Part shown: positions 1-64,000 of the stretch, piece after piece
Position numbering within the stretch: the first letter of the stretch is position 1
Layout: each line of letters starts with the position of its first letter
DNA from: an uncultured Pseudomonadota bacterium
Lineage (GTDB): Bacteria > Bacillota > Sulfobacillia > JAUYEF01
Assembly: GCA_964417635.1 (NCBI GenBank)
Contig: CAYQIY010000005.1
Span: 80,681-144,680, forward strand
Direction: 5' to 3'
Length of the DNA: 64,000 nt
Translations under genes and position numbers: made by a program
The notes under the pieces: generated by a model
The model's database searches: none
Seen by the model: the letters and a program-made list of their open reading frames with translations, nothing else
Told to the model about the DNA's origin: nothing

Positions 1-65
1 TGCAGCAGACCAGGGCGGGAGGCCGGTCTTGTAGGCATTTGACAGTGGGCAGGAGGAGCGAACAA

Positions 66-3000
66 ATGAAAGTACGGACTGATAGGATACGGGTATGTGC
101 TGTGCTGATTGCCTGCGCGTTGCTGGTGTCGGTTGCGCCGGCCCGCGCGGCATATGAGGGTGACCAGTACATCAAGGTGAGCACGTCGGTATCCGGAGTC
201 GAGATTATCGAGGCAGGAGAATCCTGCGAAGTCTTGGTCAGCCTCACCGGAGATGAGTTCTCGCTAGACCCAGAACTCGTCGACCCAGACCATGTGCGCA
301 GCAAGAGCATTGTGCTTGTGCTGGACATATCGGGCAGCATGAGCCAGAGAATTGACGGTGTAAAGACCCGGCTCGATGTGTTGAAAGAGAGCACCATAGA
401 GTTCGTGCAAGGTATGGCCGGTACCAACACCAGTATCGCGGTTGTGGCGTATCACACGCATGCCAATGAACTGACTCCGCTTCTTACGATGACAGAGCCG
501 TCCAATGTCTCGTATCTTACGAACTTCATCTCCAACCTGAGGTACCTGAATATGACGAATATCGGAGATGGCATGAGGCGGGCGTACTGGCGGCTGATGG
601 GGGCGGATCCTGACTCGGCTAAGTATGCGATCGTCATGACAGACGGCGAACCGAACTACTATACTACTTTGATTTCATCCCGAACAGGTCCGTTTAAGAT
701 GGATGACGGAAATGCTCAGTATACCTTCAGTGACGTGGCACGATCAGTGCAATATGCTTCAGCTTTCGGTGCTCTGTTGGTTGAAGAGCAAGTCAAGTCA
801 TATTTCATCGGGCTGACAACCACGCACTCCGCGAATTTCCAGCAGATTGCGGTCTCGGCTGGTGCCGAAGAAGTACAAGAGGGCGTCAACTATTACAGGG
901 TAGTGACGGCTGAAGAAGTGGACTACGTGTTTAACGATATTCTCGCGGCTTCGATATCTTCTTTCCTCCCGGTTACGGTTGCAGTCGAACAGGTCTTGCC
1001 GCACGGAATCGTTCCCGTGAGCGTTCCGCAGGGTTTTGCCACATCTCTGCTCGCTGACGGCAGGTACATGGTCTCAGGTACTGTGCCTAACATGGGCCTT
1101 CAGAAGAACGAACAGACAGAGATTTACAGCATTACCCCGTGGCAAGGGGTCATAGGTGTGATGTGCGAGAGCACCGGTGTTAAAGACTTTCCAAACGCTA
1201 TGGTGGCGTATACCGACCCGTTCGGCAACGATAAGGTAGCATCTGTCGTGAGCGCTCTCTCTCTTACGGTTGTGGACACGACTGCTCCAACCATTCCTTT
1301 AGCACCGGAGGTCGTCACAAACGACGGCGACCGAGTGCTTATTGGCTGGACGACTTCGTATGACTTCGTCGGAGTCGAGGGTTACGAGGTGCTGCGAGAC
1401 GGGCTGCCGGTGTGGTCGGGGCCCAACACCTCATTTGAAGATGGGAACATCACCCAGGGGGTAAGCTATTCGTACAGTGTGAGAGCGTTTGATGCTTCGG
1501 GTAACGTTTCCACAGAAAGCGAGAGCGTGTTGGTCAGCGTGCCTGATACTACTGCGCCTTCGGTACCCACAAACCTGGCGGTTACTGCCAAGACATCCAC
1601 GAGCATCGCGCTGCTGTGGGATGAGAGTTCAGACAATGTGGCTGTAACAGGCTATACAGTGTACCGAGACGGGCTGCCGCTAGCGTCGATAGGAGGCACT
1701 ACGTATACAGACGACGGGCTCGCAACCGGCGTTGAATACATCTACACGGTAGCTGCCTTCGACGCCGCAGGTAACGAATCTGTGCATAGTGTACCGCTTG
1801 CTGTAAGCACGAACTCGGCGCCTGTCGCCGATGCGGGCGAAGACATAGTCGTAGAGGCTACCTCAAGCAGCGGAGCCGTGGTGCTGCTCGATGCAGCCAA
1901 ATCATACGACCCCGATGGTGACGCGCTCACGTTCTTGTGGACGGGAGTGTTTGGTGCGTCCACCCAAGCCAGATTCGAAGTAGAGATGCCTCTTGGAACG
2001 CACACAATCGTGCTGAGCGTAAGCGATGGACTGCTAGATGCTACAGATAGCGTGCTGGTGTGTGTGCAAGACACCACGCCGCCCGAACTGACAGTGCCGG
2101 GCGATGTGCTTGTTGAAGCCACAGGTGTCGACACCGAAGCAGAGCTAGGCACGGCTGAAGCAGTTGACCTGTTCGCAGTGACGCTGCAAAACGATGCGCC
2201 GTCCGCGTTTGGATTAGGCACCACGACTGTCACTTGGACGGCGACGGACGCAAATGGCAATTGGGTGGCCAAGACACAACTGGTTACGGTGCAGGATACC
2301 ACCCCACCGAATCTGACCGTGCCGCAAGACGTCACGCTCGAGGCCACAGCGCTGCAGATGGCTGTAGACATCGGTGAGGCGACTGCCTCGGACATCTTTG
2401 CGGTGACTATAACGCACGATGCTCCTGTGGTGTTCGAACTAGGAACGACCAGCGTCACATGGGTGGCAACTGACGCAAACGGTAATTTCTCAAGCGCAGT
2501 GCAGCTCGTTACCATTACAGACACAACTCCGCCCGAGCTCATACCTCCTGCAGACGTTGAAGTTGAGGCAACTCAGGTCATGACGCCCGTAGACATAGGT
2601 TTTGCCGACGCAAGCGATATCTTTCTAGCCGATGTGCATTGCGATGCTCCGGCGGCCTACCCGCTCGGCCAGACTGTTGTAACCTGGACGGCAGTCGACA
2701 CAAGCGGTAACTCGACGAGTCGTACTCAGGCAGTGCGTGTCATCGACACGACGCCACCAGTGCTTTCGGTGCCCGCTGACCTGTCATGCGAAGCCACAGC
2801 GCTTCTGACAGGGGTTAATCTTGGCCAGCCGATAGCGGTGGACATATTTGACGTAATAATCACCAACGACGCGCCTCTAGCCGGCTTTGAACTTGGCACC
2901 ACAACGGTTACATGGGTTGCGCAAGACACAAGCGGAAACAGTTGTAGCGGAACGCAGCTGGTCACAATCGTAGACACTACACCTCCTTCACTAACAGTGC

Positions 3001-4028
3001 CCTCGGATCCGATGGCTGAAGCCAACGCTGTGATGAGTGTCGTGTACATCGGAGAACCCATTGTGCACGACATATTCGGCGCCAGTGTTACGAACGATGC
3101 GCCTGACTACTATCCGCTTGGAACGACGTACGTGACGTGGACTGCGGTAGACCCGAACGGCAACTCGTCAAGTGCGGTGCAGCCGGTGACCGTTCTTGAT
3201 ACCACACCGCCTATCCTCAACTTACCGCCGGATATTCTGATTGAGGCTACGGCTGTACGCTCGATTATGGACATCGGTGAAGCCAGCGCATCAGACATTT
3301 TCGATGTGACGCTCTCGAACGATGCTCCGGACGACTTCGGCATCGGCGTTACGCTGGTTACGTGGAAGGCAGAAGATTCGAACGGCAATGTGACGTTGGG
3401 CACCCAAAGAGTTGAAGTGCGAGACACCACTGCTCCAGTGCTCAATGTGCCGCAGGACGTAGTTGCTGTAGCAACAGGAGAGTACACCTACGTTGGTATA
3501 GGCCAAGCGACTGCTACAGATATTTTCCCAGTGACTGTGCAAAATGATGCACCCGTAGTCTTTGGCGTGGGAACGACCACAGTCACATGGACGGCAACTG
3601 ACGCAAACGGTAATGTATCAGTCGGAGTTCAGTTTGTGACTGTTGAAATGCTGAATGCAACTGTTGACCTGGATCCAAACGTGCTGAACCTGCAGAGCAA
3701 GGGTAGTGAGGTATCGATTACTTGTTACGTCGAGCTGCCGAGCGGATACGATGTGTCGCTAGTCGATGTCAACACAGTCGTGCTTGTAATTGGGGACATC
3801 GAAATAGCAGCTCAGAAGAACCCGACGGCACGAGGAGATAATGACCGGGACGGCATCCCAGATCGCATGTTCAAGTTTGATCGTTCACAGGTGACTGCTG
3901 CCATAGAGACTGTCGGCGACGGCACTTGTGTGGTAACGGTCAAAGGAGTGCTCTCAAACGGGTATCTGTTCACCGGTCAGGATAGCATTCGTGTTATTGC
4001 CCCACCGGCACCCAAGAAACCCAGGTAA
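66..4028 (+). CDS. Large secreted modular surface protein: signal peptide, vWA domain, 2x fibronectin type III, PKD-like domain, 7x HYR-like repeats, C-terminal DxDxDG-containing domain
   Basis: ATG at 66 follows AGGAGGAG (51-58); hydrophobic signal peptide ending ARA-A; MIDAS elements DISGS...T...TDG; FN3 motifs (W..S.D.VGV.GY...Y.Y.V.AFD..GN); repeated DTTPP...VTW.A.D..GN units; C-terminal [10 protein letters not shown]. Confidence 0.85.
2070..3647 (+). repeat. Seven tandem HYR-like coding repeats of about 75 aa (225 nt)
   Basis: DTT(P/A)P units start at 2070, 2295, 2520, 2745, 2973, 3198 and 3423 (spacing 225 nt, once 228). Confidence 0.9.
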
Positions 4029-4050
4029 GCACTTAGCGGAGATTCTTTGG

Positions 4051-4091
4051 CACATCCGGCGAGTGGGTTTTCCCGCTCGCCGGATGTGTTG
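4051..4091 (+). terminator. Probable intrinsic terminator
   Basis: CACATCCGGCGAGTGGG-TTTT-CCCGCTCGCCGGATGTG: 17-bp stem with one G-U pair, just after the stop at 4028. Confidence 0.7.
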
Positions 4092-4331
4092 TATCACAGA
4101 GCAGGTAGGCGCTATCCAGACAGGCTAATCAGGTGGCTACAGCGTGTAGCACGTTGCAGTGTCTGGCGATGAGCCAGGCGCTCTTTTGGATTTGCGTGGT
4201 CGAAGCGACCAGGCTAACAGAATGTCATTTTTCATTGAGATACGCATACAAAACATGAAGATGCAAGAAGGAATTATCCAGTAGTTGGTGTAACAGCGTT
4301 GAATACGTACCAAGCAAAAGGTGAGCGCACG

Positions 4332-5681
4332 ATGAACAGGAGCCGTGAGACCCATGGCGCAGCTGCGCCCCCCGCATGGCTTGTGGGTATCGCGGCAGGC
4401 GCATTGTTTGGACTTATATCAGCGTTTCCATTTCACCCTCCGTTCTTGGAAGAGGCATACGGTTACGTTCTTGTGGCCGGGTTTTTGGGTTCGGCTCTTG
4501 TATGCGGTTTAAGCAGATTTGCGATGCTGGGTGATGTATCCTCTGATGCTCTATCATTGCTATTGCTTGTGGCCCTCATGTGTGGCATGTTCGGGCTTCC
4601 TCACTTGTATCGGCTAGTGCTATTTGCCGCAGCAGGCGTTTTGATTGGTCATCTTACCATGCGCATTGGTTGGTTTTTTTCAGTTATCCAAAGACCTGAG
4701 GTATGCGTTGCGTTTGCGCTCTTGGTACACCAGGCGCTATATCTGAGTAGCACTCTTGTAGTACGGTTCTACGGCGCCTATTGGCAGGTTCCCGTGTTGG
4801 TGGCCGGGCTCGTAGGGTTTGCTGGGATCAAGACACTAGGAAGATGCAAAGGTAAGACTGATACCCTCAGTGAGCCTGCGCTTGCAAGAGAAGGCTTGGT
4901 GCGCCAGCGCAGAGCGCTTATTGCGCTCGGTGTGGTTGCGCTTCTGGGTTCTCTGGCAGATAGCACTGTGTATTGGGGGGCGGCGACGCCGGGGGGCTTT
5001 TCGACGTTGACGCTGACTTCTCAGTCGTTGTGCTATGTGTTCGCGGGAGCTGCCTCTGCGTTTTGGGTCTACCACTCAGGACACTTGGGTTTGGCCACAT
5101 TTTCTCTAAGTGTGTTGGGGTTAGGGTTTGCCGTCCGGCTACTCGGTGCCCAACTGCCGTTTGCGTGGAGCGCTGGCTCGTATCTGCTGAGCATCGGGCT
5201 TGCTGGTACCGACATGTTCTACTGGGTTTCGGTGTGCTTACTGGCTAGGCAATTCGGCGCTCGACGCACATTGGGCGTTGCTCTGGGAGTATATGTAGGC
5301 TGCATAATTGCCTCAAGTGTGTTCGTCAATGCTGGATTTGGGTCTGGGGCTGGAAACGCGGTGGCAGACATTGTGGTTATTGCAGCGCTGTTCCTTTCGA
5401 TACCTTATGTGTTAAATCACGTGGGTGCAACACATGATACCTACACTGAGATTGCCGAGCCAGCTCCCAAACCTGTTGTATCGCTGTTTGCCAAGCCGTT
5501 AACTCCGGCTGAAAACCGCGTGTTCGATCTCTTGTGCCTCGGGAAGAGTGACCCGGAGATCGCTAGAAGCCTTACAATCTCTCGAAGCACGGTGAAGTTT
5601 CATGTGCGGAACATACTGCGAAAAGCTGGAGTGGACAGCCGCAAGAGGCTGCTCGCCGAGATAGTGCACAAAAACACTTAG
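4332..5681 (+). CDS. Polytopic membrane protein with C-terminal LuxR-type HTH (transmembrane one-component regulator)
   Basis: About 11-12 hydrophobic segments, then LTPAENRVFDLLCLGKSDPEIARSLTISRSTVKFHVRNILRK (LuxR/GerE HTH); ATG 4332 follows AAAGGTGAG. Confidence 0.85.
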   Translation: MNRSRETHGAAAPPAWLVGIAAGALFGLISAFPFHPPFLEEAYGYVLVAGFLGSALVCGLSRFAMLGDVSSDALSLLLLVALMCGMFGLPHLYRLVLFAAAGVLIGHLTMRIGWFFSVIQRPEVCVAFALLVHQALYLSSTLVVRFYGAYWQVPVLVAGLVGFAGIKTLGRCKGKTDTLSEPALAREGLVRQRRALIALGVVALLGSLADSTVYWGAATPGGFSTLTLTSQSLCYVFAGAASAFWVYHSGHLGLATFSLSVLGLGFAVRLLGAQLPFAWSAGSYLLSIGLAGTDMFYWVSVCLLARQFGARRTLGVALGVYVGCIIASSVFVNAGFGSGAGNAVADIVVIAALFLSIPYVLNHVGATHDTYTEIAEPAPKPVVSLFAKPLTPAENRVFDLLCLGKSDPEIARSLTISRSTVKFHVRNILRKAGVDSRKRLLAEIVHKNT

Positions 5682-5691
5682 CGCACACGCA

Positions 5692-7527
5692 TTAGTCGTG
5701 AAATCCTAACAGGCCCAGGTTTCGTCCGGCGAGTACCATGTCGTACAGATCTATCACTCCGTCTGCGTTGAGGTCAAACGATGGGTCGTAGCCAGCGCAG
5801 CCAAACTGCTGCTTGTACGCAGTTGCGAGCAGCGCGAGGTCTCTTGTGTCAACAACGTTATTCCCGTCAATATCTCCTGCTGGCAGTATCATTTCTGCGA
5901 AACTCAAATAGTGTGGCCCTCTGACCCAGTGTGGGATGCTCAGCGCTTGCTTCAGAAAGCCCGGGTGGTGCGCCACGACCCATTCACCTGCCCTGACGCC
6001 CGAGAGCGCGTAGGTGCCATCAAGAGACGGGTGTAACTGAGTCGGGGCTTCTGATATCCATATGCTCAAATCTTGAGGCGCTTTTCCACCCTGCAACGAG
6101 ACAGTACCATCCGCGCTCGAAAACGTGCGTCTCAAGTAGTACACATGCTGCAGACTGTTAGGTATCTCCTTGAACGCGTGTGCTGCCCAACCTAGCACCG
6201 GTCCGCCCGGCAGCATTACGTTGTACCATCTGCAGCGTGTGGCTGTATGAGGGCCCTGCAGCGCGACCACCTGCGTTCCTGCCGGTAGGCTGCCTAGCAC
6301 TTCGAATACCATGCCGGGCTGCTGGCGAATACGCAGTTCTGTCGTGTTGAACACGCTTAACACCGTTCCTGTGTAAAGCGGCCTGAGCGATGCGTTGGTC
6401 TTGCCGGGCAGTGCAAACACGTCTTGGGCTTGGGGAAGCGAAGCCGAAAACGATGAGGCCGGAGGCCGCTTCATATCTTGGCCAAAGCTTATCACGTAGT
6501 CAATGACCTTATCCTGATACGTTCTCACACCCGGAGCCACGTATCCAGGGTTATTCGATTGCGCCCAGCCGTTATACGCCCAGATGGCGAAATACCACGA
6601 TTCAAGAATGTCGTCGTCCATGTTTATCTGAGTAAGGCAGTACGGCTCGCTAAACCAGGGAATGACGTAGCCCGTATACATTTTCTTATCCAGCAGAATC
6701 CTAACGCCTGCTTCAATGTTGAACTCAAGGTCTTCAAGCCTGCTGATTTCCTCGTATGTGAACAGATTGGTATCGGGCATGACCTGCATCAGCCCTATTT
6801 CACCCGACGAGCCTCTTATGACAGAGCCGTCCGTTGTCCAGTGCCTACCGCCGCTTTCGACAAGAGCAATGGCCTTAACGATAACAGGGGGCACGTCGAA
6901 CTCCAGTGACTTTCGAGTTATGAGTTCATCGATAACGGGATCAATCTGGGCGAGAGGCATGCGCTGCACTTCAGCGGGTGAAACCAAGACGTGCGCATCA
7001 ACGTCTGAACTGAACTCGTAGCCATCCCATCGCCAAGTGGTGACAATCTTCTCGGCTGGTTGCAGCCAGGCCGAGTCTTTGCGGTAAGCTAGACGAGTCT
7101 CCACAAGCGTACCGTACCTAATGTCGAGCGTTCCATGCAAAGCGTCGTCTACTCGGATGAGACTCTCGAATCCGCTGTCGGTCGCTGCGACGAGCGCGTA
7201 GCCCATATAGCCGCCGCTGCCGGATAGCCGCCATGAGATAAGCACTTCGGTACGCAAGTCGTCTCTGAGGCGAACTAATTGTATGTCTTGGAGAGAGGCA
7301 AGCGGCACTTCCAACACGTACGGTTCAATCTCATCCGCCCAAACCAAGCTCACGCGAAACCCCGGGCCCAGATCGGGTATCACTTGAGTCTCGATGTAGA
7401 TGGGATTGCCGCCCAGCGATGTCAGGCGGGTATGTGTTGGCTGTGCGCCCACATCAAGTGCGGGTATGAGTAGAAACAGCACGAATGACACAATGCATAT
7501 GCGTATAAGACGTTCTCTCGGCTTCAT
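5692..7527 (-). CDS. Secreted lytic transglycosylase (SLT domain) with SH3-like domain and C-terminal dockerin
   Basis: Signal peptide; SLT motifs AIALVESG, GLMQV and WAYNG; SH3b-like LRIRQQPG...WYNV; duplicated dockerin Ca loops GDIDGNNVVDTRDL and DLNADGVIDLYDM. Confidence 0.8.
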   Translation of the reverse strand: MKPRERLIRICIVSFVLFLLIPALDVGAQPTHTRLTSLGGNPIYIETQVIPDLGPGFRVSLVWADEIEPYVLEVPLASLQDIQLVRLRDDLRTEVLISWRLSGSGGYMGYALVAATDSGFESLIRVDDALHGTLDIRYGTLVETRLAYRKDSAWLQPAEKIVTTWRWDGYEFSSDVDAHVLVSPAEVQRMPLAQIDPVIDELITRKSLEFDVPPVIVKAIALVESGGRHWTTDGSVIRGSSGEIGLMQVMPDTNLFTYEEISRLEDLEFNIEAGVRILLDKKMYTGYVIPWFSEPYCLTQINMDDDILESWYFAIWAYNGWAQSNNPGYVAPGVRTYQDKVIDYVISFGQDMKRPPASSFSASLPQAQDVFALPGKTNASLRPLYTGTVLSVFNTTELRIRQQPGMVFEVLGSLPAGTQVVALQGPHTATRCRWYNVMLPGGPVLGWAAHAFKEIPNSLQHVYYLRRTFSSADGTVSLQGGKAPQDLSIWISEAPTQLHPSLDGTYALSGVRAGEWVVAHHPGFLKQALSIPHWVRGPHYLSFAEMILPAGDIDGNNVVDTRDLALLATAYKQQFGCAGYDPSFDLNADGVIDLYDMVLAGRNLGLLGFHD

Positions 7528-7840
7528 GGCTTACTCCACGACCGTGCTGAGTTCAGGAGGCAGCATACCGTCCTGAAGTAGATTCGCTCTTGCTTCCTAG
7601 ATGCCACACTCGTTTTTCGACACATGCGCTGCGGATGCCTCTATGTACGTGAGGCAAACATGAACAGTGCGGAAGACTTACTCTGATGAGAACGGAGACG
7701 CTGCTCTACTATCCGATTTAGTTGACTGCGCTACGCTAACTCAGACGTTTGGTCTCTCAACAAGCAGCTGTCATGCAGTTTTTCTTTAATACTACAAATA
7801 TTGCAGCTATATCCTAATATATGTGCGAGATACGGCTTTC

Positions 7841-8008
7841 GGTCAGGGGACATTGTTCCCGGCTCGAAAAGCCCGGTGTCAGTTTTGGCCGGTTATTTGG
7901 GCCGATACCATATTGTAACTGTCGTTCGGGACCAGAAGGTTTGGGCAGATTGTCGCCGAAGCATAGACGGGTGAGCTTTCGTACGTGTTCTTTGCATAGC
8001 CCCAGACC
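7841..8008 (+). ncRNA. Candidate structured RNA of unassigned class (6S-like rod or cis-regulatory leader)
   Basis: Nested complementarity found by hand: 7841-7849/8000-8008, 7865-7872/7975-7981, 7882-7889/7955-7962, 7891-7899/7946-7954, 7902-7909/7938-7944; several G-U pairs favour the + strand; no known family consensus recognised. Confidence 0.3.
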
Positions 8009-8038
8009 TCTATTGTGTTGTAGTAGGAGAGAACCCGC

Positions 8039-9322
8039 ATGTCACAGCAATCAGCCGAGAATAACGCACCGGTCAACTCCGGCGCGATGCCTGTATATGA
8101 ATCGCTTAAGAACATTGGCTTTCGCATGCTATGGATCGGCACGTTGTTTTCGACAGCAGGCATGCAGATGAACATGGTCGCTCAATCATGGCTTGCGTAT
8201 GACCTAACTGGATCGGCGACAGTGCTTGGCCTTGTGGCGGGAGCGCGCGCGGTTCCGATGACCGCATTCTCGCTTCTGGGCGGCGTTGTCGCGGACAGGG
8301 TGAGAAAGAGGAACCTTCTCGTTGCCACTCAATCAGGTCTGGGGCTCTTGTCGCTTGCAGTTGCTATACTAGTGCACGCAAGACTGATACAGCCCTGGCA
8401 TCTTGTTGTTGCTGGTGCGCTTCAGGGCACTTTGTTTGCTTTCAACATGCCTGCCCGCCAAGCATTTATTCCTGAACTGGTCGGGCCAAAACTTCTGCCC
8501 AATGCGATTGCGATTCAGTCGACCGGGATGAACGTGAACAGAATTGGGGCACCTGCTGTGGCAGGCTTGCTGCTCGCCATAAACCCGATGCTGGCGTTTT
8601 ACTCAACGGCTGCGCTTTACTTGACAGGGGCGTTCAGCGTCTTTCGCTTGCCCCCGGGCGTGCCGGCGGCGGATAACGGAAGAAGCCCACTGGCAGATCT
8701 CAAGATAGGGCTTTCGTACATCTGGAACAATCAGATCATAAGAACGCTTCTCATAATGGCTTTTATACCGACGTTTTTGGGCATGCCGTTCATGCAGCTG
8801 CTTCCGGTGTTCCAAGCAGATGTGTTCGGCGTAGGGCCATCCGAATTGGGTGTCATGTATATGGCTGTTGGAATCGGTTCGCTTTCGAGTTCGCTGCTCG
8901 TGGCTGCGCTAACGCCGCACCCCAAGACAGGCTTTATGCAGATGGTAGCTGGAGTCTGCTTCGGGCTTGGTCTCGTCGGACTTGCGCTGTCACCTGGGTT
9001 CGTAGTTGGCCTCGTTGCGTTGTTTCTGGTGGGCCTTTTCAGCCAAGGCTACATGATAATAAACCAGATTTTGCTGATGACCAACATCGAAGGCGATATG
9101 TACGGCCGCGTCTCGAGCATCAGTCTCATAACATGGGCCATAAACCCTGCCGCACTGCTAGTGCTAGGTGCGTTTGTCGACAGGTTGGGCGCGCCTCCGG
9201 TGGTAACGGTTCAGGGATTGCTGCTTGCGGCCTTCATCTTCGGAATAGCTCTTGCGTATCCGAGAGTATGGAGGCAGCATGGGGCTCAGATTGCACAGAA
9301 GGCTCGAGTGGATAGCAGATGA
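8039..9322 (+). CDS. MFS transporter (DHA3/EntS-like)
   Basis: About 12 TM segments; motif A variant GGVVADRVRKR; FNMPARQA; RBS AGGAG upstream. Confidence 0.85.
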   Translation: MSQQSAENNAPVNSGAMPVYESLKNIGFRMLWIGTLFSTAGMQMNMVAQSWLAYDLTGSATVLGLVAGARAVPMTAFSLLGGVVADRVRKRNLLVATQSGLGLLSLAVAILVHARLIQPWHLVVAGALQGTLFAFNMPARQAFIPELVGPKLLPNAIAIQSTGMNVNRIGAPAVAGLLLAINPMLAFYSTAALYLTGAFSVFRLPPGVPAADNGRSPLADLKIGLSYIWNNQIIRTLLIMAFIPTFLGMPFMQLLPVFQADVFGVGPSELGVMYMAVGIGSLSSSLLVAALTPHPKTGFMQMVAGVCFGLGLVGLALSPGFVVGLVALFLVGLFSQGYMIINQILLMTNIEGDMYGRVSSISLITWAINPAALLVLGAFVDRLGAPPVVTVQGLLLAAFIFGIALAYPRVWRQHGAQIAQKARVDSR

Positions 9323-10026
9323 TTGCTAGGAGATACACAGTAAGGCAAAGCGGCAGGCTGAAGCGAGCTCGCATTGAGTTTCGAGAGGACGAAGGTTTGG
9401 TGGTCGCCGTTCCGATCGGATTTGACCTGGCGTTAGTGCCCCATCTTGTTGAATCGAATATTGAGCTGATTCGACGCGCGGCGCGCGAGCAGAATCGTCT
9501 CAGACTCAGGGAACGGCGCCTCGGGGAGTGTCTGCCGCACAGGATAGCGCTTACGGCCATAGATGAAGAGTGGCACGTGGAGTATCTGGCGGGCGGAGGC
9601 TCCGGAGTGGTGCTGTGCGAGCACAGATTCGGACTCGCAGTGCACGGCGAGACGCGCTCTTCTATGTGTTGTGCGAAGGCGCTGGAGAAATGGCTCAAGA
9701 AGAAGAGCCATAAGCACCTTGTTCCGCGGCTTAACCAGATTGCCGAGCACTCAGGTTTCGGCCTCAACAAGGTATTCGTACGATCGCAGAAGAGCAGATG
9801 GGCGAGTTGCTCGGCTTTGGGGAACATCAGTTTGAATGTGAGACTCCTCTTTGTTAAGCCCGAACTTGTAGATCACGTCTTGCTTCACGAACTGTGCCAC
9901 ACCGTGCATCTAGACCACTCGCAGCAGTTCTGGGCGCTCGTTAGGAGGCACGATTCTGCTTACAAGCAGAAGGCCTGTGAACTTAAGCAAGCGTGGAAGA
10001 GACTTCCCGAATGGCTCAAGGTTTGA
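9319..10026 (+). CDS. YgjP/DUF45-like metal-dependent hydrolase
   Basis: QKSRWASCS...ISLN...VLLHELCH...HLDHS..FW signature (HExxH). Confidence 0.85.
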   Translation: MIARRYTVRQSGRLKRARIEFREDEGLVVAVPIGFDLALVPHLVESNIELIRRAAREQNRLRLRERRLGECLPHRIALTAIDEEWHVEYLAGGGSGVVLCEHRFGLAVHGETRSSMCCAKALEKWLKKKSHKHLVPRLNQIAEHSGFGLNKVFVRSQKSRWASCSALGNISLNVRLLFVKPELVDHVLLHELCHTVHLDHSQQFWALVRRHDSAYKQKACELKQAWKRLPEWLKV

Positions 10027-10032
10027 AGAGAG

Positions 10033-10061
10033 ACAACCCGCGCCGGTGGTGCGCGGGTTGT
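10033..10061. terminator. Hairpin between convergent genes, probable bidirectional terminator
   Basis: ACAACCCGCGC-N7-GCGCGGGTTGT, 11-bp perfect stem; weak U tail. Confidence 0.55.
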
Positions 10062-10078
10062 GCATTCTCGGTTCTCGG

Positions 10079-10678
10079 TTAGTTCAACACGCCGAGCCAG
10101 TCTCGAAGCAGGAACGAAAACCTTCCAATGATGAGCGACATACGAGCCATGACCGTGTTGCCATAAGCTGCGCCGAGCGCTATCATCAGCATCCACCGTC
10201 CGGCACGTCCGGCAGTACGAAGCGGTCCTGCTGCTGCTTTTGCAGTGAAGAAGAAGTACATCACGCTTACGCTAGTACCTACCACGATTATCAGGTTATT
10301 GATTGTGTTCAGCGGCAATACGGTGCTTCGAATCTGTCTTACGAGGTTTGCGTCAATAACACCTACGAGCGACAGCGCCGCGCCCACCCCGATAAGAAAC
10401 GCAATCGATAGCCTGCTGTACACCGCGTAGTTCTTAAAGAACCTGGCGTAGAGCAACACGCCGAATAGAAGCGGTACTATCCATAGTAACTGTCCTTGAA
10501 GTAGCGGCGTGACTGCCATCGTGCGTACGTTGAAGAATGCTGTCACAAACGTGTGTGCCGCGACCAAAGCCACGAACACGTGCTCGGCGAGGGTAAAAAG
10601 CGGATTGTCCTTATACAGGTAACTATAGATAGCAATTGTGGCTATCGCTGCCAACCAGACTCCGAAATCCATAGACAT
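10079..10678 (-). CDS. Uncharacterised polytopic membrane protein (gene 4 of a four-gene cluster)
   Basis: About 6 TM segments; YSYLYKDNPLF..AEH and ALGAAYGNTVMARMS motifs; starts 1 nt after the upstream stop. Confidence 0.75.
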   Translation of the reverse strand: MSMDFGVWLAAIATIAIYSYLYKDNPLFTLAEHVFVALVAAHTFVTAFFNVRTMAVTPLLQGQLLWIVPLLFGVLLYARFFKNYAVYSRLSIAFLIGVGAALSLVGVIDANLVRQIRSTVLPLNTINNLIIVVGTSVSVMYFFFTAKAAAGPLRTAGRAGRWMLMIALGAAYGNTVMARMSLIIGRFSFLLRDWLGVLN

Positions 10679-10679
10679 G

Positions 10680-11510
10680 TTATTTGGCCCCCTTACCGGA
10701 GCGGCTTATCATGCGTTCGCCGATGTTGCCCATGATGATAAACAAGATGAGCAGTGCATGTGTCAGCGACTGAGCGTCCATTCCAGCTGCGCCATTTCCG
10801 GGGCGGCGTATCAGTATCTCGTATTCAGCGGCGCCTCTCAGCCCGGACAGCACACCGGATATCTGACCTGCCTGAATGTGAGGAGTGAGGATAGGCGTCA
10901 CAACACCTGTGGCTCCTCCCGTTACCGCCGTGCCGTGTACCGTGTGCACGAGCCTGACGAAATAGAGCATGCTGTTTCCAGTGATGAAGTCGACTATTAG
11001 CGCTATGTCCTTAATAGAGTTTACTTTTGCCCACAGTTCAAAATTGGTTAGAGGTACACCGTTTACGTCCTCGGTGTAAAGTCCTCGGAGGTCATGTCCG
11101 ATTGAAGCTACGGTCGGTTCTTCGCCAGCGGTGAACGGCATTATGATGTAATCTCTTCCGTACTCGTAGTTGTACTCAGGAGCCATCTCGTCCATTATCT
11201 TGCGCGCGTACATCGGAGAGTCAGCAGCGAGCGATACCCATATAAGCTTGATGCCTCTACTCATCAGGTGATGCACCTGGGCGACGTTCTGCGGGAGCAG
11301 TTCGGCTTCGCTGCCCGGGTTGTAAGCCGGTGACATTATGACAATTGAGCCTTCAGGCAAGTTCTCTATGGTTTCATATGCCTGACGAGTATATGGGCTG
11401 ATAGAAAGCGGAAGTCCCATCGGGTTCATGAGCGGGATCACAACGGCGAAGATCACGAGCAGGAACAGAATCCTGCGGTCCATACCCTCTAACTTCTGCC
11501 ATACGTTCAT
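10680..11510 (-). CDS. Uncharacterised membrane-anchored protein, TM-soluble domain-TM (gene 3)
   Basis: RBS AGGAGG; N-terminal TM after DRR; about 215 aa soluble domain; GLRGAAEYE...GMDAQS then C-terminal TM. Confidence 0.75.
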   Translation of the reverse strand: MNVWQKLEGMDRRILFLLVIFAVVIPLMNPMGLPLSISPYTRQAYETIENLPEGSIVIMSPAYNPGSEAELLPQNVAQVHHLMSRGIKLIWVSLAADSPMYARKIMDEMAPEYNYEYGRDYIIMPFTAGEEPTVASIGHDLRGLYTEDVNGVPLTNFELWAKVNSIKDIALIVDFITGNSMLYFVRLVHTVHGTAVTGGATGVVTPILTPHIQAGQISGVLSGLRGAAEYEILIRRPGNGAAGMDAQSLTHALLILFIIMGNIGERMISRSGKGAK

Positions 11511-11534
11511 AACAATGTCGCCTCCTTTCCGGCG

Positions 11535-12161
11535 CTATTCGCCCATGCCGCCAAACTGTGAACGTTCGAGTCCAAGTATGACTCTAAAACACATAGATAT
11601 AGCGCCCAGCGCTCCGCCGATGGTGATTCCGCGCATTCCGGCTGTGTTCGGTATCTGCATTATCCAGTTCGCGACGTCGGGCATGCCCTTATACATCGCC
11701 TCGCCTATTCCGACCCTGCCTAACATGACGAGCATGCCTGCAAGCACGAGCAAAGCAGCTTCAGTAGTGCGGAAGCGGAAAGCGCGGTACGCTGCAGACG
11801 AAATCCAGAACGCGTTCAGCGAGAACACGGTGGCGTTTAGCGGCTGTAGAAGGTTGTTCCATACGTAGCGGTAAGGTGTACTCTGAATTCCAGTCGCTAT
11901 TCCGAGGATCGTAAACGCTATAAGACATACTATCAGCACAAGGCTATATTGCCACGTTCCTCTCTTCTGGTTCACGCGGCGACTGTGTACGAGCATCAAG
12001 TTAGCCACGCCTAGTCCGGCGGCGAACGCAGCCACCACGACATTCCAGCGCATCAGTTCGTTATTCGCGGTCTTAAGGAAAGGGATATTGAGGAACCAGG
12101 CAAGGATGACGGTCATTCCGAAGATGAAGGTTATCGCTAAGGGTAACTCTTTGCGTACCAT
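11535..12161 (-). CDS. Uncharacterised polytopic membrane protein (gene 2)
   Basis: 5-6 TM segments; SAAYRAFR.R..EA and IPNTAGMRGI.IG.ALG motifs; G-rich RBS. Confidence 0.75.
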   Translation of the reverse strand: MVRKELPLAITFIFGMTVILAWFLNIPFLKTANNELMRWNVVVAAFAAGLGVANLMLVHSRRVNQKRGTWQYSLVLIVCLIAFTILGIATGIQSTPYRYVWNNLLQPLNATVFSLNAFWISSAAYRAFRFRTTEAALLVLAGMLVMLGRVGIGEAMYKGMPDVANWIMQIPNTAGMRGITIGGALGAISMCFRVILGLERSQFGGMGE

Positions 12162-12177
12162 TTGTCTACGCGCCCCC

Positions 12178-12942
12178 CTATAGCTTCATGAACTCAACTA
12201 TTGCGTCACTTCCGAGGGTAAGCAGAATGGAGCCTATGACCATGGTTGCCACTGCGATGTACTTGCACACGTCCTGAGCCATGAGCGCCCCCACTTTGAT
12301 CGGATCAGGGTTGAAATACGCACCTGCGGCATAGATTTCTTCACCTATGAGGGTGTAGTCGCAGGCAACAACGAGAAATGGAAGCTGGCTACCGTCTGTA
12401 GTACCGGCTATCTGAATCGCTCCTACTTTGTACGCTGTCTCGGCTATCTGGAGCCCTTCCGCCCAGAACTGGCCGACCATGATGTTGGTCACAACGCCTT
12501 CTCGCTCCATGATTCCCATGATTCCTGCTACATAAGCCGATTGTTCCTCAGAGATAAACCGCACATCATCGGGACGGTACTTGTCGAGTTTGCCTTGACT
12601 TACGTAGGCTTGACGCACGATCTCGACTGTGAGTGGGTAGACATGTGACCTGTGGTTGGTGACGATTAGGCGGGTGTCGCTGGCAGCGGCCATGTTGGCC
12701 ACGTACTTCAATACGTCCAGACCGGCAAATGTCTGGGCTTCCAGCACGCCGCGGCCTGTGGTGAAATGAATCGCTCTGCCCATTTCGGTGGCACGGCCCA
12801 CGGCTTCGTCCATCACCTGGAGTCCCGCTACGGGTCGGAATGGTACGCGCCCTGTCTTCTTGTACTTGTCGTGACTCATGAAGTATGCAGCGATGAAAGC
12901 AAGAAGGTACAGAAGCGCATAGAGTCTCCCTGGTTCCAGCAA
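12178..12942 (-). CDS. DUF6754-like membrane-anchored protein (gene 1)
   Basis: TTG at 12942, 8 nt after AGGAGG; RPVAGL...EAVGRATEMGR and QLPFLVVACDYTLIGEEIYAAGAY motifs, recalled as typical of DUF6754; N- and C-terminal TM. Confidence 0.7.
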   Translation of the reverse strand: MLEPGRLYALLYLLAFIAAYFMSHDKYKKTGRVPFRPVAGLQVMDEAVGRATEMGRAIHFTTGRGVLEAQTFAGLDVLKYVANMAAASDTRLIVTNHRSHVYPLTVEIVRQAYVSQGKLDKYRPDDVRFISEEQSAYVAGIMGIMEREGVVTNIMVGQFWAEGLQIAETAYKVGAIQIAGTTDGSQLPFLVVACDYTLIGEEIYAAGAYFNPDPIKVGALMAQDVCKYIAVATMVIGSILLTLGSDAIVEFMKL

Positions 12943-12974
12943 ACCTCTCACCTCCTGCAGATTATGGAAGATTA

Positions 12975-13002
12975 ATTCTAATGAGATAAGGCAATATCCT
13001 TC
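12975..13002 (-). promoter_or_regulatory. Sigma-H-like promoter of the four-gene membrane operon
   Basis: Minus strand GAAGGA-N18-GAAT, matching the Bacillus SigH consensus pattern. Confidence 0.5.
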
Positions 13003-13142
13003 CAATATAGCCAGTAATTGGGATTATGTTAGTGTTGTAGAATCACTCATTCATTAAGGGTCATCGACAGAGTCTCGCTGAAGGAACACGCTGGTCAGAG
13101 GAAGAAACTACCGAGATAGGGGAAAACGCTGGAGGAAGCGAC

Positions 13143-14357
13143 TTGGACGTGAGCCAGAGGCTGTCATCGATTCTCTCAAGACCGCGCACTGCAGCTGTAA
13201 TACTTCTCGGTATGTGTATCGTGCTGGTGTTGGGAAGTATCGTGCCTCAGGGCCGAGGCCCAGGAGTATACATTGACAACTACGGCCGACTCGGGGCACT
13301 CATGCTTCTTTTTGGGCTGGATCGAGCGTTCTCTTCGCCACTGATGTTCTTGCTTGTGTTGTGTCTTAGCGCAAGTCTTATCTGTTGCAGTGCCCAGCGT
13401 GTGCGTTCGTTGAGTCGAGGCCGGATCTTAATAGCCGCCCCCGAGAATGTCGTCGAAGTGTGTGCTGCTCGTGAGGGCTGGGCTGAAAGCGTGGCCTGTT
13501 TGCTCGAAAGACGCGGATTCAGGCTTTCACGTGAGTGCGATAGCATCAGGGCGCATACAGGTCGTGCCGGCATGTATGGTTCGTTGGTTGTGCACGTTGC
13601 GCTTCTTGTCATAATCTTAGGAGCGACCATCACTGCTGGGTTCAGCAGGGAAGAAATCGTGTGGATTGAACCCGGCAGCCGTGGAGAAGCGATGGGGCTT
13701 TCGTTAGAAGTATCCACCTTTGCCATACAGCGTTACCCGGACATGAGTCCGCGCCAATTCATAACAGCAGGAAGCGTTTCGGCCGCTGGCGAAGCGCTGG
13801 CGGATTTCGAAGTCGCCGTGAACAGACCAGCTCGATACAAGGGCATCGGCATATACCAGTCCGGCTATGACTGGGTTGTGACGCTGATTGCAGCCGGAGG
13901 TTCGCTAGAACCGCATCGTCTGAGTCTTTCGCCCGGACAGAGCAGCGCTCTGCCAGGCGGTGAGCTGTACCTGATGTTGTGGGAGTTCGTGCCGGAACTA
14001 TCTGAGCATCACGGATGCGCCAACGTTGTCATACACGACGGCCAAAACGTTGTGGCACTTTGGCATCTCGACCCGGGCACGAGGAAACACACCGGCGATA
14101 TCTGGGTTGAGATGGCTGGCTTTTCGCCTATTACAGGGCTTATGCTCAAGAAAGACCCGGGCACGCCTGTTGTTATGGCAGGCGCGGTGTTGCTGTTAGT
14201 GGGTTTGGCTCTGGTTCTCTTTGTGACTCCGCGCGAACTGATTGTGAGAGAAAACTCACAAGCTATGTTAGAACTGAGCATGCGAGCGCGCAGGCTGCAA
14301 CCGCAAAGCATTAGAAGCATTGCAGAAGAGATCCGCTCTTTGGAGAAAGGGGTGTGA
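13143..14357 (+). CDS. resB: Cytochrome c biogenesis protein ResB/CcsB (system II)
   Basis: LGSIVPQ, GSLVVHVALLVII, VAVNRPARYKGIGIYQS and KDPG.PVV..G motifs; TTG after GGAGG. Confidence 0.85.
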   Translation: MDVSQRLSSILSRPRTAAVILLGMCIVLVLGSIVPQGRGPGVYIDNYGRLGALMLLFGLDRAFSSPLMFLLVLCLSASLICCSAQRVRSLSRGRILIAAPENVVEVCAAREGWAESVACLLERRGFRLSRECDSIRAHTGRAGMYGSLVVHVALLVIILGATITAGFSREEIVWIEPGSRGEAMGLSLEVSTFAIQRYPDMSPRQFITAGSVSAAGEALADFEVAVNRPARYKGIGIYQSGYDWVVTLIAAGGSLEPHRLSLSPGQSSALPGGELYLMLWEFVPELSEHHGCANVVIHDGQNVVALWHLDPGTRKHTGDIWVEMAGFSPITGLMLKKDPGTPVVMAGAVLLLVGLALVLFVTPRELIVRENSQAMLELSMRARRLQPQSIRSIAEEIRSLEKGV

Positions 14358-14361
14358 TTCT

Positions 14362-15153
14362 CTGACTCCGCACTTATGGCAGGTATCTCTGGTACGCGCG
14401 ACAGCAGTGTTATACGCGCTGGCGAGTGTGTCGCTTTGGGCATACTGGTCGAGGCGTGCACACGGACTAGCGCTGGCTGCAAGAGTGCTGGTATGGCTAG
14501 GGTTTTTGTGCAACACGCTTGCGATAGGCTTACGTGTCCACCTTACACAGAGGGCTCCGTTTGCTAATCAGTATGAGTTTGCATTGGTGTTCGGTTGGGG
14601 AATAGTGCTCGTTCTGATGATTGTTTCTGGACGGTTACGAAGGCTCGAACTTGCAGTGTTCAGTATGCCCCCGGCAGCCCTGGTGATGTTATATGCTTGG
14701 ATGCTACCGGCTGATGTGCGCCCGTTGATGCCAGCGCTTATGAGCACGTGGCTCGTGATTCACGTAGGGCTGGCGGTTGTATCATACGGCTCGTTCGCAG
14801 TTGCCGCCGGGATAGGGGCTCTCGTCTTGGTTGGAGGTAAGCGGCTTAACCTTGCGGCGCTCGACCAGATGAAACAACGCATCGTAATCGTAGGGTTCTT
14901 TGGGCTCACGCTCGTCATCATTACAGGTGCCGTGTGGGCGCACCAGGCGTGGAGTCGCTACTGGGGATGGGACCCGAAAGAGACATGGTCGCTTATTACG
15001 TGGATAGTGTATGCGGTGTACTTGCACATGAGCCTTAACCGAGGATGGACGGGAAGACGTTCTGCGTATCTCGCAATCATAGGATTTGCGCTCGTGCTGT
15101 TTACCTACGCCGGAGTCAATCTGTTGATGTCCGGACTTCACACCTACAGGTAG
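14362..15153 (+). CDS. ccsA: Cytochrome c biogenesis protein CcsA/ResC
   Basis: WWD domain GAVWAHQAWSRYWGWDPKETWS; WLVIHV; C-terminal GLHTY; start uncertain (CTG at 14362 after AAGGGGTG is the best RBS-supported codon). Confidence 0.9.
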   Translation: MTPHLWQVSLVRATAVLYALASVSLWAYWSRRAHGLALAARVLVWLGFLCNTLAIGLRVHLTQRAPFANQYEFALVFGWGIVLVLMIVSGRLRRLELAVFSMPPAALVMLYAWMLPADVRPLMPALMSTWLVIHVGLAVVSYGSFAVAAGIGALVLVGGKRLNLAALDQMKQRIVIVGFFGLTLVIITGAVWAHQAWSRYWGWDPKETWSLITWIVYAVYLHMSLNRGWTGRRSAYLAIIGFALVLFTYAGVNLLMSGLHTYR

Positions 15154-15163
15154 GTGAGGCTTT

Positions 15164-16336
15164 GTGAAAAGGTCGTATCTTGTGGTTGGGGTGGCGCTCA
15201 CAGCGCTCGCGCTGGCGGCTCACTACTTGTTTCCGAGTACGTGGCGCACCTTGCCCCTGACGCAAGACCCTGCAGTGTGGGGCAAGGTTTACCCGCTTCA
15301 GTATCGCTCATTTATGCTTGGCGAGCGTGAAGTAGAACATGTGGCCAAAGCCGAAAAGCATCCCTACATCACCGTGGTGTACGCAGGCAACGCGTTTTCA
15401 CGAGAGTTCAACGAATCCAGGGCGCACAATTACTCACTTGACGACCTGCTGGCCACCGCTCGCGGTAGGCCGAGCGCGTCATGCCTGTTGTGCAAGACAT
15501 CAGACGTGGTAAGGCTCATAGATAGCATGGGATGGGACAGCTTTAGCCGTGCGTCGTTTGACCAGTTGGCAGCGTCTGTATCCCACCCAGTGTCGTGCGC
15601 AAACTGCCACGACCCAGAGGGCATGTCGCTTAGGGTTTCGAATCCTGCACTGCTTGCTGCAGTAGACAGCCTCGGTTGGGAGTCTAAACTTCGTGATCAC
15701 GACAGCATGCGAAGCATGGTGTGTGCTCAGTGTCACGTGGAGTACTACTTTGACCCAGATTCACAGCACACGATATTCCCGTGGAAGATGGGATTAACGC
15801 CTTCCGACATTGAATCTTACTTTGAGAACATCGGTTTTGCTGACTGGGTTCATCCGTTGGCGAAAGTGGGTGTCGTGAAAATACAGCACCCAGAATTCGA
15901 GACCTTCTGGGGCAGCGTGCACCAGCGGATTGGTTTGTCGTGCGCCGACTGTCATATGCCGAAAGTGGTCACCGACGGCAAGACTCATACATCGCACTGG
16001 TGGACTAGTCCAATGAATCATCTGGCTGAATCGTGTGGCTCGTGCCATCAGGATATGGGCAAACTTGCCGTGCGAGTTGAGACGCTGCAGGCCGACGTAT
16101 CAGCCAAACTCAAAGAAGTGGGGGAAGGCCTGGCGAATCTCGGCAGTACTATGGCATCGCTTCCGGAAGCGACAGAAGGATTGGACCAGGCGAGAACGCT
16201 GTACGCTCGAGCACACCTGCGCTGGGATTGGGTATTCTCGGAGAACAGCACCGGTTTCCACAATAGCGCTCTGGCGCACAGCATTCTTGATGAAGCGCTT
16301 GGGTACATAGAACAGGCGCGTGGTTTGCTGCAGTGA
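15164..16336 (+). CDS. nrfA: Pentaheme cytochrome c nitrite reductase (ammonia-forming) NrfA
   Basis: CLLCK plus four CxxCH motifs (CANCH, CAQCH, CADCH, CGSCH); catalytic motifs SRAH, HVEYYF, KIQHPEFE; ENSTGFH. Confidence 0.93.
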   Translation: MKRSYLVVGVALTALALAAHYLFPSTWRTLPLTQDPAVWGKVYPLQYRSFMLGEREVEHVAKAEKHPYITVVYAGNAFSREFNESRAHNYSLDDLLATARGRPSASCLLCKTSDVVRLIDSMGWDSFSRASFDQLAASVSHPVSCANCHDPEGMSLRVSNPALLAAVDSLGWESKLRDHDSMRSMVCAQCHVEYYFDPDSQHTIFPWKMGLTPSDIESYFENIGFADWVHPLAKVGVVKIQHPEFETFWGSVHQRIGLSCADCHMPKVVTDGKTHTSHWWTSPMNHLAESCGSCHQDMGKLAVRVETLQADVSAKLKEVGEGLANLGSTMASLPEATEGLDQARTLYARAHLRWDWVFSENSTGFHNSALAHSILDEALGYIEQARGLLQ

Positions 16337-16343
16337 TGAACGA

Positions 16344-16544
16344 CTACTTGGAGGGGCTCTTGATTCTGTCTTCTAGCAACACCCCACCCACCCCGACATC
16401 AGACGGGCTGGTTGACTGCAGGTAGACGACAAATGCTGATTCATTGATTCCTGTGGCCTCACTGGCCGCTTTGGTGAACGCCTGAACGAGACGTTTTTTG
16501 CTGTCCTTTTCCATAGACGGGCCCCAGAAGAAGATCGTGGGCAT
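16344..16544 (-). CDS. 4-oxalocrotonate tautomerase family protein (DmpI-like)
   Basis: 66 aa, catalytic Pro-1 (MPTI), KKRLVQAFT.A.SE and VGVGG motifs; RBS GGAGG. Confidence 0.85.
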   Translation of the reverse strand: MPTIFFWGPSMEKDSKKRLVQAFTKAASEATGINESAFVVYLQSTSPSDVGVGGVLLEDRIKSPSK

Positions 16545-16570
16545 GCACTACACCTCCGTTTTTGGAAACA

Positions 16571-16597
16571 ATTCGCAAGGCAGGTTGGAATACCTTT
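16571..16597 (-). promoter_or_regulatory. Sigma-H-like promoter
   Basis: Minus strand AAAGGT-N17-GAAT upstream of the tautomerase gene. Confidence 0.5.
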
Positions 16598-16624
16598 ACA
16601 CATATCATCTTGTGCATTTCCGCC

Positions 16625-17407
16625 TCAGTGCTGTACGAGATCAGAAGGCTGCAGATGCTGCTCTTGTTCGGAAGGTGTAACTGAAGGACGGCTTGCTAGC
16701 CCGCTGAGTATGCCCGACCGAACGACTATTCCCAGTAGTCTCCCATCTTTGCTTATGACGGGTATTGGGTATTTTGCGGTTGCGCCCATAGGAACCAGTT
16801 CTTCGAGAGAGATGTCTGGAAACACCGCCGGGATATCGCTCGTGAGGCATCCCAGAAGGTCTGTCTCTTTTCTCTCAATGGCACTTAGCGCGTCGTCGGC
16901 CGTTACTATTCCCGCAAGACGTGCTCTGTCGTCAATTACGAACACGCTAGAGATCTGGTGTTTGCGCATTTCCCTGAGCGCTACCCTGGGACCGTCCTTT
17001 TTCTTCAGAAGAGCGTCAGGCTTGTTCATGATATGTTCGGCGCGAAGCACACTCCACGGATTCATACCTTGGACGAACTCTGCAACGTAGTCTGTGGCTG
17101 GCGAACGGAGCAAGTCCTCAGGAGTGCCTATCTGGTGTATGATTCCGTCTTTCATCACGGCGATGTGATCGCCTAGTCGCAGCGCTTCATCGAGGTCATG
17201 CGTTATGAACACAATGGTCTTGGCAATCTGCGTCTGCAACTGTATCAGTTCAGACTGCATCTCACGCCTGATGAGCGGATCGAGTGCACTGAACGGCTCG
17301 TCCATCAACAGCACCGCAGGCTCGTTTACTAGGGCACGCGCCAGGCCGACTCTCTGCTGCATTCCTCCGCTCAGATTATCAATGGGACTCGTTTCCCAGT
17401 CTCGCAA
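16625..17407 (-). pseudogene. proV: 5'-truncated glycine betaine/proline ABC transporter ATPase (ProV/OpuAA) with CBS domains
   Basis: Retains LSGGMQQRV, Walker [14 protein letters not shown]-loop ITHDLDEA and tandem CBS domains; Walker A and the whole N-terminal part are absent. Confidence 0.8.
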
Positions 17408-17745
17408 GTGGGTCCCAAGTCAATCACCGTGCCAGCTTCTGTGACCTTCGTATACCAATCCATGACGTTGGTGCGCCAGAGTTCCATCTGCACGTCTATC
17501 TGTCCATTTTCTAAAGACTGCTGAAACACAGGCGTTGTAACCGTTATTGTCTCCACAGGGTAGCCGTATCCCTCTTCGATTATGAACTTGGCGATTGCGT
17601 TGTTTATCCAGAGCGTCTGAAAAGAAGTGCCGGCCATCCGGATGGGCTCGGCTCTCAGGGCGCCATCGGTACCTGGCCTTGACAGCGCAAGCACCACTAT
17701 GGCTGCTCCAACCACGACAAGACCAATAAGAAGTCGTCTGTTCAT
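17371..17745 (-). pseudogene. proX: 3'-truncated glycine betaine ABC transporter substrate-binding protein (ProX/OpuAC-like)
   Basis: N-terminal membrane anchor; NNAIAKFIIEEGYGYPVE and IDVQMELW motifs; resemblance ends at IDLGP (about 17411), after which the frame runs into proV sequence and stops. Confidence 0.7.
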
Positions 17746-17955
17746 CGTCACATCCATCCTCAACGTTTTGTCTACCCAGTTCGTAGTATGTTCATTGACA
17801 ACAACGACCAATTCGAACTTGCTCACAACGAATACAAACCAGAGAGGAATGCACTGCTAAGTGACATGGAGTCGACAGCGAGGCCCAAGACAGAACAGAA
17901 GGCCGAGAGAATACCCCGGCCTTCTCAGTGTGATCTCATTGCTCGATTGGCTAGT

Positions 17956-19563
17956 CTACCAGGATGCGACGCAGCCGTCTGCTCTCGGTTCGGTTGCCCC
18001 TGCAAGCACACCATCAGGTTCTCGCCAGATGATCTGGCCTCGTCCAAAGCCACCTGAGCCCATGCTCCATTTCATGTTGTGCCCTCTTCGAGCAAGCGCC
18101 TCTGCGATGTGTTTTGGGAAGCCGTGTTCAACCACGATTGTCTTGGCCTCATCCCATCTCCAGCGGGGCGCATCGAGGCACGCCTGAGGACTCAGGTTGT
18201 GGTCGATGGCGTTCATCACCACCTGCAGGTGCCCCTGAGGCTGCATGAAGCCGCCCATTACGCCGAAAGGTCCGACAGGTTCACCCTGTCTTGTCAGGAA
18301 ACCGGGTATTATCGTGTGGTACGTCTTCTTTCCGCCCATGAGATGGTTCGGGTGGTCTGGGTCGAGTGAAAAGCCGGTACCTCTGTTTTGAAGCGCGATG
18401 CCCGTATCCGGCACCACAAGGCCTGAGCCGAAACCGGCGTAGTTGCTCTGTATATACGAAACCATGTTGCCTTCAGAGTCTGCTGTGCACAGGTATACGG
18501 TGCCTCCGTCTGCAGGTTTACCCGGTTCAGGCATCAGTGCTTCTTCTCCCATGAGGTCTCTTCTCTGACGCGCATACTCCGGAGAAAGCAGTTGCTCAAC
18601 AGATACCGGCATGTGCTTCGGATCTGTGATGAAGCGCCGCCCGTCCGTAAACGCCAGCTTCAGAGCTTCAATCTGCTTGTGATAGGTGTCCACGCTCTCT
18701 CTTGACGCGAAACTGAACTCTCTCAATATGTTCAGCGCCATGAGTGCCACAAGCCCTTGGCCGTTCGGCGGTATCTCCCACACTTCGTAGCCTCGGTAAG
18801 CGACACTAATGGGCTTCACCCATTCGGGTGAAAACGCTGCCAGATCGTCGCAGCTGAGAAAACCGCCGCTTTGCTGTACGAAGCGGGAGATCTTTTCGGT
18901 AAGGTCTCCTCGGTAGAACGATTCGGCATGTGTCTCGGCTATTGACTGCAGAGTGCGCGCGTGCGCCTCTGACCTCCAGACTTCGCCGGGCCGAGGCGTG
19001 CTACCGCTTGGTGCGAAAGTGTCGAACCACGGACGAAATACGTGTTCCGGTGACGCCTTCTTGAAGCGAGCGAAGCCGTTCTTCCATGCCTCGGAAACGG
19101 TTGGAGATACAGGATATCCAGCGGATGCGTGCGTGATGGCCGGCGCAAGTACTTTTGCGAGCGCAAGCTTACCGAACCGTCGCGAGAGTTCGGCCCACGC
19201 TGCTGGCGCACCAGGCACTGTGACAGCAAGAGGTCCGAGTTCGGGCATCTTGCTGTAGCCCGCCTTTATCACACTCTCAATTGAGATAGACTGCGGCGCC
19301 GGACCGCTTGAGTTCAGCCCGTGCATTTCGCCGTTATGCCAGACAATGGCGAAAGCGTCGCCGCCGATGCCGTTTGACGTAGGTTCAACCACTGTAAGAC
19401 AAGCCGCTGTGGCAATTGCAGCGTCAATCGCATTGCCGCCTTGCATGAGAATCTCCAAACCTGCAGCTGCGGCAAGCGATTGTGAAGTTGCGACCATTCC
19501 CCTTTTCGCATACGAAGTCAGCCTTCTGGAAGGATACGGGCAATCTAATGCATCGTACTTCAA
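17956..19563 (-). CDS. ggt: Gamma-glutamyltransferase family protein (YwrD-like)
   Basis: GGNAIDAAIA, VVEPTSNGIGGDAF, nucleophile GTVYL...SYIQSNY, GVMGGFMQPQGH, EPRADG. Confidence 0.92.
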   Translation of the reverse strand: MKYDALDCPYPSRRLTSYAKRGMVATSQSLAAAAGLEILMQGGNAIDAAIATAACLTVVEPTSNGIGGDAFAIVWHNGEMHGLNSSGPAPQSISIESVIKAGYSKMPELGPLAVTVPGAPAAWAELSRRFGKLALAKVLAPAITHASAGYPVSPTVSEAWKNGFARFKKASPEHVFRPWFDTFAPSGSTPRPGEVWRSEAHARTLQSIAETHAESFYRGDLTEKISRFVQQSGGFLSCDDLAAFSPEWVKPISVAYRGYEVWEIPPNGQGLVALMALNILREFSFASRESVDTYHKQIEALKLAFTDGRRFITDPKHMPVSVEQLLSPEYARQRRDLMGEEALMPEPGKPADGGTVYLCTADSEGNMVSYIQSNYAGFGSGLVVPDTGIALQNRGTGFSLDPDHPNHLMGGKKTYHTIIPGFLTRQGEPVGPFGVMGGFMQPQGHLQVVMNAIDHNLSPQACLDAPRWRWDEAKTIVVEHGFPKHIAEALARRGHNMKWSMGSGGFGRGQIIWREPDGVLAGATEPRADGCVASW

Positions 19564-19600
19564 CGATTGTTTCCCCCTCTCGGTCTTGTGTCGGTGTGTA

Positions 19601-20890
19601 TCAGTCTGCTTTCTTCTTCGGTTTCAGCCGCTCAAGGTGCTCGTCTTTTGCTCCCGAGAAATCCTTTAGCAGTTTTGCTGCTTGCTTTTGTGTTGTATCA
19701 GATACTTCGAGCTTGAACGGAAACTCATAAGCGTTAGCCCAGCGCGCAAGCAGAGGTAGCACCATGTGCGCCCAGCGCGCAAGCCTGTTTTCGTCAATCC
19801 ATTTGATAGAATCGTGTTTTGTGTGGATGTAGAATGCTGTGCCCGACGAGCGAAAGAACGTTATTGCAGGTATTCCTGCAAGCACAAAAGGAATGTTATC
19901 GCCTCCGTACGGTCTCTGACCTATGTCCCAGCCTGTGCCTTGCTCTTTGTCGTACTGCTCAATGTACGTGAGCACTTCGTCTGTTGCATTGACCGATACG
20001 GTATCGCGGCCTATTATGCCGCCTCCGACGTCTAAGTTGACTAACATCTTCACTCTCTTCAGCAAGTCTGGGTTGTTCTCCACGAAGTGTATGCTCCCCA
20101 AGAGCCCTTCTTCTTCACCGCCGAACGCAATGAACTTGATCGTTCTGGAAGCAGGGTGGTCAGCGAAATGCCTCATCAGTTCCCATGCCACGGCGGTACC
20201 CGCAAGGTCATCGTGCATACCACAAGACACGCGTACCGAATCGTAGTGAGCGCCCACCACAATGACTTCCTCAGGTCTCGAAGTGCCTTGGACCGTACAT
20301 ATGACGTTGTGCGATTGCGCTGTGTGCTGCCGCTCAACATGTACAAGCCTGGCCGTCAATCCGTTTTGGCGAACAAGTCTGAGGCCGTCTTTGAAACTCA
20401 CCATCACTCCCGGAATGCTGCCGTACTGCTCTATCCAGCGAACATCGATTGAGTCGTGCGGCAACCCCTTTTCAGGTTCTGCTATACACACGACAGCCTT
20501 TGCGCCTGCACGGTTTAGTTCTTCCCACACCCGTGTCTTGGGTGTGCCGTAGAGCAATGCGATACAGTCTTTGGCGTGCTGTACGTCTTTCGGCGCGCCA
20601 GCGTCGACAAACACTACAGGTGCTTCGACACCCGACTCAGGTGTGCTGCCGGACAGACTAAGCGGAGTGCACTCGATAACCTCATCTTCGGGAGACAGTA
20701 TCCTGAGACTATGCGCCTCAGGCACCGCCGCTTTCAACTCGTATGCGTCCAATACCGCATCGATTCCAAGCGCACGTGCTTCGCGAAGAAGCATTTCTGC
20801 CGCCTTCTTCTCGCCATCTGTACCTGCTACTCTCGGGAAGTCGAGACTTTTCATCAGTTCAAGCATTCTAGAGCCAGAGATATGCTGCAT
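19601..20890 (-). CDS. M28 family aminopeptidase with PA domain
   Basis: GAHYDS, HDDLAG, GEEEGLLGS, NLDV, YIHTKHD metal-binding motifs; PA insert. Confidence 0.88.
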   Translation of the reverse strand: MQHISGSRMLELMKSLDFPRVAGTDGEKKAAEMLLREARALGIDAVLDAYELKAAVPEAHSLRILSPEDEVIECTPLSLSGSTPESGVEAPVVFVDAGAPKDVQHAKDCIALLYGTPKTRVWEELNRAGAKAVVCIAEPEKGLPHDSIDVRWIEQYGSIPGVMVSFKDGLRLVRQNGLTARLVHVERQHTAQSHNVICTVQGTSRPEEVIVVGAHYDSVRVSCGMHDDLAGTAVAWELMRHFADHPASRTIKFIAFGGEEEGLLGSIHFVENNPDLLKRVKMLVNLDVGGGIIGRDTVSVNATDEVLTYIEQYDKEQGTGWDIGQRPYGGDNIPFVLAGIPAITFFRSSGTAFYIHTKHDSIKWIDENRLARWAHMVLPLLARWANAYEFPFKLEVSDTTQKQAAKLLKDFSGAKDEHLERLKPKKKAD

Positions 20891-21082
20891 CCGGTTTCCT
20901 CCTTAGACATCGAACATGTGCGGACCAAAGCGGTTGTAGAATTGTTTCTACATAGCTGCCGCTGAACCTTGTGTGCGAGATTGTAAGCCGGGCAGGCTGT
21001 TTCGGCAATAAGCCTACTTACAAACGGCGCAACTGATGCTATATTTCTAATCAGTGATCGTGTTTGACTGGAGGGTGATGTT

Positions 21083-22300
21083 ATGAGGCTGTTTCAGTCT
21101 CACCCGTTCCACGATATCTCGCTTGTTAGGGGACACGAATGCACCGTATGGGATGCTGACGGTAACGCATACACGGATATGCTATCTGGTGTGTGGTGTA
21201 GCATCCTGGGCCATTCGCACCCCAGGCTGGTGGCTTGTGTGGGCGAGCAGGTGAGCAAGATTGCTCATGTCGGGGTGGGCTTCGGCAGTCAAGAAGTCGA
21301 AGACGCTATGAGCGCGCTTTCGCAGATACTGCCCGCTGAGCTGAATCGGGTACTGTTCTTGAATACGGGCAGCGAAGCAGTTGAACTTGGGCTGAAGCTC
21401 GCTCGCGCGGCTACGGCAAGAGATGGTATCGTCGTCATGCAAAACGGGTACTATGGCGCGACCAACTACGCGCTATCTCTGTCTGAAGCAGGGCGCGGCG
21501 CACCGTATCTTACTGAACCAGACGGCATAATACGGCTGCCGTTTCCCGACTGCTCGTGCTGTGCCTATGGCAAGAGCACCCCCTGCGATGAATTCTGCTG
21601 TGTGCACAGTGTCGAAGAGCACATTCGCAAGACAAGAGCGCGCGTTGCTGCGGTGATGTACGAGCCGGCGCTAGGGGCGGGCATTCTGGTGCCACCGCCT
21701 GGATACGCGACCAGGCTCCGCAGGCTCGCTTCATCACTCGATGCGCTGCTCATAGCGGAAGAGGTAACCACGGGAATGGGTCGACTAGGATGCTGGTTTG
21801 GGTTCATGCAAGATGGTGTGGTGCCTGACATACTCGTGGTAGGCAAGGCAATTGGAGCGGGCCTGCCTGTGGCGGCCGTTATCACAACAGATCAAATAGA
21901 GACTCTGTGTAAGGCAGTGAACCTAAGACACGTGCAGTCCCACCAGAACGACCCGTATTCTGCTCGTATTGCGTCAACCGTGATTTCGGTGATAAGAGAA
22001 GAATGCTTGCTTACACGCGTTGACGAGATCGGGAGGAGACTGACCACTGGGTTGCGCCTTATAGCCGAGCGCGTTCCGCATGTACGAGAGGTGCGAGGCA
22101 AGGGCGCCATGATAGGCATTAAACTCCACGAGAGTACCCCGAATCTGGGTTCTAGAATATGGTCGAGGCTGCTTGAAGCAGGGTTTATCACTGACTTGCA
22201 CGCGGCTACGGGTACCATACGATTGTTCCCGCCTTATGTGCTTAGCGAGGCTGAGATAGACAGGTTCTTGGATGCGTTTTCGGCTGCGCTGCGAGCGTGA
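21083..22300 (+). CDS. Class III PLP-dependent aminotransferase
   Basis: WDADGNAYTD, LGHSHP, NTGSEAVE, EEVTTGMGRLG, PLP lysine in VGKAIGAG, VRGKGAMIG. Confidence 0.9.
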   Translation: MRLFQSHPFHDISLVRGHECTVWDADGNAYTDMLSGVWCSILGHSHPRLVACVGEQVSKIAHVGVGFGSQEVEDAMSALSQILPAELNRVLFLNTGSEAVELGLKLARAATARDGIVVMQNGYYGATNYALSLSEAGRGAPYLTEPDGIIRLPFPDCSCCAYGKSTPCDEFCCVHSVEEHIRKTRARVAAVMYEPALGAGILVPPPGYATRLRRLASSLDALLIAEEVTTGMGRLGCWFGFMQDGVVPDILVVGKAIGAGLPVAAVITTDQIETLCKAVNLRHVQSHQNDPYSARIASTVISVIREECLLTRVDEIGRRLTTGLRLIAERVPHVREVRGKGAMIGIKLHESTPNLGSRIWSRLLEAGFITDLHAATGTIRLFPPYVLSEAEIDRFLDAFSAALRA

Positions 22301-22425
22301 GAGCAAAGCCATGCCTGTCAAGATTGCGCTCATGCCGTCAGTAATGCTACTCTTGTGAAGGCAGGTGCCCCAGCACCCGGGGGGTTGACGCAGCAACATA
22401 CGCACTCGGGAGGAACCCTCATTAC

Positions 22426-23415
22426 ATGACGGCCGGTAGGCTTTTTCTGTCGCTTGGACTCATAGCAGTAGGCCTTGTACTGGGTCAGGCAATTAAGCAT
22501 CTAACCGAACGCGGCCCAATTGCGGATACTGAGCGAGTAAGCGCTCGTATCAGGCTACTGCAGCGGTTCATCATGCTTGGCGTAAACCCGCTCATAAGCA
22601 TGTGGGCGTTCTGGGTAGTAGAGATAGGTGACCCGAGGCTGCTTGCGCTGCCGGTCTTGGGCATTCTCGCAATAGTACTCGGTGGCGCGCTCGCGCTTGT
22701 CTATGCCAGACAGTTCAAGATGAGCAAGAAGCAGGCGGGCGCCATATTCACTTCCGGTTCGTTTACCAACATGGGCACTATGGGTGGCCTCATAAGCTAT
22801 GTGTTCTTTGGCGAGGTCGGCTACGCGATTGCCGCAATGTACAGGTTGTTCGAAGATGTCGTGTACTTCACCGTCGGATACCCGATCGCCCGATTGTACG
22901 GTACTACTGCCGATGACAGGCGCACGCGTTCACCCATCAGTCGAGTGCTCGGCGACCCATTCATACGCGCATATGTGCTGAGCCTTGGCGTAGGATTGGC
23001 GCTCAACTTTTTGGGAATAGACAGACCGGAGCTGTTTACAGCGCTCAACTCCGTGCTGATTCCGCTTGCGTCGGTAGTACTCGTGACCACCGTGGCATTC
23101 AGTATGCGATTCGGAGCCGTCGTCGGATACTTGAGGGAATGCCTTGCTGTTGGCTCCATAAAATTCGTGTTGGTACCTGTTGTCGTGACCACCGCCGCGT
23201 ATCTCTTGGGATTGGGTAGGTTTTACGACGCGCTGCCTCTTAAGGTAGTGATTGTCATGTCTTCAATGCCTCCTGCGTTTAACTCGCTTATTCCTCCTCA
23301 GATATACAACCTAGACATCGACTTAGCCAATTCGTGTTGGTTGTTTAACATGGGTGCGCTTACAGTGGTGCTTCCCTGGTTGTACTTCGCTCAGTCAGTC
23401 GTGCCTGTGCCATAA
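22426..23415 (+). CDS. AEC (auxin efflux carrier-like) family permease
   Basis: About 10 TM segments; FTNMG and MPPAFNS crossover motifs; RBS GGGAGG. Confidence 0.7.
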   Translation: MTAGRLFLSLGLIAVGLVLGQAIKHLTERGPIADTERVSARIRLLQRFIMLGVNPLISMWAFWVVEIGDPRLLALPVLGILAIVLGGALALVYARQFKMSKKQAGAIFTSGSFTNMGTMGGLISYVFFGEVGYAIAAMYRLFEDVVYFTVGYPIARLYGTTADDRRTRSPISRVLGDPFIRAYVLSLGVGLALNFLGIDRPELFTALNSVLIPLASVVLVTTVAFSMRFGAVVGYLRECLAVGSIKFVLVPVVVTTAAYLLGLGRFYDALPLKVVIVMSSMPPAFNSLIPPQIYNLDIDLANSCWLFNMGALTVVLPWLYFAQSVVPVP

Positions 23416-23426
23416 CCCTTGTGACG

Positions 23427-23453
23427 GCAGGTAAAAAGTTACTCCCGAAGAAT
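23427..23453 (+). promoter_or_regulatory. Sigma-H-like promoter
   Basis: GCAGGT-N17-GAAT about 50 nt upstream of ATG 23504. Confidence 0.5.
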
Positions 23454-23503
23454 TGCTGAATTAGGCGACAGCCGACGCTTGTCGCAAAAAGGAGGCGCTT
23501 AAC

Positions 23504-23860
23504 ATGCTCATGTTCTACTGTTTTCCAACCTGAACAACCTGCAGACAGGCGAAAGCGTGGCTTTCGGAAAAGCGTGTTGAATTCGAGTACAAAGACATAC
23601 TCAAGACACCTCCCACGCCGGACAATCTGAAGCAAATTGCTGAGCTCGCCGGTACCAACATAGCGGGTCTCGTCAACCCCAGAAGCACCGCGTTCAAGAA
23701 ACTGAAGTTAGAAGCTGCGAAACTCTCTGATGAAGACGCCGCAAAACTGATCAACGATAACCCGCGCATCATGTATCGCCCGCTGCTTGTGTCACCGCAA
23801 CAGGTAGTGGTCGGGTTTGACCGGGAAAAGATGCAGCAGATGCTCACCAAAACTGACTAG
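23504..23860 (+). CDS. ArsC/Spx/MgsR-family thioredoxin-fold protein, predicted selenoprotein (UxxC); absent from the ORF track
   Basis: RBS AAGGAGG; translates as MLMFYCFPT-[TGA 23531]-TTCRQAKAWLSEKRVEFEYKDILKTPP...LVNPRS.AFKKL...NPRIMYRPLL...VVGFD; TGA occupies the first Cys of the family CxxC motif; 118 aa with readthrough. Confidence 0.85.
23550..23566 (+). promoter_or_regulatory. Putative bacterial SECIS hairpin
   Basis: CGAAAGC-GTG-GCTTTCG perfect stem starting 16 nt after the in-frame TGA; G-containing apical loop 23 nt from the UGA. Confidence 0.6.
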
Positions 23861-23881
23861 ACCAAGTGCGTTGCGAACACA

Positions 23882-23906
23882 TTCGCCCGGCCCCAGGCCG
23901 GGCGAA
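23882..23906 (+). terminator. GC-rich hairpin after the ArsC-family gene
   Basis: TTCGCCCGGCC-CCA-GGCCGGGCGAA, 11-bp stem; no clear U tail. Confidence 0.5.
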
Positions 23907-23968
23907 GCATTGACCTAGAAACAAGTCGGTGGCACAATTACGGGTATAGAAATATTAGTCGAACTAAG

Positions 23969-25333
23969 GTGATGTATTTGGCCCGAGCGCTGTTTCGGCT
24001 TGAGTCAAGCGGCACCAGGAAAAGGGTGCTTGACCTTGCCGGCCCGTCTCTTGTTGAAATGTTCCTCATTAGCGCTGTACACATGATCGATATGATGATG
24101 GTTGGAAGGGTCGGGCCCGCAGCCATTGCAGCGGTGGGGCTAAGCAGCCAACCGATAATGTTCTTTCAGGCAACGTCGCTTGCTCTGAACGTGGGCACGA
24201 CAGCGCTGGTTGCAAGACTGATGGGTGCCGGAGATGTGGATACCGCATCGGAGGCTGCAAGGCAGACTCTTGTGGTATCTTTCGTGCTCGGGATCATCAT
24301 GGGCGCCACGGCGATACTGTGTGCAAGGCCCATACTTCTGTTCATGGGTGCAGAACCCGAAGTGCTCGTCCAGGGTGTAACGTATTTCAGACTTGTCGGG
24401 GCAGGCATCTTGTTCAACTCGATGGCGATGAACATGACCGCATCGCTAAGGGGAGCTGGCGACACCAGGAGCCCTATGAGCGTCAATATGATCGCCAATC
24501 TGTTCACCCTGTGCGGAAACTACGTGCTTATAAACGGTTATCTCGGGTTCCCGAGGCTTGAAGTCGTGGGCGCAGGTGTAGCCAATCTGAGTTCGCGCTT
24601 TCTGGCATTCGCACTCTTCTTCTACATACTTGCTTCAGGTTCACGGCGCATAAAACCCAGGCTTTCGTCTGGGTTCCGGTTCGACTGGCCGCTTCTTGTA
24701 CGCGCGTTCAGAGTTGGGATTCCAGCCGCTTGTGAGCAACTCATTCTTCGCTCCGGACAGGTGACTTTCGCACGCGTCGTGGCGTCTTTGGGCACGGCGA
24801 CGTTTGCCTCCCACCAGATAGCCATGAACGTGCTGTCAATGAGCTTCATGCCCGGCCAGGCGTTTGCGGTCGCAGCGACCACGCTGGTGGGCCAGGGCCT
24901 CGGCGCCGACAGGCCGGACGAATCCGAAAAGAGTGCGCTTGAAGCACGCCGGACCGGAGTGATAGTGGCGTGTACAATGGCGGGAGTGTTTTTCTTCTTC
25001 GGTCGACACATAGCGCAGCTGTATACAACAGACGCTGAAGTAATAGCGCGAACCGCCATGGTGCTTAGGCTGTACGCGTTCGCTCAGCCTGCTCAATCTA
25101 CGCAGTTCATCCTGGCCGGTGCGCTGAGGGGTGCGGGTGATTCACGCTGGCCGTTGTACTCATCTGCGGTGGGTATATGGTTTGGACGTGTACTGATGGC
25201 CTGGGCGCTGATAAACTTCGCAGGGCTTGGACTCGCGGGCGCATGGCTCGCAATGGCGCTTGACCAGGTCGGTCGCTCGCTTATAACCAGCCTGAGGTTT
25301 AGGTCCGGGCGCTGGAAGAGCCAGGAGGTATGA
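23969..25333 (+). CDS. MATE family efflux transporter
   Basis: DMMMVGRVGPAAIAAVG; two LRGAGD motifs; about 12 TM segments. Confidence 0.92.
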   Translation: MMYLARALFRLESSGTRKRVLDLAGPSLVEMFLISAVHMIDMMMVGRVGPAAIAAVGLSSQPIMFFQATSLALNVGTTALVARLMGAGDVDTASEAARQTLVVSFVLGIIMGATAILCARPILLFMGAEPEVLVQGVTYFRLVGAGILFNSMAMNMTASLRGAGDTRSPMSVNMIANLFTLCGNYVLINGYLGFPRLEVVGAGVANLSSRFLAFALFFYILASGSRRIKPRLSSGFRFDWPLLVRAFRVGIPAACEQLILRSGQVTFARVVASLGTATFASHQIAMNVLSMSFMPGQAFAVAATTLVGQGLGADRPDESEKSALEARRTGVIVACTMAGVFFFFGRHIAQLYTTDAEVIARTAMVLRLYAFAQPAQSTQFILAGALRGAGDSRWPLYSSAVGIWFGRVLMAWALINFAGLGLAGAWLAMALDQVGRSLITSLRFRSGRWKSQEV

Positions 25334-25429
25334 GATGTTCTCGGGCAGGTGTTCGGGTCAAGAGCACGAAACTCTGACAAGAACCGCGTTTGAATCTGTG
25401 CATCACGCGATGCGAGGAAGTGATGAATT

Positions 25430-27520
25430 GTGAACACTGCAGAGAAGCGCAAGATTTACGTGCCTGGTATCACCGATGTCATATCTTTGAGCATACCGCT
25501 CCAAGTAAGAGTTTCTCCAGACGGCACTAAGGTGGCTTACACGTGCCGTTCCACCGATTGGAGCAAGAACGTTTACGAGGCAACGTGCTTTGTGTACGAC
25601 AGAAAGAGTGGCGCTCGTACCAGGCTTACCAGAAACGGCAGCGCAGAGCAGCTGCGTTGGGTGGACTCCGAGCGCATCGCCGTGCTCAAGACGGAAGCCG
25701 GTTCTGGCGAAAAACAAGTATGGCTTTTCGAACACACATGCGGTGAACCTGTTCAGGTGACGAGACACAAAGGCGGTGTGCACTCTTTTGAGCCGTTCGC
25801 GGGCGGCATAGTGTATCTGGCAGACTGCCCCAAGCGGCGGGAGAGGAAAGAGCGCAGCGACAAGTTTGGGAATGTCGTGCATTTTGAAAACGAGCCAAGC
25901 GCCTCGGCACTCTACTACACTTCGTTCGATTTGCTCGAACGATACTTCCAAGAGCAGAAGAGTGTAGAGCGCTCCGAAGAGGTTTTGGAGCCGGTTATTG
26001 AGCTGTCTACGCTGCTTTCGTCACCCGAGAAAATAGTGGATTTCTGCGTATCGCCGAACCAGCGCGACATATATGTGAACTGCCAGATTCGTGACGACCT
26101 TGTGTACATGGCTGAGACGAGCGTCTACCGGATAAGGCTCGACGCACGCCAGGCTGTGCTTGACCACATCGCCGCTGATGCGCAGCAACGCAACGACAAG
26201 CGCTCGTTCAAGGCAGACATCCGGAAGATGTTGCTTCCCAAAGGAGCAGCGTGCCAGGCCATTTCGCCAAACGGTTCAAGGATAGCTGTCCGGTATAAGC
26301 AAAGAGATCAGAGACTGTACACGCAGCACGATCTGTTCATCCTTGATATGGCGCAGGTCATGGACAAACTTGATAGCGAACCGCTTGAACCTTACCTACA
26401 GAAGGTTACGGGTAAGCTTGACCGTGCCGTGCTAAACGTGTGTTGGACTAGAGCAGGATTGTATGTGGGTTTTGCCAACGGCACAGCCATAGATATCGCG
26501 CGGCTCACAGGAGACGGCGATGTGCAGATGCTTGACTTCGGCAAGATAAAGCCCTGGAACGCCTCGTTTTGTGTGTCGGACGATGCTGATGTTGGCTTTG
26601 TGGGCGCTTCACCTAGTGTGTATCCTGAAGTGTTCATCTCTTCTCAAGCGCCGGGTTCGCTTGACCAAGTAACTTCGCTCGGCAAGTCAGTGGAAGGATG
26701 GGACTTCGGCAGCGTCGAGACAATCCGCTGGAAAAGTAGAGACGGCGCTGAGATCGAAGGTGTGCTGCGAAAACCGAGCGGTTTCGACCCCAAGAAGAAG
26801 TATCCTCTCGTGTTCGTAGTACACGGGGGACCGACTGGTTGCTCGTTTGAGTATCTTTTCGAGCGTGTGGATATCGAGTACTACCCAGGCGTGCAGTTTG
26901 CGGCGCAAGATGTGCTAGTGCTAAAGCCCAACTACAGAGGATCTTCCGGCTACGGACAAGAGTTTATGGAACTGAACCGGGATAATCTCGGGGTTGGAGA
27001 CTTGTGGGACATTGAAAGCGCCATAGATTACCTTGATTCGCAGGGATATGTCGACCTGGCAAAAGTAGGCTGCATGGGATGGAGCCAAGGCGGTTACATC
27101 TCGGCGTTTGTGGGTACTCACTCCGATAGGTTTAAGGCAGTGTCTGTCGGAGCAGGTATATCCAGCTGGTACACTTACCACATATCCAACGACATCCCGC
27201 AGTTTACAACCGATTATCTGTCGGGCGCGCCGTTCGAAAACGCCGATACCTATCAGAAGACTTCGCCGATGAGCGCAATACAGCGAGCAAAGACTCCCAC
27301 TCTCATCCAGCATGGCTCGAAAGACCAGAGGGTTCCGGTGTCTTGCGCAACTGAGCTCTACAGAGCGCTCAAGCACAAGAACGTGCCTGTGGAACTGTTC
27401 TTGTACCCCGATATGGCACACCCGATAACAAAGCCGCGCGAGAACAGGGCGGTGATGCAGCAGAATCTCACGTGGTTCTGTCACTGGTTGTTGGACAAAG
27501 AACTAGACTTCGAGATTTAG
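25430..27520 (+). CDS. S9 family serine peptidase (acylaminoacyl/dipeptidyl aminopeptidase-like)
   Basis: N-terminal propeller (SPDG); HGGP; NYRGSSGYG; nucleophile GWSQGG; HGSKDQRVP; catalytic His in MAHP. Confidence 0.92.
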   Translation: MNTAEKRKIYVPGITDVISLSIPLQVRVSPDGTKVAYTCRSTDWSKNVYEATCFVYDRKSGARTRLTRNGSAEQLRWVDSERIAVLKTEAGSGEKQVWLFEHTCGEPVQVTRHKGGVHSFEPFAGGIVYLADCPKRRERKERSDKFGNVVHFENEPSASALYYTSFDLLERYFQEQKSVERSEEVLEPVIELSTLLSSPEKIVDFCVSPNQRDIYVNCQIRDDLVYMAETSVYRIRLDARQAVLDHIAADAQQRNDKRSFKADIRKMLLPKGAACQAISPNGSRIAVRYKQRDQRLYTQHDLFILDMAQVMDKLDSEPLEPYLQKVTGKLDRAVLNVCWTRAGLYVGFANGTAIDIARLTGDGDVQMLDFGKIKPWNASFCVSDDADVGFVGASPSVYPEVFISSQAPGSLDQVTSLGKSVEGWDFGSVETIRWKSRDGAEIEGVLRKPSGFDPKKKYPLVFVVHGGPTGCSFEYLFERVDIEYYPGVQFAAQDVLVLKPNYRGSSGYGQEFMELNRDNLGVGDLWDIESAIDYLDSQGYVDLAKVGCMGWSQGGYISAFVGTHSDRFKAVSVGAGISSWYTYHISNDIPQFTTDYLSGAPFENADTYQKTSPMSAIQRAKTPTLIQHGSKDQRVPVSCATELYRALKHKNVPVELFLYPDMAHPITKPRENRAVMQQNLTWFCHWLLDKELDFEI

Positions 27521-27672
27521 TCTGTGTCTATCTGAGCGCGGTCAGAGGCTCTTATGCTTCTGCCGCGCTTTTCATCTGGTCCCCAGTCTCCAAAGATGTG
27601 CTGTGTGCTGCTGTGTTAGGCAGGAAACGCGCCGCATTTGGCCAAGAACTCTAAGCAGAGGGGGAATACCCG

Positions 27673-28656
27673 TTGAGCAGGCGGCGTGTTGCTGTGTATG
27701 CGTTGTTCTTGGTCATGGTGTTCTTCGGCGGCATGCTTACGTACAAACTTAGCGAGGGGCTTGACTGGCTGGATGCCGCTTATTTTACCGTGGTTACGCT
27801 CACTACTGTCGGCTACGGTGACATCGCGCCGGTTACCCCTGCGGGCAAAGCCGCCACTTTGGTGCTTGCTCCGGCAGGGCTCGTTGCCGTATTCGGACTC
27901 GGCCTGTCACTTGTGTCAGAGCAGATAGAAAACTTGATAGATAAGGGGCGCGGCAGGATGAAGAGGCTGCTTGCTGAGATGAAAGACCACCTGATAGTCT
28001 GTGGCTGCGGCACTTTGGGGAGCCAGGTGGTTCGCGAACTGTGCAGACTGAAGCAGAAAGTCGTGGTCATAGACCGCGAGCCCGACCGTCTGGAAGCGCT
28101 CGACTGTGATGTGCTGTGCGTAACAGGTAACGCGCTTGACACGTCGGTGCTGCGCCAGGCCGGTATAGAACGCGCTCGCTCGGTGCTGACCACTTTCAGA
28201 AACGACGCGGATAACATGTACTTGGTGCTGGAGGCGCTTAGCGTGGCACCCCAAGTCGAGGTGCTGTCTGTGGCTTCAGGCCGTGAAGCGGCGCGCAGAC
28301 TTTACATGGCCGGGGCAAAGCGCGTGATCTCACCTAACATGGTTGGCGCAGAGCTGCTTGCTAAGAGCGCCATTAACCCTGCGGTTATGCAACTCGTACA
28401 CGATTTTACCGACCGCGCACGGATCGAAGAAGAGCTTATACAAGTGCCTATCGCTGAAGGTTCTCTGCTTGCTGGAAAAGCGCTCCGAGACCTGCCTTCT
28501 TTGGGCATTCAGGTCAAGATCGCGCTTATAAGGGACGATGATAGGTTGTATGTGGCACCATCAGGAGATACGGTGATAAGGGCGGGCTCTGTCGTGGTGA
28601 TGGCAGGTACTGGCGAAGAGGTAGCCCGGGCCGAGAGGCTTGCCACTCCAGGTTAG
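27673..28656 (+). CDS. Potassium channel with RCK (TrkA-N and TrkA-C) domains, MthK-like
   Basis: Selectivity filter TLTTVGYGD; Rossmann motif HLIVCGCGTLG; C-terminal TrkA-C domain. Confidence 0.92.
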   Translation: MSRRRVAVYALFLVMVFFGGMLTYKLSEGLDWLDAAYFTVVTLTTVGYGDIAPVTPAGKAATLVLAPAGLVAVFGLGLSLVSEQIENLIDKGRGRMKRLLAEMKDHLIVCGCGTLGSQVVRELCRLKQKVVVIDREPDRLEALDCDVLCVTGNALDTSVLRQAGIERARSVLTTFRNDADNMYLVLEALSVAPQVEVLSVASGREAARRLYMAGAKRVISPNMVGAELLAKSAINPAVMQLVHDFTDRARIEEELIQVPIAEGSLLAGKALRDLPSLGIQVKIALIRDDDRLYVAPSGDTVIRAGSVVVMAGTGEEVARAERLATPG

Positions 28657-28685
28657 GTCTTGGTAAGAGGTCGAACGATATCTGA

Positions 28686-30501
<1,816 letters not shown>

Positions 30502-30525
30502 CGAGCGCGTTGCGAGAGGAGAGAC

Positions 30526-30873
30526 ATGCAGAAAGACTCATCTCCCGAAAAGAAGAACGTAGAGCGCCCGAAAGATGAGCCGTGGCAGAAGTTCGGAAGC
30601 CAAGTCAGACAAAAAGAACTCCGCAAGGCGCGCGCAAGACGAGAGGGCGACCGTTCAATCTGGCTGGGCATGGGCATGTTTGGGCTGGTGGGCTGGTCTA
30701 TCAGTGTTCCCACGCTGCTTGGCCTGATGATCGGCAGATGGCTTGATGCGCGCTACGCAAGCGATATCTCCTGGACGCTTGCGCTTATGCTTGCAGGGCT
30801 TACACTTGGAGCGCTGAACGTCTGGCACTGGATAGGACAGAACTCGTCAGATGACGCTGAGGACGAGAACTGA
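30526..30873 (+). CDS. atpQ: N-ATPase AtpQ (AtpZ/AtpI-like)
   Basis: GMGMFGLVGWSISVPTLLG...GRWLD...W motif; 2 TM segments; operon position. Confidence 0.85.
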   Translation: MQKDSSPEKKNVERPKDEPWQKFGSQVRQKELRKARARREGDRSIWLGMGMFGLVGWSISVPTLLGLMIGRWLDARYASDISWTLALMLAGLTLGALNVWHWIGQNSSDDAEDEN

Positions 30874-31130
30874 TGAATCTTGCACTGGCGCTTGTAGCTG
30901 GCTTCTTACTCGGTATGGCGCACTTCGGTGGGCTGTGGCTTACGGTTTGCCGTGCTGTGCGCAGTTCGAGACCTGTTTTGCTTGTAATGTTATCGTTCTT
31001 TGTGAGGATTGCGCTTCTCGCCGCGTTAGTTGCGCTGGTAGGCAAAGGAAGCATGTGGTATACGTGCGCTGCTCTTGCCGGGGTTTGCCTCGCAAGGTTG
31101 TTTTGCATAAGACGCGTAGGGTTGGACTAG
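30873..31130 (+). CDS. atpR: N-ATPase-specific subunit AtpR
   Basis: FGGLWLTV, SFFVR and AR motifs, 3 TM segments; lies between atpQ and atpB. Confidence 0.82.
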   Translation: MNLALALVAGFLLGMAHFGGLWLTVCRAVRSSRPVLLVMLSFFVRIALLAALVALVGKGSMWYTCAALAGVCLARLFCIRRVGLD

Positions 31131-31146
31131 TGGAGGTGTGCAGTAT

Positions 31147-31830
31147 ATGACACTGGACATAAGTTTCTGGGAGCTAATGATAAACACGTGGGTTGTTATG
31201 GCGGTTCTGGTAGTCTGCTCTTGGCTGGTATCGAGAAATCTAACAAGTGAAATACACCCGACAGGTCTGCAGAATTGGCTCGAAGCGGTCGTCGAGGCGA
31301 TAGACGGCCAGATCAGAGAGATAAGCGCAGGAGACTCGAAACCGTACCTGGCGTTCATAGGCACTCTGTTCTTGTTCATACTGACCTCTAACGTTCTCGC
31401 CATATTCCCTTCCATGGCGCAGCTGGTTGAAGGGCTGCCGAAGGTGTACCACGCTCCTACTTCAAGCCTCGAGACAACCGCAGCGCTAGCTCTTGCGGTG
31501 TTCTTTGCCGTGCCGCTGTTCAGCATTTCGCGCTACGGACTTAGGCATTATCTGGGCACGTATCTAAAACCCACTCCCATAATGCTGCCGTTTAACATCA
31601 TCGGCGAATTATCCAGGACGTTGGCACTTGCGATGAGGCTCTTTGGTAACATGATGAGCGGTGTTATCGTGGTTGCCATCGCGATTAGCATCGCGCCGCT
31701 TGTGTTTCCCGTGGTGCTTCAACTGTTCGGACTTTTGACAGGCAGTATACAGGCTTACATATTCGCGGTTCTTGCGATGGTTTATATAGCATCGGCCAGC
31801 AAGACTCAACAGAAAGCAGGAGGTAAATGA
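31147..31830 (+). CDS. atpB: N-type ATPase subunit a
   Basis: SRTLALAMRLFGNMMSG with the essential Arg; IQAYIFAVLAMVY; ATG 31147 after GGAGG. Confidence 0.93.
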   Translation: MTLDISFWELMINTWVVMAVLVVCSWLVSRNLTSEIHPTGLQNWLEAVVEAIDGQIREISAGDSKPYLAFIGTLFLFILTSNVLAIFPSMAQLVEGLPKVYHAPTSSLETTAALALAVFFAVPLFSISRYGLRHYLGTYLKPTPIMLPFNIIGELSRTLALAMRLFGNMMSGVIVVAIAISIAPLVFPVVLQLFGLLTGSIQAYIFAVLAMVYIASASKTQQKAGGK

Positions 31831-32111
31831 TGACAATGGACCTGGTGATAATCGGCGCGGTGTCGATGGTTGTGGCAGGCCTGACTATTGCCATCGGCTC
31901 AATAGGGCCCGCACTCGGCCAGGGTAGAGCGGTAAGCCAGGCGCTGGCTTCGATCGCTCAGCAACCCGATTCGGCAAATACCATCACGCGTACTCTGTTT
32001 GTGGGGCTCGCGATGATCGAATCCACCGCCATTTATTGCTTCGTTGTTACCATGATCTTGTTGTTCATAAACCCTTTCTGGCGTTTTTTCGCCGAAAGGC
32101 TTGGTGGTTAG
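31827..32111 (+). CDS. atpE: N-type ATPase subunit c, Na+-binding signature
   Basis: GPALGQG...QQP...IESTAIY; Q32, E65, S66, T67, Y70 counted from 31827. Confidence 0.95.
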   Translation: MMTMDLVIIGAVSMVVAGLTIAIGSIGPALGQGRAVSQALASIAQQPDSANTITRTLFVGLAMIESTAIYCFVVTMILLFINPFWRFFAERLGG

Positions 32112-32115
32112 GCAC

Positions 32116-32889
32116 ATGACACTTGACTGGGTTAGGATAGTCGCGCAGCTGCTTAACTTCGTGCTGCTGCTGTGGCTGTTGAGAAAGTTCTTGTTCGCGC
32201 CGCTCACCAACATAATGGCCGCCAGAGAAGAGCGCGTCAGAAAAGGCGTGGAACAAGCAGAGCAGCTCCAGCGCCATGCAGAAGAGTTGCAGACGAAGTA
32301 CGAGAGCGAACTCGCCGGACTCGAGGCAGAGAGGCAGAAGATACTCAAAGAAGCGAGTGATGCCGCTGCACAAGTGCGAGATGACCTCATTGAAGACGCA
32401 AGGAAAGAGGCGCGAACTGCCCACACCAACTTTCACGCACAACTCGAAAGAGAAAAGCACGAAATCCAAGACGCTATATCGCGGCAGATCATTGAAAACG
32501 CGTGTGATCTTGCGTCTTTGGTTGTCCGGCAGGTGATGGGTGTACGACTGGCTGACCTTGCAGCAACACGACTCATCGAGCGCATGGCAGACCGCGCTGA
32601 TGACCAGGCCAAACTGAAGAGTTCTCTTGTGTCTGAGCGCGCACCGGTGGTAGTCATCTCGCATGCCGAACTCTCAGACGAGGCAACACGAAACCTCACC
32701 GAGGCAGTATTTGAATTGGCAGGCACACGCGAGCGGAAGATTGAGTTCAGGGTTGACCCAGACCTGCTAGTAGGTGTGAGTATCAGCACCGGCGGTGCGA
32801 CTCTCTCGTGGAATGCGATGGATCAGATAAAGCAGGTGCGCGAGATCTCGCTCGAGAAACTCGCGCTGCCCGGAGGTAATAGCGAGTGA
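32116..32889 (+). CDS. atpF: N-type ATPase subunit b with delta-like C-terminal extension
   Basis: AQLLNFVLLLWLLRKFLFAPL TM, coiled coil, DPDLLVG C-terminal domain. Confidence 0.9.
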   Translation: MTLDWVRIVAQLLNFVLLLWLLRKFLFAPLTNIMAAREERVRKGVEQAEQLQRHAEELQTKYESELAGLEAERQKILKEASDAAAQVRDDLIEDARKEARTAHTNFHAQLEREKHEIQDAISRQIIENACDLASLVVRQVMGVRLADLAATRLIERMADRADDQAKLKSSLVSERAPVVVISHAELSDEATRNLTEAVFELAGTRERKIEFRVDPDLLVGVSISTGGATLSWNAMDQIKQVREISLEKLALPGGNSE

Positions 32890-34400
32890 TACCAGAGGCT
32901 ACACAAAGGGCGTGGCAGGTCTTCGCACAAGCTGCCCGGTCGGTGTCATCGTCTCGGCCGAGGGTGGTTGAAAGCGGCAGAGTGTTGAGCGTCGGCGACG
33001 GTATAGTGAGAGCATCGGGCCTCGAAGAGGTGAAGGCGGGCGAAATCGTGCAGCTCAGCCACAACAGCGTGGCGATGGTGCTAGACCTTTCCGAAGATGG
33101 CGTCGGTGTGATCCTGCTAAACGACGCTCCAAAGATTGAAGCTGGCAGCCCAGTGTTTCGTACGCACAGCGTCGCAGAGGTGCCCGTGGGAGAGCACCTG
33201 CTCGGTCGGATCATAGACCCTGTTGGCCGTCCGCTTGATGCAGGTGCTGCGATCAGTCGGGGACACACGTACCCGATTGAAAGGCTCCCAAGGCCGATTA
33301 CAGATAGAGCGCCGGTCGAGCGTCCGCTGCAGACAGGCGTAAAGAGCATAGACGCCCTGATACCAATCGGAAGAGGACAGCGCCAGCTCATTCTAGGTGA
33401 CAGGCAGACAGGCAAGACGCAGGTCGGAGTAGACACTATCCTAAACCAGCGAGACCAGAACATGCTGTGCGTTTATCTTGCCGTGGGACAGCGTACCGCC
33501 GCAACGGCGCAGGTTGTGCAGGCACTTAGGAAGAACGATGCGCTTCGATATACCGTGGTGATGGTGGCAGGAGCATCAAGCCCTGCGGGACTCAGATATC
33601 TCGCGCCTTACGCTGCAACTTCGGTGGGCGAATACTTCATGGAGCACGGGCAGGATGTGCTCGTGGTGTATGACGATTTGAGCAAGCACGCAGACACCTA
33701 CCGGGAGATGTCGCTTCTTCTCAGAAGACCACCGGGACGAGAGGCTTTCCCTGGAGACATATTCTATGTACATTCCCGGCTGCTTGAACGAGCCACGCAA
33801 CTACGTCCAGAACTAGGAGGCGGTTCGCTGACCGCGTTGCCAATCGTGGAGACGCAGGCGCAGAATCTGTCTGCGTACATACCGACAAACATAATATCCA
33901 TTACCGATGGTCAGGTATACCTTGACCCTGTCATGTACAGCCAGGGGTTGCTGCCTGCAGTCGACATTGGGCTTTCTGTGTCACGAGTCGGAGGCAAAGC
34001 GCAGCTTCCTGCATACGGTGCAGTATCGGGGAGGCTCAGACTGGCATACAGCCAGTTCAGAGAGCTAGAGATGTTCGCAAGGTTTAGCACAAGGCTTGAC
34101 GCATCTTCACAGCGCGCGATAGACAGAGGCCGCAGGCTCCGCGAGATCTTGAAGCAAAACCTCAACTCGCCTTGCAGTGTGCCGGAGCAAATAGCGGTAC
34201 TGCTCGCCGTGGCTGAGGGAGTCTTTGACAAACTGGCTGTCGAAAAAGTGGCTTTAGCAGAGCAAACCATAAGACAGCAGGTTACGGCAGACTCCGAATC
34301 GTTTGCAGACATAACCCGGAAGCGAAAACCACTTGACGACGATATGAAGAACAGACTGCTCGACTTAGCGCGAAAAGCCGTGGACTCCCTGGAGACTTAG
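32886..34400 (+). CDS. atpA: N-type ATPase subunit alpha
   Basis: GRGQRQLILGDRQTGKT; RRPPGREAFPGDIFY; SVSRVGG. Confidence 0.95.
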   Translation: MIPEATQRAWQVFAQAARSVSSSRPRVVESGRVLSVGDGIVRASGLEEVKAGEIVQLSHNSVAMVLDLSEDGVGVILLNDAPKIEAGSPVFRTHSVAEVPVGEHLLGRIIDPVGRPLDAGAAISRGHTYPIERLPRPITDRAPVERPLQTGVKSIDALIPIGRGQRQLILGDRQTGKTQVGVDTILNQRDQNMLCVYLAVGQRTAATAQVVQALRKNDALRYTVVMVAGASSPAGLRYLAPYAATSVGEYFMEHGQDVLVVYDDLSKHADTYREMSLLLRRPPGREAFPGDIFYVHSRLLERATQLRPELGGGSLTALPIVETQAQNLSAYIPTNIISITDGQVYLDPVMYSQGLLPAVDIGLSVSRVGGKAQLPAYGAVSGRLRLAYSQFRELEMFARFSTRLDASSQRAIDRGRRLREILKQNLNSPCSVPEQIAVLLAVAEGVFDKLAVEKVALAEQTIRQQVTADSESFADITRKRKPLDDDMKNRLLDLARKAVDSLET

Positions 34401-34404
34401 CACC

Positions 34405-35304
34405 ATGCAGACGATAGCAGAGATAGAATCGAAGATACGTACAGCTGAGAGTCTTGAATCCATAGTGCGAACCGTGCGCACTCTCGCGATGGTGAATCTG
34501 CGTCGTTTCGAGAGTGCTGTGTCGGTGTTGGAGCAATACTGCCGCAACGTTCGCATCGCCATGTCTGTCTGTCTTAGAGCGATGCAGCAGGAGCAGTTTG
34601 ACACGCAGGTCGCAGAGCGTGGAGAGCTGGCCGGAATTGCGTTGCTCCTGGGTTCAGACCAAGGGTTGTGCGGTCAGTTCAACGACAGGGTAGAACAGCA
34701 CGCGCGAGAAGTGCTGAGCGATGGTTCGTGGTCGCTGCTCATCATGGGCAGGCGTCTTGGTGAGCACATGCTTAGTTCAGGATATACTGTGCTCGGTGTG
34801 TTAGATGCGCCGGTGAACGTCGATAGCATAGTGGTACAGGCGCAGCGGCTGCTTTCCGAGATAGAAGAACTCAGAAATCGAGGGAGGTGTGCCAGGCTAA
34901 CCCTGGTGCACAACGAATATCTCACGGGCCTCCAGTACAAAGAGACAAGTTTTGACCTGTTGCCGTTTAAGCCTTCGGAACTGATGCACATGCCCGAGGA
35001 CGAACCAGGCTTCAGCACACTTCCGCAGATCTCGGTAGACCCGCACGAACTCATTGTGCATCTTCTGCCTGAGTACCTTTTGTCTCAGGTGGCGAGAGCG
35101 ATAGGCGAGTCGATGGCGAGCGAAAACGCCGCGCGGCTGCTTGCGATGGAGGGTGCTTCGCGCAATATAGAGGAGCGTGTCTCCGAACTGATGGCCGAAT
35201 ACCACCGCAGACGTCAAGAAGAAATAACTGTTGAGCTCGCAGATGTGCTAACGGGCGCAAGCGCGATCACCGACTCCAATCCCAAAAGCAAAGCAACTAC
35301 CTAG
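34405..35304 (+). CDS. atpG: N-type ATPase subunit gamma
   Basis: SDQGLCGQFN; ASENAARLLAM; RQEEITVEL. Confidence 0.92.
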   Translation: MQTIAEIESKIRTAESLESIVRTVRTLAMVNLRRFESAVSVLEQYCRNVRIAMSVCLRAMQQEQFDTQVAERGELAGIALLLGSDQGLCGQFNDRVEQHAREVLSDGSWSLLIMGRRLGEHMLSSGYTVLGVLDAPVNVDSIVVQAQRLLSEIEELRNRGRCARLTLVHNEYLTGLQYKETSFDLLPFKPSELMHMPEDEPGFSTLPQISVDPHELIVHLLPEYLLSQVARAIGESMASENAARLLAMEGASRNIEERVSELMAEYHRRRQEEITVELADVLTGASAITDSNPKSKATT

Positions 35305-36194
35305 GTATTGAAGAACTTTCGTTCAAGATTAGGTACGCCGCCAAAACGCGCGATTGCTAAGTTAACAAGAAGAAGTGCAAGCATACCGGCAAGGCCTGTC
35401 ATTCCCGTGGTAAACCGAGAACCGCCTTCGAGCACCATGATGGGTATGCCAGCCACTCCGTTTATGACTCCGTGCATCGCGGCCGCGGCAACCACAGAAT
35501 TCGCTTTGAGACACACGTACGACAGAACCGGGGACATCAGCACTGAAAGAAGCACCATCATAAACACACCTGCTGCAGGATTCTCAGGGTAGTTGTGTCC
35601 CTGCAGTATCGCGGGTGCGTGCCAAATGCCCCACACCACGCCGGTTATTGCGGAGCACTTCCAAAAGCCCATAGGCATCAGCTCTTTGAGCATGAAGCCA
35701 CGCCAGCCGAATTCCTCTCCGAATGCAAAGAGCGCGTTGATGCTAAAACCCGCCAGAATCCCGCCCACAAGGCTCGTCCAGAAAGGATGTACAGGAAGAG
35801 CTTCCATCTGCTGCCTCATCAGCACCAGTTCCTCGGGCGAGTACAAGTCTGCGCTTCTTCGCAAGATATCGTCTGTGCTGTAGGACAAGATTGTGCCAGG
35901 GATGAGCGTGCTAAAGCCGATGGACAACAGCAGCAGTGCCACAGGGATTATGGCCGCGAGCAAGAACCAACGATTTAGCCTGATGTTCACCCAGAACGGC
36001 ACTAGCGCCGACTCGCGGTATATTGCAACCTGCACAAGCAGTGTCACGGCAAGTGGCATGAACATGTATAGGCTTGCGGGGAGTATCGACCAGGTGCCTC
36101 CGAGCGCCAAGTACGCTCTGAGTCCGGCGAAACTCAGCAGCCACACCAGCCCAACATACAGCAGCACTTTTCTCACGTTTACCTTAGTCTGCAA
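35301..36194 (-). CDS. CPBP (CAAX protease/Abi) family intramembrane metalloprotease
   Basis: GEEFGWRGF, WGIWH, AMHGVIN motifs; multiple TM segments. Confidence 0.9.
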   Translation of the reverse strand: MQTKVNVRKVLLYVGLVWLLSFAGLRAYLALGGTWSILPASLYMFMPLAVTLLVQVAIYRESALVPFWVNIRLNRWFLLAAIIPVALLLLSIGFSTLIPGTILSYSTDDILRRSADLYSPEELVLMRQQMEALPVHPFWTSLVGGILAGFSINALFAFGEEFGWRGFMLKELMPMGFWKCSAITGVVWGIWHAPAILQGHNYPENPAAGVFMMVLLSVLMSPVLSYVCLKANSVVAAAAMHGVINGVAGIPIMVLEGGSRFTTGMTGLAGMLALLLVNLAIARFGGVPNLERKFFNT

Positions 36195-36339
36195 TCTGTC
36201 GCCTCCTCGTTGTTATGCGCATGAGGACAACTAATATTTAATGCTTGGAGACGGTTTTGTCAACGTACACCTTATTATGCAGGAACCGAGGCTGTGTGAA
36301 CAGAACTTGTGTTTCTAGTCACGACGGTGGTGGATATAG

Positions 36340-36750
36340 GTGCGAGTAGCGGTTGTGGACGGCCAGGGCGGAGGCATTGGAAAACTCATAGTAGCGAGGC
36401 TCAAGAAGAGCCTGCCTGATGTACACGTCATTGCGCTTGGAACAAATGCGTTGGCCACACTCGCAATGCTGAAAGCTGGTGCCGACCAGGGGGCTACCGG
36501 GGAAAACGCGATACGGGTTACCGTCGCAGAGGTTGATGTTGTCGCAGGTTGTCTGGGGATAGTGCTCGCAAACTCTATGTTGGGCGAACTCACTACCCAG
36601 ATGGCAGAAGCGATATCCTCGACGAAGGCGAAGAAGATCCTGTTGCCCATAAACCGCTGTGGCGTTGACATCATAGGCGTAGATGTTTCCGAGCCACTGC
36701 CGGCGATGATCGACGCTCTGGTGGAACAAGTAGCGGTATTGCTGAACTGA
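36340..36750 (+). CDS. DUF3842-family protein
   Basis: VVDGQGGGIG...ALGTNALAT.AMLKAGA..GATGENA...NSMLGE motifs. Confidence 0.8.
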   Translation: MRVAVVDGQGGGIGKLIVARLKKSLPDVHVIALGTNALATLAMLKAGADQGATGENAIRVTVAEVDVVAGCLGIVLANSMLGELTTQMAEAISSTKAKKILLPINRCGVDIIGVDVSEPLPAMIDALVEQVAVLLN

Positions 36751-36770
36751 TAGCGTAAACCTGTTTGTAT

Positions 36771-36829
36771 ATGGACCACGAAGGTCTGCCGACGGCGAGA
36801 ACGCCGGTTTAGATCTAGGTCCATTTTTT
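36771..36829 (+). terminator. Terminator/attenuator-like stem-loop immediately upstream of the ECF S-component gene
   Basis: ATGGACC/GGTCCAT, AGGTCT/AGATCT and CGGCG-AGAA-CGCCG nested stems followed by a T6 run. Confidence 0.5.
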
Positions 36830-36846
36830 GCTGAGAGGAGAGAGTT

Positions 36847-37377
36847 GTGTTGAAACTGAACCCAGTACGCCAAGTAGTGTTTGCAGGTGTGTTTATCGGG
36901 ATGGGAGTGTTGCTTCCCATGGCATTTCACGCTTTTGGGCTCGGAAGAACTTTCTTGCCCATGCACATCCCAGTGCTTGTTGCAGGGCTGCTGTGCGGCC
37001 CTGTGTGTGGCTTGATGACAGGTCTGGTGACGCCGCTTCTGAGTTCGGTGCTGACTGGTATGCCTCCAATGGCGCCTATGCCGACGGCTCAGATGATGGT
37101 GTTCGAGCTTGGTGCTTACGGGCTTTTGGCGGGTGTCTTAAGCCAGACGGCCAGACTAGAAATCATACCCTCGCTCATAGGCGCGATGATCGGTGGGCGG
37201 CTGGTGTACGGCGCGCTCGGCGCGTTGGTGCTCCCCTTGCTCGGATTCAACCAGATCCCGCTGTTGTATCCAGTGACGGCAGGCCTTGTAACAGGGATTC
37301 CGGGTGTGCTGCTGCAGCTGGTGGTTGTGCCGCCCGCAGTCAGGCTGCTGCAAAACGCGCTCAAGAACCGGAACTAG
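36847..37377 (+). CDS. ECF transporter S component
   Basis: LPMHIPVLVAGLLCGP...P.LS...TGMP...M.FEL..YG motifs; 5-6 TM segments, about 176 aa. Confidence 0.85.
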   Translation: MLKLNPVRQVVFAGVFIGMGVLLPMAFHAFGLGRTFLPMHIPVLVAGLLCGPVCGLMTGLVTPLLSSVLTGMPPMAPMPTAQMMVFELGAYGLLAGVLSQTARLEIIPSLIGAMIGGRLVYGALGALVLPLLGFNQIPLLYPVTAGLVTGIPGVLLQLVVVPPAVRLLQNALKNRN

Positions 37378-37445
37378 ATTTTGGCGGGAAAAGTGCGGCG
37401 CGCGTAGAAGATGACCACATCTTCACAATATTGAGGAGGGATTGT

Positions 37446-39191
37446 GTGACGTTCGATGTGCTCATAAGAGGTGGGGAAATCATCGACGGTAGAGGCACAC
37501 CGCGGAAGAAGGCTGACGTCGGCATAAAGGGCGATACGATCGTCATGCTTGGCGACCTAGCCGAGCATACAGCCGTAGAAGTCGTAGACGCCACATCGCT
37601 TGTGGTGGCTCCGGGGTTCATCGACATGCATTCGCATTCGGACGCTACCGTTTTGCACTATCCTGCGGGTGAGAGCTCTTGCGGCCAGGGCATCACTACT
37701 AGCGTGGGCGGGCAGTGTGGCGGCTCGCCAGCGCCTCTTACGAAGTATGCGAATGTGGGCATGTGGGGAGCCAACTGGAGAGACAAGATAGCGCCTTATA
37801 AGTACTACGCTGAAAGCGCAGTAGAGTACGAGACGGTGAAGCAGGCTGCGAAGAAGTACGAGAACTTCGAGCTTGACTGGCACACGTTCGGCGAATGGCT
37901 TTCCCGAGTTGAGAACGCAAAGCCCGGGATAAACCTTGTACCGCTCGTCGGGCACGGCACGATACGCATGGCGGTCATGGGAAGAGACACCAAACGCCAT
38001 GCTACAGCAGAAGAGATATCTGAGATGAAGCGTCTTGTGAGGCAGAGCATCGAAGAGGGCGCGCAGGGTGTCTCCACAGGTATGGATTACCCGCCAGGCG
38101 TTTTTGCCTCCCATGAAGAGTTCTGCGAAATCATAACAGAGGCGGCCAAGTGCGGAGGGTTCTTCTCGCCACACTGGCGAAGGACAGGTCTCAGGCAGGG
38201 TTTCGGTAACCCTGGGCTGATAAACGGCCTACGCGAGGCGCTCGACGTCGCCAAGAGGAGCGGTGCAAAGACACAGGTGGCGCACCTGAGCTCAGGTTAC
38301 CAAGTGTCTCCGCACGCAACTCCACGGCTTGCAACTGTCGCAGCCGAAGAGACTCTGCTCGACATAGATGAGACGATAGACTCTGGAGTGGATCTTGCGT
38401 TTGACGTGATCCCGAATCATGTGACCGGCGGCACGATGCACCAGAAATACCTGGCCTCAACGCTTACGCCGTGGTTCCGCGAGGCGGGCTCCTTTGAGCA
38501 ATTCGCCCAGAACCTGAGAGCACCCGATCTGCGCAGCGAGATCAAGCAGTACATAATGTCCGGAAAGTGGTATCCGCTGAACCCGAACCTGCAACCCGGG
38601 TGGGCCAGCGGCCACATGGTGGACAGAAGCGCAGTTGCGGAGTTTTCGGGTAAGTGCATAGCCGAGATTGCCAGGATGCGAGGAGTTGACCCCCTGGACG
38701 CGCTTATGGACGTGATAGTTGAAGACCCACGCGCATGTGGCGGAATGAGAAAGCCGTACGCGTTTGACGAGGCACTCAGAGTATTCTACAGTCACCCGAT
38801 GGCGATGGTGGGAATTGACACCACGCTTGTTGACAAGAGCTTCGAGATGACTGTGCCGCCGTACATGTATCCTAACTTGAACACGTTTGGAGGAGTCAGC
38901 AGGTTCATAAGGCTGTATGCAATGGGCCACCTGGGACTCGAAGAAGGCATAAGGCGGCTCACAAGCCTTCCGGCGGAAAGGCTCGGGCTTAGTGACCGTG
39001 GAGTTATTGAACCCAACATGAAGGCAGATCTGGTGGTGTTCAAACCCGAAGCGGTAGAAGAGTGCGAAGATGTGACAGATCCCATGCAATACCCGAAAGG
39101 CTATTCCTGGGTGTTCGTAAACGGTGTTGCGGCAATGCGCAACGGTGTTCTGACTCACTCGAGAAGTGGCCAGGTGCTTCGCAAGAAGTAG
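37446..39191 (+). CDS. N-acyl-D-amino-acid deacylase (D-aminoacylase, amidohydrolase family)
   Basis: GTG 37446 after GAGGAGG; FDVLIRGGEIIDG; PGFIDMHSHSD; GQCG; LTSLPAERLGLSDRG; ADLVVF. Confidence 0.9.
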   Translation: MTFDVLIRGGEIIDGRGTPRKKADVGIKGDTIVMLGDLAEHTAVEVVDATSLVVAPGFIDMHSHSDATVLHYPAGESSCGQGITTSVGGQCGGSPAPLTKYANVGMWGANWRDKIAPYKYYAESAVEYETVKQAAKKYENFELDWHTFGEWLSRVENAKPGINLVPLVGHGTIRMAVMGRDTKRHATAEEISEMKRLVRQSIEEGAQGVSTGMDYPPGVFASHEEFCEIITEAAKCGGFFSPHWRRTGLRQGFGNPGLINGLREALDVAKRSGAKTQVAHLSSGYQVSPHATPRLATVAAEETLLDIDETIDSGVDLAFDVIPNHVTGGTMHQKYLASTLTPWFREAGSFEQFAQNLRAPDLRSEIKQYIMSGKWYPLNPNLQPGWASGHMVDRSAVAEFSGKCIAEIARMRGVDPLDALMDVIVEDPRACGGMRKPYAFDEALRVFYSHPMAMVGIDTTLVDKSFEMTVPPYMYPNLNTFGGVSRFIRLYAMGHLGLEEGIRRLTSLPAERLGLSDRGVIEPNMKADLVVFKPEAVEECEDVTDPMQYPKGYSWVFVNGVAAMRNGVLTHSRSGQVLRKK

Positions 39192-39203
39192 GCATTTTCT
39201 AGC

Positions 39204-39232
39204 AGGCGGCGCTTGGAGGCGCCGTCTTGTTG
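39204..39232 (+). terminator. Probable terminator
   Basis: AGGCGGCGCTT-GG-AGGCGCCGTCT stem with G-U pairs followed by TGTTG. Confidence 0.5.
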
Positions 39233-39446
39233 TGTAAGCCAAACGTGTGACGCTGTTTTCGCCTACTCACAGAAGGACTTGGGCTCTGTTTGCGGAAACA
39301 CTGCTCTTGCAGGAATTTGTGCGTATGCGTGCCAGAACTCCATTCAAAGCCGCAGATTGGAAAGAGGTTATGACAAGTTGATGGAGGAATCGTGCGTGTT
39401 TTGAGGGTAATTGTGTAGTATGCTTTCTTGATCGAGGAGGATTGAG

Positions 39447-40277
39447 TTGGCCGACTCCGCGCCACGGGTGCTTTTTGTAGCGGGTGCTTCATCAGGGATA
39501 GGACGAGATGTTGCAGAACGGTTTGCGGGTATGGGGTATCATGTTTATGGCGGTTCGCGCCGTGTGGCTGAGTCAGGCGAACTGCACGACGCCCAAAACG
39601 GTGGATTTGCTAAGTTTATGAGACTTGACGTGCGCGATCAGGCTTCGGTGGATGCCGCGGTGAGCTGTGTGATGCAGGCGGAATCGCGTATTGATGGTGT
39701 TGTCATGTGTGCAGGCTATGCTCTAGCCGGAGCCGTCGAAGATACGACTCCAGAAGAAGCATGGGCGCAGTTCGACACCAATTTCTTGGGCGCTTTAAGG
39801 CTATTTCGTGCTGTGCTGCCTAAGATGAGAGAGCAGAAGTCTGGAACGATTGTAGTGATAGGTTCGGTTGCAGGTTTTGTGCCTCTGCCTTTTCAGGCGA
39901 TGTACAGCGCCAGCAAGTACGCACTTGCAGCTATGACCGAATCTCTGCGCATGGAGGTTGAGCCTTTCGGTATCCGCGTGTGTCTTGTTGAGCCTGGTGA
40001 CATAAACACTGGGTTTACGTCGTCGAGAATGTGGGTGTCAAGACCTCTCGCGCAGTCGGCTTATGCAAAGAGGTGCAAACGCGCGGTAGAGAGCATGCAA
40101 AAATCTGAGATGCACGGACTCGGGCCGAAATGTGTCACGGATGTCGTGGTACGTCTCATGCGCCAGAAGCGTCCACCTGTGCGAGTGGTGGTAGGCGTGC
40201 AGTACAAGGCGGTTGCTGTTCTGAAGCGCTTGCTACCTGATGGTGTAGTGCACGCTATACTGAAAAAGCTATACTAG
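39447..40277 (+). CDS. Short-chain dehydrogenase/reductase
   Basis: GASSGIG Rossmann motif; catalytic YSASK; EPG. Confidence 0.92.
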   Translation: MADSAPRVLFVAGASSGIGRDVAERFAGMGYHVYGGSRRVAESGELHDAQNGGFAKFMRLDVRDQASVDAAVSCVMQAESRIDGVVMCAGYALAGAVEDTTPEEAWAQFDTNFLGALRLFRAVLPKMREQKSGTIVVIGSVAGFVPLPFQAMYSASKYALAAMTESLRMEVEPFGIRVCLVEPGDINTGFTSSRMWVSRPLAQSAYAKRCKRAVESMQKSEMHGLGPKCVTDVVVRLMRQKRPPVRVVVGVQYKAVAVLKRLLPDGVVHAILKKLY

Positions 40278-40300
40278 CAGCAGTAACAACAGCAGAAAGG

Positions 40301-41200
40301 GTGGCTTCTTTGAGGCTTGTAACGTTCTACGTACCGGGCAAGGGAAGCGTGCTAGGATGCGAGACTGAATCGGGCATAATAGATCTTCACCACGCCAGCC
40401 GCGGTTCGATACGTTGTTTTGCGGATCTTCTAGCAAAAAGCGATCGGCACGAGATGCTGAAGAGTCTTGTGAAGCAGTATGTAGGTGTAACCTACACCTG
40501 GGAAGACATCGACATAGTCCCTGATTCAACAAAGCCCCACCTATTACGTCCGCTTGATCCCCCCGAGATCTGGGCTGCAGGAGTGACCTACGAGCGAAGC
40601 CGCAAGGCGCGCATGGAAGAAAGCGGCTACACCGATTTCTATGATATGGTGTACCGTGCAGAGAGGCCTGAACTGTTTTTCAAAGACAGCGGAATCCGAA
40701 CGAGTGGCCCAAACCAGTGCATTGGTGTACGCGAAGACTCGCACTGGATGGTTCCCGAGCCAGAACTCGGGCTTGTAATAGGAAAAGAACTTGAGATAAT
40801 TGGATACACCGTAGGAAACGACGTGAGTTCTAGGGATATAGAGGGCGCTAATCCACTCTACCTTCCTCAGGCCAAGATTTTCCAGGGCTGTTGCGCGATA
40901 GGGCCTGCTGTGGTTCTCAAAGAGCACATCAATGATCCGTACGATCTAACGATTGTGTGTGAGATCTTCCGTGAAGGCGAGCGTGTTTTTGAGGGCAGCA
41001 CGTCTACGAGCAGTTTTGCACGCAAGTTCGATGAGCTTGTGAAATGGCTCGGCGTGAGCAACCCGGTGCTGCCAGGAACAGTGCTTCTAACCGGCACGAG
41101 TATCGTGCCGCCCGACGAGTTCAGTCTTAAGCCGAATGATACAGTTGAGATAACGATTGAGCCAATAGGCCGGCTCAGGAATTATGTGTTAGCCCCATAG
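40301..41200 (+). CDS. Fumarylacetoacetate hydrolase family protein (KdaD/XylX-like dehydratase subgroup)
   Basis: AAGVTYERSR, RPELFFK, PEPEL, GNDVSSRDIEGANPLYLPQAK, LLTGT. Confidence 0.88.
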   Translation: MASLRLVTFYVPGKGSVLGCETESGIIDLHHASRGSIRCFADLLAKSDRHEMLKSLVKQYVGVTYTWEDIDIVPDSTKPHLLRPLDPPEIWAAGVTYERSRKARMEESGYTDFYDMVYRAERPELFFKDSGIRTSGPNQCIGVREDSHWMVPEPELGLVIGKELEIIGYTVGNDVSSRDIEGANPLYLPQAKIFQGCCAIGPAVVLKEHINDPYDLTIVCEIFREGERVFEGSTSTSSFARKFDELVKWLGVSNPVLPGTVLLTGTSIVPPDEFSLKPNDTVEITIEPIGRLRNYVLAP

Positions 41201-41281
41201 GCGAACACCGGCAAGGGGCTTCTGGCAGTTTTGCCCGGAGCCCAAACGGTCGTTTCTATTCTAAGTCAAGAGGTGATATGA

Positions 41282-41533
41282 TTGGGACTCCGAGCGTATT
41301 TGCTTATCCGGGCCAAGCAGGGCGTTGATGAGGCTGGGCTTTTTAAGAAGGCACAAGAGATCGAATGCATGCAGCAGGTGGATTTTGTCGACGTGGTGAG
41401 GGGTACACACGACCTTGTTGCGATAGCAGAATCCAAAGACACGGTCGACGCCCTCTGTCTCGCTGTTAGCAGCCTTGATTGGGTAGATGACGTAGACGTA
41501 CTGCGTGTGCTGTGCGAGCAGTACTCGGGCTAG
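41282..41533 (+). CDS. Stand-alone Lrp/AsnC ligand-binding (RAM) domain protein
   Basis: RAYLLI...VDVVRGTHDLVA pattern, 83 aa, no HTH; TTG after GAGGTG. Confidence 0.65.
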   Translation: MGLRAYLLIRAKQGVDEAGLFKKAQEIECMQQVDFVDVVRGTHDLVAIAESKDTVDALCLAVSSLDWVDDVDVLRVLCEQYSG

Positions 41534-41568
41534 AACCGGTGTGTACGAAGAGGCGGGAGGATGATCGC

Positions 41569-42099
41569 GTGAACGAGATCACACGAGAGGTATCCGAGTC
41601 GATATCTCACATAGTGCGCGAACTGAACTACGAGAGTGGCTCGGCCATTCCCATACTACAGCGAGTACAAGAGCGCCTTGGGCATGTCTCGCCCGGGATG
41701 ATCCAGCAGATATCTGATCTTACCGGAATTCCAGCGAGCGAGCTGTATGGTATTGTGACGTTCTACTCTCAGTTTCACCTCGAACCACGGGGAGAGAACA
41801 TAGTGAGGGTATGCCACGGCACCGCGTGCCACTTGGCCGGGGCCGAAAGAGTGACTCACGCAGTAGAGATGGCCACCGGCGCCAAAGACGGCGGTACGAG
41901 TGAGGACGGGCGGTACACCGTTGAGAGAGTGGCGTGTCTTGGCTGTTGTAGCCTTGCACCTGTCGTAATGATAAACGAAGAAGCGCATGCCAAAGTAGAC
42001 CCTGACAAAGTGAAGAGCATGTTTAGGCAGTTTGAGAAGAAGATTCACGAGGCCGAGAACACAGATGAAAAGCCATCGGAGGGTAAAGACCATGCCTGA
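41569..42099 (+). CDS. NuoE/HydC-like [2Fe-2S] subunit (StnA-like)
   Basis: VTFYSQF; CHGTAC...CLGCC; GTG 41569 after GGGAGG. Confidence 0.9.
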   Translation: MNEITREVSESISHIVRELNYESGSAIPILQRVQERLGHVSPGMIQQISDLTGIPASELYGIVTFYSQFHLEPRGENIVRVCHGTACHLAGAERVTHAVEMATGAKDGGTSEDGRYTVERVACLGCCSLAPVVMINEEAHAKVDPDKVKSMFRQFEKKIHEAENTDEKPSEGKDHA

Positions 42100-43873
42100 A
42101 ACCCAGGAGAGTCCAGTGAAGAGCAACGGGCAGATCGAGGTTCGAGTTGGCCTCGCCAGTTGCGGCATCGCGGCTGGAGCGTCTCCTGTCAGGGAGGCAC
42201 TTCGGGTTGCACTTCTGCCGCACGCCATACCGGTGCGCGTCACAGGGTGTATCGGTATGTGTTATGCGGAGCCTCTTGTTGAGGTAGAGACTGCTTCGCA
42301 CGAACGCTTTCTGTACGGAAGAGTGACACCAGAGAGAGCAAAGAAGATAGTGGAAAGCCATGTGCTCGGAGGAACACCTATAGAAGAGTGGCTCGTGTCC
42401 GAAAAGCACACCGCCTTGGCCGCACAGCATCGTGTTGTGTTGAGAAACTCTGGCCGTGTCGATCCTGAAAGTATCCAAGACTACATGTCTATTGGTGGAT
42501 ACAAAGCGCTCGAAAAGGCGCTTAGGCAAACGCCGGAGCAGGTTATACAGGCGGTGCTTGATTCGGGGCTCAGAGGGCGCGGAGGAGCGGGCTTCCCCAC
42601 AGGCCTCAAGTGGAAGTTTACCCGCCAGGCCGAAGGAGACCCGAAATACATCGTGTGCAATGCAGACGAAGGAGACCCCGGCGCGTTCATGGACAGGAGC
42701 ATACTAGAAAGCGATCCGCACAGCGTGATCGAAGGCATGATAATCGCCGCGTATGCTATAGGCGCGAGTCACGGGTACATCTATGTCAGAGCAGAGTACC
42801 CACTTGCGGTCAAACGGCTCAAGAAGGCAGTCGCAATGGCGGCAGACGAAGGTTTTCTAGGCTCGGGAATTCTCGGCAGCAACCACAACTTCATGTTGAC
42901 CATCAGAGAAGGAGCGGGCGCGTTTGTGTGCGGTGAGGAAACCGCTCTACTGATGTCGATAGAAGGCAGGCGTGGAATGCCTGTGCCGCGCCCACCATTT
43001 CCGGCGGAGAAGGGGTTGTGGGCCAAACCGACGTCTATCAACAACGTTGAGACGTTTGCGAACGTACCCTACATTATCTTAGAGGGCGCGAAGCAGTACG
43101 CCAGCGTCGGTACCGAAAACAGCAAGGGCACAAAAGTATTTGCGCTTGCAGGCAATGTGGTGAACGGCGGGCTGGTCGAGGTGCCTATGGGCACCACTCT
43201 TCGCCAAATCATCTTTGATATCGGTGGTGGGATTCCGGGTGGACGTTCACTCAAGGCGGTGCAGACCGGTGGGCCGTCGGGCGGCTGCGTGCCTGTTGAA
43301 CTCATAGATACTCCGGTAGATTACCAGTCGCTTGCCGAGGCGGGCTCGATCATGGGATCGGGCGGTCTTCTCGTGATGGACGACTCGACGTGCATGGTGG
43401 ATGTGGCGAAGTTCTTTCTGAAGTTCACGGTAGAAGAATCGTGCGGAAAGTGTACCTTCTGCCGAGTGGGCACCAGACAAATGGAGCGAATACTTGAACT
43501 CATCACACGAGGCGAAGCAGAAGAAAAGCACCTAGAACTACTGGAGCAAGTCGCCGAAAATGTCAAGAAGGGCTCTTTGTGTGGACTGGGCCAGACTGCT
43601 CCAAACCCTGTGCTTACGACTCTGCGCTACTTCCGTGACGAGTACGAGGCTCACGTGAAGGATAAGCGCTGCCCCGCGAAAAAGTGCGCGGCACTCATTA
43701 CCTACGAGATACTCCCGGACAAGTGCACAGGCTGCAGCCTATGCGCGAGGAACTGTCCGGTGAACGCGATATCTGGAGAGATTAGGAAAACCTACGTGAT
43801 CGATCAATCTGCGTGTATCAAGTGCGGCCTCTGCGTCAGTTCGTGCAAGTTCGACGCAGTAATGGTCAAGTAA
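42092..43873 (+). CDS. NuoF/HydB-like FMN/NADH-binding Fe-S subunit (StnB-like)
   Basis: GLRGRGGAGFPTGLKW; ADEGDPGAFMDR; GAFVCGEETAL; CGKCTFCR; N-terminal thioredoxin-like Fe-S domain and C-terminal 2x[4Fe-4S]. Confidence 0.93.
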   Translation: MPETQESPVKSNGQIEVRVGLASCGIAAGASPVREALRVALLPHAIPVRVTGCIGMCYAEPLVEVETASHERFLYGRVTPERAKKIVESHVLGGTPIEEWLVSEKHTALAAQHRVVLRNSGRVDPESIQDYMSIGGYKALEKALRQTPEQVIQAVLDSGLRGRGGAGFPTGLKWKFTRQAEGDPKYIVCNADEGDPGAFMDRSILESDPHSVIEGMIIAAYAIGASHGYIYVRAEYPLAVKRLKKAVAMAADEGFLGSGILGSNHNFMLTIREGAGAFVCGEETALLMSIEGRRGMPVPRPPFPAEKGLWAKPTSINNVETFANVPYIILEGAKQYASVGTENSKGTKVFALAGNVVNGGLVEVPMGTTLRQIIFDIGGGIPGGRSLKAVQTGGPSGGCVPVELIDTPVDYQSLAEAGSIMGSGGLLVMDDSTCMVDVAKFFLKFTVEESCGKCTFCRVGTRQMERILELITRGEAEEKHLELLEQVAENVKKGSLCGLGQTAPNPVLTTLRYFRDEYEAHVKDKRCPAKKCAALITYEILPDKCTGCSLCARNCPVNAISGEIRKTYVIDQSACIKCGLCVSSCKFDAVMVK

Positions 43874-43885
43874 GAGGAGAGGGCC

Positions 43886-46800
43886 ATGGCTATGCTAGAG
43901 ATCACTGTCGACGGAAAGCAATACAAAGTTCCCGCCGGTAAGACTGTGCTCGAAGCCGTGAGAGATGTGGGCGTGCACATCCCAGCGCTCTGCGAAGACC
44001 CCAGGCTCGAGCCGTTTGGCGCGTGCAGGATGTGTCTCGTGGAAATAGAAGGCGCGCGCGGGCCGGTTACTGCGTGCACAACCCGTGTCACTCAAGGTAT
44101 GGTTGTCACAACCAACAGCGATGTAATAGCCGGATTGCGTAAGACGGCCGTCGAACTCCTGCTCGCCGAACACTACGGTGACTGTGTGGCACCGTGCCAC
44201 ACTGCTTGTCCGGCCGGCATAGATATCCAGGGGTTCATAGCACTGATTGCTGCCGAGAAGAACGCTGAAGCGTTGCAGCTTATTAAAGAGGCGCTGCCGT
44301 TTCCGGCAGTATGCGGAAGAGTGTGTCCGAGGTTCTGTGAAGACGACTGCAGGCGGAACCTGGTAGATAAGCCGGTCGCCATATGCCATTTGAAGCGCTA
44401 TGTTGCTGATATAGACCTAGAGCAGCCGTCGCCTTATATGCCGAGTGTAAAGCCGGATTCGAAAAAGAGCGTCGGCATCGTCGGCGGAGGGCCGGCAGGG
44501 CTTACCGCAGCGTACTACCTAGCAATAGAAGGTCACCGGGTTACAGTGTATGAGGCTGCTCCAGAACTCGGAGGGATGATGCGCTATGCGATTCCCGAGT
44601 ATAGGCTACCGAGGGACTTGCTTGCCAAAGAAATAGCGACCATAACCAGATTGTGTGAGGACGTAAGATGCAATACGCGGCTTGGTCGTGACATAACGCT
44701 TGACGAACTGAAGGCTCGTCACGATGCGGTGATACTCACTGTTGGCGTTATGGCTTCGCAGATGATCCCCGTCGAAGGCATGGAGCTCCCGAGAAGCTAC
44801 GCCGGACTCGCGTTCTTGCGCGATGCGGCGGAGAACCGCTCGCCCGATATAGGAGAGAGGGTAGCTGTCATAGGTGGAGGCAACACCGCTATTGACGTCG
44901 CCAGGACGGCACTCAGGCTTGGCGCAAAGTCTGTTACCGTGTTCTACCGCAGGTCGCGCCAAGAGATGCCCGCAAGCGCCGAAGAGATAGAGCACGCCGA
45001 AGAAGAAGGCGTACAGTTCCATCTGCTCGCTAACCCTGTAAGGCTGGAGGGAAAGCACGGGGTGGAGACCATCGTATGTACAAAGATGGAACTGGGAGAG
45101 CCCGACGCTTCTGGGCGCAGAAGGCCTCAGCCTGTGCCGGACTCTGAGTTCTGCGTGGCGGTGGATAGTGTTGTTTGGGCGACCGGTCAGGTGCTTGACC
45201 CCGACGGGCTTGACGGAGTCTCACTCAACAGGTGGGGCTACATCTCGGCCGATGAGGTGTATAGGACCAACGATGCTTCGGTGTTTGCGGCAGGTGACTG
45301 CGTGACAGGACCTACCACAGTTGTCGAGGCGTGTGGTCAGGCGCACAAGGCCGCGATGCTTGTGCATAAGTACCTCAGAGGGCTGCCGGTTGTGGCTGAC
45401 AAAGAGGCGTACAACTGCGTGAAGGGCACTCTGGATAGTATAGATCCCGAAGAGTACGAGCAGTATGAAAAGATTGAGCGGAACGAGTCAGTCCTAAGAC
45501 ATGCTAGAGAGAGAAAGCGCGATTTTGCCGAAGTAGATCCCGGGTTTATGGCCAAGCAGGCGCTATCCGAGACAGACCGATGTCTGTCGTGCGGCTGTCA
45601 GGATGTGAACGAGTGCTTGCTAAGAGAGTACGCCACAGAATACGGCGCTGAGAAGCCTGAACTGCTTCGTGAAGAAGTGCTGCCCGTGCAAGATGATCAT
45701 CCGTTCATCGTACGAGATCCAAACAAGTGCGTGCTCTGCGGCAGCTGTGTTCGCATCTGCGCCGAGGTGACCGGTGCTTCGGCTCTCGGATTCACCGAAA
45801 GAGGGTTCAACGTTGTCGTCAGCCCAACACTCGGACTGCCGCTGGCAGAAACGGCGTGCGAGTCGTGCATGCAGTGCATTTCCACCTGTCCGACAGGTGC
45901 GCTTGTTCCGAAAGTGCCACTACCCAAGCCGGGGCCGTGGAAACTTGAGAAGACACAAAGCGTATGCCCTGAGTGTAGCGTAGGCTGCGTGATCGATCTT
46001 GAGACGTACGCAGATATGCTTGTGAGTGTAAGTGCCACGGTGGGCAGCGTTACCAATAATGGTAACCTGTGCCGTAAGGGTGCTTTCATCGCGCACGACA
46101 TAGCGAAAAAGCCACGAGCTGCTAAGCCGATGGTCAGGAAGAATGGCGAACTAGTGCCCACCACATGGGCGGATGCAACTGGAGTTGCAGCAAAAGAACT
46201 GCAGAGCGTCGGGCCTGAGCACATCTCTGCTTGGTTATCCGGACGCTCAACCAGTGAGCAAGCAGCTCGGGCATACCGGCTTGTGCGCGAAGTGCTCGGA
46301 TCGCAGCGACTGCTGTCACCTGCGTGTGGCGTAGCAGCCAAACTGGAGAAGATAGAGTCGCTGGGTCAAGCGGCGACGTTCGAGCACTTGGACAAAGCAG
46401 ACTTTGTGCTCTCGGTGCACGCGGATCTGGCTGAACGCTTCCCTGTAGCGGGCATGAGGTTAAGGCAGAGTGTCAAGCGAAACGACGCTGATTTCATCTC
46501 GCTTAACACACGACGCACGCGGCTGGATCCGCTGGCAAGCGCATCGTACGCCATGAGTGCTGCGAGGATTAGCACGACTCTCAGGATGGTCATTAAGCAC
46601 ATCTTGGACAACCGGCTGGCAGCTGCTGGTCTGGATCCAGAGCGACTTGCGAAGTTGGAGATGGCGGTTGCGGCACACATCGCGGAAGAACCGGCACAAA
46701 GACCCATGCTCAAACGCGCACGCATCGCAGCGATAGCAGAGGCGATGTGCAGCGCCAAGCGGCCTCTCGTGGTTACAGACCTTGAGCGCATATCTGGCGA

Positions 46801-47206
46801 AGACCTTGAGTTGCTGTCAGAACTCACGTGGCTTACAGGTCAAAGCCAGAACTCGCTGCTCGCGTTCGACTCAAGCGCCAACTTGCGAGGATTGCTTAAG
46901 GCGCAGATAGCATCTTGCGACAAGTGTGATGAAGAGATCCGCCAAGTGGCGGATGCAAACTTGCTCATAAAGGCGCGCGGCAAAGAGAAGGATTTTTGCA
47001 TCGTGCTGACACCTTACCTGACAGATGAACTGCTGCAGTCAGCGGATGTGGTACTGCCCGCAGCCACATTTGCCGAGAGTTCAGGTACCTTTGTCAATGC
47101 GGAAGGCAGGGAGTTAAGACTCAAGCGCGCGGTATCGCCTCCTGGCGGCTTGGAGACATGCGAGGTCATAACCATGCTCGAAGATGCGGTTAGAACGCTT
47201 GGGTAA
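43886..47206 (+). CDS. Fusion of NuoG-type [2Fe-2S], GltD/NfnB-like FAD-NAD(P)H domain, 4Fe-4S domains and a degenerate molybdopterin-oxidoreductase domain (StnC-like)
   Basis: GACRMCLVE; CHTACPAG; CGRVCPRFCE; GGGPAG; GGGNTAIDVAR; YRRS; AAGD; KCVLCGSCVRIC; CPECSVGC...CRKG; DVVLPAATFAESSGTFVNAEGR. Confidence 0.88.
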   Translation: MAMLEITVDGKQYKVPAGKTVLEAVRDVGVHIPALCEDPRLEPFGACRMCLVEIEGARGPVTACTTRVTQGMVVTTNSDVIAGLRKTAVELLLAEHYGDCVAPCHTACPAGIDIQGFIALIAAEKNAEALQLIKEALPFPAVCGRVCPRFCEDDCRRNLVDKPVAICHLKRYVADIDLEQPSPYMPSVKPDSKKSVGIVGGGPAGLTAAYYLAIEGHRVTVYEAAPELGGMMRYAIPEYRLPRDLLAKEIATITRLCEDVRCNTRLGRDITLDELKARHDAVILTVGVMASQMIPVEGMELPRSYAGLAFLRDAAENRSPDIGERVAVIGGGNTAIDVARTALRLGAKSVTVFYRRSRQEMPASAEEIEHAEEEGVQFHLLANPVRLEGKHGVETIVCTKMELGEPDASGRRRPQPVPDSEFCVAVDSVVWATGQVLDPDGLDGVSLNRWGYISADEVYRTNDASVFAAGDCVTGPTTVVEACGQAHKAAMLVHKYLRGLPVVADKEAYNCVKGTLDSIDPEEYEQYEKIERNESVLRHARERKRDFAEVDPGFMAKQALSETDRCLSCGCQDVNECLLREYATEYGAEKPELLREEVLPVQDDHPFIVRDPNKCVLCGSCVRICAEVTGASALGFTERGFNVVVSPTLGLPLAETACESCMQCISTCPTGALVPKVPLPKPGPWKLEKTQSVCPECSVGCVIDLETYADMLVSVSATVGSVTNNGNLCRKGAFIAHDIAKKPRAAKPMVRKNGELVPTTWADATGVAAKELQSVGPEHISAWLSGRSTSEQAARAYRLVREVLGSQRLLSPACGVAAKLEKIESLGQAATFEHLDKADFVLSVHADLAERFPVAGMRLRQSVKRNDADFISLNTRRTRLDPLASASYAMSAARISTTLRMVIKHILDNRLAAAGLDPERLAKLEMAVAAHIAEEPAQRPMLKRARIAAIAEAMCSAKRPLVVTDLERISGEDLELLSELTWLTGQSQNSLLAFDSSANLRGLLKAQIASCDKCDEEIRQVADANLLIKARGKEKDFCIVLTPYLTDELLQSADVVLPAATFAESSGTFVNAEGRELRLKRAVSPPGGLETCEVITMLEDAVRTLG

Positions 47207-47223
47207 TAGCATCTGCTAGATAG

Positions 47224-47255
47224 AAGCCCCGTCGCTTAAGCGGCGGGGCTTTTTT
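47224..47255 (+). terminator. Intrinsic terminator
   Basis: AAGCCCCGTCGC-TTAA-GCGGCGGGGCTT followed by a T run. Confidence 0.85.
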
Positions 47256-48076
47256 CCGCGACCGACCAAGAATGTGCCTGATGGAGTATATCAAGAAAGG
47301 AGATCCGCTCAGATCTGTGTCAAAGGGTGCAAAATGCAGGCCGAATCGTCTGGTACAGGGCGCATGGGTGAGACGACCGCCACACACCGACCATTCAGTT
47401 GCAGTACAGCTGCCAGCTTGTGCTCCGAACACCACTCAACTTCAAACCCGTACGATTGACCGGTTACGGCTGCAGCAGACGGTCGACCAAGTCCAAGACG
47501 TGCACGCGGAAATGTGGCTCGAACCTGTTCACCATGGCAAGAAGAAAGATTTGATTATGGCCAAAGGGGGGCAGGTGAAATGTGGCAACTGACGAACACT
47601 CCGCACCAGGGAGATATTGGTCAAGAAAGACGACAGACCACCTAACCGGGCTCTCAAGTTGGAGATCCCGGCTGAGTTTGGGCAGTTATTGATGAGATTT
47701 CTCCGTTCCCTGTAATCTGCCGTCCGGTTGTGGATTGCACAACTGAACCAACCAGAAAGCCCCAGTTGCTTGAACCTGCATAGTCGTGCAAGTAGGCGGA
47801 TCATTATGAAGGGCTAACATCCTTGACTCTAACCTTTTCGGACCAAGACACGCTAGCTCGTTCGGGGTGAGTGCATTGTGTCGTAACGGCATCAGTACTC
47901 AGATGGCAACACCCACAGCATGCTTGGTAAGTGATGCACCTCGTGTTGCCTGCTCCGCTTTCTGTCTCGATTCGCAGTCTACCCCAGAACAGAACCTGTG
48001 GGAGGCGATGGCCGCCATGCAGCATGGCAAGCAGTGACTGGTCACCATAATCGTCCATGATAAGCGAGGGAGGAGA

Positions 48077-50341
48077 ATGGACAGTTCCACAAGATCTAGA
48101 AGATCGGTCTTGGTTGCTTTCGCGGTTCTGATGAGTTTGGTGCTACCGTTGACAGCTAGTGCAGAAAGCGCCCCCGCCGAGCAGTGGTCTAGAGTGTATG
48201 GAGGACCCGCCGACGATGTTGCCAATGCGGTTGTCGCGGCATCCGATGGCGGGTTGGTATTTGCTGGCTCGACCAAGAGCAACAGTGGGGGAGCGACTAG
48301 TGATGTGTGGTTGGTAAAGACCGGCGCAACGGGAGAAGAGATATGGAGCAGGTCATTGGGCGCGCCGAGTGTGGATGACTACGCTCAGCAGCTGGTATGC
48401 ACTCTGGACGGCGGTTACCTCATGGTCGGCTATCGAGTTGTCAATTCCGGAGACCTGCTGATCATCAAGGCCGATTCCGAGGGCAGCAAAGTGTGGGAGA
48501 AAGTCTACGGAGGGTCCAATCAATACACTACCGAGATTGGCTACTCAGTCTTTGCCAATCAGGACGGCACTTTCGTGGTGGGCTATGCGGGAGACAGCTA
48601 CCCTAGGCTGATGAAGGTCGGCGCTGATGGTATCAAGATCTGGGACCTGACGCTGGGTCCGCGGTATTACGACAATCCGGTTTCCATAAAGCAGACTGCT
48701 GACGGCGGTTATGTTATCGCCGGATCGGGGTACAGATACCCCAACTACACCAACAAGTGGTACGCGTGGATTATGAAGACGAATTCCGACGGTACTGTGA
48801 TTTGGAGAAAGAACTTCCTGCCCTCGGGTGAATGGCAGTTTGTTCTCAGCGATATTGCTGAGATTGCACCTGGCGGAGGCTATGTCGCAGTTGGGTACCG
48901 TCTTACTTCCACCCCCGGTTCGTACGATGCTTGGATCTTGACGGTGGATTCCGGCGGCAATGTTATAGGCCAGCAGTTCTACGGGGGTGCGGAGAATGAC
49001 TGGTTTTCCAAGGTCGCCTCTGTGACCGATGAGGGATACACAGTGCTGGGTACAACCGCTTCCATTGGTGCTGGCCAAAGCGATGCCTGGCTGGTGAGCG
49101 TTGATTTGGACCTCAACACAGTATGGTCCAAGACGGTCGGTGGGGCAGGCATGGACATCGCACGCGGTATTTGCAGCACAAGTGATGGGGGTATGGTCAT
49201 TGTAGGCTACTCCGACTCATGGGGAGCCGGCGGCTATGATGGCTGGTTGGTGAGCTTTGGTGGATCCCTTGACGCTAGCGCCCCCCAGACTACGACACAA
49301 CTCTTCGGCACAGTGGGCCATGACGGTTGGTACACTTCAGATGTGGAAGTAAGCCTGAACGCAATTGATGAAGGTTGCGGTGTGGATGCGACCGAGTATA
49401 GCCTGGACGGTGCCAACTGGAACCTCTATGTCGCTCCCTTTGTGATCAACACGGAAGGAATGAACATCCTATACTTCTTTTCAACAGACAAAGCGGGTAA
49501 CGTCGAAGAGGTTCAGCAGCAGGCTGTCAAGATCGACAAGACACTACCGGACATCTCGGCGGTCATCGACGCTCCCAACGATAATGGCTGGTACAATCAG
49601 GACGCCGTCGTGCACTTCGAAGCCTCTGATGCCGTCTCGGGGCTTGCTTCACTGACTCCCGAGGTTGTAGTTGTATCGACAGAAGGTGCAGGTCAGTTCG
49701 TAACCGGAACAGCCACCGATAACGCGGGCAACACTTCAGACTATACCGTAACCGACATCAACATCGACAAGACCCTACCAGCAGTAACCATCACCCTGCC
49801 CGCCAATGGAGCGGAGTACCTCCTGAACGACACTGTCGTTGTGAGTTGGACGGCCGATGACCTCCTGTCTGGTATCGCCAAGGCTGAGGGAACACTGCCG
49901 CCTGGGGTGGCGCTGGATGCTGGCACCGTTGGAGAGCACGCCTTCACCGTCACTGCCTCCGACCTGGCTGCCAATCAGGCGAATTTGACGGTGACCTATT
50001 ACGTCCGCTACGCTTACAGCGGCATTTTGCCGCCGATCCGCAGCGACGGTAAGAGCGTGTTTAAGCTGGGGCAGACCGTACCCGTAAAATTCAGGTTGCA
50101 GGATGCCAGTGGTGAGTGCGTAGGCGGTGCTATCGCTAGGCTCTACCTGTTGAATAGCGGTAGAGAGATAGAAGCCGTTGCCACGAGCACGGCCACCCAT
50201 GGCAACTTCTTTCGATACGACAGCCGCGAGAAGCAGTTCGTCTTTGAGCTCGCGACCAGGGATCTCTGGGCTGGTATCTGGCAGTTAAGGATCGCGTTAG
50301 ATGACGGTACCTCATATATGACCAGTATCACGCTCAGATAG
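48077..50341 (+). CDS. Secreted protein: beta-propeller-like repeats, Ig-like (OmpL47-type) domains and C-terminal PxKF domain
   Basis: RBS GGGAGGAG; signal peptide ASA; about 7 repeats of type (S/T).DGG...G...D.W..K....G...W....GG; TEYSLDG...STDKAGNVE; C-terminal GQTVPVKF. Confidence 0.78.
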   Translation: MDSSTRSRRSVLVAFAVLMSLVLPLTASAESAPAEQWSRVYGGPADDVANAVVAASDGGLVFAGSTKSNSGGATSDVWLVKTGATGEEIWSRSLGAPSVDDYAQQLVCTLDGGYLMVGYRVVNSGDLLIIKADSEGSKVWEKVYGGSNQYTTEIGYSVFANQDGTFVVGYAGDSYPRLMKVGADGIKIWDLTLGPRYYDNPVSIKQTADGGYVIAGSGYRYPNYTNKWYAWIMKTNSDGTVIWRKNFLPSGEWQFVLSDIAEIAPGGGYVAVGYRLTSTPGSYDAWILTVDSGGNVIGQQFYGGAENDWFSKVASVTDEGYTVLGTTASIGAGQSDAWLVSVDLDLNTVWSKTVGGAGMDIARGICSTSDGGMVIVGYSDSWGAGGYDGWLVSFGGSLDASAPQTTTQLFGTVGHDGWYTSDVEVSLNAIDEGCGVDATEYSLDGANWNLYVAPFVINTEGMNILYFFSTDKAGNVEEVQQQAVKIDKTLPDISAVIDAPNDNGWYNQDAVVHFEASDAVSGLASLTPEVVVVSTEGAGQFVTGTATDNAGNTSDYTVTDINIDKTLPAVTITLPANGAEYLLNDTVVVSWTADDLLSGIAKAEGTLPPGVALDAGTVGEHAFTVTASDLAANQANLTVTYYVRYAYSGILPPIRSDGKSVFKLGQTVPVKFRLQDASGECVGGAIARLYLLNSGREIEAVATSTATHGNFFRYDSREKQFVFELATRDLWAGIWQLRIALDDGTSYMTSITLR

Positions 50342-50366
50342 GAGCAGGCCATCTCGGCAAGCTGCT

Positions 50367-50394
50367 GAAGGGGTCTCACCGGTGAGACCCCTTC
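50367..50394. terminator. 28-bp perfect palindrome, probable terminator
   Basis: GAAGGGGTCTCACC-GGTGAGACCCCTTC, 25 nt after the stop at 50341. Confidence 0.65.
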
Positions 50395-50591
50395 TTCGAC
50401 GGGATCAACCGAACAGGCTGCGTCAGACCAGGCCCCAGGCCTTTGTTCCGAATGAGCATGAAGCAAAGGTTGCCCTATTGACCCGAAGAGCATCCACGCT
50501 CAGAGGGTGAGCAGTTAGCCTCGCAGCAAGGTGCGCCTGGTTGTGTGGTCATGGCACTCTGGCAGTACTTTTCGGATGGGTGTATCTAAAA

Positions 50592-52085
50592 TTAGCCGTC
50601 CTTGCGCCACTTGCGACCGATGGGGTAGATATCACTTGGAATGTTGTTGTACTCGAGATTGCTGAGGTCTGCTATCTCTCTGTATCCAGGGGCATCGATC
50701 GGAAAGTTGACTTTGGCGACGTTGTCCCAGAATGCTCTGTGATGTACCCTACTCTTCAGCGCAATTATGTCAAGAGAGCTCACATCTATCCCGACGGCTT
50801 CTAGTGCGCTTGAGTCAAGCACGCTGCGGGTGGTCTCAGACACAACCACGTGCCTGTTCTGGCCGAGGTTCAGCCTAGAGACGAAGCGCTCTTGGATGCT
50901 CATGCCTCTGTTCATTGGGCCGTTAAGTGTGTATCGCGGCCTTCCCATGAACTCGATCTTTCCCGTGATTTCTACCGGTTTGCCAGAATGCTCTCCGTAC
51001 CAGCCACCCACCCGGATGCTCACAGTGTCTCCTAAGTGGTGATTGGCTTCAAGCATGCGAGACGCTTCACAGTCGGCCATCTGCGGAACGCACCAGTTTG
51101 ATGCGCGCTGTAAGAGTAGCTCTCGTAGGATATGAGTGCTGTCACCTATTCTATCGGCGCCGTCTGCTATAACAACCGGCTTTTCGCCTCTTGCGACAAG
51201 CTGCATGACTTCTGCCACGCCTTCTCTGGGTTCGGGCAGCGGGGTGGAGAACTCATCTCTAAGGCTCCATGCAAGAGCGCACACATCTTCGCATACTTCT
51301 CGTGCAAGCTCGGGTGCGTCGTTCGTTACGGCAATGACGCTCATGCCGACGTCAGGCACATCGGCGTACGCGAAACCCGGTGCACACGAGACACAGCGCA
51401 CTGCGTCAACCTGCTCCCACTCGCGGCAGCGGTCGTAGATGTGTTTCATCGGGTAGTGTTCTGATGCTTGGTAGATACTCGCTATGATGAGCCCTGGTTT
51501 CATGAGAGACTGAGTAGGCTTGAACTGCCCGTGCAGCGTATCCAGCATACACTTGGCGGCTGTGCTACCTATCTGCTCTGAGTCCACATGAGGATATGTC
51601 TTGAGCACGAATACCGCGTCTGCTGCGTCGGTGAGTTCGTGGTCCTCGTTTGCGTGCAGATCGAGAGTTACCATAACGGGTTTATCACCCACACAAGACT
51701 TTACCCTGCGCACGATTTCTGCCTCGGGTTTGGGTACACCTGAGACTGCCATCGCACCGTGCAGCGCGAGCAGCACGCCATCAACATTGCCGCAGCACTT
51801 GAGTCCGTTTGTGATTTCGCATGCGTACTTCTCAAAGCACTCGGCCGTGATCCAGCTCGAAAACGGCCCCGGGGTGTTGAACTTGTTGGCTTCTATGATC
51901 GGCACCATCTCGACGCCTTCTGCTTCCAGCACTTGTATGAAGCCGTTAATGTAAGTGGGCAGACCTCTGTTCTTGTCTATGACGTCCCACCCACGTCTTA
52001 CTCCTGGCTCAAAGCGTTGCTCAGTAGTGGGTTCGTTCATGAAAGTCATTGTCTCATCTTCAAAGCTGGCTATTGCTATTCGCAT
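50592..52085 (-). CDS. M81 family metallopeptidase (MlrC-like)
   Basis: ETMTF, LALHGAM, TLDLHAN, TYPHVD, LKSRVH; ATG 52085 after GGGAGG. Confidence 0.88.
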   Translation of the reverse strand: MRIAIASFEDETMTFMNEPTTEQRFEPGVRRGWDVIDKNRGLPTYINGFIQVLEAEGVEMVPIIEANKFNTPGPFSSWITAECFEKYACEITNGLKCCGNVDGVLLALHGAMAVSGVPKPEAEIVRRVKSCVGDKPVMVTLDLHANEDHELTDAADAVFVLKTYPHVDSEQIGSTAAKCMLDTLHGQFKPTQSLMKPGLIIASIYQASEHYPMKHIYDRCREWEQVDAVRCVSCAPGFAYADVPDVGMSVIAVTNDAPELAREVCEDVCALAWSLRDEFSTPLPEPREGVAEVMQLVARGEKPVVIADGADRIGDSTHILRELLLQRASNWCVPQMADCEASRMLEANHHLGDTVSIRVGGWYGEHSGKPVEITGKIEFMGRPRYTLNGPMNRGMSIQERFVSRLNLGQNRHVVVSETTRSVLDSSALEAVGIDVSSLDIIALKSRVHHRAFWDNVAKVNFPIDAPGYREIADLSNLEYNNIPSDIYPIGRKWRKDG

Positions 52086-52325
52086 GGCTGTGCCTCCCAT
52101 AGTTCTAGCCTGGATGTGTCTTCTTTACGACCACAAGATGGTGGATTCCTACCGCATGCGCATGGCATACGTGTTGGAAGCAGCTGGTAGTTGGGCTGTT
52201 AGCGATGAAGAATTGGGATATCAGGAAGGATTAATAGCCTCAAAGTGGAAACAGTAGACACTCCGGAATACGCAAAAGGTGATTTGAATTTCACATCAAC
52301 TTAGTGATCAGAACAGGAGATGATT

Positions 52326-53561
52326 ATGCGCCAAACACAGGGATGGATAGTGACATTTGCCGGGCTGGGTGTGAACCTTGTGCTCGGAGTGCTCTACGCA
52401 TGGAGCATCATTTCTGCCGCGCTCATAGACCACCTTGGCTGGTCTGCGACAATGACCCAGATACCGTACATGGTAGCTTGCCTCGTATTTTCTTTCTCGA
52501 TGATCCCCGGAGGACGGCTGCAGGACAGGCATGGACCGAAAGCTGTTATAGTGGCCTCGGCGATTCTGGCCGGAATCGGATTCGTGTTCGCCGGCCTGTT
52601 TCTGACCCTCGTGGGTCTCACTGTTTTCTACGGGCTGGTGTTCGGCCTTTCAATGGGCATGGGATACGCAGCTCCGACGCCTGCAGCAGTTAAGTGGTTC
52701 GGTCCAGAAAAGCGCGGGCTCATATCCGGGATTGTGGTAAGTGGTTTCGGGCTTGCGCCGATATATATAGCGCCGCTCACTAATGCACTTATCCAGACAT
52801 TCGGTCTTCGGAACACGTTTTTCATCATGGGTGCCGGTTTCTTTGCGGTAATCATGATACTTGCTCAGTTCATCTCTAACCCTCCAAAGGACTACGTCGC
52901 GCAAGAGCCTGCCAAGGTTTTGGTCACGGCGAAGAAGCGTCCGAGCTATGCTGAACTGGACTGGCAGTCTGTGCTGAAGACCAAACAGTTCTACTTGCTC
53001 TGGACAATGTTCTGTTTTGGCACTTTTGCCGGTCTTCTGCTTATTGGACAGATGTCCAAAATAGGCTTGGAGCAGGCTGGCATGACGACTCCTTATGTGC
53101 TTATCGCGGTGTACGCTTTCTTCAATGCGTCGGGTCGTATCGGTTGTGGTGTGATCTCGGATAAGATAGGGCGCATGATGACGTTGATTCTAATGTTCGG
53201 GCTTCAGTGCGCCATCTACCTTATGTTCAGCAGGCTTGTTACACCGACCTCTCTCATGTTCGGAATAGCTGTGGTCGGATTCACCTTCGGCGGGATGCTC
53301 ACGATCTTTCCGGCGACGACCGCAGATTTCTTCGGACTCAAAAACTTTGGCGTTAACTACGGAATGCTCATTACCGCGTGGGGTGCGGGAGGCTTGTTCG
53401 GGCCTCTAGTTGGTGGCATGGTGCGAGACCTAACCGGCACGTATGCGTTGAGCTACACCATCTCTGCTGCTATAAGCGCTTTGGGTATACTGCTTGCTTT
53501 CGTGGTGCGACCGCCCGCGGAAGTATACGAAACGCAGGCAAGGCCTGAGGTAGCCGGATAG
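52326..53561 (+). CDS. MFS transporter, oxalate/formate antiporter (OFA) family
   Basis: LGVLYAWS, GRLQDRHGP, KWFGPEKRGLISG, GRIGCGVISDKIGR, FGLKNFGVNYG; ATG 52326 after AGGAG. Confidence 0.9.
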   Translation: MRQTQGWIVTFAGLGVNLVLGVLYAWSIISAALIDHLGWSATMTQIPYMVACLVFSFSMIPGGRLQDRHGPKAVIVASAILAGIGFVFAGLFLTLVGLTVFYGLVFGLSMGMGYAAPTPAAVKWFGPEKRGLISGIVVSGFGLAPIYIAPLTNALIQTFGLRNTFFIMGAGFFAVIMILAQFISNPPKDYVAQEPAKVLVTAKKRPSYAELDWQSVLKTKQFYLLWTMFCFGTFAGLLLIGQMSKIGLEQAGMTTPYVLIAVYAFFNASGRIGCGVISDKIGRMMTLILMFGLQCAIYLMFSRLVTPTSLMFGIAVVGFTFGGMLTIFPATTADFFGLKNFGVNYGMLITAWGAGGLFGPLVGGMVRDLTGTYALSYTISAAISALGILLAFVVRPPAEVYETQARPEVAG

Positions 53562-53601
53562 TGTCGGCACCACGTACACATGTCACTTAGCGAGGTTTTT
53601 C

Positions 53602-53630
53602 ATGCCCGGCGTCACGAGGACGCCGGGCAT
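53602..53630. terminator. Inverted repeat after the OFA gene, overlapping a sigma-H-like motif
   Basis: ATGCCCGGCGTC-N5-GACGCCGGGCAT, 12-bp perfect stem. Confidence 0.55.
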
Positions 53631-53674
53631 AGTTGTCGAAATCGACTAGCATATAGGTTCGGGAGTTGAGCGCG

Positions 53675-56365
53675 ATGAACAGAAATGTTCGCGTGTCGTT
53701 GCTGGCGATCGTGGGCGCGGGCCTCGCGCTTGCGTTCATTGCCACGTCTTTAGCCCGGCTGTATACTGACTGGCTTTGGTTCGCCGATGTTGGATACGCA
53801 CAAGTGTTTGTGCGCACATGGCTGCTGCGGCTGCGCACCAGTTTTGCAGGAGGCATATTGTTCGGAGCGCTGCTCTATCTGAATTTACGACACGCCTGCC
53901 GCGTCCGCGCCATAACACCCGAAGACGATGAACACTCTATGCAGCACATACTCGAAGTCGAATCGTGGAGACCGGACATATTCAGCACTGCGACATCGTG
54001 TGCGGCAGCAGCGCTTGTCTGGCTGTGGTTGTTCCGCAATTGGCTTGTCGTGGAAAGGTTTGCACACTCAACTGCTTTTGGCTATCCCGACCCGATTTTC
54101 GGCAGAGACGTCGGGTTTTACGTCTTTGGGCTTCCGTTTTTCACTCTTCTTTACAAGTACTTGCTCTGGCTTGTGGTGCTATGCGCCGCTTGCGCAGCGC
54201 TTGTCTACCTGATCACAGGAGCCATCGCCAGGCTGCGTGGCTCGCTGTTCTTTAGCCAAGGAGCCAAGACACACCTGTCAGTGCTCGTGGCGGTGTTCTG
54301 GGCAACTATTGCGGCAGGGATGCAGGTAAGCATATACCGTCTTGTATATTCCCCAAGGGGCGTGGTGTTTGGTGCAAGCTACACCGACATGCACGCTGAC
54401 CTTCCTGCACTCAGGGCGCTGACGGTTGCTGCGCTTGGAGCCGGGCTGCTGACGCTGCTTACGTCTAGAAAGCGAACAGCACGTGTTGCGATTATCTCCT
54501 CCGTAGCGGTGTTGGTTCTCACCGCAGCGTTGCGACTGGGATATACCACTTTGGTGCAGCAAGTGGTGGTCGGTCCGAACGAAATTGCCAAAGAGCGTGA
54601 GTTTATAGCGTATAACATAGCCATGACGAGGAAAGCGTTCGGGCTGGATAACGTGGTTGAGAGGGCTTACCCCGCAACCGAAGACCTCGTACGGCAGGAC
54701 ATTGAAGACAACTGGGATACCATATCCAATATCCGGCTGTGGGACTGGAGACCTCTGCGCCAGACGTACAGCCAGATGCAGGAAATGCGGCTATATTACA
54801 CGTTTAGTGACGTGGACGTAGATAGATACACCATTGACGGTAGGTACAGGCAGATGTGTATCGCTGTCCGTGAGATGAACGTAGACAACCTGGCTGATGA
54901 GGCACGCACCTGGGTGAACCGCCACCTCAAGTTCACCCACGGTCACGGTGTTGTGTTGAGCCCCGCCAGTGAAGTCAGTCCACAGGGGCTCCCGGTGTTT
55001 GTTGTCAGGGACATACCACCTCGTTCTCCACCTGGACTCGATGTGTCAAGACCCGAGATCTACTTCGGCGAACTCACGTATCAGTACATCATTGTCGGCA
55101 CGACCGAAAACGAATTTGACTACCCACTGGGTGACCAGAACGTCACCACACGCTATGAGGCAGCTTCTGGCGTCGCTGTCAATTCTCTGCTCAGGAGGCT
55201 TGCGTTCACGCTTCGCTTCAAGAACTACGAGATTCTGCTGTCTCGCGCCATAATCTCCGAAAGCCGGATAATCTACAACAGACAGATTCAGGCCAGAGTA
55301 GAGACGATTGCCCCATTCTTGATGTTTGACGGCGACCCGTATCCAGTGTTGCACCAAGGACGGGTTTTCTGGATCATCGACGCGTATACGTACAGTTCAG
55401 AATTCCCGTATTCAGAGCCAGCACCGGGAGGTTACAACTACATCAAGAACTCGGTGAAAGTGGTAATAGATGCATACACGGGTGATACCACTTTCTATTC
55501 GTTCAGCGCTGATGACCCGGTGTTACAGGTGTATCAGAGTATCTTCCCTGTGTTGTTCACGCCATACTCCGAAATGCCGGAGGGTCTAAGGCAGCACGTT
55601 CGCTATCCGACAGACCTGTTCGAGATTCAGGCGCACATGTATCTGACTTACCACATGCATGACCCAGTGGTGTTCTACAACAAAGAAGATTTATGGGCAG
55701 TGCCTCCAGCCGGTAAAGAAGGCCACGAGATGAGGACAGAGTCGTATTACATGGTGATGCGGCTTCCAGGCGAAAGCGATGTCGAATATGTGTCGTTGCT
55801 GGCCTTTACCCCTCATAGACGCCAGAACATGATTGCCTGGCTCGCGGCAAGGTCTGATGAGCCCAATTACGGTCAAATGATATTGTACAAGTTTCCGAAA
55901 GAGAGTCTTGTGTTCGGACCCAGGCAGGTTGACGCACGCATTGACCAGCATCCGGAGATATCCGAAAGACTCACTTTGTGGGGGCAAGGTGGTTCGAGCG
56001 TTATCCGCGGTAATCTGCGGGTAATACCTGTCAACGGCTCAATACTCTACGTCGAGCCGCTCTACATACAGGGAGTCGCCAACAGGCTTCCCGAACTCAA
56101 GCGCGTGATCTTGGCGTACGGCGACAAGATCGTGATGGAAGAGACGATGGGTAGGGCGCTGGATGCGCTGTTCGGGCAAGACGTGTCAGAGCGTTCTGCG
56201 GCAGATATCACTAACGACCTGCGTGACTTGGCCGAAAGGGCGCATGAACTGTTTTGGCGAGCCAAATCTTCGAGTCAGGCAGGTAACTGGGGCGAATATG
56301 GCCGTGCTCTCGACGAGCTTGAGAGAGTGCTCGAGCAAATTCGAGAGCGCACTTCGGCCGAATAA
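53675..56365 (+). CDS. UPF0182 family membrane protein
   Basis: YTDWLWF..VGY, DPIFGRDVGFYVF.LP, NIRLWD, DVDVDRY, FTHGHG, IRGNL.VIP...LYVEPLY. Confidence 0.92.
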   Translation: MNRNVRVSLLAIVGAGLALAFIATSLARLYTDWLWFADVGYAQVFVRTWLLRLRTSFAGGILFGALLYLNLRHACRVRAITPEDDEHSMQHILEVESWRPDIFSTATSCAAAALVWLWLFRNWLVVERFAHSTAFGYPDPIFGRDVGFYVFGLPFFTLLYKYLLWLVVLCAACAALVYLITGAIARLRGSLFFSQGAKTHLSVLVAVFWATIAAGMQVSIYRLVYSPRGVVFGASYTDMHADLPALRALTVAALGAGLLTLLTSRKRTARVAIISSVAVLVLTAALRLGYTTLVQQVVVGPNEIAKEREFIAYNIAMTRKAFGLDNVVERAYPATEDLVRQDIEDNWDTISNIRLWDWRPLRQTYSQMQEMRLYYTFSDVDVDRYTIDGRYRQMCIAVREMNVDNLADEARTWVNRHLKFTHGHGVVLSPASEVSPQGLPVFVVRDIPPRSPPGLDVSRPEIYFGELTYQYIIVGTTENEFDYPLGDQNVTTRYEAASGVAVNSLLRRLAFTLRFKNYEILLSRAIISESRIIYNRQIQARVETIAPFLMFDGDPYPVLHQGRVFWIIDAYTYSSEFPYSEPAPGGYNYIKNSVKVVIDAYTGDTTFYSFSADDPVLQVYQSIFPVLFTPYSEMPEGLRQHVRYPTDLFEIQAHMYLTYHMHDPVVFYNKEDLWAVPPAGKEGHEMRTESYYMVMRLPGESDVEYVSLLAFTPHRRQNMIAWLAARSDEPNYGQMILYKFPKESLVFGPRQVDARIDQHPEISERLTLWGQGGSSVIRGNLRVIPVNGSILYVEPLYIQGVANRLPELKRVILAYGDKIVMEETMGRALDALFGQDVSERSAADITNDLRDLAERAHELFWRAKSSSQAGNWGEYGRALDELERVLEQIRERTSAE

Positions 56366-56389
56366 GGCTGAGGCCAGGAACAACGCGCC

Positions 56390-56998
56390 TTGCAAGCCGT
56401 CCGAAGTGTGAGGTGGTCTGCAGTGTTCAGAAGGAACATAGTAGTTGTGGTTACCGCAGTGCTTCTGTGCAGCATGCTTGCGGAATCTGCCAGAGCTCGG
56501 CTGGTGGTGCTTTCGCCTGAGACCATGATCAAGACGTCCGATGCGCTTGCAAGCGCAGTGGTGCTTGAGCGTCGCGCAGAAGATGAATGTCTCGTCGTGT
56601 TACTCGGCATCGAGCGAGTGCATGGTGGTGAGGTAGATGCTGACCAGATTTGGGTTACAGTGGGGCCGTTCCGACCTGGATACGGGCCGCCAGACGCTTT
56701 TCCGGACGAAGGCACCATGGTATTCGTGCTACTCGCAAAAGACGCCGATGAGTGGCGGCTTAAAGCAGACCTCAACTCTGTTGCGTTAATCGAGAGCGGA
56801 ACGATATCTGCGCTACATAAGGGATCGCATATAGGAGCAAACAACGAGTCGTGGACTGCCGATGACTACTTGGCGGCTTACCGCGATTTCTTTGGGCAAT
56901 GTCAGGCATATTGGGCCGATGATACACCCCGCGAATCGGCTGAACAGCGGTCCAGTTTAGTGATTCTGCGTCTGCTTGAGCTGTTTCAAACACGTTAG
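56390..56998 (+). CDS. Hypothetical exported protein
   Basis: 202-codon ORF co-oriented with neighbours; signal-peptide-like N-terminus; start uncertain. Confidence 0.55.
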   Translation: MQAVRSVRWSAVFRRNIVVVVTAVLLCSMLAESARARLVVLSPETMIKTSDALASAVVLERRAEDECLVVLLGIERVHGGEVDADQIWVTVGPFRPGYGPPDAFPDEGTMVFVLLAKDADEWRLKADLNSVALIESGTISALHKGSHIGANNESWTADDYLAAYRDFFGQCQAYWADDTPRESAEQRSSLVILRLLELFQTR

Positions 56999-57235
56999 AC
57001 TAGTTCAGCATGCGATGCGCACCCCATACCTGCAGGTAACGCCATCAGTGGTCAGATGGCTGCACCTTCTTACCACGGCATCTCCTGCCATGTTTAACCG
57101 GCTCTTGGACGCACCCGATACCCGTTATCCAGAAATATTTGCTACAATTGTAGTGTTATTAGCCGAAACAGCGCTTGCTGAAGATTGGCTCCGTATCTGT
57201 GCTTACAGTTCTTAAGAGAGGTGGTGTATACGCTG

Positions 57236-58972
57236 GTGAACACACAACAGTACGATCTCAAGGTTGGAGGCGCGGCCGGTCAGGGACTCAACGTCGTAGG
57301 CGGTATTCTATCCAAGGCCTTAGCCCGCAGCGGCCTCTGCTTGTTTGGACACCAAGATTACTACTCACGCGTCCGCGGTGGTCACAACTTTTATCACGTG
57401 AGGGCGTCGTCACAGCCAGTGTTTTCGTACAGGGATGAGATAGACATTCTGGTTGCGCTTGACCAAGCCTCTGCGGACATTCACGCAAAAGAACTCGGTG
57501 ATAGCGGCGTCATGCTCTACGACTCGGCTACTGTCAAACCGACCACACAATCGTCCAGGTTCCTACCGATATCTCTGGCTGCACTTGCAGAGCAGCACGG
57601 CGGGCGCAAGTTGATGAGCAACACCGTAGCTGCCGGTTTGGTCTGGCGGCTCTTGTCTGGGGATGCGCAGATTCTGAATAGTGCGATAAGCAGCTTGTTT
57701 TCTTCGAAGGGCCGGGATGTGGTGGAAGCCAATGTCCGTGCAGCAAAGGCCGGAGCCGATGCAGTCGAGAGTCAGTTCAGCGCGTACTGCAGACCTTCTA
57801 TCGCACAGGATGATGCGCCAAGACGCATGGTGCTTACGGGCAACGAAGCGCTTGCGCTTGGCGCAATGGCTGCTGGCTGCCAGTTTGCCAGTGCATATCC
57901 CATGACGCCTGCAAGCAGTGTTGTGGAGTACATGTCCATTCATGCTGCAAAGATGTCGCTCGTTTTCGAACAAGCCGAGGACGAGATTGCGGCCATCAAT
58001 ATGGCGATAGGCGCGTCTCACCTTGGACTGCGTTCGATGGTTGCCACTTCAGGCGGGGGTTTCGCGCTGATGGTTGAGGGTCTGTCGCTGGCGGGTTGCA
58101 CCGAGACTCCGCTTGTTATCGTGATGGGGCAGCGTCCGGGACCAAGCACGGGAATGGCAACACGAACTGAACAGGGTGAACTGCTCTTCTGCCTCTGGGC
58201 GGGCCACGGCGAGTTCCCGAGGGCCATACTCACGCCGGGAACTGCCGAAGAAGCGTTCTGGGCGATGATCAAGGCGCACAACTTGGCAGATAAGTATCAG
58301 ATTCCGGTGTTTGTGATGACCGATCAACACTTGGCCGATACGTACTTCACCATGCAGCAACCGGATCTAGGTAATGTGATAATAGACAGGGGTGTTCTCG
58401 CATCCAGGGCAGATCTGGACTCTGAGGAGCAGTACATGAGGTATAGATTTACGCCATCAGGCGTATCGCCGAGGGCTTTTCCCGGGCAGAGCAAGCAGAT
58501 CGTCGCAAGCACCGGGAATGAGCACGACCAGTACGGTATGTCAAGTGAAGACAAGACTAACCGCAGACTCATGGTCGAAAAGCGATTGAGCAAGACCAAA
58601 GGTGTTGCATCTGAGATTTGCCAGCCTAAGGTGTACGGTTACGAATCGGCAGACATTGTGCTGCTGACGTGGGGCTCATCGTATGGCGCTTGCCGGGAAG
58701 CTGTCGCAGAAATCAATGAGTCTGGAGATAGAGCCAAACTGGTGCATCTGCCGGAGGTGTGGCCATTTCCAGGTGACGCTGTCATTGAGGCCGTTGGTAC
58801 CGCTAAGCGCCTGGTGACTGTTGAGATGAACGCAACGGGGCAGATAGGCCGGTTGCTAAGGATGGAGACTGGCATCAGGCCCGATTTGGCTGTTCTGAAA
58901 TATGACGGCAGGCCTATGAACGCGAAGTATGTCATTGAGCAGATTGCGAATGGGGGGCAGAACCCATGGTGA
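57236..58972 (+). CDS. korA: 2-oxoacid:ferredoxin oxidoreductase alpha subunit (gamma-alpha fusion)
   Basis: GGAAGQG, SRVRGGH, YPMTPAS, QAEDEIAA, TSGGGF, QRPGPSTG. Confidence 0.92.
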   Translation: MNTQQYDLKVGGAAGQGLNVVGGILSKALARSGLCLFGHQDYYSRVRGGHNFYHVRASSQPVFSYRDEIDILVALDQASADIHAKELGDSGVMLYDSATVKPTTQSSRFLPISLAALAEQHGGRKLMSNTVAAGLVWRLLSGDAQILNSAISSLFSSKGRDVVEANVRAAKAGADAVESQFSAYCRPSIAQDDAPRRMVLTGNEALALGAMAAGCQFASAYPMTPASSVVEYMSIHAAKMSLVFEQAEDEIAAINMAIGASHLGLRSMVATSGGGFALMVEGLSLAGCTETPLVIVMGQRPGPSTGMATRTEQGELLFCLWAGHGEFPRAILTPGTAEEAFWAMIKAHNLADKYQIPVFVMTDQHLADTYFTMQQPDLGNVIIDRGVLASRADLDSEEQYMRYRFTPSGVSPRAFPGQSKQIVASTGNEHDQYGMSSEDKTNRRLMVEKRLSKTKGVASEICQPKVYGYESADIVLLTWGSSYGACREAVAEINESGDRAKLVHLPEVWPFPGDAVIEAVGTAKRLVTVEMNATGQIGRLLRMETGIRPDLAVLKYDGRPMNAKYVIEQIANGGQNPW

Positions 58973-59823
58973 TGGTACAAGAATACGACACTTCGAGAGA
59001 AAACGCTTGGTGCCCCGGATGCGGCAATTTCCCGATTCTGGAAGTGCTGAAGAGCACGCTGGCGACTCTCGGGTTGTCTCCGCATGACGTGCTTGTCGTG
59101 TCTGGAATTGGACAGGCAGGAAAACTACCGCAGTACATGCGCGTGAACATGTTCAATGTGCTTCACGGACGGACGTTGCCTGTCGCGACTGCAGCCAAGA
59201 TAGCCAACCACCGCCTGACAGTTCTTGCGGTGGGTGGAGACGGTGACGGCTATGCTGAGGGCGGAAACCACTTGATCCATGCAATACGAAGGAACGTGGA
59301 CGTCACATACATGGTTCACAATAACCAGATCTACGGGCTCACAAAGGGCCAGGCTTCTCCGACCACAGACGCGGGCTCAACCACTGCAACCACGCCTCAC
59401 GGCAATCCTTTCGAGGGACTCAATCCAATAGCGCTTGCGCTCGGACTCAAGACGAGCTTTGTGGCGAGGGGCTTCTCAGGCAACAAAACGCAACTGGCCA
59501 AGATACTGAAGATGGCAATAGAGCACCGGGGATTCTCGTTCGTTGACATCCTGCAGCCATGTGTAACATTCAACAGAGTTAACACTTATGCGTGGTATGC
59601 CGAACGCGTGTATGACGTCAACGGCATAGGCCATAACCCAAGCGACTTGGCTGACGCCTTTTCCCTGGCCGGTGAGTGGGGAGAGCGCATACCCACTGGG
59701 ATCTTTTACACTTCAGACAAGACGGTGTTTCACGAGGCCGTACTCGGGCCGGACTCTATTCCTTTAGTTGAGAAGGTGCCAGACCCGAAGAAAGTGGAAG
59801 CATTGTTTGAAGAGTTCCTATAG
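58966..59823 (+). CDS. korB: 2-oxoacid:ferredoxin oxidoreductase beta subunit (TPP-binding)
   Basis: WCPGCGNF, SGIG, LHGR, GDGD...NNQIYGLTKGQASPT, QPCVTFN. Confidence 0.93.
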   Translation: MVMVQEYDTSRENAWCPGCGNFPILEVLKSTLATLGLSPHDVLVVSGIGQAGKLPQYMRVNMFNVLHGRTLPVATAAKIANHRLTVLAVGGDGDGYAEGGNHLIHAIRRNVDVTYMVHNNQIYGLTKGQASPTTDAGSTTATTPHGNPFEGLNPIALALGLKTSFVARGFSGNKTQLAKILKMAIEHRGFSFVDILQPCVTFNRVNTYAWYAERVYDVNGIGHNPSDLADAFSLAGEWGERIPTGIFYTSDKTVFHEAVLGPDSIPLVEKVPDPKKVEALFEEFL

Positions 59824-60073
59824 AGCGAGTCAAGATTCGCTTCACATACTCTCTGTCTTGCCGCAGGCTGGTGAATGTGCACCAGCCTGCGCGGCTGCAG
59901 GCAGGCACATGTGAATACTCTAGATAAGACAGCGACGAGGTTTTCAACGGGCCAGGGCTCGTCTCGACAGTTCTTACTGTGGCAGTTAGTACACCAATCT
60001 GAAAGGGCCGATATATGTTGCTATCACAAATGTTGGTGACATCAGCATATTATTGAAAAAACCTTATATCCTT

Positions 60074-60100
60074 AAAGGATTGTCGTGAACGACACGGAAT
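60074..60100 (+). promoter_or_regulatory. Sigma-H-like promoter
   Basis: AAAGGA-N17-GAAT 33 nt upstream of ATG 60134. Confidence 0.55.
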
Positions 60101-60133
60101 GCATACGCAAGATAAAGGAAGGGTGAACGGTCA

Positions 60134-62755
60134 ATGCGCAAAAAAAGGAGCAAATGGAAAGCATTGTCGTTGGTTTTGCTAATGGCTTGCTGCGTCGCGT
60201 TCGTGGGCATTCGACATGCGCATGCTGACACTGAAGGATATTTCACCTATTCTGTGACTGAAAATGAATCTCTGATAACAGTATACAGTTCCGACGGACC
60301 CAAAGACGTTGTGATTCCGGAGGAGTTAGGCGGCTATCCTGTTACAGGCATTGGTTCTCAAGCATTCTTGAACCAGGCGATAACCTCTCTAGTCATCCCA
60401 AGCAGCGTGACAAGCATTGGCAACGGTGCGTTTCAAGGCAACCATCTGACGTCGTTAACCATTCCGAGTAACGTTACCCATATCGGAGTCAATGCGTTCT
60501 CGTATAATAAGCTGACTTCACTAACTATACCTAACAGCATAACGGCTATCCCTGATAACGCGTTTCAGTTTAACGAGCTGACCTCGGTCACCATTCCGGA
60601 TAGCGTGACCAGTATTGGGTTATATGCCTTTTACCAGAACAAGTTGTCCTCGGCAACTATCCCGAACAGCGTGACGAGTATCGGGGGCTCTGCGTTTTAT
60701 GGCAACAGACTGACTTCGATCAACATCCCAAACAGCGTTGCAAGTATAGGGGACTCCGCATTCGGGAATAACCAGCTGACGTTACTTCACATACCCCAGA
60801 GCGTGACAAGTATGGGCTTCAATGCGTTCGCGCATAATCTGCTAGAATCGGTGACCATCCCAAACAGTTTGACGAGAATTGACCAGGGTGTGTTCTCCAA
60901 TAACCGACTGACGTCGGTGGTCATCCCCGATAGCGTAACGATCATTCATGCTTGGGCTTTCGACACAAACTATCTGACCTCGCTGACAATCCCTGATAGT
61001 GTTACCGCCATCGGGGTGTCGGCGTTTGCCAATAACCAACTGACGTCAGTAGATATTCCCGGTAGCTTGACCGTTCTTGCGGATGGAATCTTTGCCTACA
61101 ACCAGCTTGCCTCAGTCGTGATTCCTGACGGGGTGACAAGTATAGGCAATGACTGGTCACCGAGCTATGGAGCATTTACGGGTAATCAGCTTACTTCGGT
61201 AAGCATTCCGGATAGTGTAACTCACATTGCGGCCCGCGCATTTAACAATAATAGACTCACCTCAGTGACTATTCCTAACAGCGTGACGAGCATCGGAGTG
61301 TATGCATTTGCTGGCAACCAACTTTCTTCGGTGAGTATCCCAGAGCAGGTAGCGGTGATTCAGCAGGGCGCGTTTTCCGATAACCAACTGACCTTGGTGA
61401 ACCTGCCCGCTGGACTAACCCGTATTGACGACTATGCATTTGCACAGAACATGCTCACTTCGGCAACAATCCCTGATAGCGTGGTATCTATCGGTCAGTA
61501 CGCGCTCGCGAACAATGAGCTCGCCTCTTTGTCCATCGGCAACAGCGTTACTACTATTGGGCGAAGCGCATTTGAGAACAACCAGCTGACTTCTGTAGAC
61601 ATACCCAGCGGCATAAGTGTCATTCAGCCAAACGTGTTCGCCAGAAACCAGCTTACCTCGGTGGCAATTCCCGCTGGCGTCACACTTATCTGGAACGGAG
61701 CATTCCATAGCAACCAGCTAACATTTGTGGATATTCCAGACAGCGTAACAGCTATTCTGTGGGACGCATTCGCCAACAACCTGCTCACTTCGGTACACCT
61801 ACCGGATAGTATAACGAGCCTTCGAGAACGAGCATTTGCGAACAACCAGTTGACCTCGGTGATTATACCGGCTCATGTCACGACTATCTGGGACGGAGTG
61901 TTCCAGAATAACTACCTGACCTCAGTAGATATCCCGGACGGTGTAACAACCATTGATACTAATGCTTTCAGGAGTAACCAACTCACATCGGTAACCATTC
62001 CTGCTTCTGTTACGAGCATAGGTAGCCAGGCGTTCAGCGATAACCAACCGAATCCGGCCGACCTAACAATATACGGGGTGGTCGGCTCAGTCGCTCAGAC
62101 TCATGCTGATGTGAAGGGATATACTTTTGCAGAGATCCAGAGATACGCGGTCAGTCTGAGCGTGAGTCCTGAGGACGCAGGCGTGGTAACAGGCCAGGGT
62201 ACCTATGACAGGGGTGCCAGCGTGAGAGTAGAGGCCGAGCCCAACTTCGGTTATGTGTTCGTCAACTGGACGGAAGATGGAGACGCCGTAAGCCTGGATG
62301 CCCACTATGCGTTTACGGCTGAAGCCGACAGAGACTTGACGGCGAACTTCATGCTGAGGGAGTATCTAATTCACGCCGACTCTACTTCAGGTGGCAGCGT
62401 ATTGGGGGCAGGAGTTTACGAACACGGGGCTACCGTAACACTGGTGGCCGTACCGGAGCAGGATTGCTTGTTTGTGCGCTGGACAGAATCTGGGGTTCCG
62501 GTTAGCAGCGAGCCAACCTACGTTTTTACGGCAACTGAGGATCGTGTGCTGAATGCCGAATTTGAACCGGTGCAGATCGCATTGCCCGGAGATGTCAACC
62601 ATGACGGCGTTGTTGATATCCAAGACCTTGCACTGGTAGCCATGTATTACAGGTTGTCTGTTGCCGCAAACGACCCTGAGTGCATCTACGACCTAAACGG
62701 CGACGGTGTGATAGATATCTACGATCTCGTCATAGTGGCAAGAAACTGGACATAA
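60134..62755 (+). CDS. Secreted BspA-type leucine-rich repeat protein with two InlB-B-like repeats and C-terminal dockerin
   Basis: Signal peptide AHA; N.LTS..IP.SVT.IG..AF repeats; G.G.Y..G..V...A.P...Y.F..W repeats; GDVNHDGVVDIQDL...DLNGDGVIDIYDL. Confidence 0.9.
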   Translation: MRKKRSKWKALSLVLLMACCVAFVGIRHAHADTEGYFTYSVTENESLITVYSSDGPKDVVIPEELGGYPVTGIGSQAFLNQAITSLVIPSSVTSIGNGAFQGNHLTSLTIPSNVTHIGVNAFSYNKLTSLTIPNSITAIPDNAFQFNELTSVTIPDSVTSIGLYAFYQNKLSSATIPNSVTSIGGSAFYGNRLTSINIPNSVASIGDSAFGNNQLTLLHIPQSVTSMGFNAFAHNLLESVTIPNSLTRIDQGVFSNNRLTSVVIPDSVTIIHAWAFDTNYLTSLTIPDSVTAIGVSAFANNQLTSVDIPGSLTVLADGIFAYNQLASVVIPDGVTSIGNDWSPSYGAFTGNQLTSVSIPDSVTHIAARAFNNNRLTSVTIPNSVTSIGVYAFAGNQLSSVSIPEQVAVIQQGAFSDNQLTLVNLPAGLTRIDDYAFAQNMLTSATIPDSVVSIGQYALANNELASLSIGNSVTTIGRSAFENNQLTSVDIPSGISVIQPNVFARNQLTSVAIPAGVTLIWNGAFHSNQLTFVDIPDSVTAILWDAFANNLLTSVHLPDSITSLRERAFANNQLTSVIIPAHVTTIWDGVFQNNYLTSVDIPDGVTTIDTNAFRSNQLTSVTIPASVTSIGSQAFSDNQPNPADLTIYGVVGSVAQTHADVKGYTFAEIQRYAVSLSVSPEDAGVVTGQGTYDRGASVRVEAEPNFGYVFVNWTEDGDAVSLDAHYAFTAEADRDLTANFMLREYLIHADSTSGGSVLGAGVYEHGATVTLVAVPEQDCLFVRWTESGVPVSSEPTYVFTATEDRVLNAEFEPVQIALPGDVNHDGVVDIQDLALVAMYYRLSVAANDPECIYDLNGDGVIDIYDLVIVARNWT
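60371..62038 (+). repeat. 25 tandem 22-aa BspA-type LRR coding repeats
   Basis: Counted from the translation; 66-nt period; repeat 12 carries a 6-aa insertion. Confidence 0.9.
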
Positions 62756-62796
62756 GACTGCAGTTATCTCCTAGAGCCGCGTCGGGATGCAAGCAT

Positions 62797-62831
62797 GAGC
62801 CCCGCGAACTCGTTTCTCGCGGGGCTTTATT
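62797..62831. terminator. Terminator between convergent genes
   Basis: GAGCCCCGCGA-N9-TCGCGGGGCTT followed by TATT. Confidence 0.7.
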
Positions 62832-62849
62832 GGTTCACGTGTGTATTTG

Positions 62850-63935
62850 CTAGTCTCGCACCACGAGATGCTTCGTGTACGAATGAAGCGCTTCGTGGCC
62901 GTGCTCTGTGATTAGCACACTGTCTTCAATGCGTACTCCACCCCAGCCAGGGATGTATATGCCTGGCTCGATGGTGACCACCATTCCGGGCAGAAGCGGC
63001 CTGTCCGAGCCAGGAGCGACCGCAGGTGGACCCCACACACCGTGCCCGACTCCATGGTTGTAGTAGCGACCGTAGCCAGCATTTTCTATGACACGAACCG
63101 ACACGTCGTGAACATGGCTGGCGATTGCGCCTGGTTTGCATGCTTGGAGGGTCTGAAGTTGTGCATCGTATACGGTATCGTACACCTTCTGCATTTCGGC
63201 GCTCACGGCACCGAACGCAATAGTCCTTGTGGCATCTGACGGGTACCCGTGATACATCGGTCCCATGTCGATCGTAAGGAACTCGCCTGGGGCCACTGTG
63301 CGCGAACTTGCAGCGCCATGCGGCAGAGCAGATCTCGGTCCTGACACCACGATTGACGGGAACCAAAACCCATCGGCTCCGAGCCGTCTTGCTTCAAACT
63401 CGAGAAGGTTTTCCATCTCAAGTTCGCTCATCCCCGTTTTGAGATTCGGGATTACCCGTTCGGCCATCTGATCGTATATGACACACGCCTTCCGGATATT
63501 GGCGATTTCCCACTCCTCTTTTACCGCCCGCATCTCTGTGACCATGTCTTGGCTCTCTACAAGACTGACTTGGTCGGGAAGTGAAGCGCGCAAAGTGTCA
63601 TACGAGTGCTTGCTCATCGAAAGAGGTTCATATCCGACCCTTGCAACAGACGAAACGTATTTCGCTATGACCTGCTCTGGTCGCTTATGCTGCGAGAGAA
63701 CCACTTCGCAGCCGAAGGACTCCTCAACTGCCTGCTGGTACTCTGTGGGTCTTGCGACGAGTATCGCTTGTTGCATGCTCACAAGCAGAATAGAGTGAAT
63801 GCCCCAGCGAAAAGAGGTCAGATAGCGTACGTTATCTGGGTTCGTCACGACGATAGCGTCCAGAGATTGTGCTTCGCACAACGCTCTTACTCGGTTGATG
63901 CGCTCGGTAAACACTTCAGGTGGTGCGCAAGTCAA
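62850..63935 (-). CDS. Xaa-Pro peptidase family protein (M24B) with creatinase-like N-domain
   Basis: NVRYLTSF; RAVK...EI; SALPHG; IDMG...SDATRT; HGVGHG; TIEPGIY; GVRIED; TTG after AGGAGG. Confidence 0.9.
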
Positions 63936-64000
63936 AGTTTGGCCTCCTTATGTAAGCATCTCAGAGATGCTTCGTTCGTTCAGGTTTTCGAGCACCGCGA

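Follow-up and report, generated by a model that had tools for sequence, protein, structure and literature searches.

Four adjacent genes on the minus strand, referred to here as g1, g2, g3 and g4, form one conserved unit that is found from Bacillota to archaea. It is fairly likely that these genes encode an undescribed multi-subunit importer of amino acids or small amino-acid conjugates, with substrates that differ between paralogous cassettes. The conjugates in question would be dipeptides, N-acyl amino acids and related amides. The genes were analyzed within a 64,000-nucleotide stretch of DNA (the window), and the evidence used for each feature is given in brackets.

Gene cassette and flanking signals

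10033..10061 (-), G+C-rich hairpin, possible terminator (folding energy against shuffles, sequence)
10079..10678 (-), g4, 199-aa membrane protein (hydropathy, K+R bias)
10680..11510 (-), g3, 276-aa protein (AF2 model, K+R bias)
11535..12161 (-), g2, 208-aa membrane protein (hydropathy, K+R bias)
12178..12942 (-), g1, DUF6754 protein, 254 aa (PF20539, RBS and TTG, database gene call, AF2 model, K+R bias)
12943..12955 (-), RBS GGAGGTGA (12948-12955) and spacer before the g1 TTG (sequence)
13004..13032 (-), weak sigma-70-like match CTAACA-17-TATATT, 9/12, upstream of g1 (promoter scan)

The tight spacing of the four minus-strand genes, described in an earlier sequence-only reading, was confirmed by the ORF list (gaps of 16, 24 and 1 nt). 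The g1 open frame extends to 13005 (12178-13005), and its start had been placed at 13002/13005. This was replaced by the TTG at 12942, which is the most likely true start and is preceded by GGAGGTGA. From that codon g1 has 254 aa, the same length as its paralogs and as the database gene call P0001 (254 aa, 100 % identity to g1). The sigma-70 scan upstream of g1 gave a best site of 9/12, and the 5 sites found were not above chance (2.8 +/- 1.6 in shuffles). The hairpin reported downstream of g4 was recovered, with an 11-bp stem and a folding energy of -27 kcal/mol (z -4.1, 0/200 shuffles as stable). It lies 17 nt past the g4 stop codon, between g4 and a convergent YgjP-like gene. A good T run was absent and the terminator scan did not flag 10033..10061; the hairpin may be a terminator that has no clear T run. 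In metatranscriptome run X10, two contigs were at least 99 % identical to 10872-11179 and 12614-12796. These RNA-library contigs are a hint at transcription of the window cassette, and no proof of it.

Conservation and copy number

A cassette was defined as the four families adjacent on one strand in the order g1, g2, g3, g4, which is the arrangement in the window. Related loci were gathered from named public genomes by an alignment-based scan, and 78 loci were surveyed; a single-protein search with g1 had returned no relative. The surveyed loci came from Bacillota, WOR-3, Cloacimonadota, Zixibacteria, Eisenbacteria, Phycisphaerae, Ignavibacteria, Armatimonadota, Riflebacteria, Bathyarchaeia and others. 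Where enough downstream DNA was present, DUF6754 genes were followed by g2, g3 and g4 in 70 of 74 cases. Five g1 genes stood without g2-g4 (L067, the second copy in L081, L088, L089 and L093). In the 3.05 Mb genome that carries the window (G000), tblastn recovered the full order at 11 places including the window, with 29-49 % identity to the window proteins. The claim that the four genes are a single unit was borne out by this order, kept in 70/74 loci and in 11 own-genome copies.

PF20539 matches numbered 11 in G000, 28 in G001, 10 in G029, 8 in G006 and 7 in G033. Tandem cassettes were found in L079 (three copies), L044, L063 and L096. Multiplication of a cassette within genomes is typical of substrate-specific importers. 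Among 41 genomes from the same class, 22 gave no match to the PF20539 system, which is therefore not essential.

Architecture of g1 and g3

The resemblance of g1 to DUF6754, a family with no assigned function, was established by a PF20539 match (E 5.4e-78, 262.1 bits against a cut-off of 27) that covered profile positions 10-255 of 257 and residues 27-271 of the long frame; the entry carries no function. Hydropathy and two high-confidence AF2 models (pLDDT 94 for g1 and 96.4 for g3) agreed with the proposed layout of TM, soluble domain and TM in both proteins. The predicted layout of g1 is a short N-terminus outside, a TM helix, a highly conserved Rossmann-like cytoplasmic domain, a second TM helix and a C-terminus outside. 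That of g3 is an N-terminus inside, a TM helix, an outer Rossmann-like domain, a conserved membrane-proximal segment, a second TM helix and a Lys-rich C-terminus inside. As modelled, g1 and g3 thus share one TM-Rossmann-like-TM build.

The two soluble domains are predicted to lie on opposite sides of the membrane, based on K+R bias and on long g1 forms with a signal peptide followed by an extracellular domain at the N-terminus. Any pseudo-symmetry between g1 and g3 would therefore be inverted and not parallel; this opposite orientation had been missed in the sequence-only reading.

The most conserved subunit was g1 (mean identity 42 % among the 11 paralogs and 46 % across phyla). Within its domain R50, E53, D195 and E202 were invariant across phyla, and E46, E162, E168, E201, D224 and K227 nearly so. 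Divergence between the 11 paralogs was greatest in g3 (34 % mean identity), whose outer domain was its most variable part (28-31 % identity, versus 50 % in residues 206-247).

A duplication linking g1 and g3 had been suggested, and the result was mixed. The common architecture was upheld and g1/g3 was the best of six cross-family pairs, but the statistics were weak (hhalign probability 2.8-8.9 %, E 0.0037-0.016). The motif pairs GAIQIAGTT/GTAVTGGAT and GALMAQD/AGMDAQS, named in that reading, fell in register in the profile-profile alignment. The 222-pair alignment matched AF2 secondary structure at 0.78 versus 0.43 +/- 0.07 in shifted controls. Direct BLASTP of g1 against g3 gave no match. Foldseek and VIA-align searches with both models returned flat lists of generic Rossmann-like matches and no specific fold relative.

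Architecture of g2 and g4

Hydropathy gave about six hydrophobic segments for each of g2 and g4, in line with the 5-6 TM segments counted before, and an additional amphipathic C-terminal helix for g4. Both termini of g2 are probably inside. The N-terminus of g4 is probably outside, for which the evidence is weak. One natural g2-g3 fusion was observed (P0241).

Kinship of g2 and g4 was not sustained. Probabilities from hhalign were 1.1-3.0 %, and the alignment was not collinear, the best deep-profile alignment pairing the N-terminal half of g2 with the C-terminal half of g4. The hydropathy correlation (0.57) was below that with reversed g4 (0.68). The TAGMRG/TAGRAG motif that the earlier reading had seen in both is not kept in the g4 family, where the A8 consensus retains only G160, M165, G169 and G173. 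Direct BLASTP of g2 against g4 gave no match. In the ESM Atlas, the structure lists of g2 and g4 comprised unnamed clusters only, neither list contained the other family, and no structural neighbour with TM > 0.36 was found outside each protein's own family.

Database and literature comparisons

Pfam and NCBIfam had no family for g2, g3 or g4, and the search with all four proteins gave no ATPase, Fe-S or flavin family, as had been claimed from motifs. A PDB sequence search with the four profiles gave nothing below E 0.15, and none of the four proteins matched a PADLOC model of an anti-phage defense system (0 families at E <= 0.01). The terms 'DUF6754' and 'PF20539' were absent from the literature searched, which comprised 8.09 million papers in PMC and 0.36 million preprints in bioRxiv. 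A single search scored more than 7,279 clusters of DUF6754 (90 % identity). The system is accordingly undescribed, as first proposed: g2-g4 have no family, no PDB relative was detected and no paper was found. The DUF6754 (PF20539) entry covers g1 only and is functionless; it records neither the three-gene partnership nor the multiplication or the riboregulator links. The constant partnership of g1 with three membrane proteins, the genome multiplication and the riboregulator links are new relative to Pfam and the literature searched.

Genomic neighbors

Within G000, six cassettes stand beside Amidohydro_1/3 genes (L021, L022, L023, L027, L028, L029). Other G000 cassette neighbors were M20/S58/M14 peptidases, creatininase, PLP enzymes and alanine racemase, and M19 peptidases were also found beside paralog cassettes. 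GntR regulators lie directly upstream of three G000 cassettes (L022, L025, L030). Across other Bacillota, amide hydrolases were located at most two ORFs from the cassette in eight loci (L035, L037, L041, L046, L053, L057, L058, L080), and MatE or MFS efflux-type genes adjoin cassettes in L035, L040, L042, L080 and L111. Outside Bacillota the neighbors were mixed housekeeping genes (PlsX/FabH, PtsI with PGI, M23, GH57), and g1 carried large extracellular beta-propeller or Fn3 domains.

An ASKHA-type MutL (PF13941) and a barrel-sandwich-hybrid protein adjoin the cassette in 12 of 78 loci, in several phyla. MutL was considered as the missing ATPase and rejected: it stands beside 1 of 11 G000 cassettes, and the other 2 G000 MutL genes do not adjoin any cassette. 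We retain it as a lead and do not count it as part of the system.

Riboregulators

The placement of riboregulators is a classical basis for predicting transporter specificity. On contig C4, an own-genome cassette has a lysine riboswitch 179 nt before g1, with a hairpin and U run between. The riboswitch match is full-length and scores 96.6 bits, the gathering score being 30. The last gene of this operon is an M20 amidohydrolase (TIGR01891, 269.8 bits, above cut-off). The same riboswitch arrangement was found at G001:C428. T-box leaders precede complete cassettes at G006:C49 (110 bits), at G001:C214 (106.5 bits) and at G001:C307 (87.3 bits, slightly short of the gathering score, 93), and a decayed cassette in L032 (105 bits). 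Specifier codons, from our own reading of the cmscan alignments, were UAC (Tyr) in two of these four Bacillota cassettes and UGG (Trp) in two. The Trp-T-box operon at G001:C214 runs into an amidohydrolase nearest Xaa-Pro dipeptidase (E 1.2e-80, under the cut-off of that model). According to PMC2494555, T-boxes turn genes on with uncharged tRNA and govern synthetase and biosynthesis genes as well as amino-acid transporters, the latter from seven known families. Lysine riboswitch targets given in PMC5584792 are lysine biosynthesis and transporter genes.

Riboregulator-bearing cassettes were a minority (1/11 in G000 and 3/28 in G001). Few independent events are represented, since the Tyr/Trp T-box cases form two groups and the lysine riboswitch at C4 is the counterpart of that at G001:C428. 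Genome-wide searches with four RNA families gave no match at the window cassette, and in five genomes rich in cassettes no SAM or glycine riboswitch adjoins a cassette. Rfam scans of L001-L055, L057-L059, L064 and L075 gave cassette-adjacent riboregulators in L028 and L032 only.

Proposed function and alternative explanations

The amino-acid or peptide role suggested in the sequence-only reading is backed by the lysine riboswitch, the Tyr/Trp T-boxes and the amidohydrolase, peptidase and GntR neighbors of the paralogs. Overall, that reading stood for the conserved undescribed unit, the amino-acid role and the g1/g3 architecture, and was not supported on the kinship of g2 and g4. In the importer favored here, g3, with its variable outer Rossmann-like domain on a two-TM anchor, would pick the substrate. 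The membrane path would be formed by g2 and g4, with about six TM segments each, and the very conserved cytoplasmic Rossmann-like domain of g1 would gate or couple transport. The compound taken in would then be split or converted by a cassette-adjacent amidohydrolase, peptidase or PLP enzyme. No subunit resembles a known transporter by sequence or fold, so the term 'transporter' is context-based and not homology-based. In a four-chain complex prediction g1 scored 0.66 as a partner and the g1-replaced controls 0.00 and 0.00, but the g3-replaced control scored 0.76, and no geometry was obtained, so this prediction counts neither for nor against binding. Points against an importer are the small share of cassettes with a riboregulator, the few independent events behind those links, the five g1 genes that stand alone, the housekeeping neighbors outside Bacillota, and the extracellular g1 modules there, which an importer does not obviously need.

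Four other explanations were weighed. In one, which we regard as unlikely, the complex would be a membrane-bound enzyme or would carry out group translocation in amino-acid metabolism, the cytoplasmic domain of g1 being catalytic and acting on the substrate at the membrane. The many invariant charged residues of g1 speak for it, since they are seen more in active sites than in gates, as do its Rossmann-like fold, shared with many nucleotide-dependent enzymes, and the presence of MutL and the barrel-sandwich-hybrid protein beside the cassette in 12/78 loci. The MatE/MFS efflux-type genes that adjoin several cassettes would suit an exporter of amino acids, peptides or other metabolites. Such a role is improbable: a T-box is on when its cognate tRNA is uncharged (PMC2494555), at which point exporting that amino acid would do harm, and the dipeptidase-like and M20 amidohydrolases encoded further along the operons agree better with uptake of a compound that is then hydrolyzed.

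A sensor or receptor complex for outside ligands, in which g3 and the g1 extracellular extensions bind and the cytoplasmic g1 domain signals, would account for domains on both membrane faces connected by TM helices, for long g1 forms with outer beta-propeller or Fn3 modules and for the GntR regulators at three own-genome cassettes. None of the subunits, however, matched a kinase, cyclase, HAMP, PAS or DNA-binding domain in Pfam/NCBIfam, two extra six-TM proteins would be unneeded, and 11-28 copies per genome under T-box and lysine-riboswitch control suit supply genes better, which makes a sensor a slightly poorer prospect than an exporter. The lowest probability was given to an ancestral housekeeping machine for envelope or membrane biogenesis, with the Bacillota expansion as a secondary specialization. 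Single-copy forms in diderm phyla do lie near PlsX/FabH, M23 peptidase, Wzi-like and TonB-dependent receptor genes, and diderm g1 has BamB-like beta-propeller domains. Against this, the neighbors differ between phyla, the system also occurs in monoderm Bacillota and Bathyarchaeia, which have no outer membrane, and its lack in 22/41 same-class genomes indicates that it is not essential.

A wider reading builds on the importer and is more tentative, with odds that we put somewhat below even. It would be a new importer superfamily, unrelated to known transporters and widespread in anaerobic bacteria and archaea, in which two distantly related, oppositely inserted TM-Rossmann-TM proteins (the outer selecting, the inner gating or coupling) surround two six-TM proteins. 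In Fermentithermobacillaceae-like Bacillota it would have radiated into 11-28 copies, each specific for its substrate and supplying dedicated amidohydrolases with amino acids, dipeptides or N-acyl amino acids. If so, T-box control would extend to an eighth transporter family, and the transporters controlled by lysine riboswitches would gain a new class. A function would also be assigned to thousands of 'hypothetical' membrane proteins, including three partner families that have no Pfam entry. The system would be a main uptake route for amino-acid-derived carbon and nitrogen where protein-fermenting Bacillota, Cloacimonadota, WOR-3 and Bathyarchaeia abound, as in anaerobic digesters, sediments and the subsurface. 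Studies of transport mechanism would also gain a new object, a transporter unlike known folds whose two membrane faces carry related soluble domains. Copies linked to a riboswitch or T-box offer substrate hypotheses (Lys, Tyr, Trp), so function is directly testable.

Comparison with known transport systems

Among multi-subunit systems, TRAP (DctP/Q/M) and TTT (TctA/B/C) use a free two-lobed binding protein, whereas the g3 outer domain is one-lobed and held by two TM helices, and the conserved cytoplasmic domain of g1 is extra relative to both. At E <= 1, the four proteins matched no DctM, DctQ or SBP family; G000 has only one DctM gene, which is elsewhere at C1:124080. TctA was likewise absent from the four proteins, and G000 (99 % complete) had no PF01970 match. 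Pfam/NCBIfam searches of g1-g4 gave no ABC_tran, BPD_transp or ECF family, and no surveyed locus had an ATPase gene inside the cassette. The RCK/KTN domains of Trk, Ktr and MthK showed no sequence relation to g1, which differs in having TM helices at both ends; in the flat g1 fold list, Sir2, SDR, PGK and glycosyltransferase halves score equal to RCK/KTN.

EmrE-type and Fluc-type pairs are small membrane proteins encoded by paired genes and inserted in opposite directions. Like them, g1 and g3 have the same secondary-structure order and opposite K+R bias. Unlike them, each has a soluble domain of ~200 residues, and the homology of g1 and g3 is statistically weak.

Amino-acid permeases are single polypeptides with 10-14 TM segments, as against about six hydrophobic segments in each of g2 and g4, and no Pfam/NCBIfam match to APC, MFS, NSS, LIVCS, DAACS or NhaC was obtained for g1-g4. 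Permeases named as T-box or lysine-riboswitch targets in PMC2494555 and PMC5584792 include LysP/GabP, LysW and YvsH, and the families MFS, APC, NSS, DAACS, LIVCS, NhaC and ABC. The present system has four separate subunits in place of one permease or an ABC set, and no sequence or fold relation to these. It does share their regulatory layout, in which a Lys riboswitch or a Tyr/Trp T-box precedes an operon for membrane proteins.

Gene content and surroundings in the window

Four membrane-protein genes, g1 to g4 (together, the cassette), were taken from the ORF list.

12178-12942, minus strand, g1 (frame open over 12178-13005, from a TTG at 13005)
11535-12161, minus strand, g2
10680-11510, minus strand, g3
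10079-10678, minus strand, g4

The start of g1 was set at the TTG at 12942 because a strong GGAGGTGA lies immediately 5' of it, and because the resulting 254-aa protein has the same length as the identical database gene call P0001 and the paralogs. The gaps between the four genes (16, 24 and 1 nt) matched those of the earlier, sequence-only reading. The hairpin it had placed downstream of g4 proved stable (-27 kcal/mol, z -4.1); it had no clear T run and was absent from the terminator scan output. Upstream of g1 the sole sigma-70-like match was a 9-of-12 site, and the number of sites in the region was not above chance. Near-identical DNA was present in sludge, anaerobic-digester and oil-field metagenome runs, and two short contigs in one metatranscriptome run covered parts of g3 and g1, a hint of transcription rather than proof.

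The cassette is flanked on one side by a YgjP-like metallopeptidase gene, convergent with it, and by an MFS gene; on the other side a divergent ResB-CcsA-NrfA cluster (13143-16336, plus strand) encodes ResB-like and CcsA-like proteins of cytochrome c assembly, then an NrfA-type nitrite reductase, cytochrome c552. Beyond this lie two short minus-strand ORFs (16625-17826), apparently what is left of disrupted genes; they cover no more than parts of an ABC system of the glycine-betaine type, namely the final portion of ABC_tran together with CBS, and the initial third of OpuAC. The protein encoded at 39-4028 (plus strand), 1,329 aa long and probably a large surface protein, has VWA, Fn3, HYR and Ig-like domains. 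G+C drops to 0.486 at 60001-62000, versus 0.53-0.57 in the rest of the window.

Conservation and multiplication of the cassette

In the window's own genome (G000; 3.05 Mb, 46 contigs, 99 % complete), all four genes were found in the same order at 11 places, with 29-49 % identity to the window's copy (tblastn); the nearest paralog is the copy on contig C3 (47-49 %). PF20539, the family of g1, was present in 19 of 41 genomes of the same class, with 28 matches in G001, 10 in G029, 8 in G006 and 7 in G033. A g1-alignment scan over one genome per GTDB species confirmed at least 614 of 628 candidate stretches and gave 78 loci among the matches listed. Their sources were Bacillota (Fermentithermobacillaceae and Symbiobacterium among them), WOR-3, Cloacimonadota, Zixibacteria, Eisenbacteria, Stahlbacteria, Phycisphaerae, Ignavibacteria, Armatimonadota, Riflebacteria, Vulcanimicrobiota and Bathyarchaeia.

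HMMs for g2-g4, made from the 11 own-genome paralogs, were run on these loci. The co-occurrence in other genomes on which a four-gene unit depends was borne out, as g2, g3 and g4 followed in order after 70 of the 74 g1 genes whose downstream flank reached 2.3 kb or more (61 counted directly; 9 added by hand check of the HMM results, their family rows being split or just beyond the distance limit). Of the four exceptions, three were g1 genes standing alone, in loci L067, L081 (second copy, 6956-7744) and L089, and the other was a decayed copy in L032; g1 was likewise alone in L088 and L093, which have shorter flanks. The L032 copy (9918-11356, minus strand) is a decayed cassette: an intact g1 is followed by the first ~20 residues of g2 running into the last ~80 of g4, so that g3 is lost entirely, along with the bulk of g2 and a portion of g4, and a UPF0236 transposase gene (11474-12889) adjoins the remnant. 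Tandem cassettes were common, with three in L079 and two each in L044, L063 and L096.

Riboregulators upstream of the cassettes

Paralogous loci were scanned with Rfam, and T-box specifiers were read from the cmscan alignments with the codon taken to be followed by a purine. The own-genome cassette on contig C4 at 114714-117544 (locus L028) is preceded by a full-length lysine riboswitch (locus positions 7615-7797; 96.6 bits versus a gathering score of 30), after which come a hairpin with a U run at ~7833-7860 and the g1 start at 7977. The same arrangement was found in the related genome G001 ahead of a complete cassette. Back to back with the L028 lysine riboswitch lies a TPP riboswitch (7302-7407, minus strand), which faces a thiamin pyrophosphokinase gene (6034-6762, minus strand).

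T-box leaders were located 50-80 nt upstream of g1 at three complete cassettes, those of G006:C49 (110 bits), G001:C214 (106.5 bits) and G001:C307 (E 1e-18 and 87.3 bits, slightly below the 93-bit gathering score). Another stands ahead of g1 in L032 (105 bits), where the cassette is decayed. The specifier would be GAA-A-UAC-A (Tyr) in L032 and G006:C49, and GAA-UGG-A (Trp) in both G001 leaders, as judged from the leader alignments.

Such riboregulator links are a minority of cases. Lysine riboswitches stood before a cassette in 2 of 31 instances among the matches listed for the 41 genomes, and T-boxes in 3 of 65 in five cassette-rich genomes, where every match was covered; for the remaining 36 genomes the listing covered a part of the 495 T-box matches. 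SAM and glycine riboswitches adjoined no cassette in the five cassette-rich genomes, and the window's contig carried no match to the four RNA families searched (lysine riboswitch, T-box, SAM, glycine).

T-box leaders are described as activating their genes when the matching tRNA is uncharged, and the genes named under their control encode synthetases, biosynthetic enzymes and seven families of amino-acid transporter (PMC2494555). Lysine riboswitches are reported ahead of genes for lysine biosynthesis and for transport (lysP/gabP, lysW and yvsH), and lysine catabolic genes are also treated there as riboswitch-controlled (PMC5584792).

Neighbouring genes

For G000, 96 flanking ORFs of ten loci were analyzed, with the window treated separately. 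Amidohydro_1/3 genes were found near the cassette in L021, L022 (four), L023, L027, L028 and L029, and M20, S58 or M14 peptidases in L025, L027 and L028. L022 also holds a creatininase, an alanine racemase, a beta-eliminating lyase and an amino-acid dehydrogenase, and organic-acid enzymes (PrpD-like, fumarase, aconitase-like, altronate-dehydratase-like) occur in L030 and L026. GntR-type regulators lie directly upstream of the cassette in L022, L025 and L030. The G000 lysine-riboswitch operon closes with a gene for an M20 protein of the 'amidohydrolases' subfamily (269.8 bits, against a cut-off of 153.75), and the Trp-T-box operon of G001:C214 extends into an amidohydrolase nearest to Xaa-Pro dipeptidase (E 1.2e-80; 271 bits, below the model cut-off of 500).

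In other genomes, 228 of the 247 nearest flanking ORFs were scanned, 19 short ORFs having been removed by hand. Eight loci of Bacillota (L035, L037, L041, L046, L053, L057, L058 and L080) had amide hydrolases at most two ORFs from the cassette, and the Bathyarchaeia locus L097 had an M19 dipeptidase at that distance. Non-Bacillota neighbours were mixed (PlsX/FabH, PtsI with PGI, GH57, M23, TonB-dependent receptors). The most recurrent cross-phylum neighbour was a 600-650-aa 'MutL' protein (PF13941), a family which from its Pfam description we take to be of the ASKHA fold. Before or after it comes a protein of 370-460 aa whose barrel-sandwich-hybrid matches, of the RnfC_N and biotin-lipoyl kind, are weak (RnfC_N up to E 1.2e-7). 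The two genes, in many cases co-oriented and a few bases apart, were present in 12 of the 78 loci (L038, L041, L046, L049, L059, L062, L069, L084, L087, L096, L103 and L104), with the MutL gene directly beside the cassette, and adjoin one of the 11 own copies (L027:3522-6521); G000 has three MutL genes in all. The pair could be a shared ATP-using partner of the cassette or just a linked catabolic enzyme.

Family assignment, topology and structure

g1 belongs to DUF6754 over its full length (PF20539, E 5.4e-78). For g2, g3 and g4 no Pfam or NCBIfam family was matched at E <= 0.01 and no PADLOC model was matched; profiles of all four proteins gave nothing below E 0.15 against PDB sequences, and ESM Atlas returned only unnamed clusters for g2 and g4.

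Topology was derived from family-averaged hydropathy and Lys+Arg counts. g1 has a short N-terminus, a TM helix, a Lys/Arg-rich stretch opening a ~200-residue domain, and a second TM helix; g3 has an Arg-rich N-terminus, a TM helix, a ~210-residue domain, a TM helix and a Lys-rich tail. g2 has about six segments, with a charge bias placing both ends inside, and g4 about six plus an amphipathic C-terminal helix, with a weaker bias that suggests an N-terminus outside. In g1 from groups other than Bacillota, the first TM helix usually comes after a signal peptide and an Fn3-like or BamB-like beta-propeller region of 130-730 residues (search for longer g1 proteins: 1,894 matches at E <= 0.001). Because these signal peptide-bearing forms carry extra domains before the first TM helix, the N-terminus of g1 is outside and the DUF6754 domain therefore inside. 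g3 is oriented the other way, its domain being outside, so the two domains face opposite sides of the membrane. The long g1 forms (L073, L094, L100, L092, L086, L075, L062, L099; proteins P0121-P0240) have either Fn3-like repeats with a recurrent D-x-P-N-D-x-G motif or a BamB-like PQQ_2 beta-propeller. A single g2-g3 fusion (P0241, 491 aa; residues 4-214 g2-like, 222-480 g3-like, the g2 end joined to the g3 start via about seven residues) fits a cytoplasmic location of both the g2 end and the g3 start; it comes from one 3.2 kb contig and may be an assembly or frameshift artefact.

AlphaFold2 models of g1 (pLDDT 94.0, pTM 0.87; 95-sequence alignment) and g3 (pLDDT 96.4, pTM 0.91; 80-sequence alignment) upheld the TM-soluble domain-TM layout read earlier for both, with the same order of TM helix, helix, six beta-alpha units and long TM helix. 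As modelled, g1 and g3 have one common build. Both domains matched generic Rossmann-like structures (1kjn, 7pcs, 6zdz, 6m5n, 1id1 and 3l4b common to both lists), and no entry stood out in either list.

Relationship among the subunits

The sequence-only reading had derived the cassette from duplication of a two-gene unit, pairing g1 with g3 and g2 with g4, and was half right. Profile-profile comparison of g1 and g3 was weak (probability 2.8 % with 11 sequences each, 7.1 % with deeper profiles, 8.9 % and E 0.0037 in a permissive run), and this was the best-scoring of six cross-family pairs. A 222-pair alignment from sequence alone agreed at 0.78 with the secondary structure of the two models, versus 0.43 +/- 0.07 (maximum 0.56) for shifted controls, and held both motif pairs of the earlier reading in register. 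g1 and g3 may thus share descent, in inverted orientation. Kinship of g2 and g4 was unsupported: profile-profile probability was 1.1-3.0 %, the deep-profile alignment was non-collinear, and the hydropathy correlation (0.57) fell below that of a reversed control (0.68). The TAGMRG/TAGRAG likeness adduced for this pair is not kept across the g4 family.

Functional interpretation

The conservation, copy number, regulators and neighbours of the cassette together fit a role in uptake, with substrates that differ between paralogs. This reading is favoured because a four-protein membrane unit is conserved with many copies per genome, because copies are tied to lysine and to predicted tyrosine and tryptophan sensors, and because copies share operons with hydrolases releasing amino acids from amides. 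Among the 11 paralogs g3 is the most variable subunit (34 %, with 28-31 % in the outer domain and 50 % in the membrane-proximal segment, residues 206-247), and g1 the most conserved (42 %, and 46 % across phyla). Since g3 diverges most and g1 least, g3 would select the substrate on the outside, g2 and g4 would form the path, and g1 would gate or couple on the inside.

The four-gene set was real as observed, and the proposal of an undescribed membrane system for amino-acid-type compounds was right in its main thrust, with the lysine riboswitch and T-boxes as independent regulatory evidence. In the literature searched, no description of the system was found and the terms DUF6754 and PF20539 were absent. 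None of g1-g4 resembles a known transporter, and the cassette is unrelated to the transporter families that PMC2494555 and PMC5584792 name under T-box or lysine riboswitch control.
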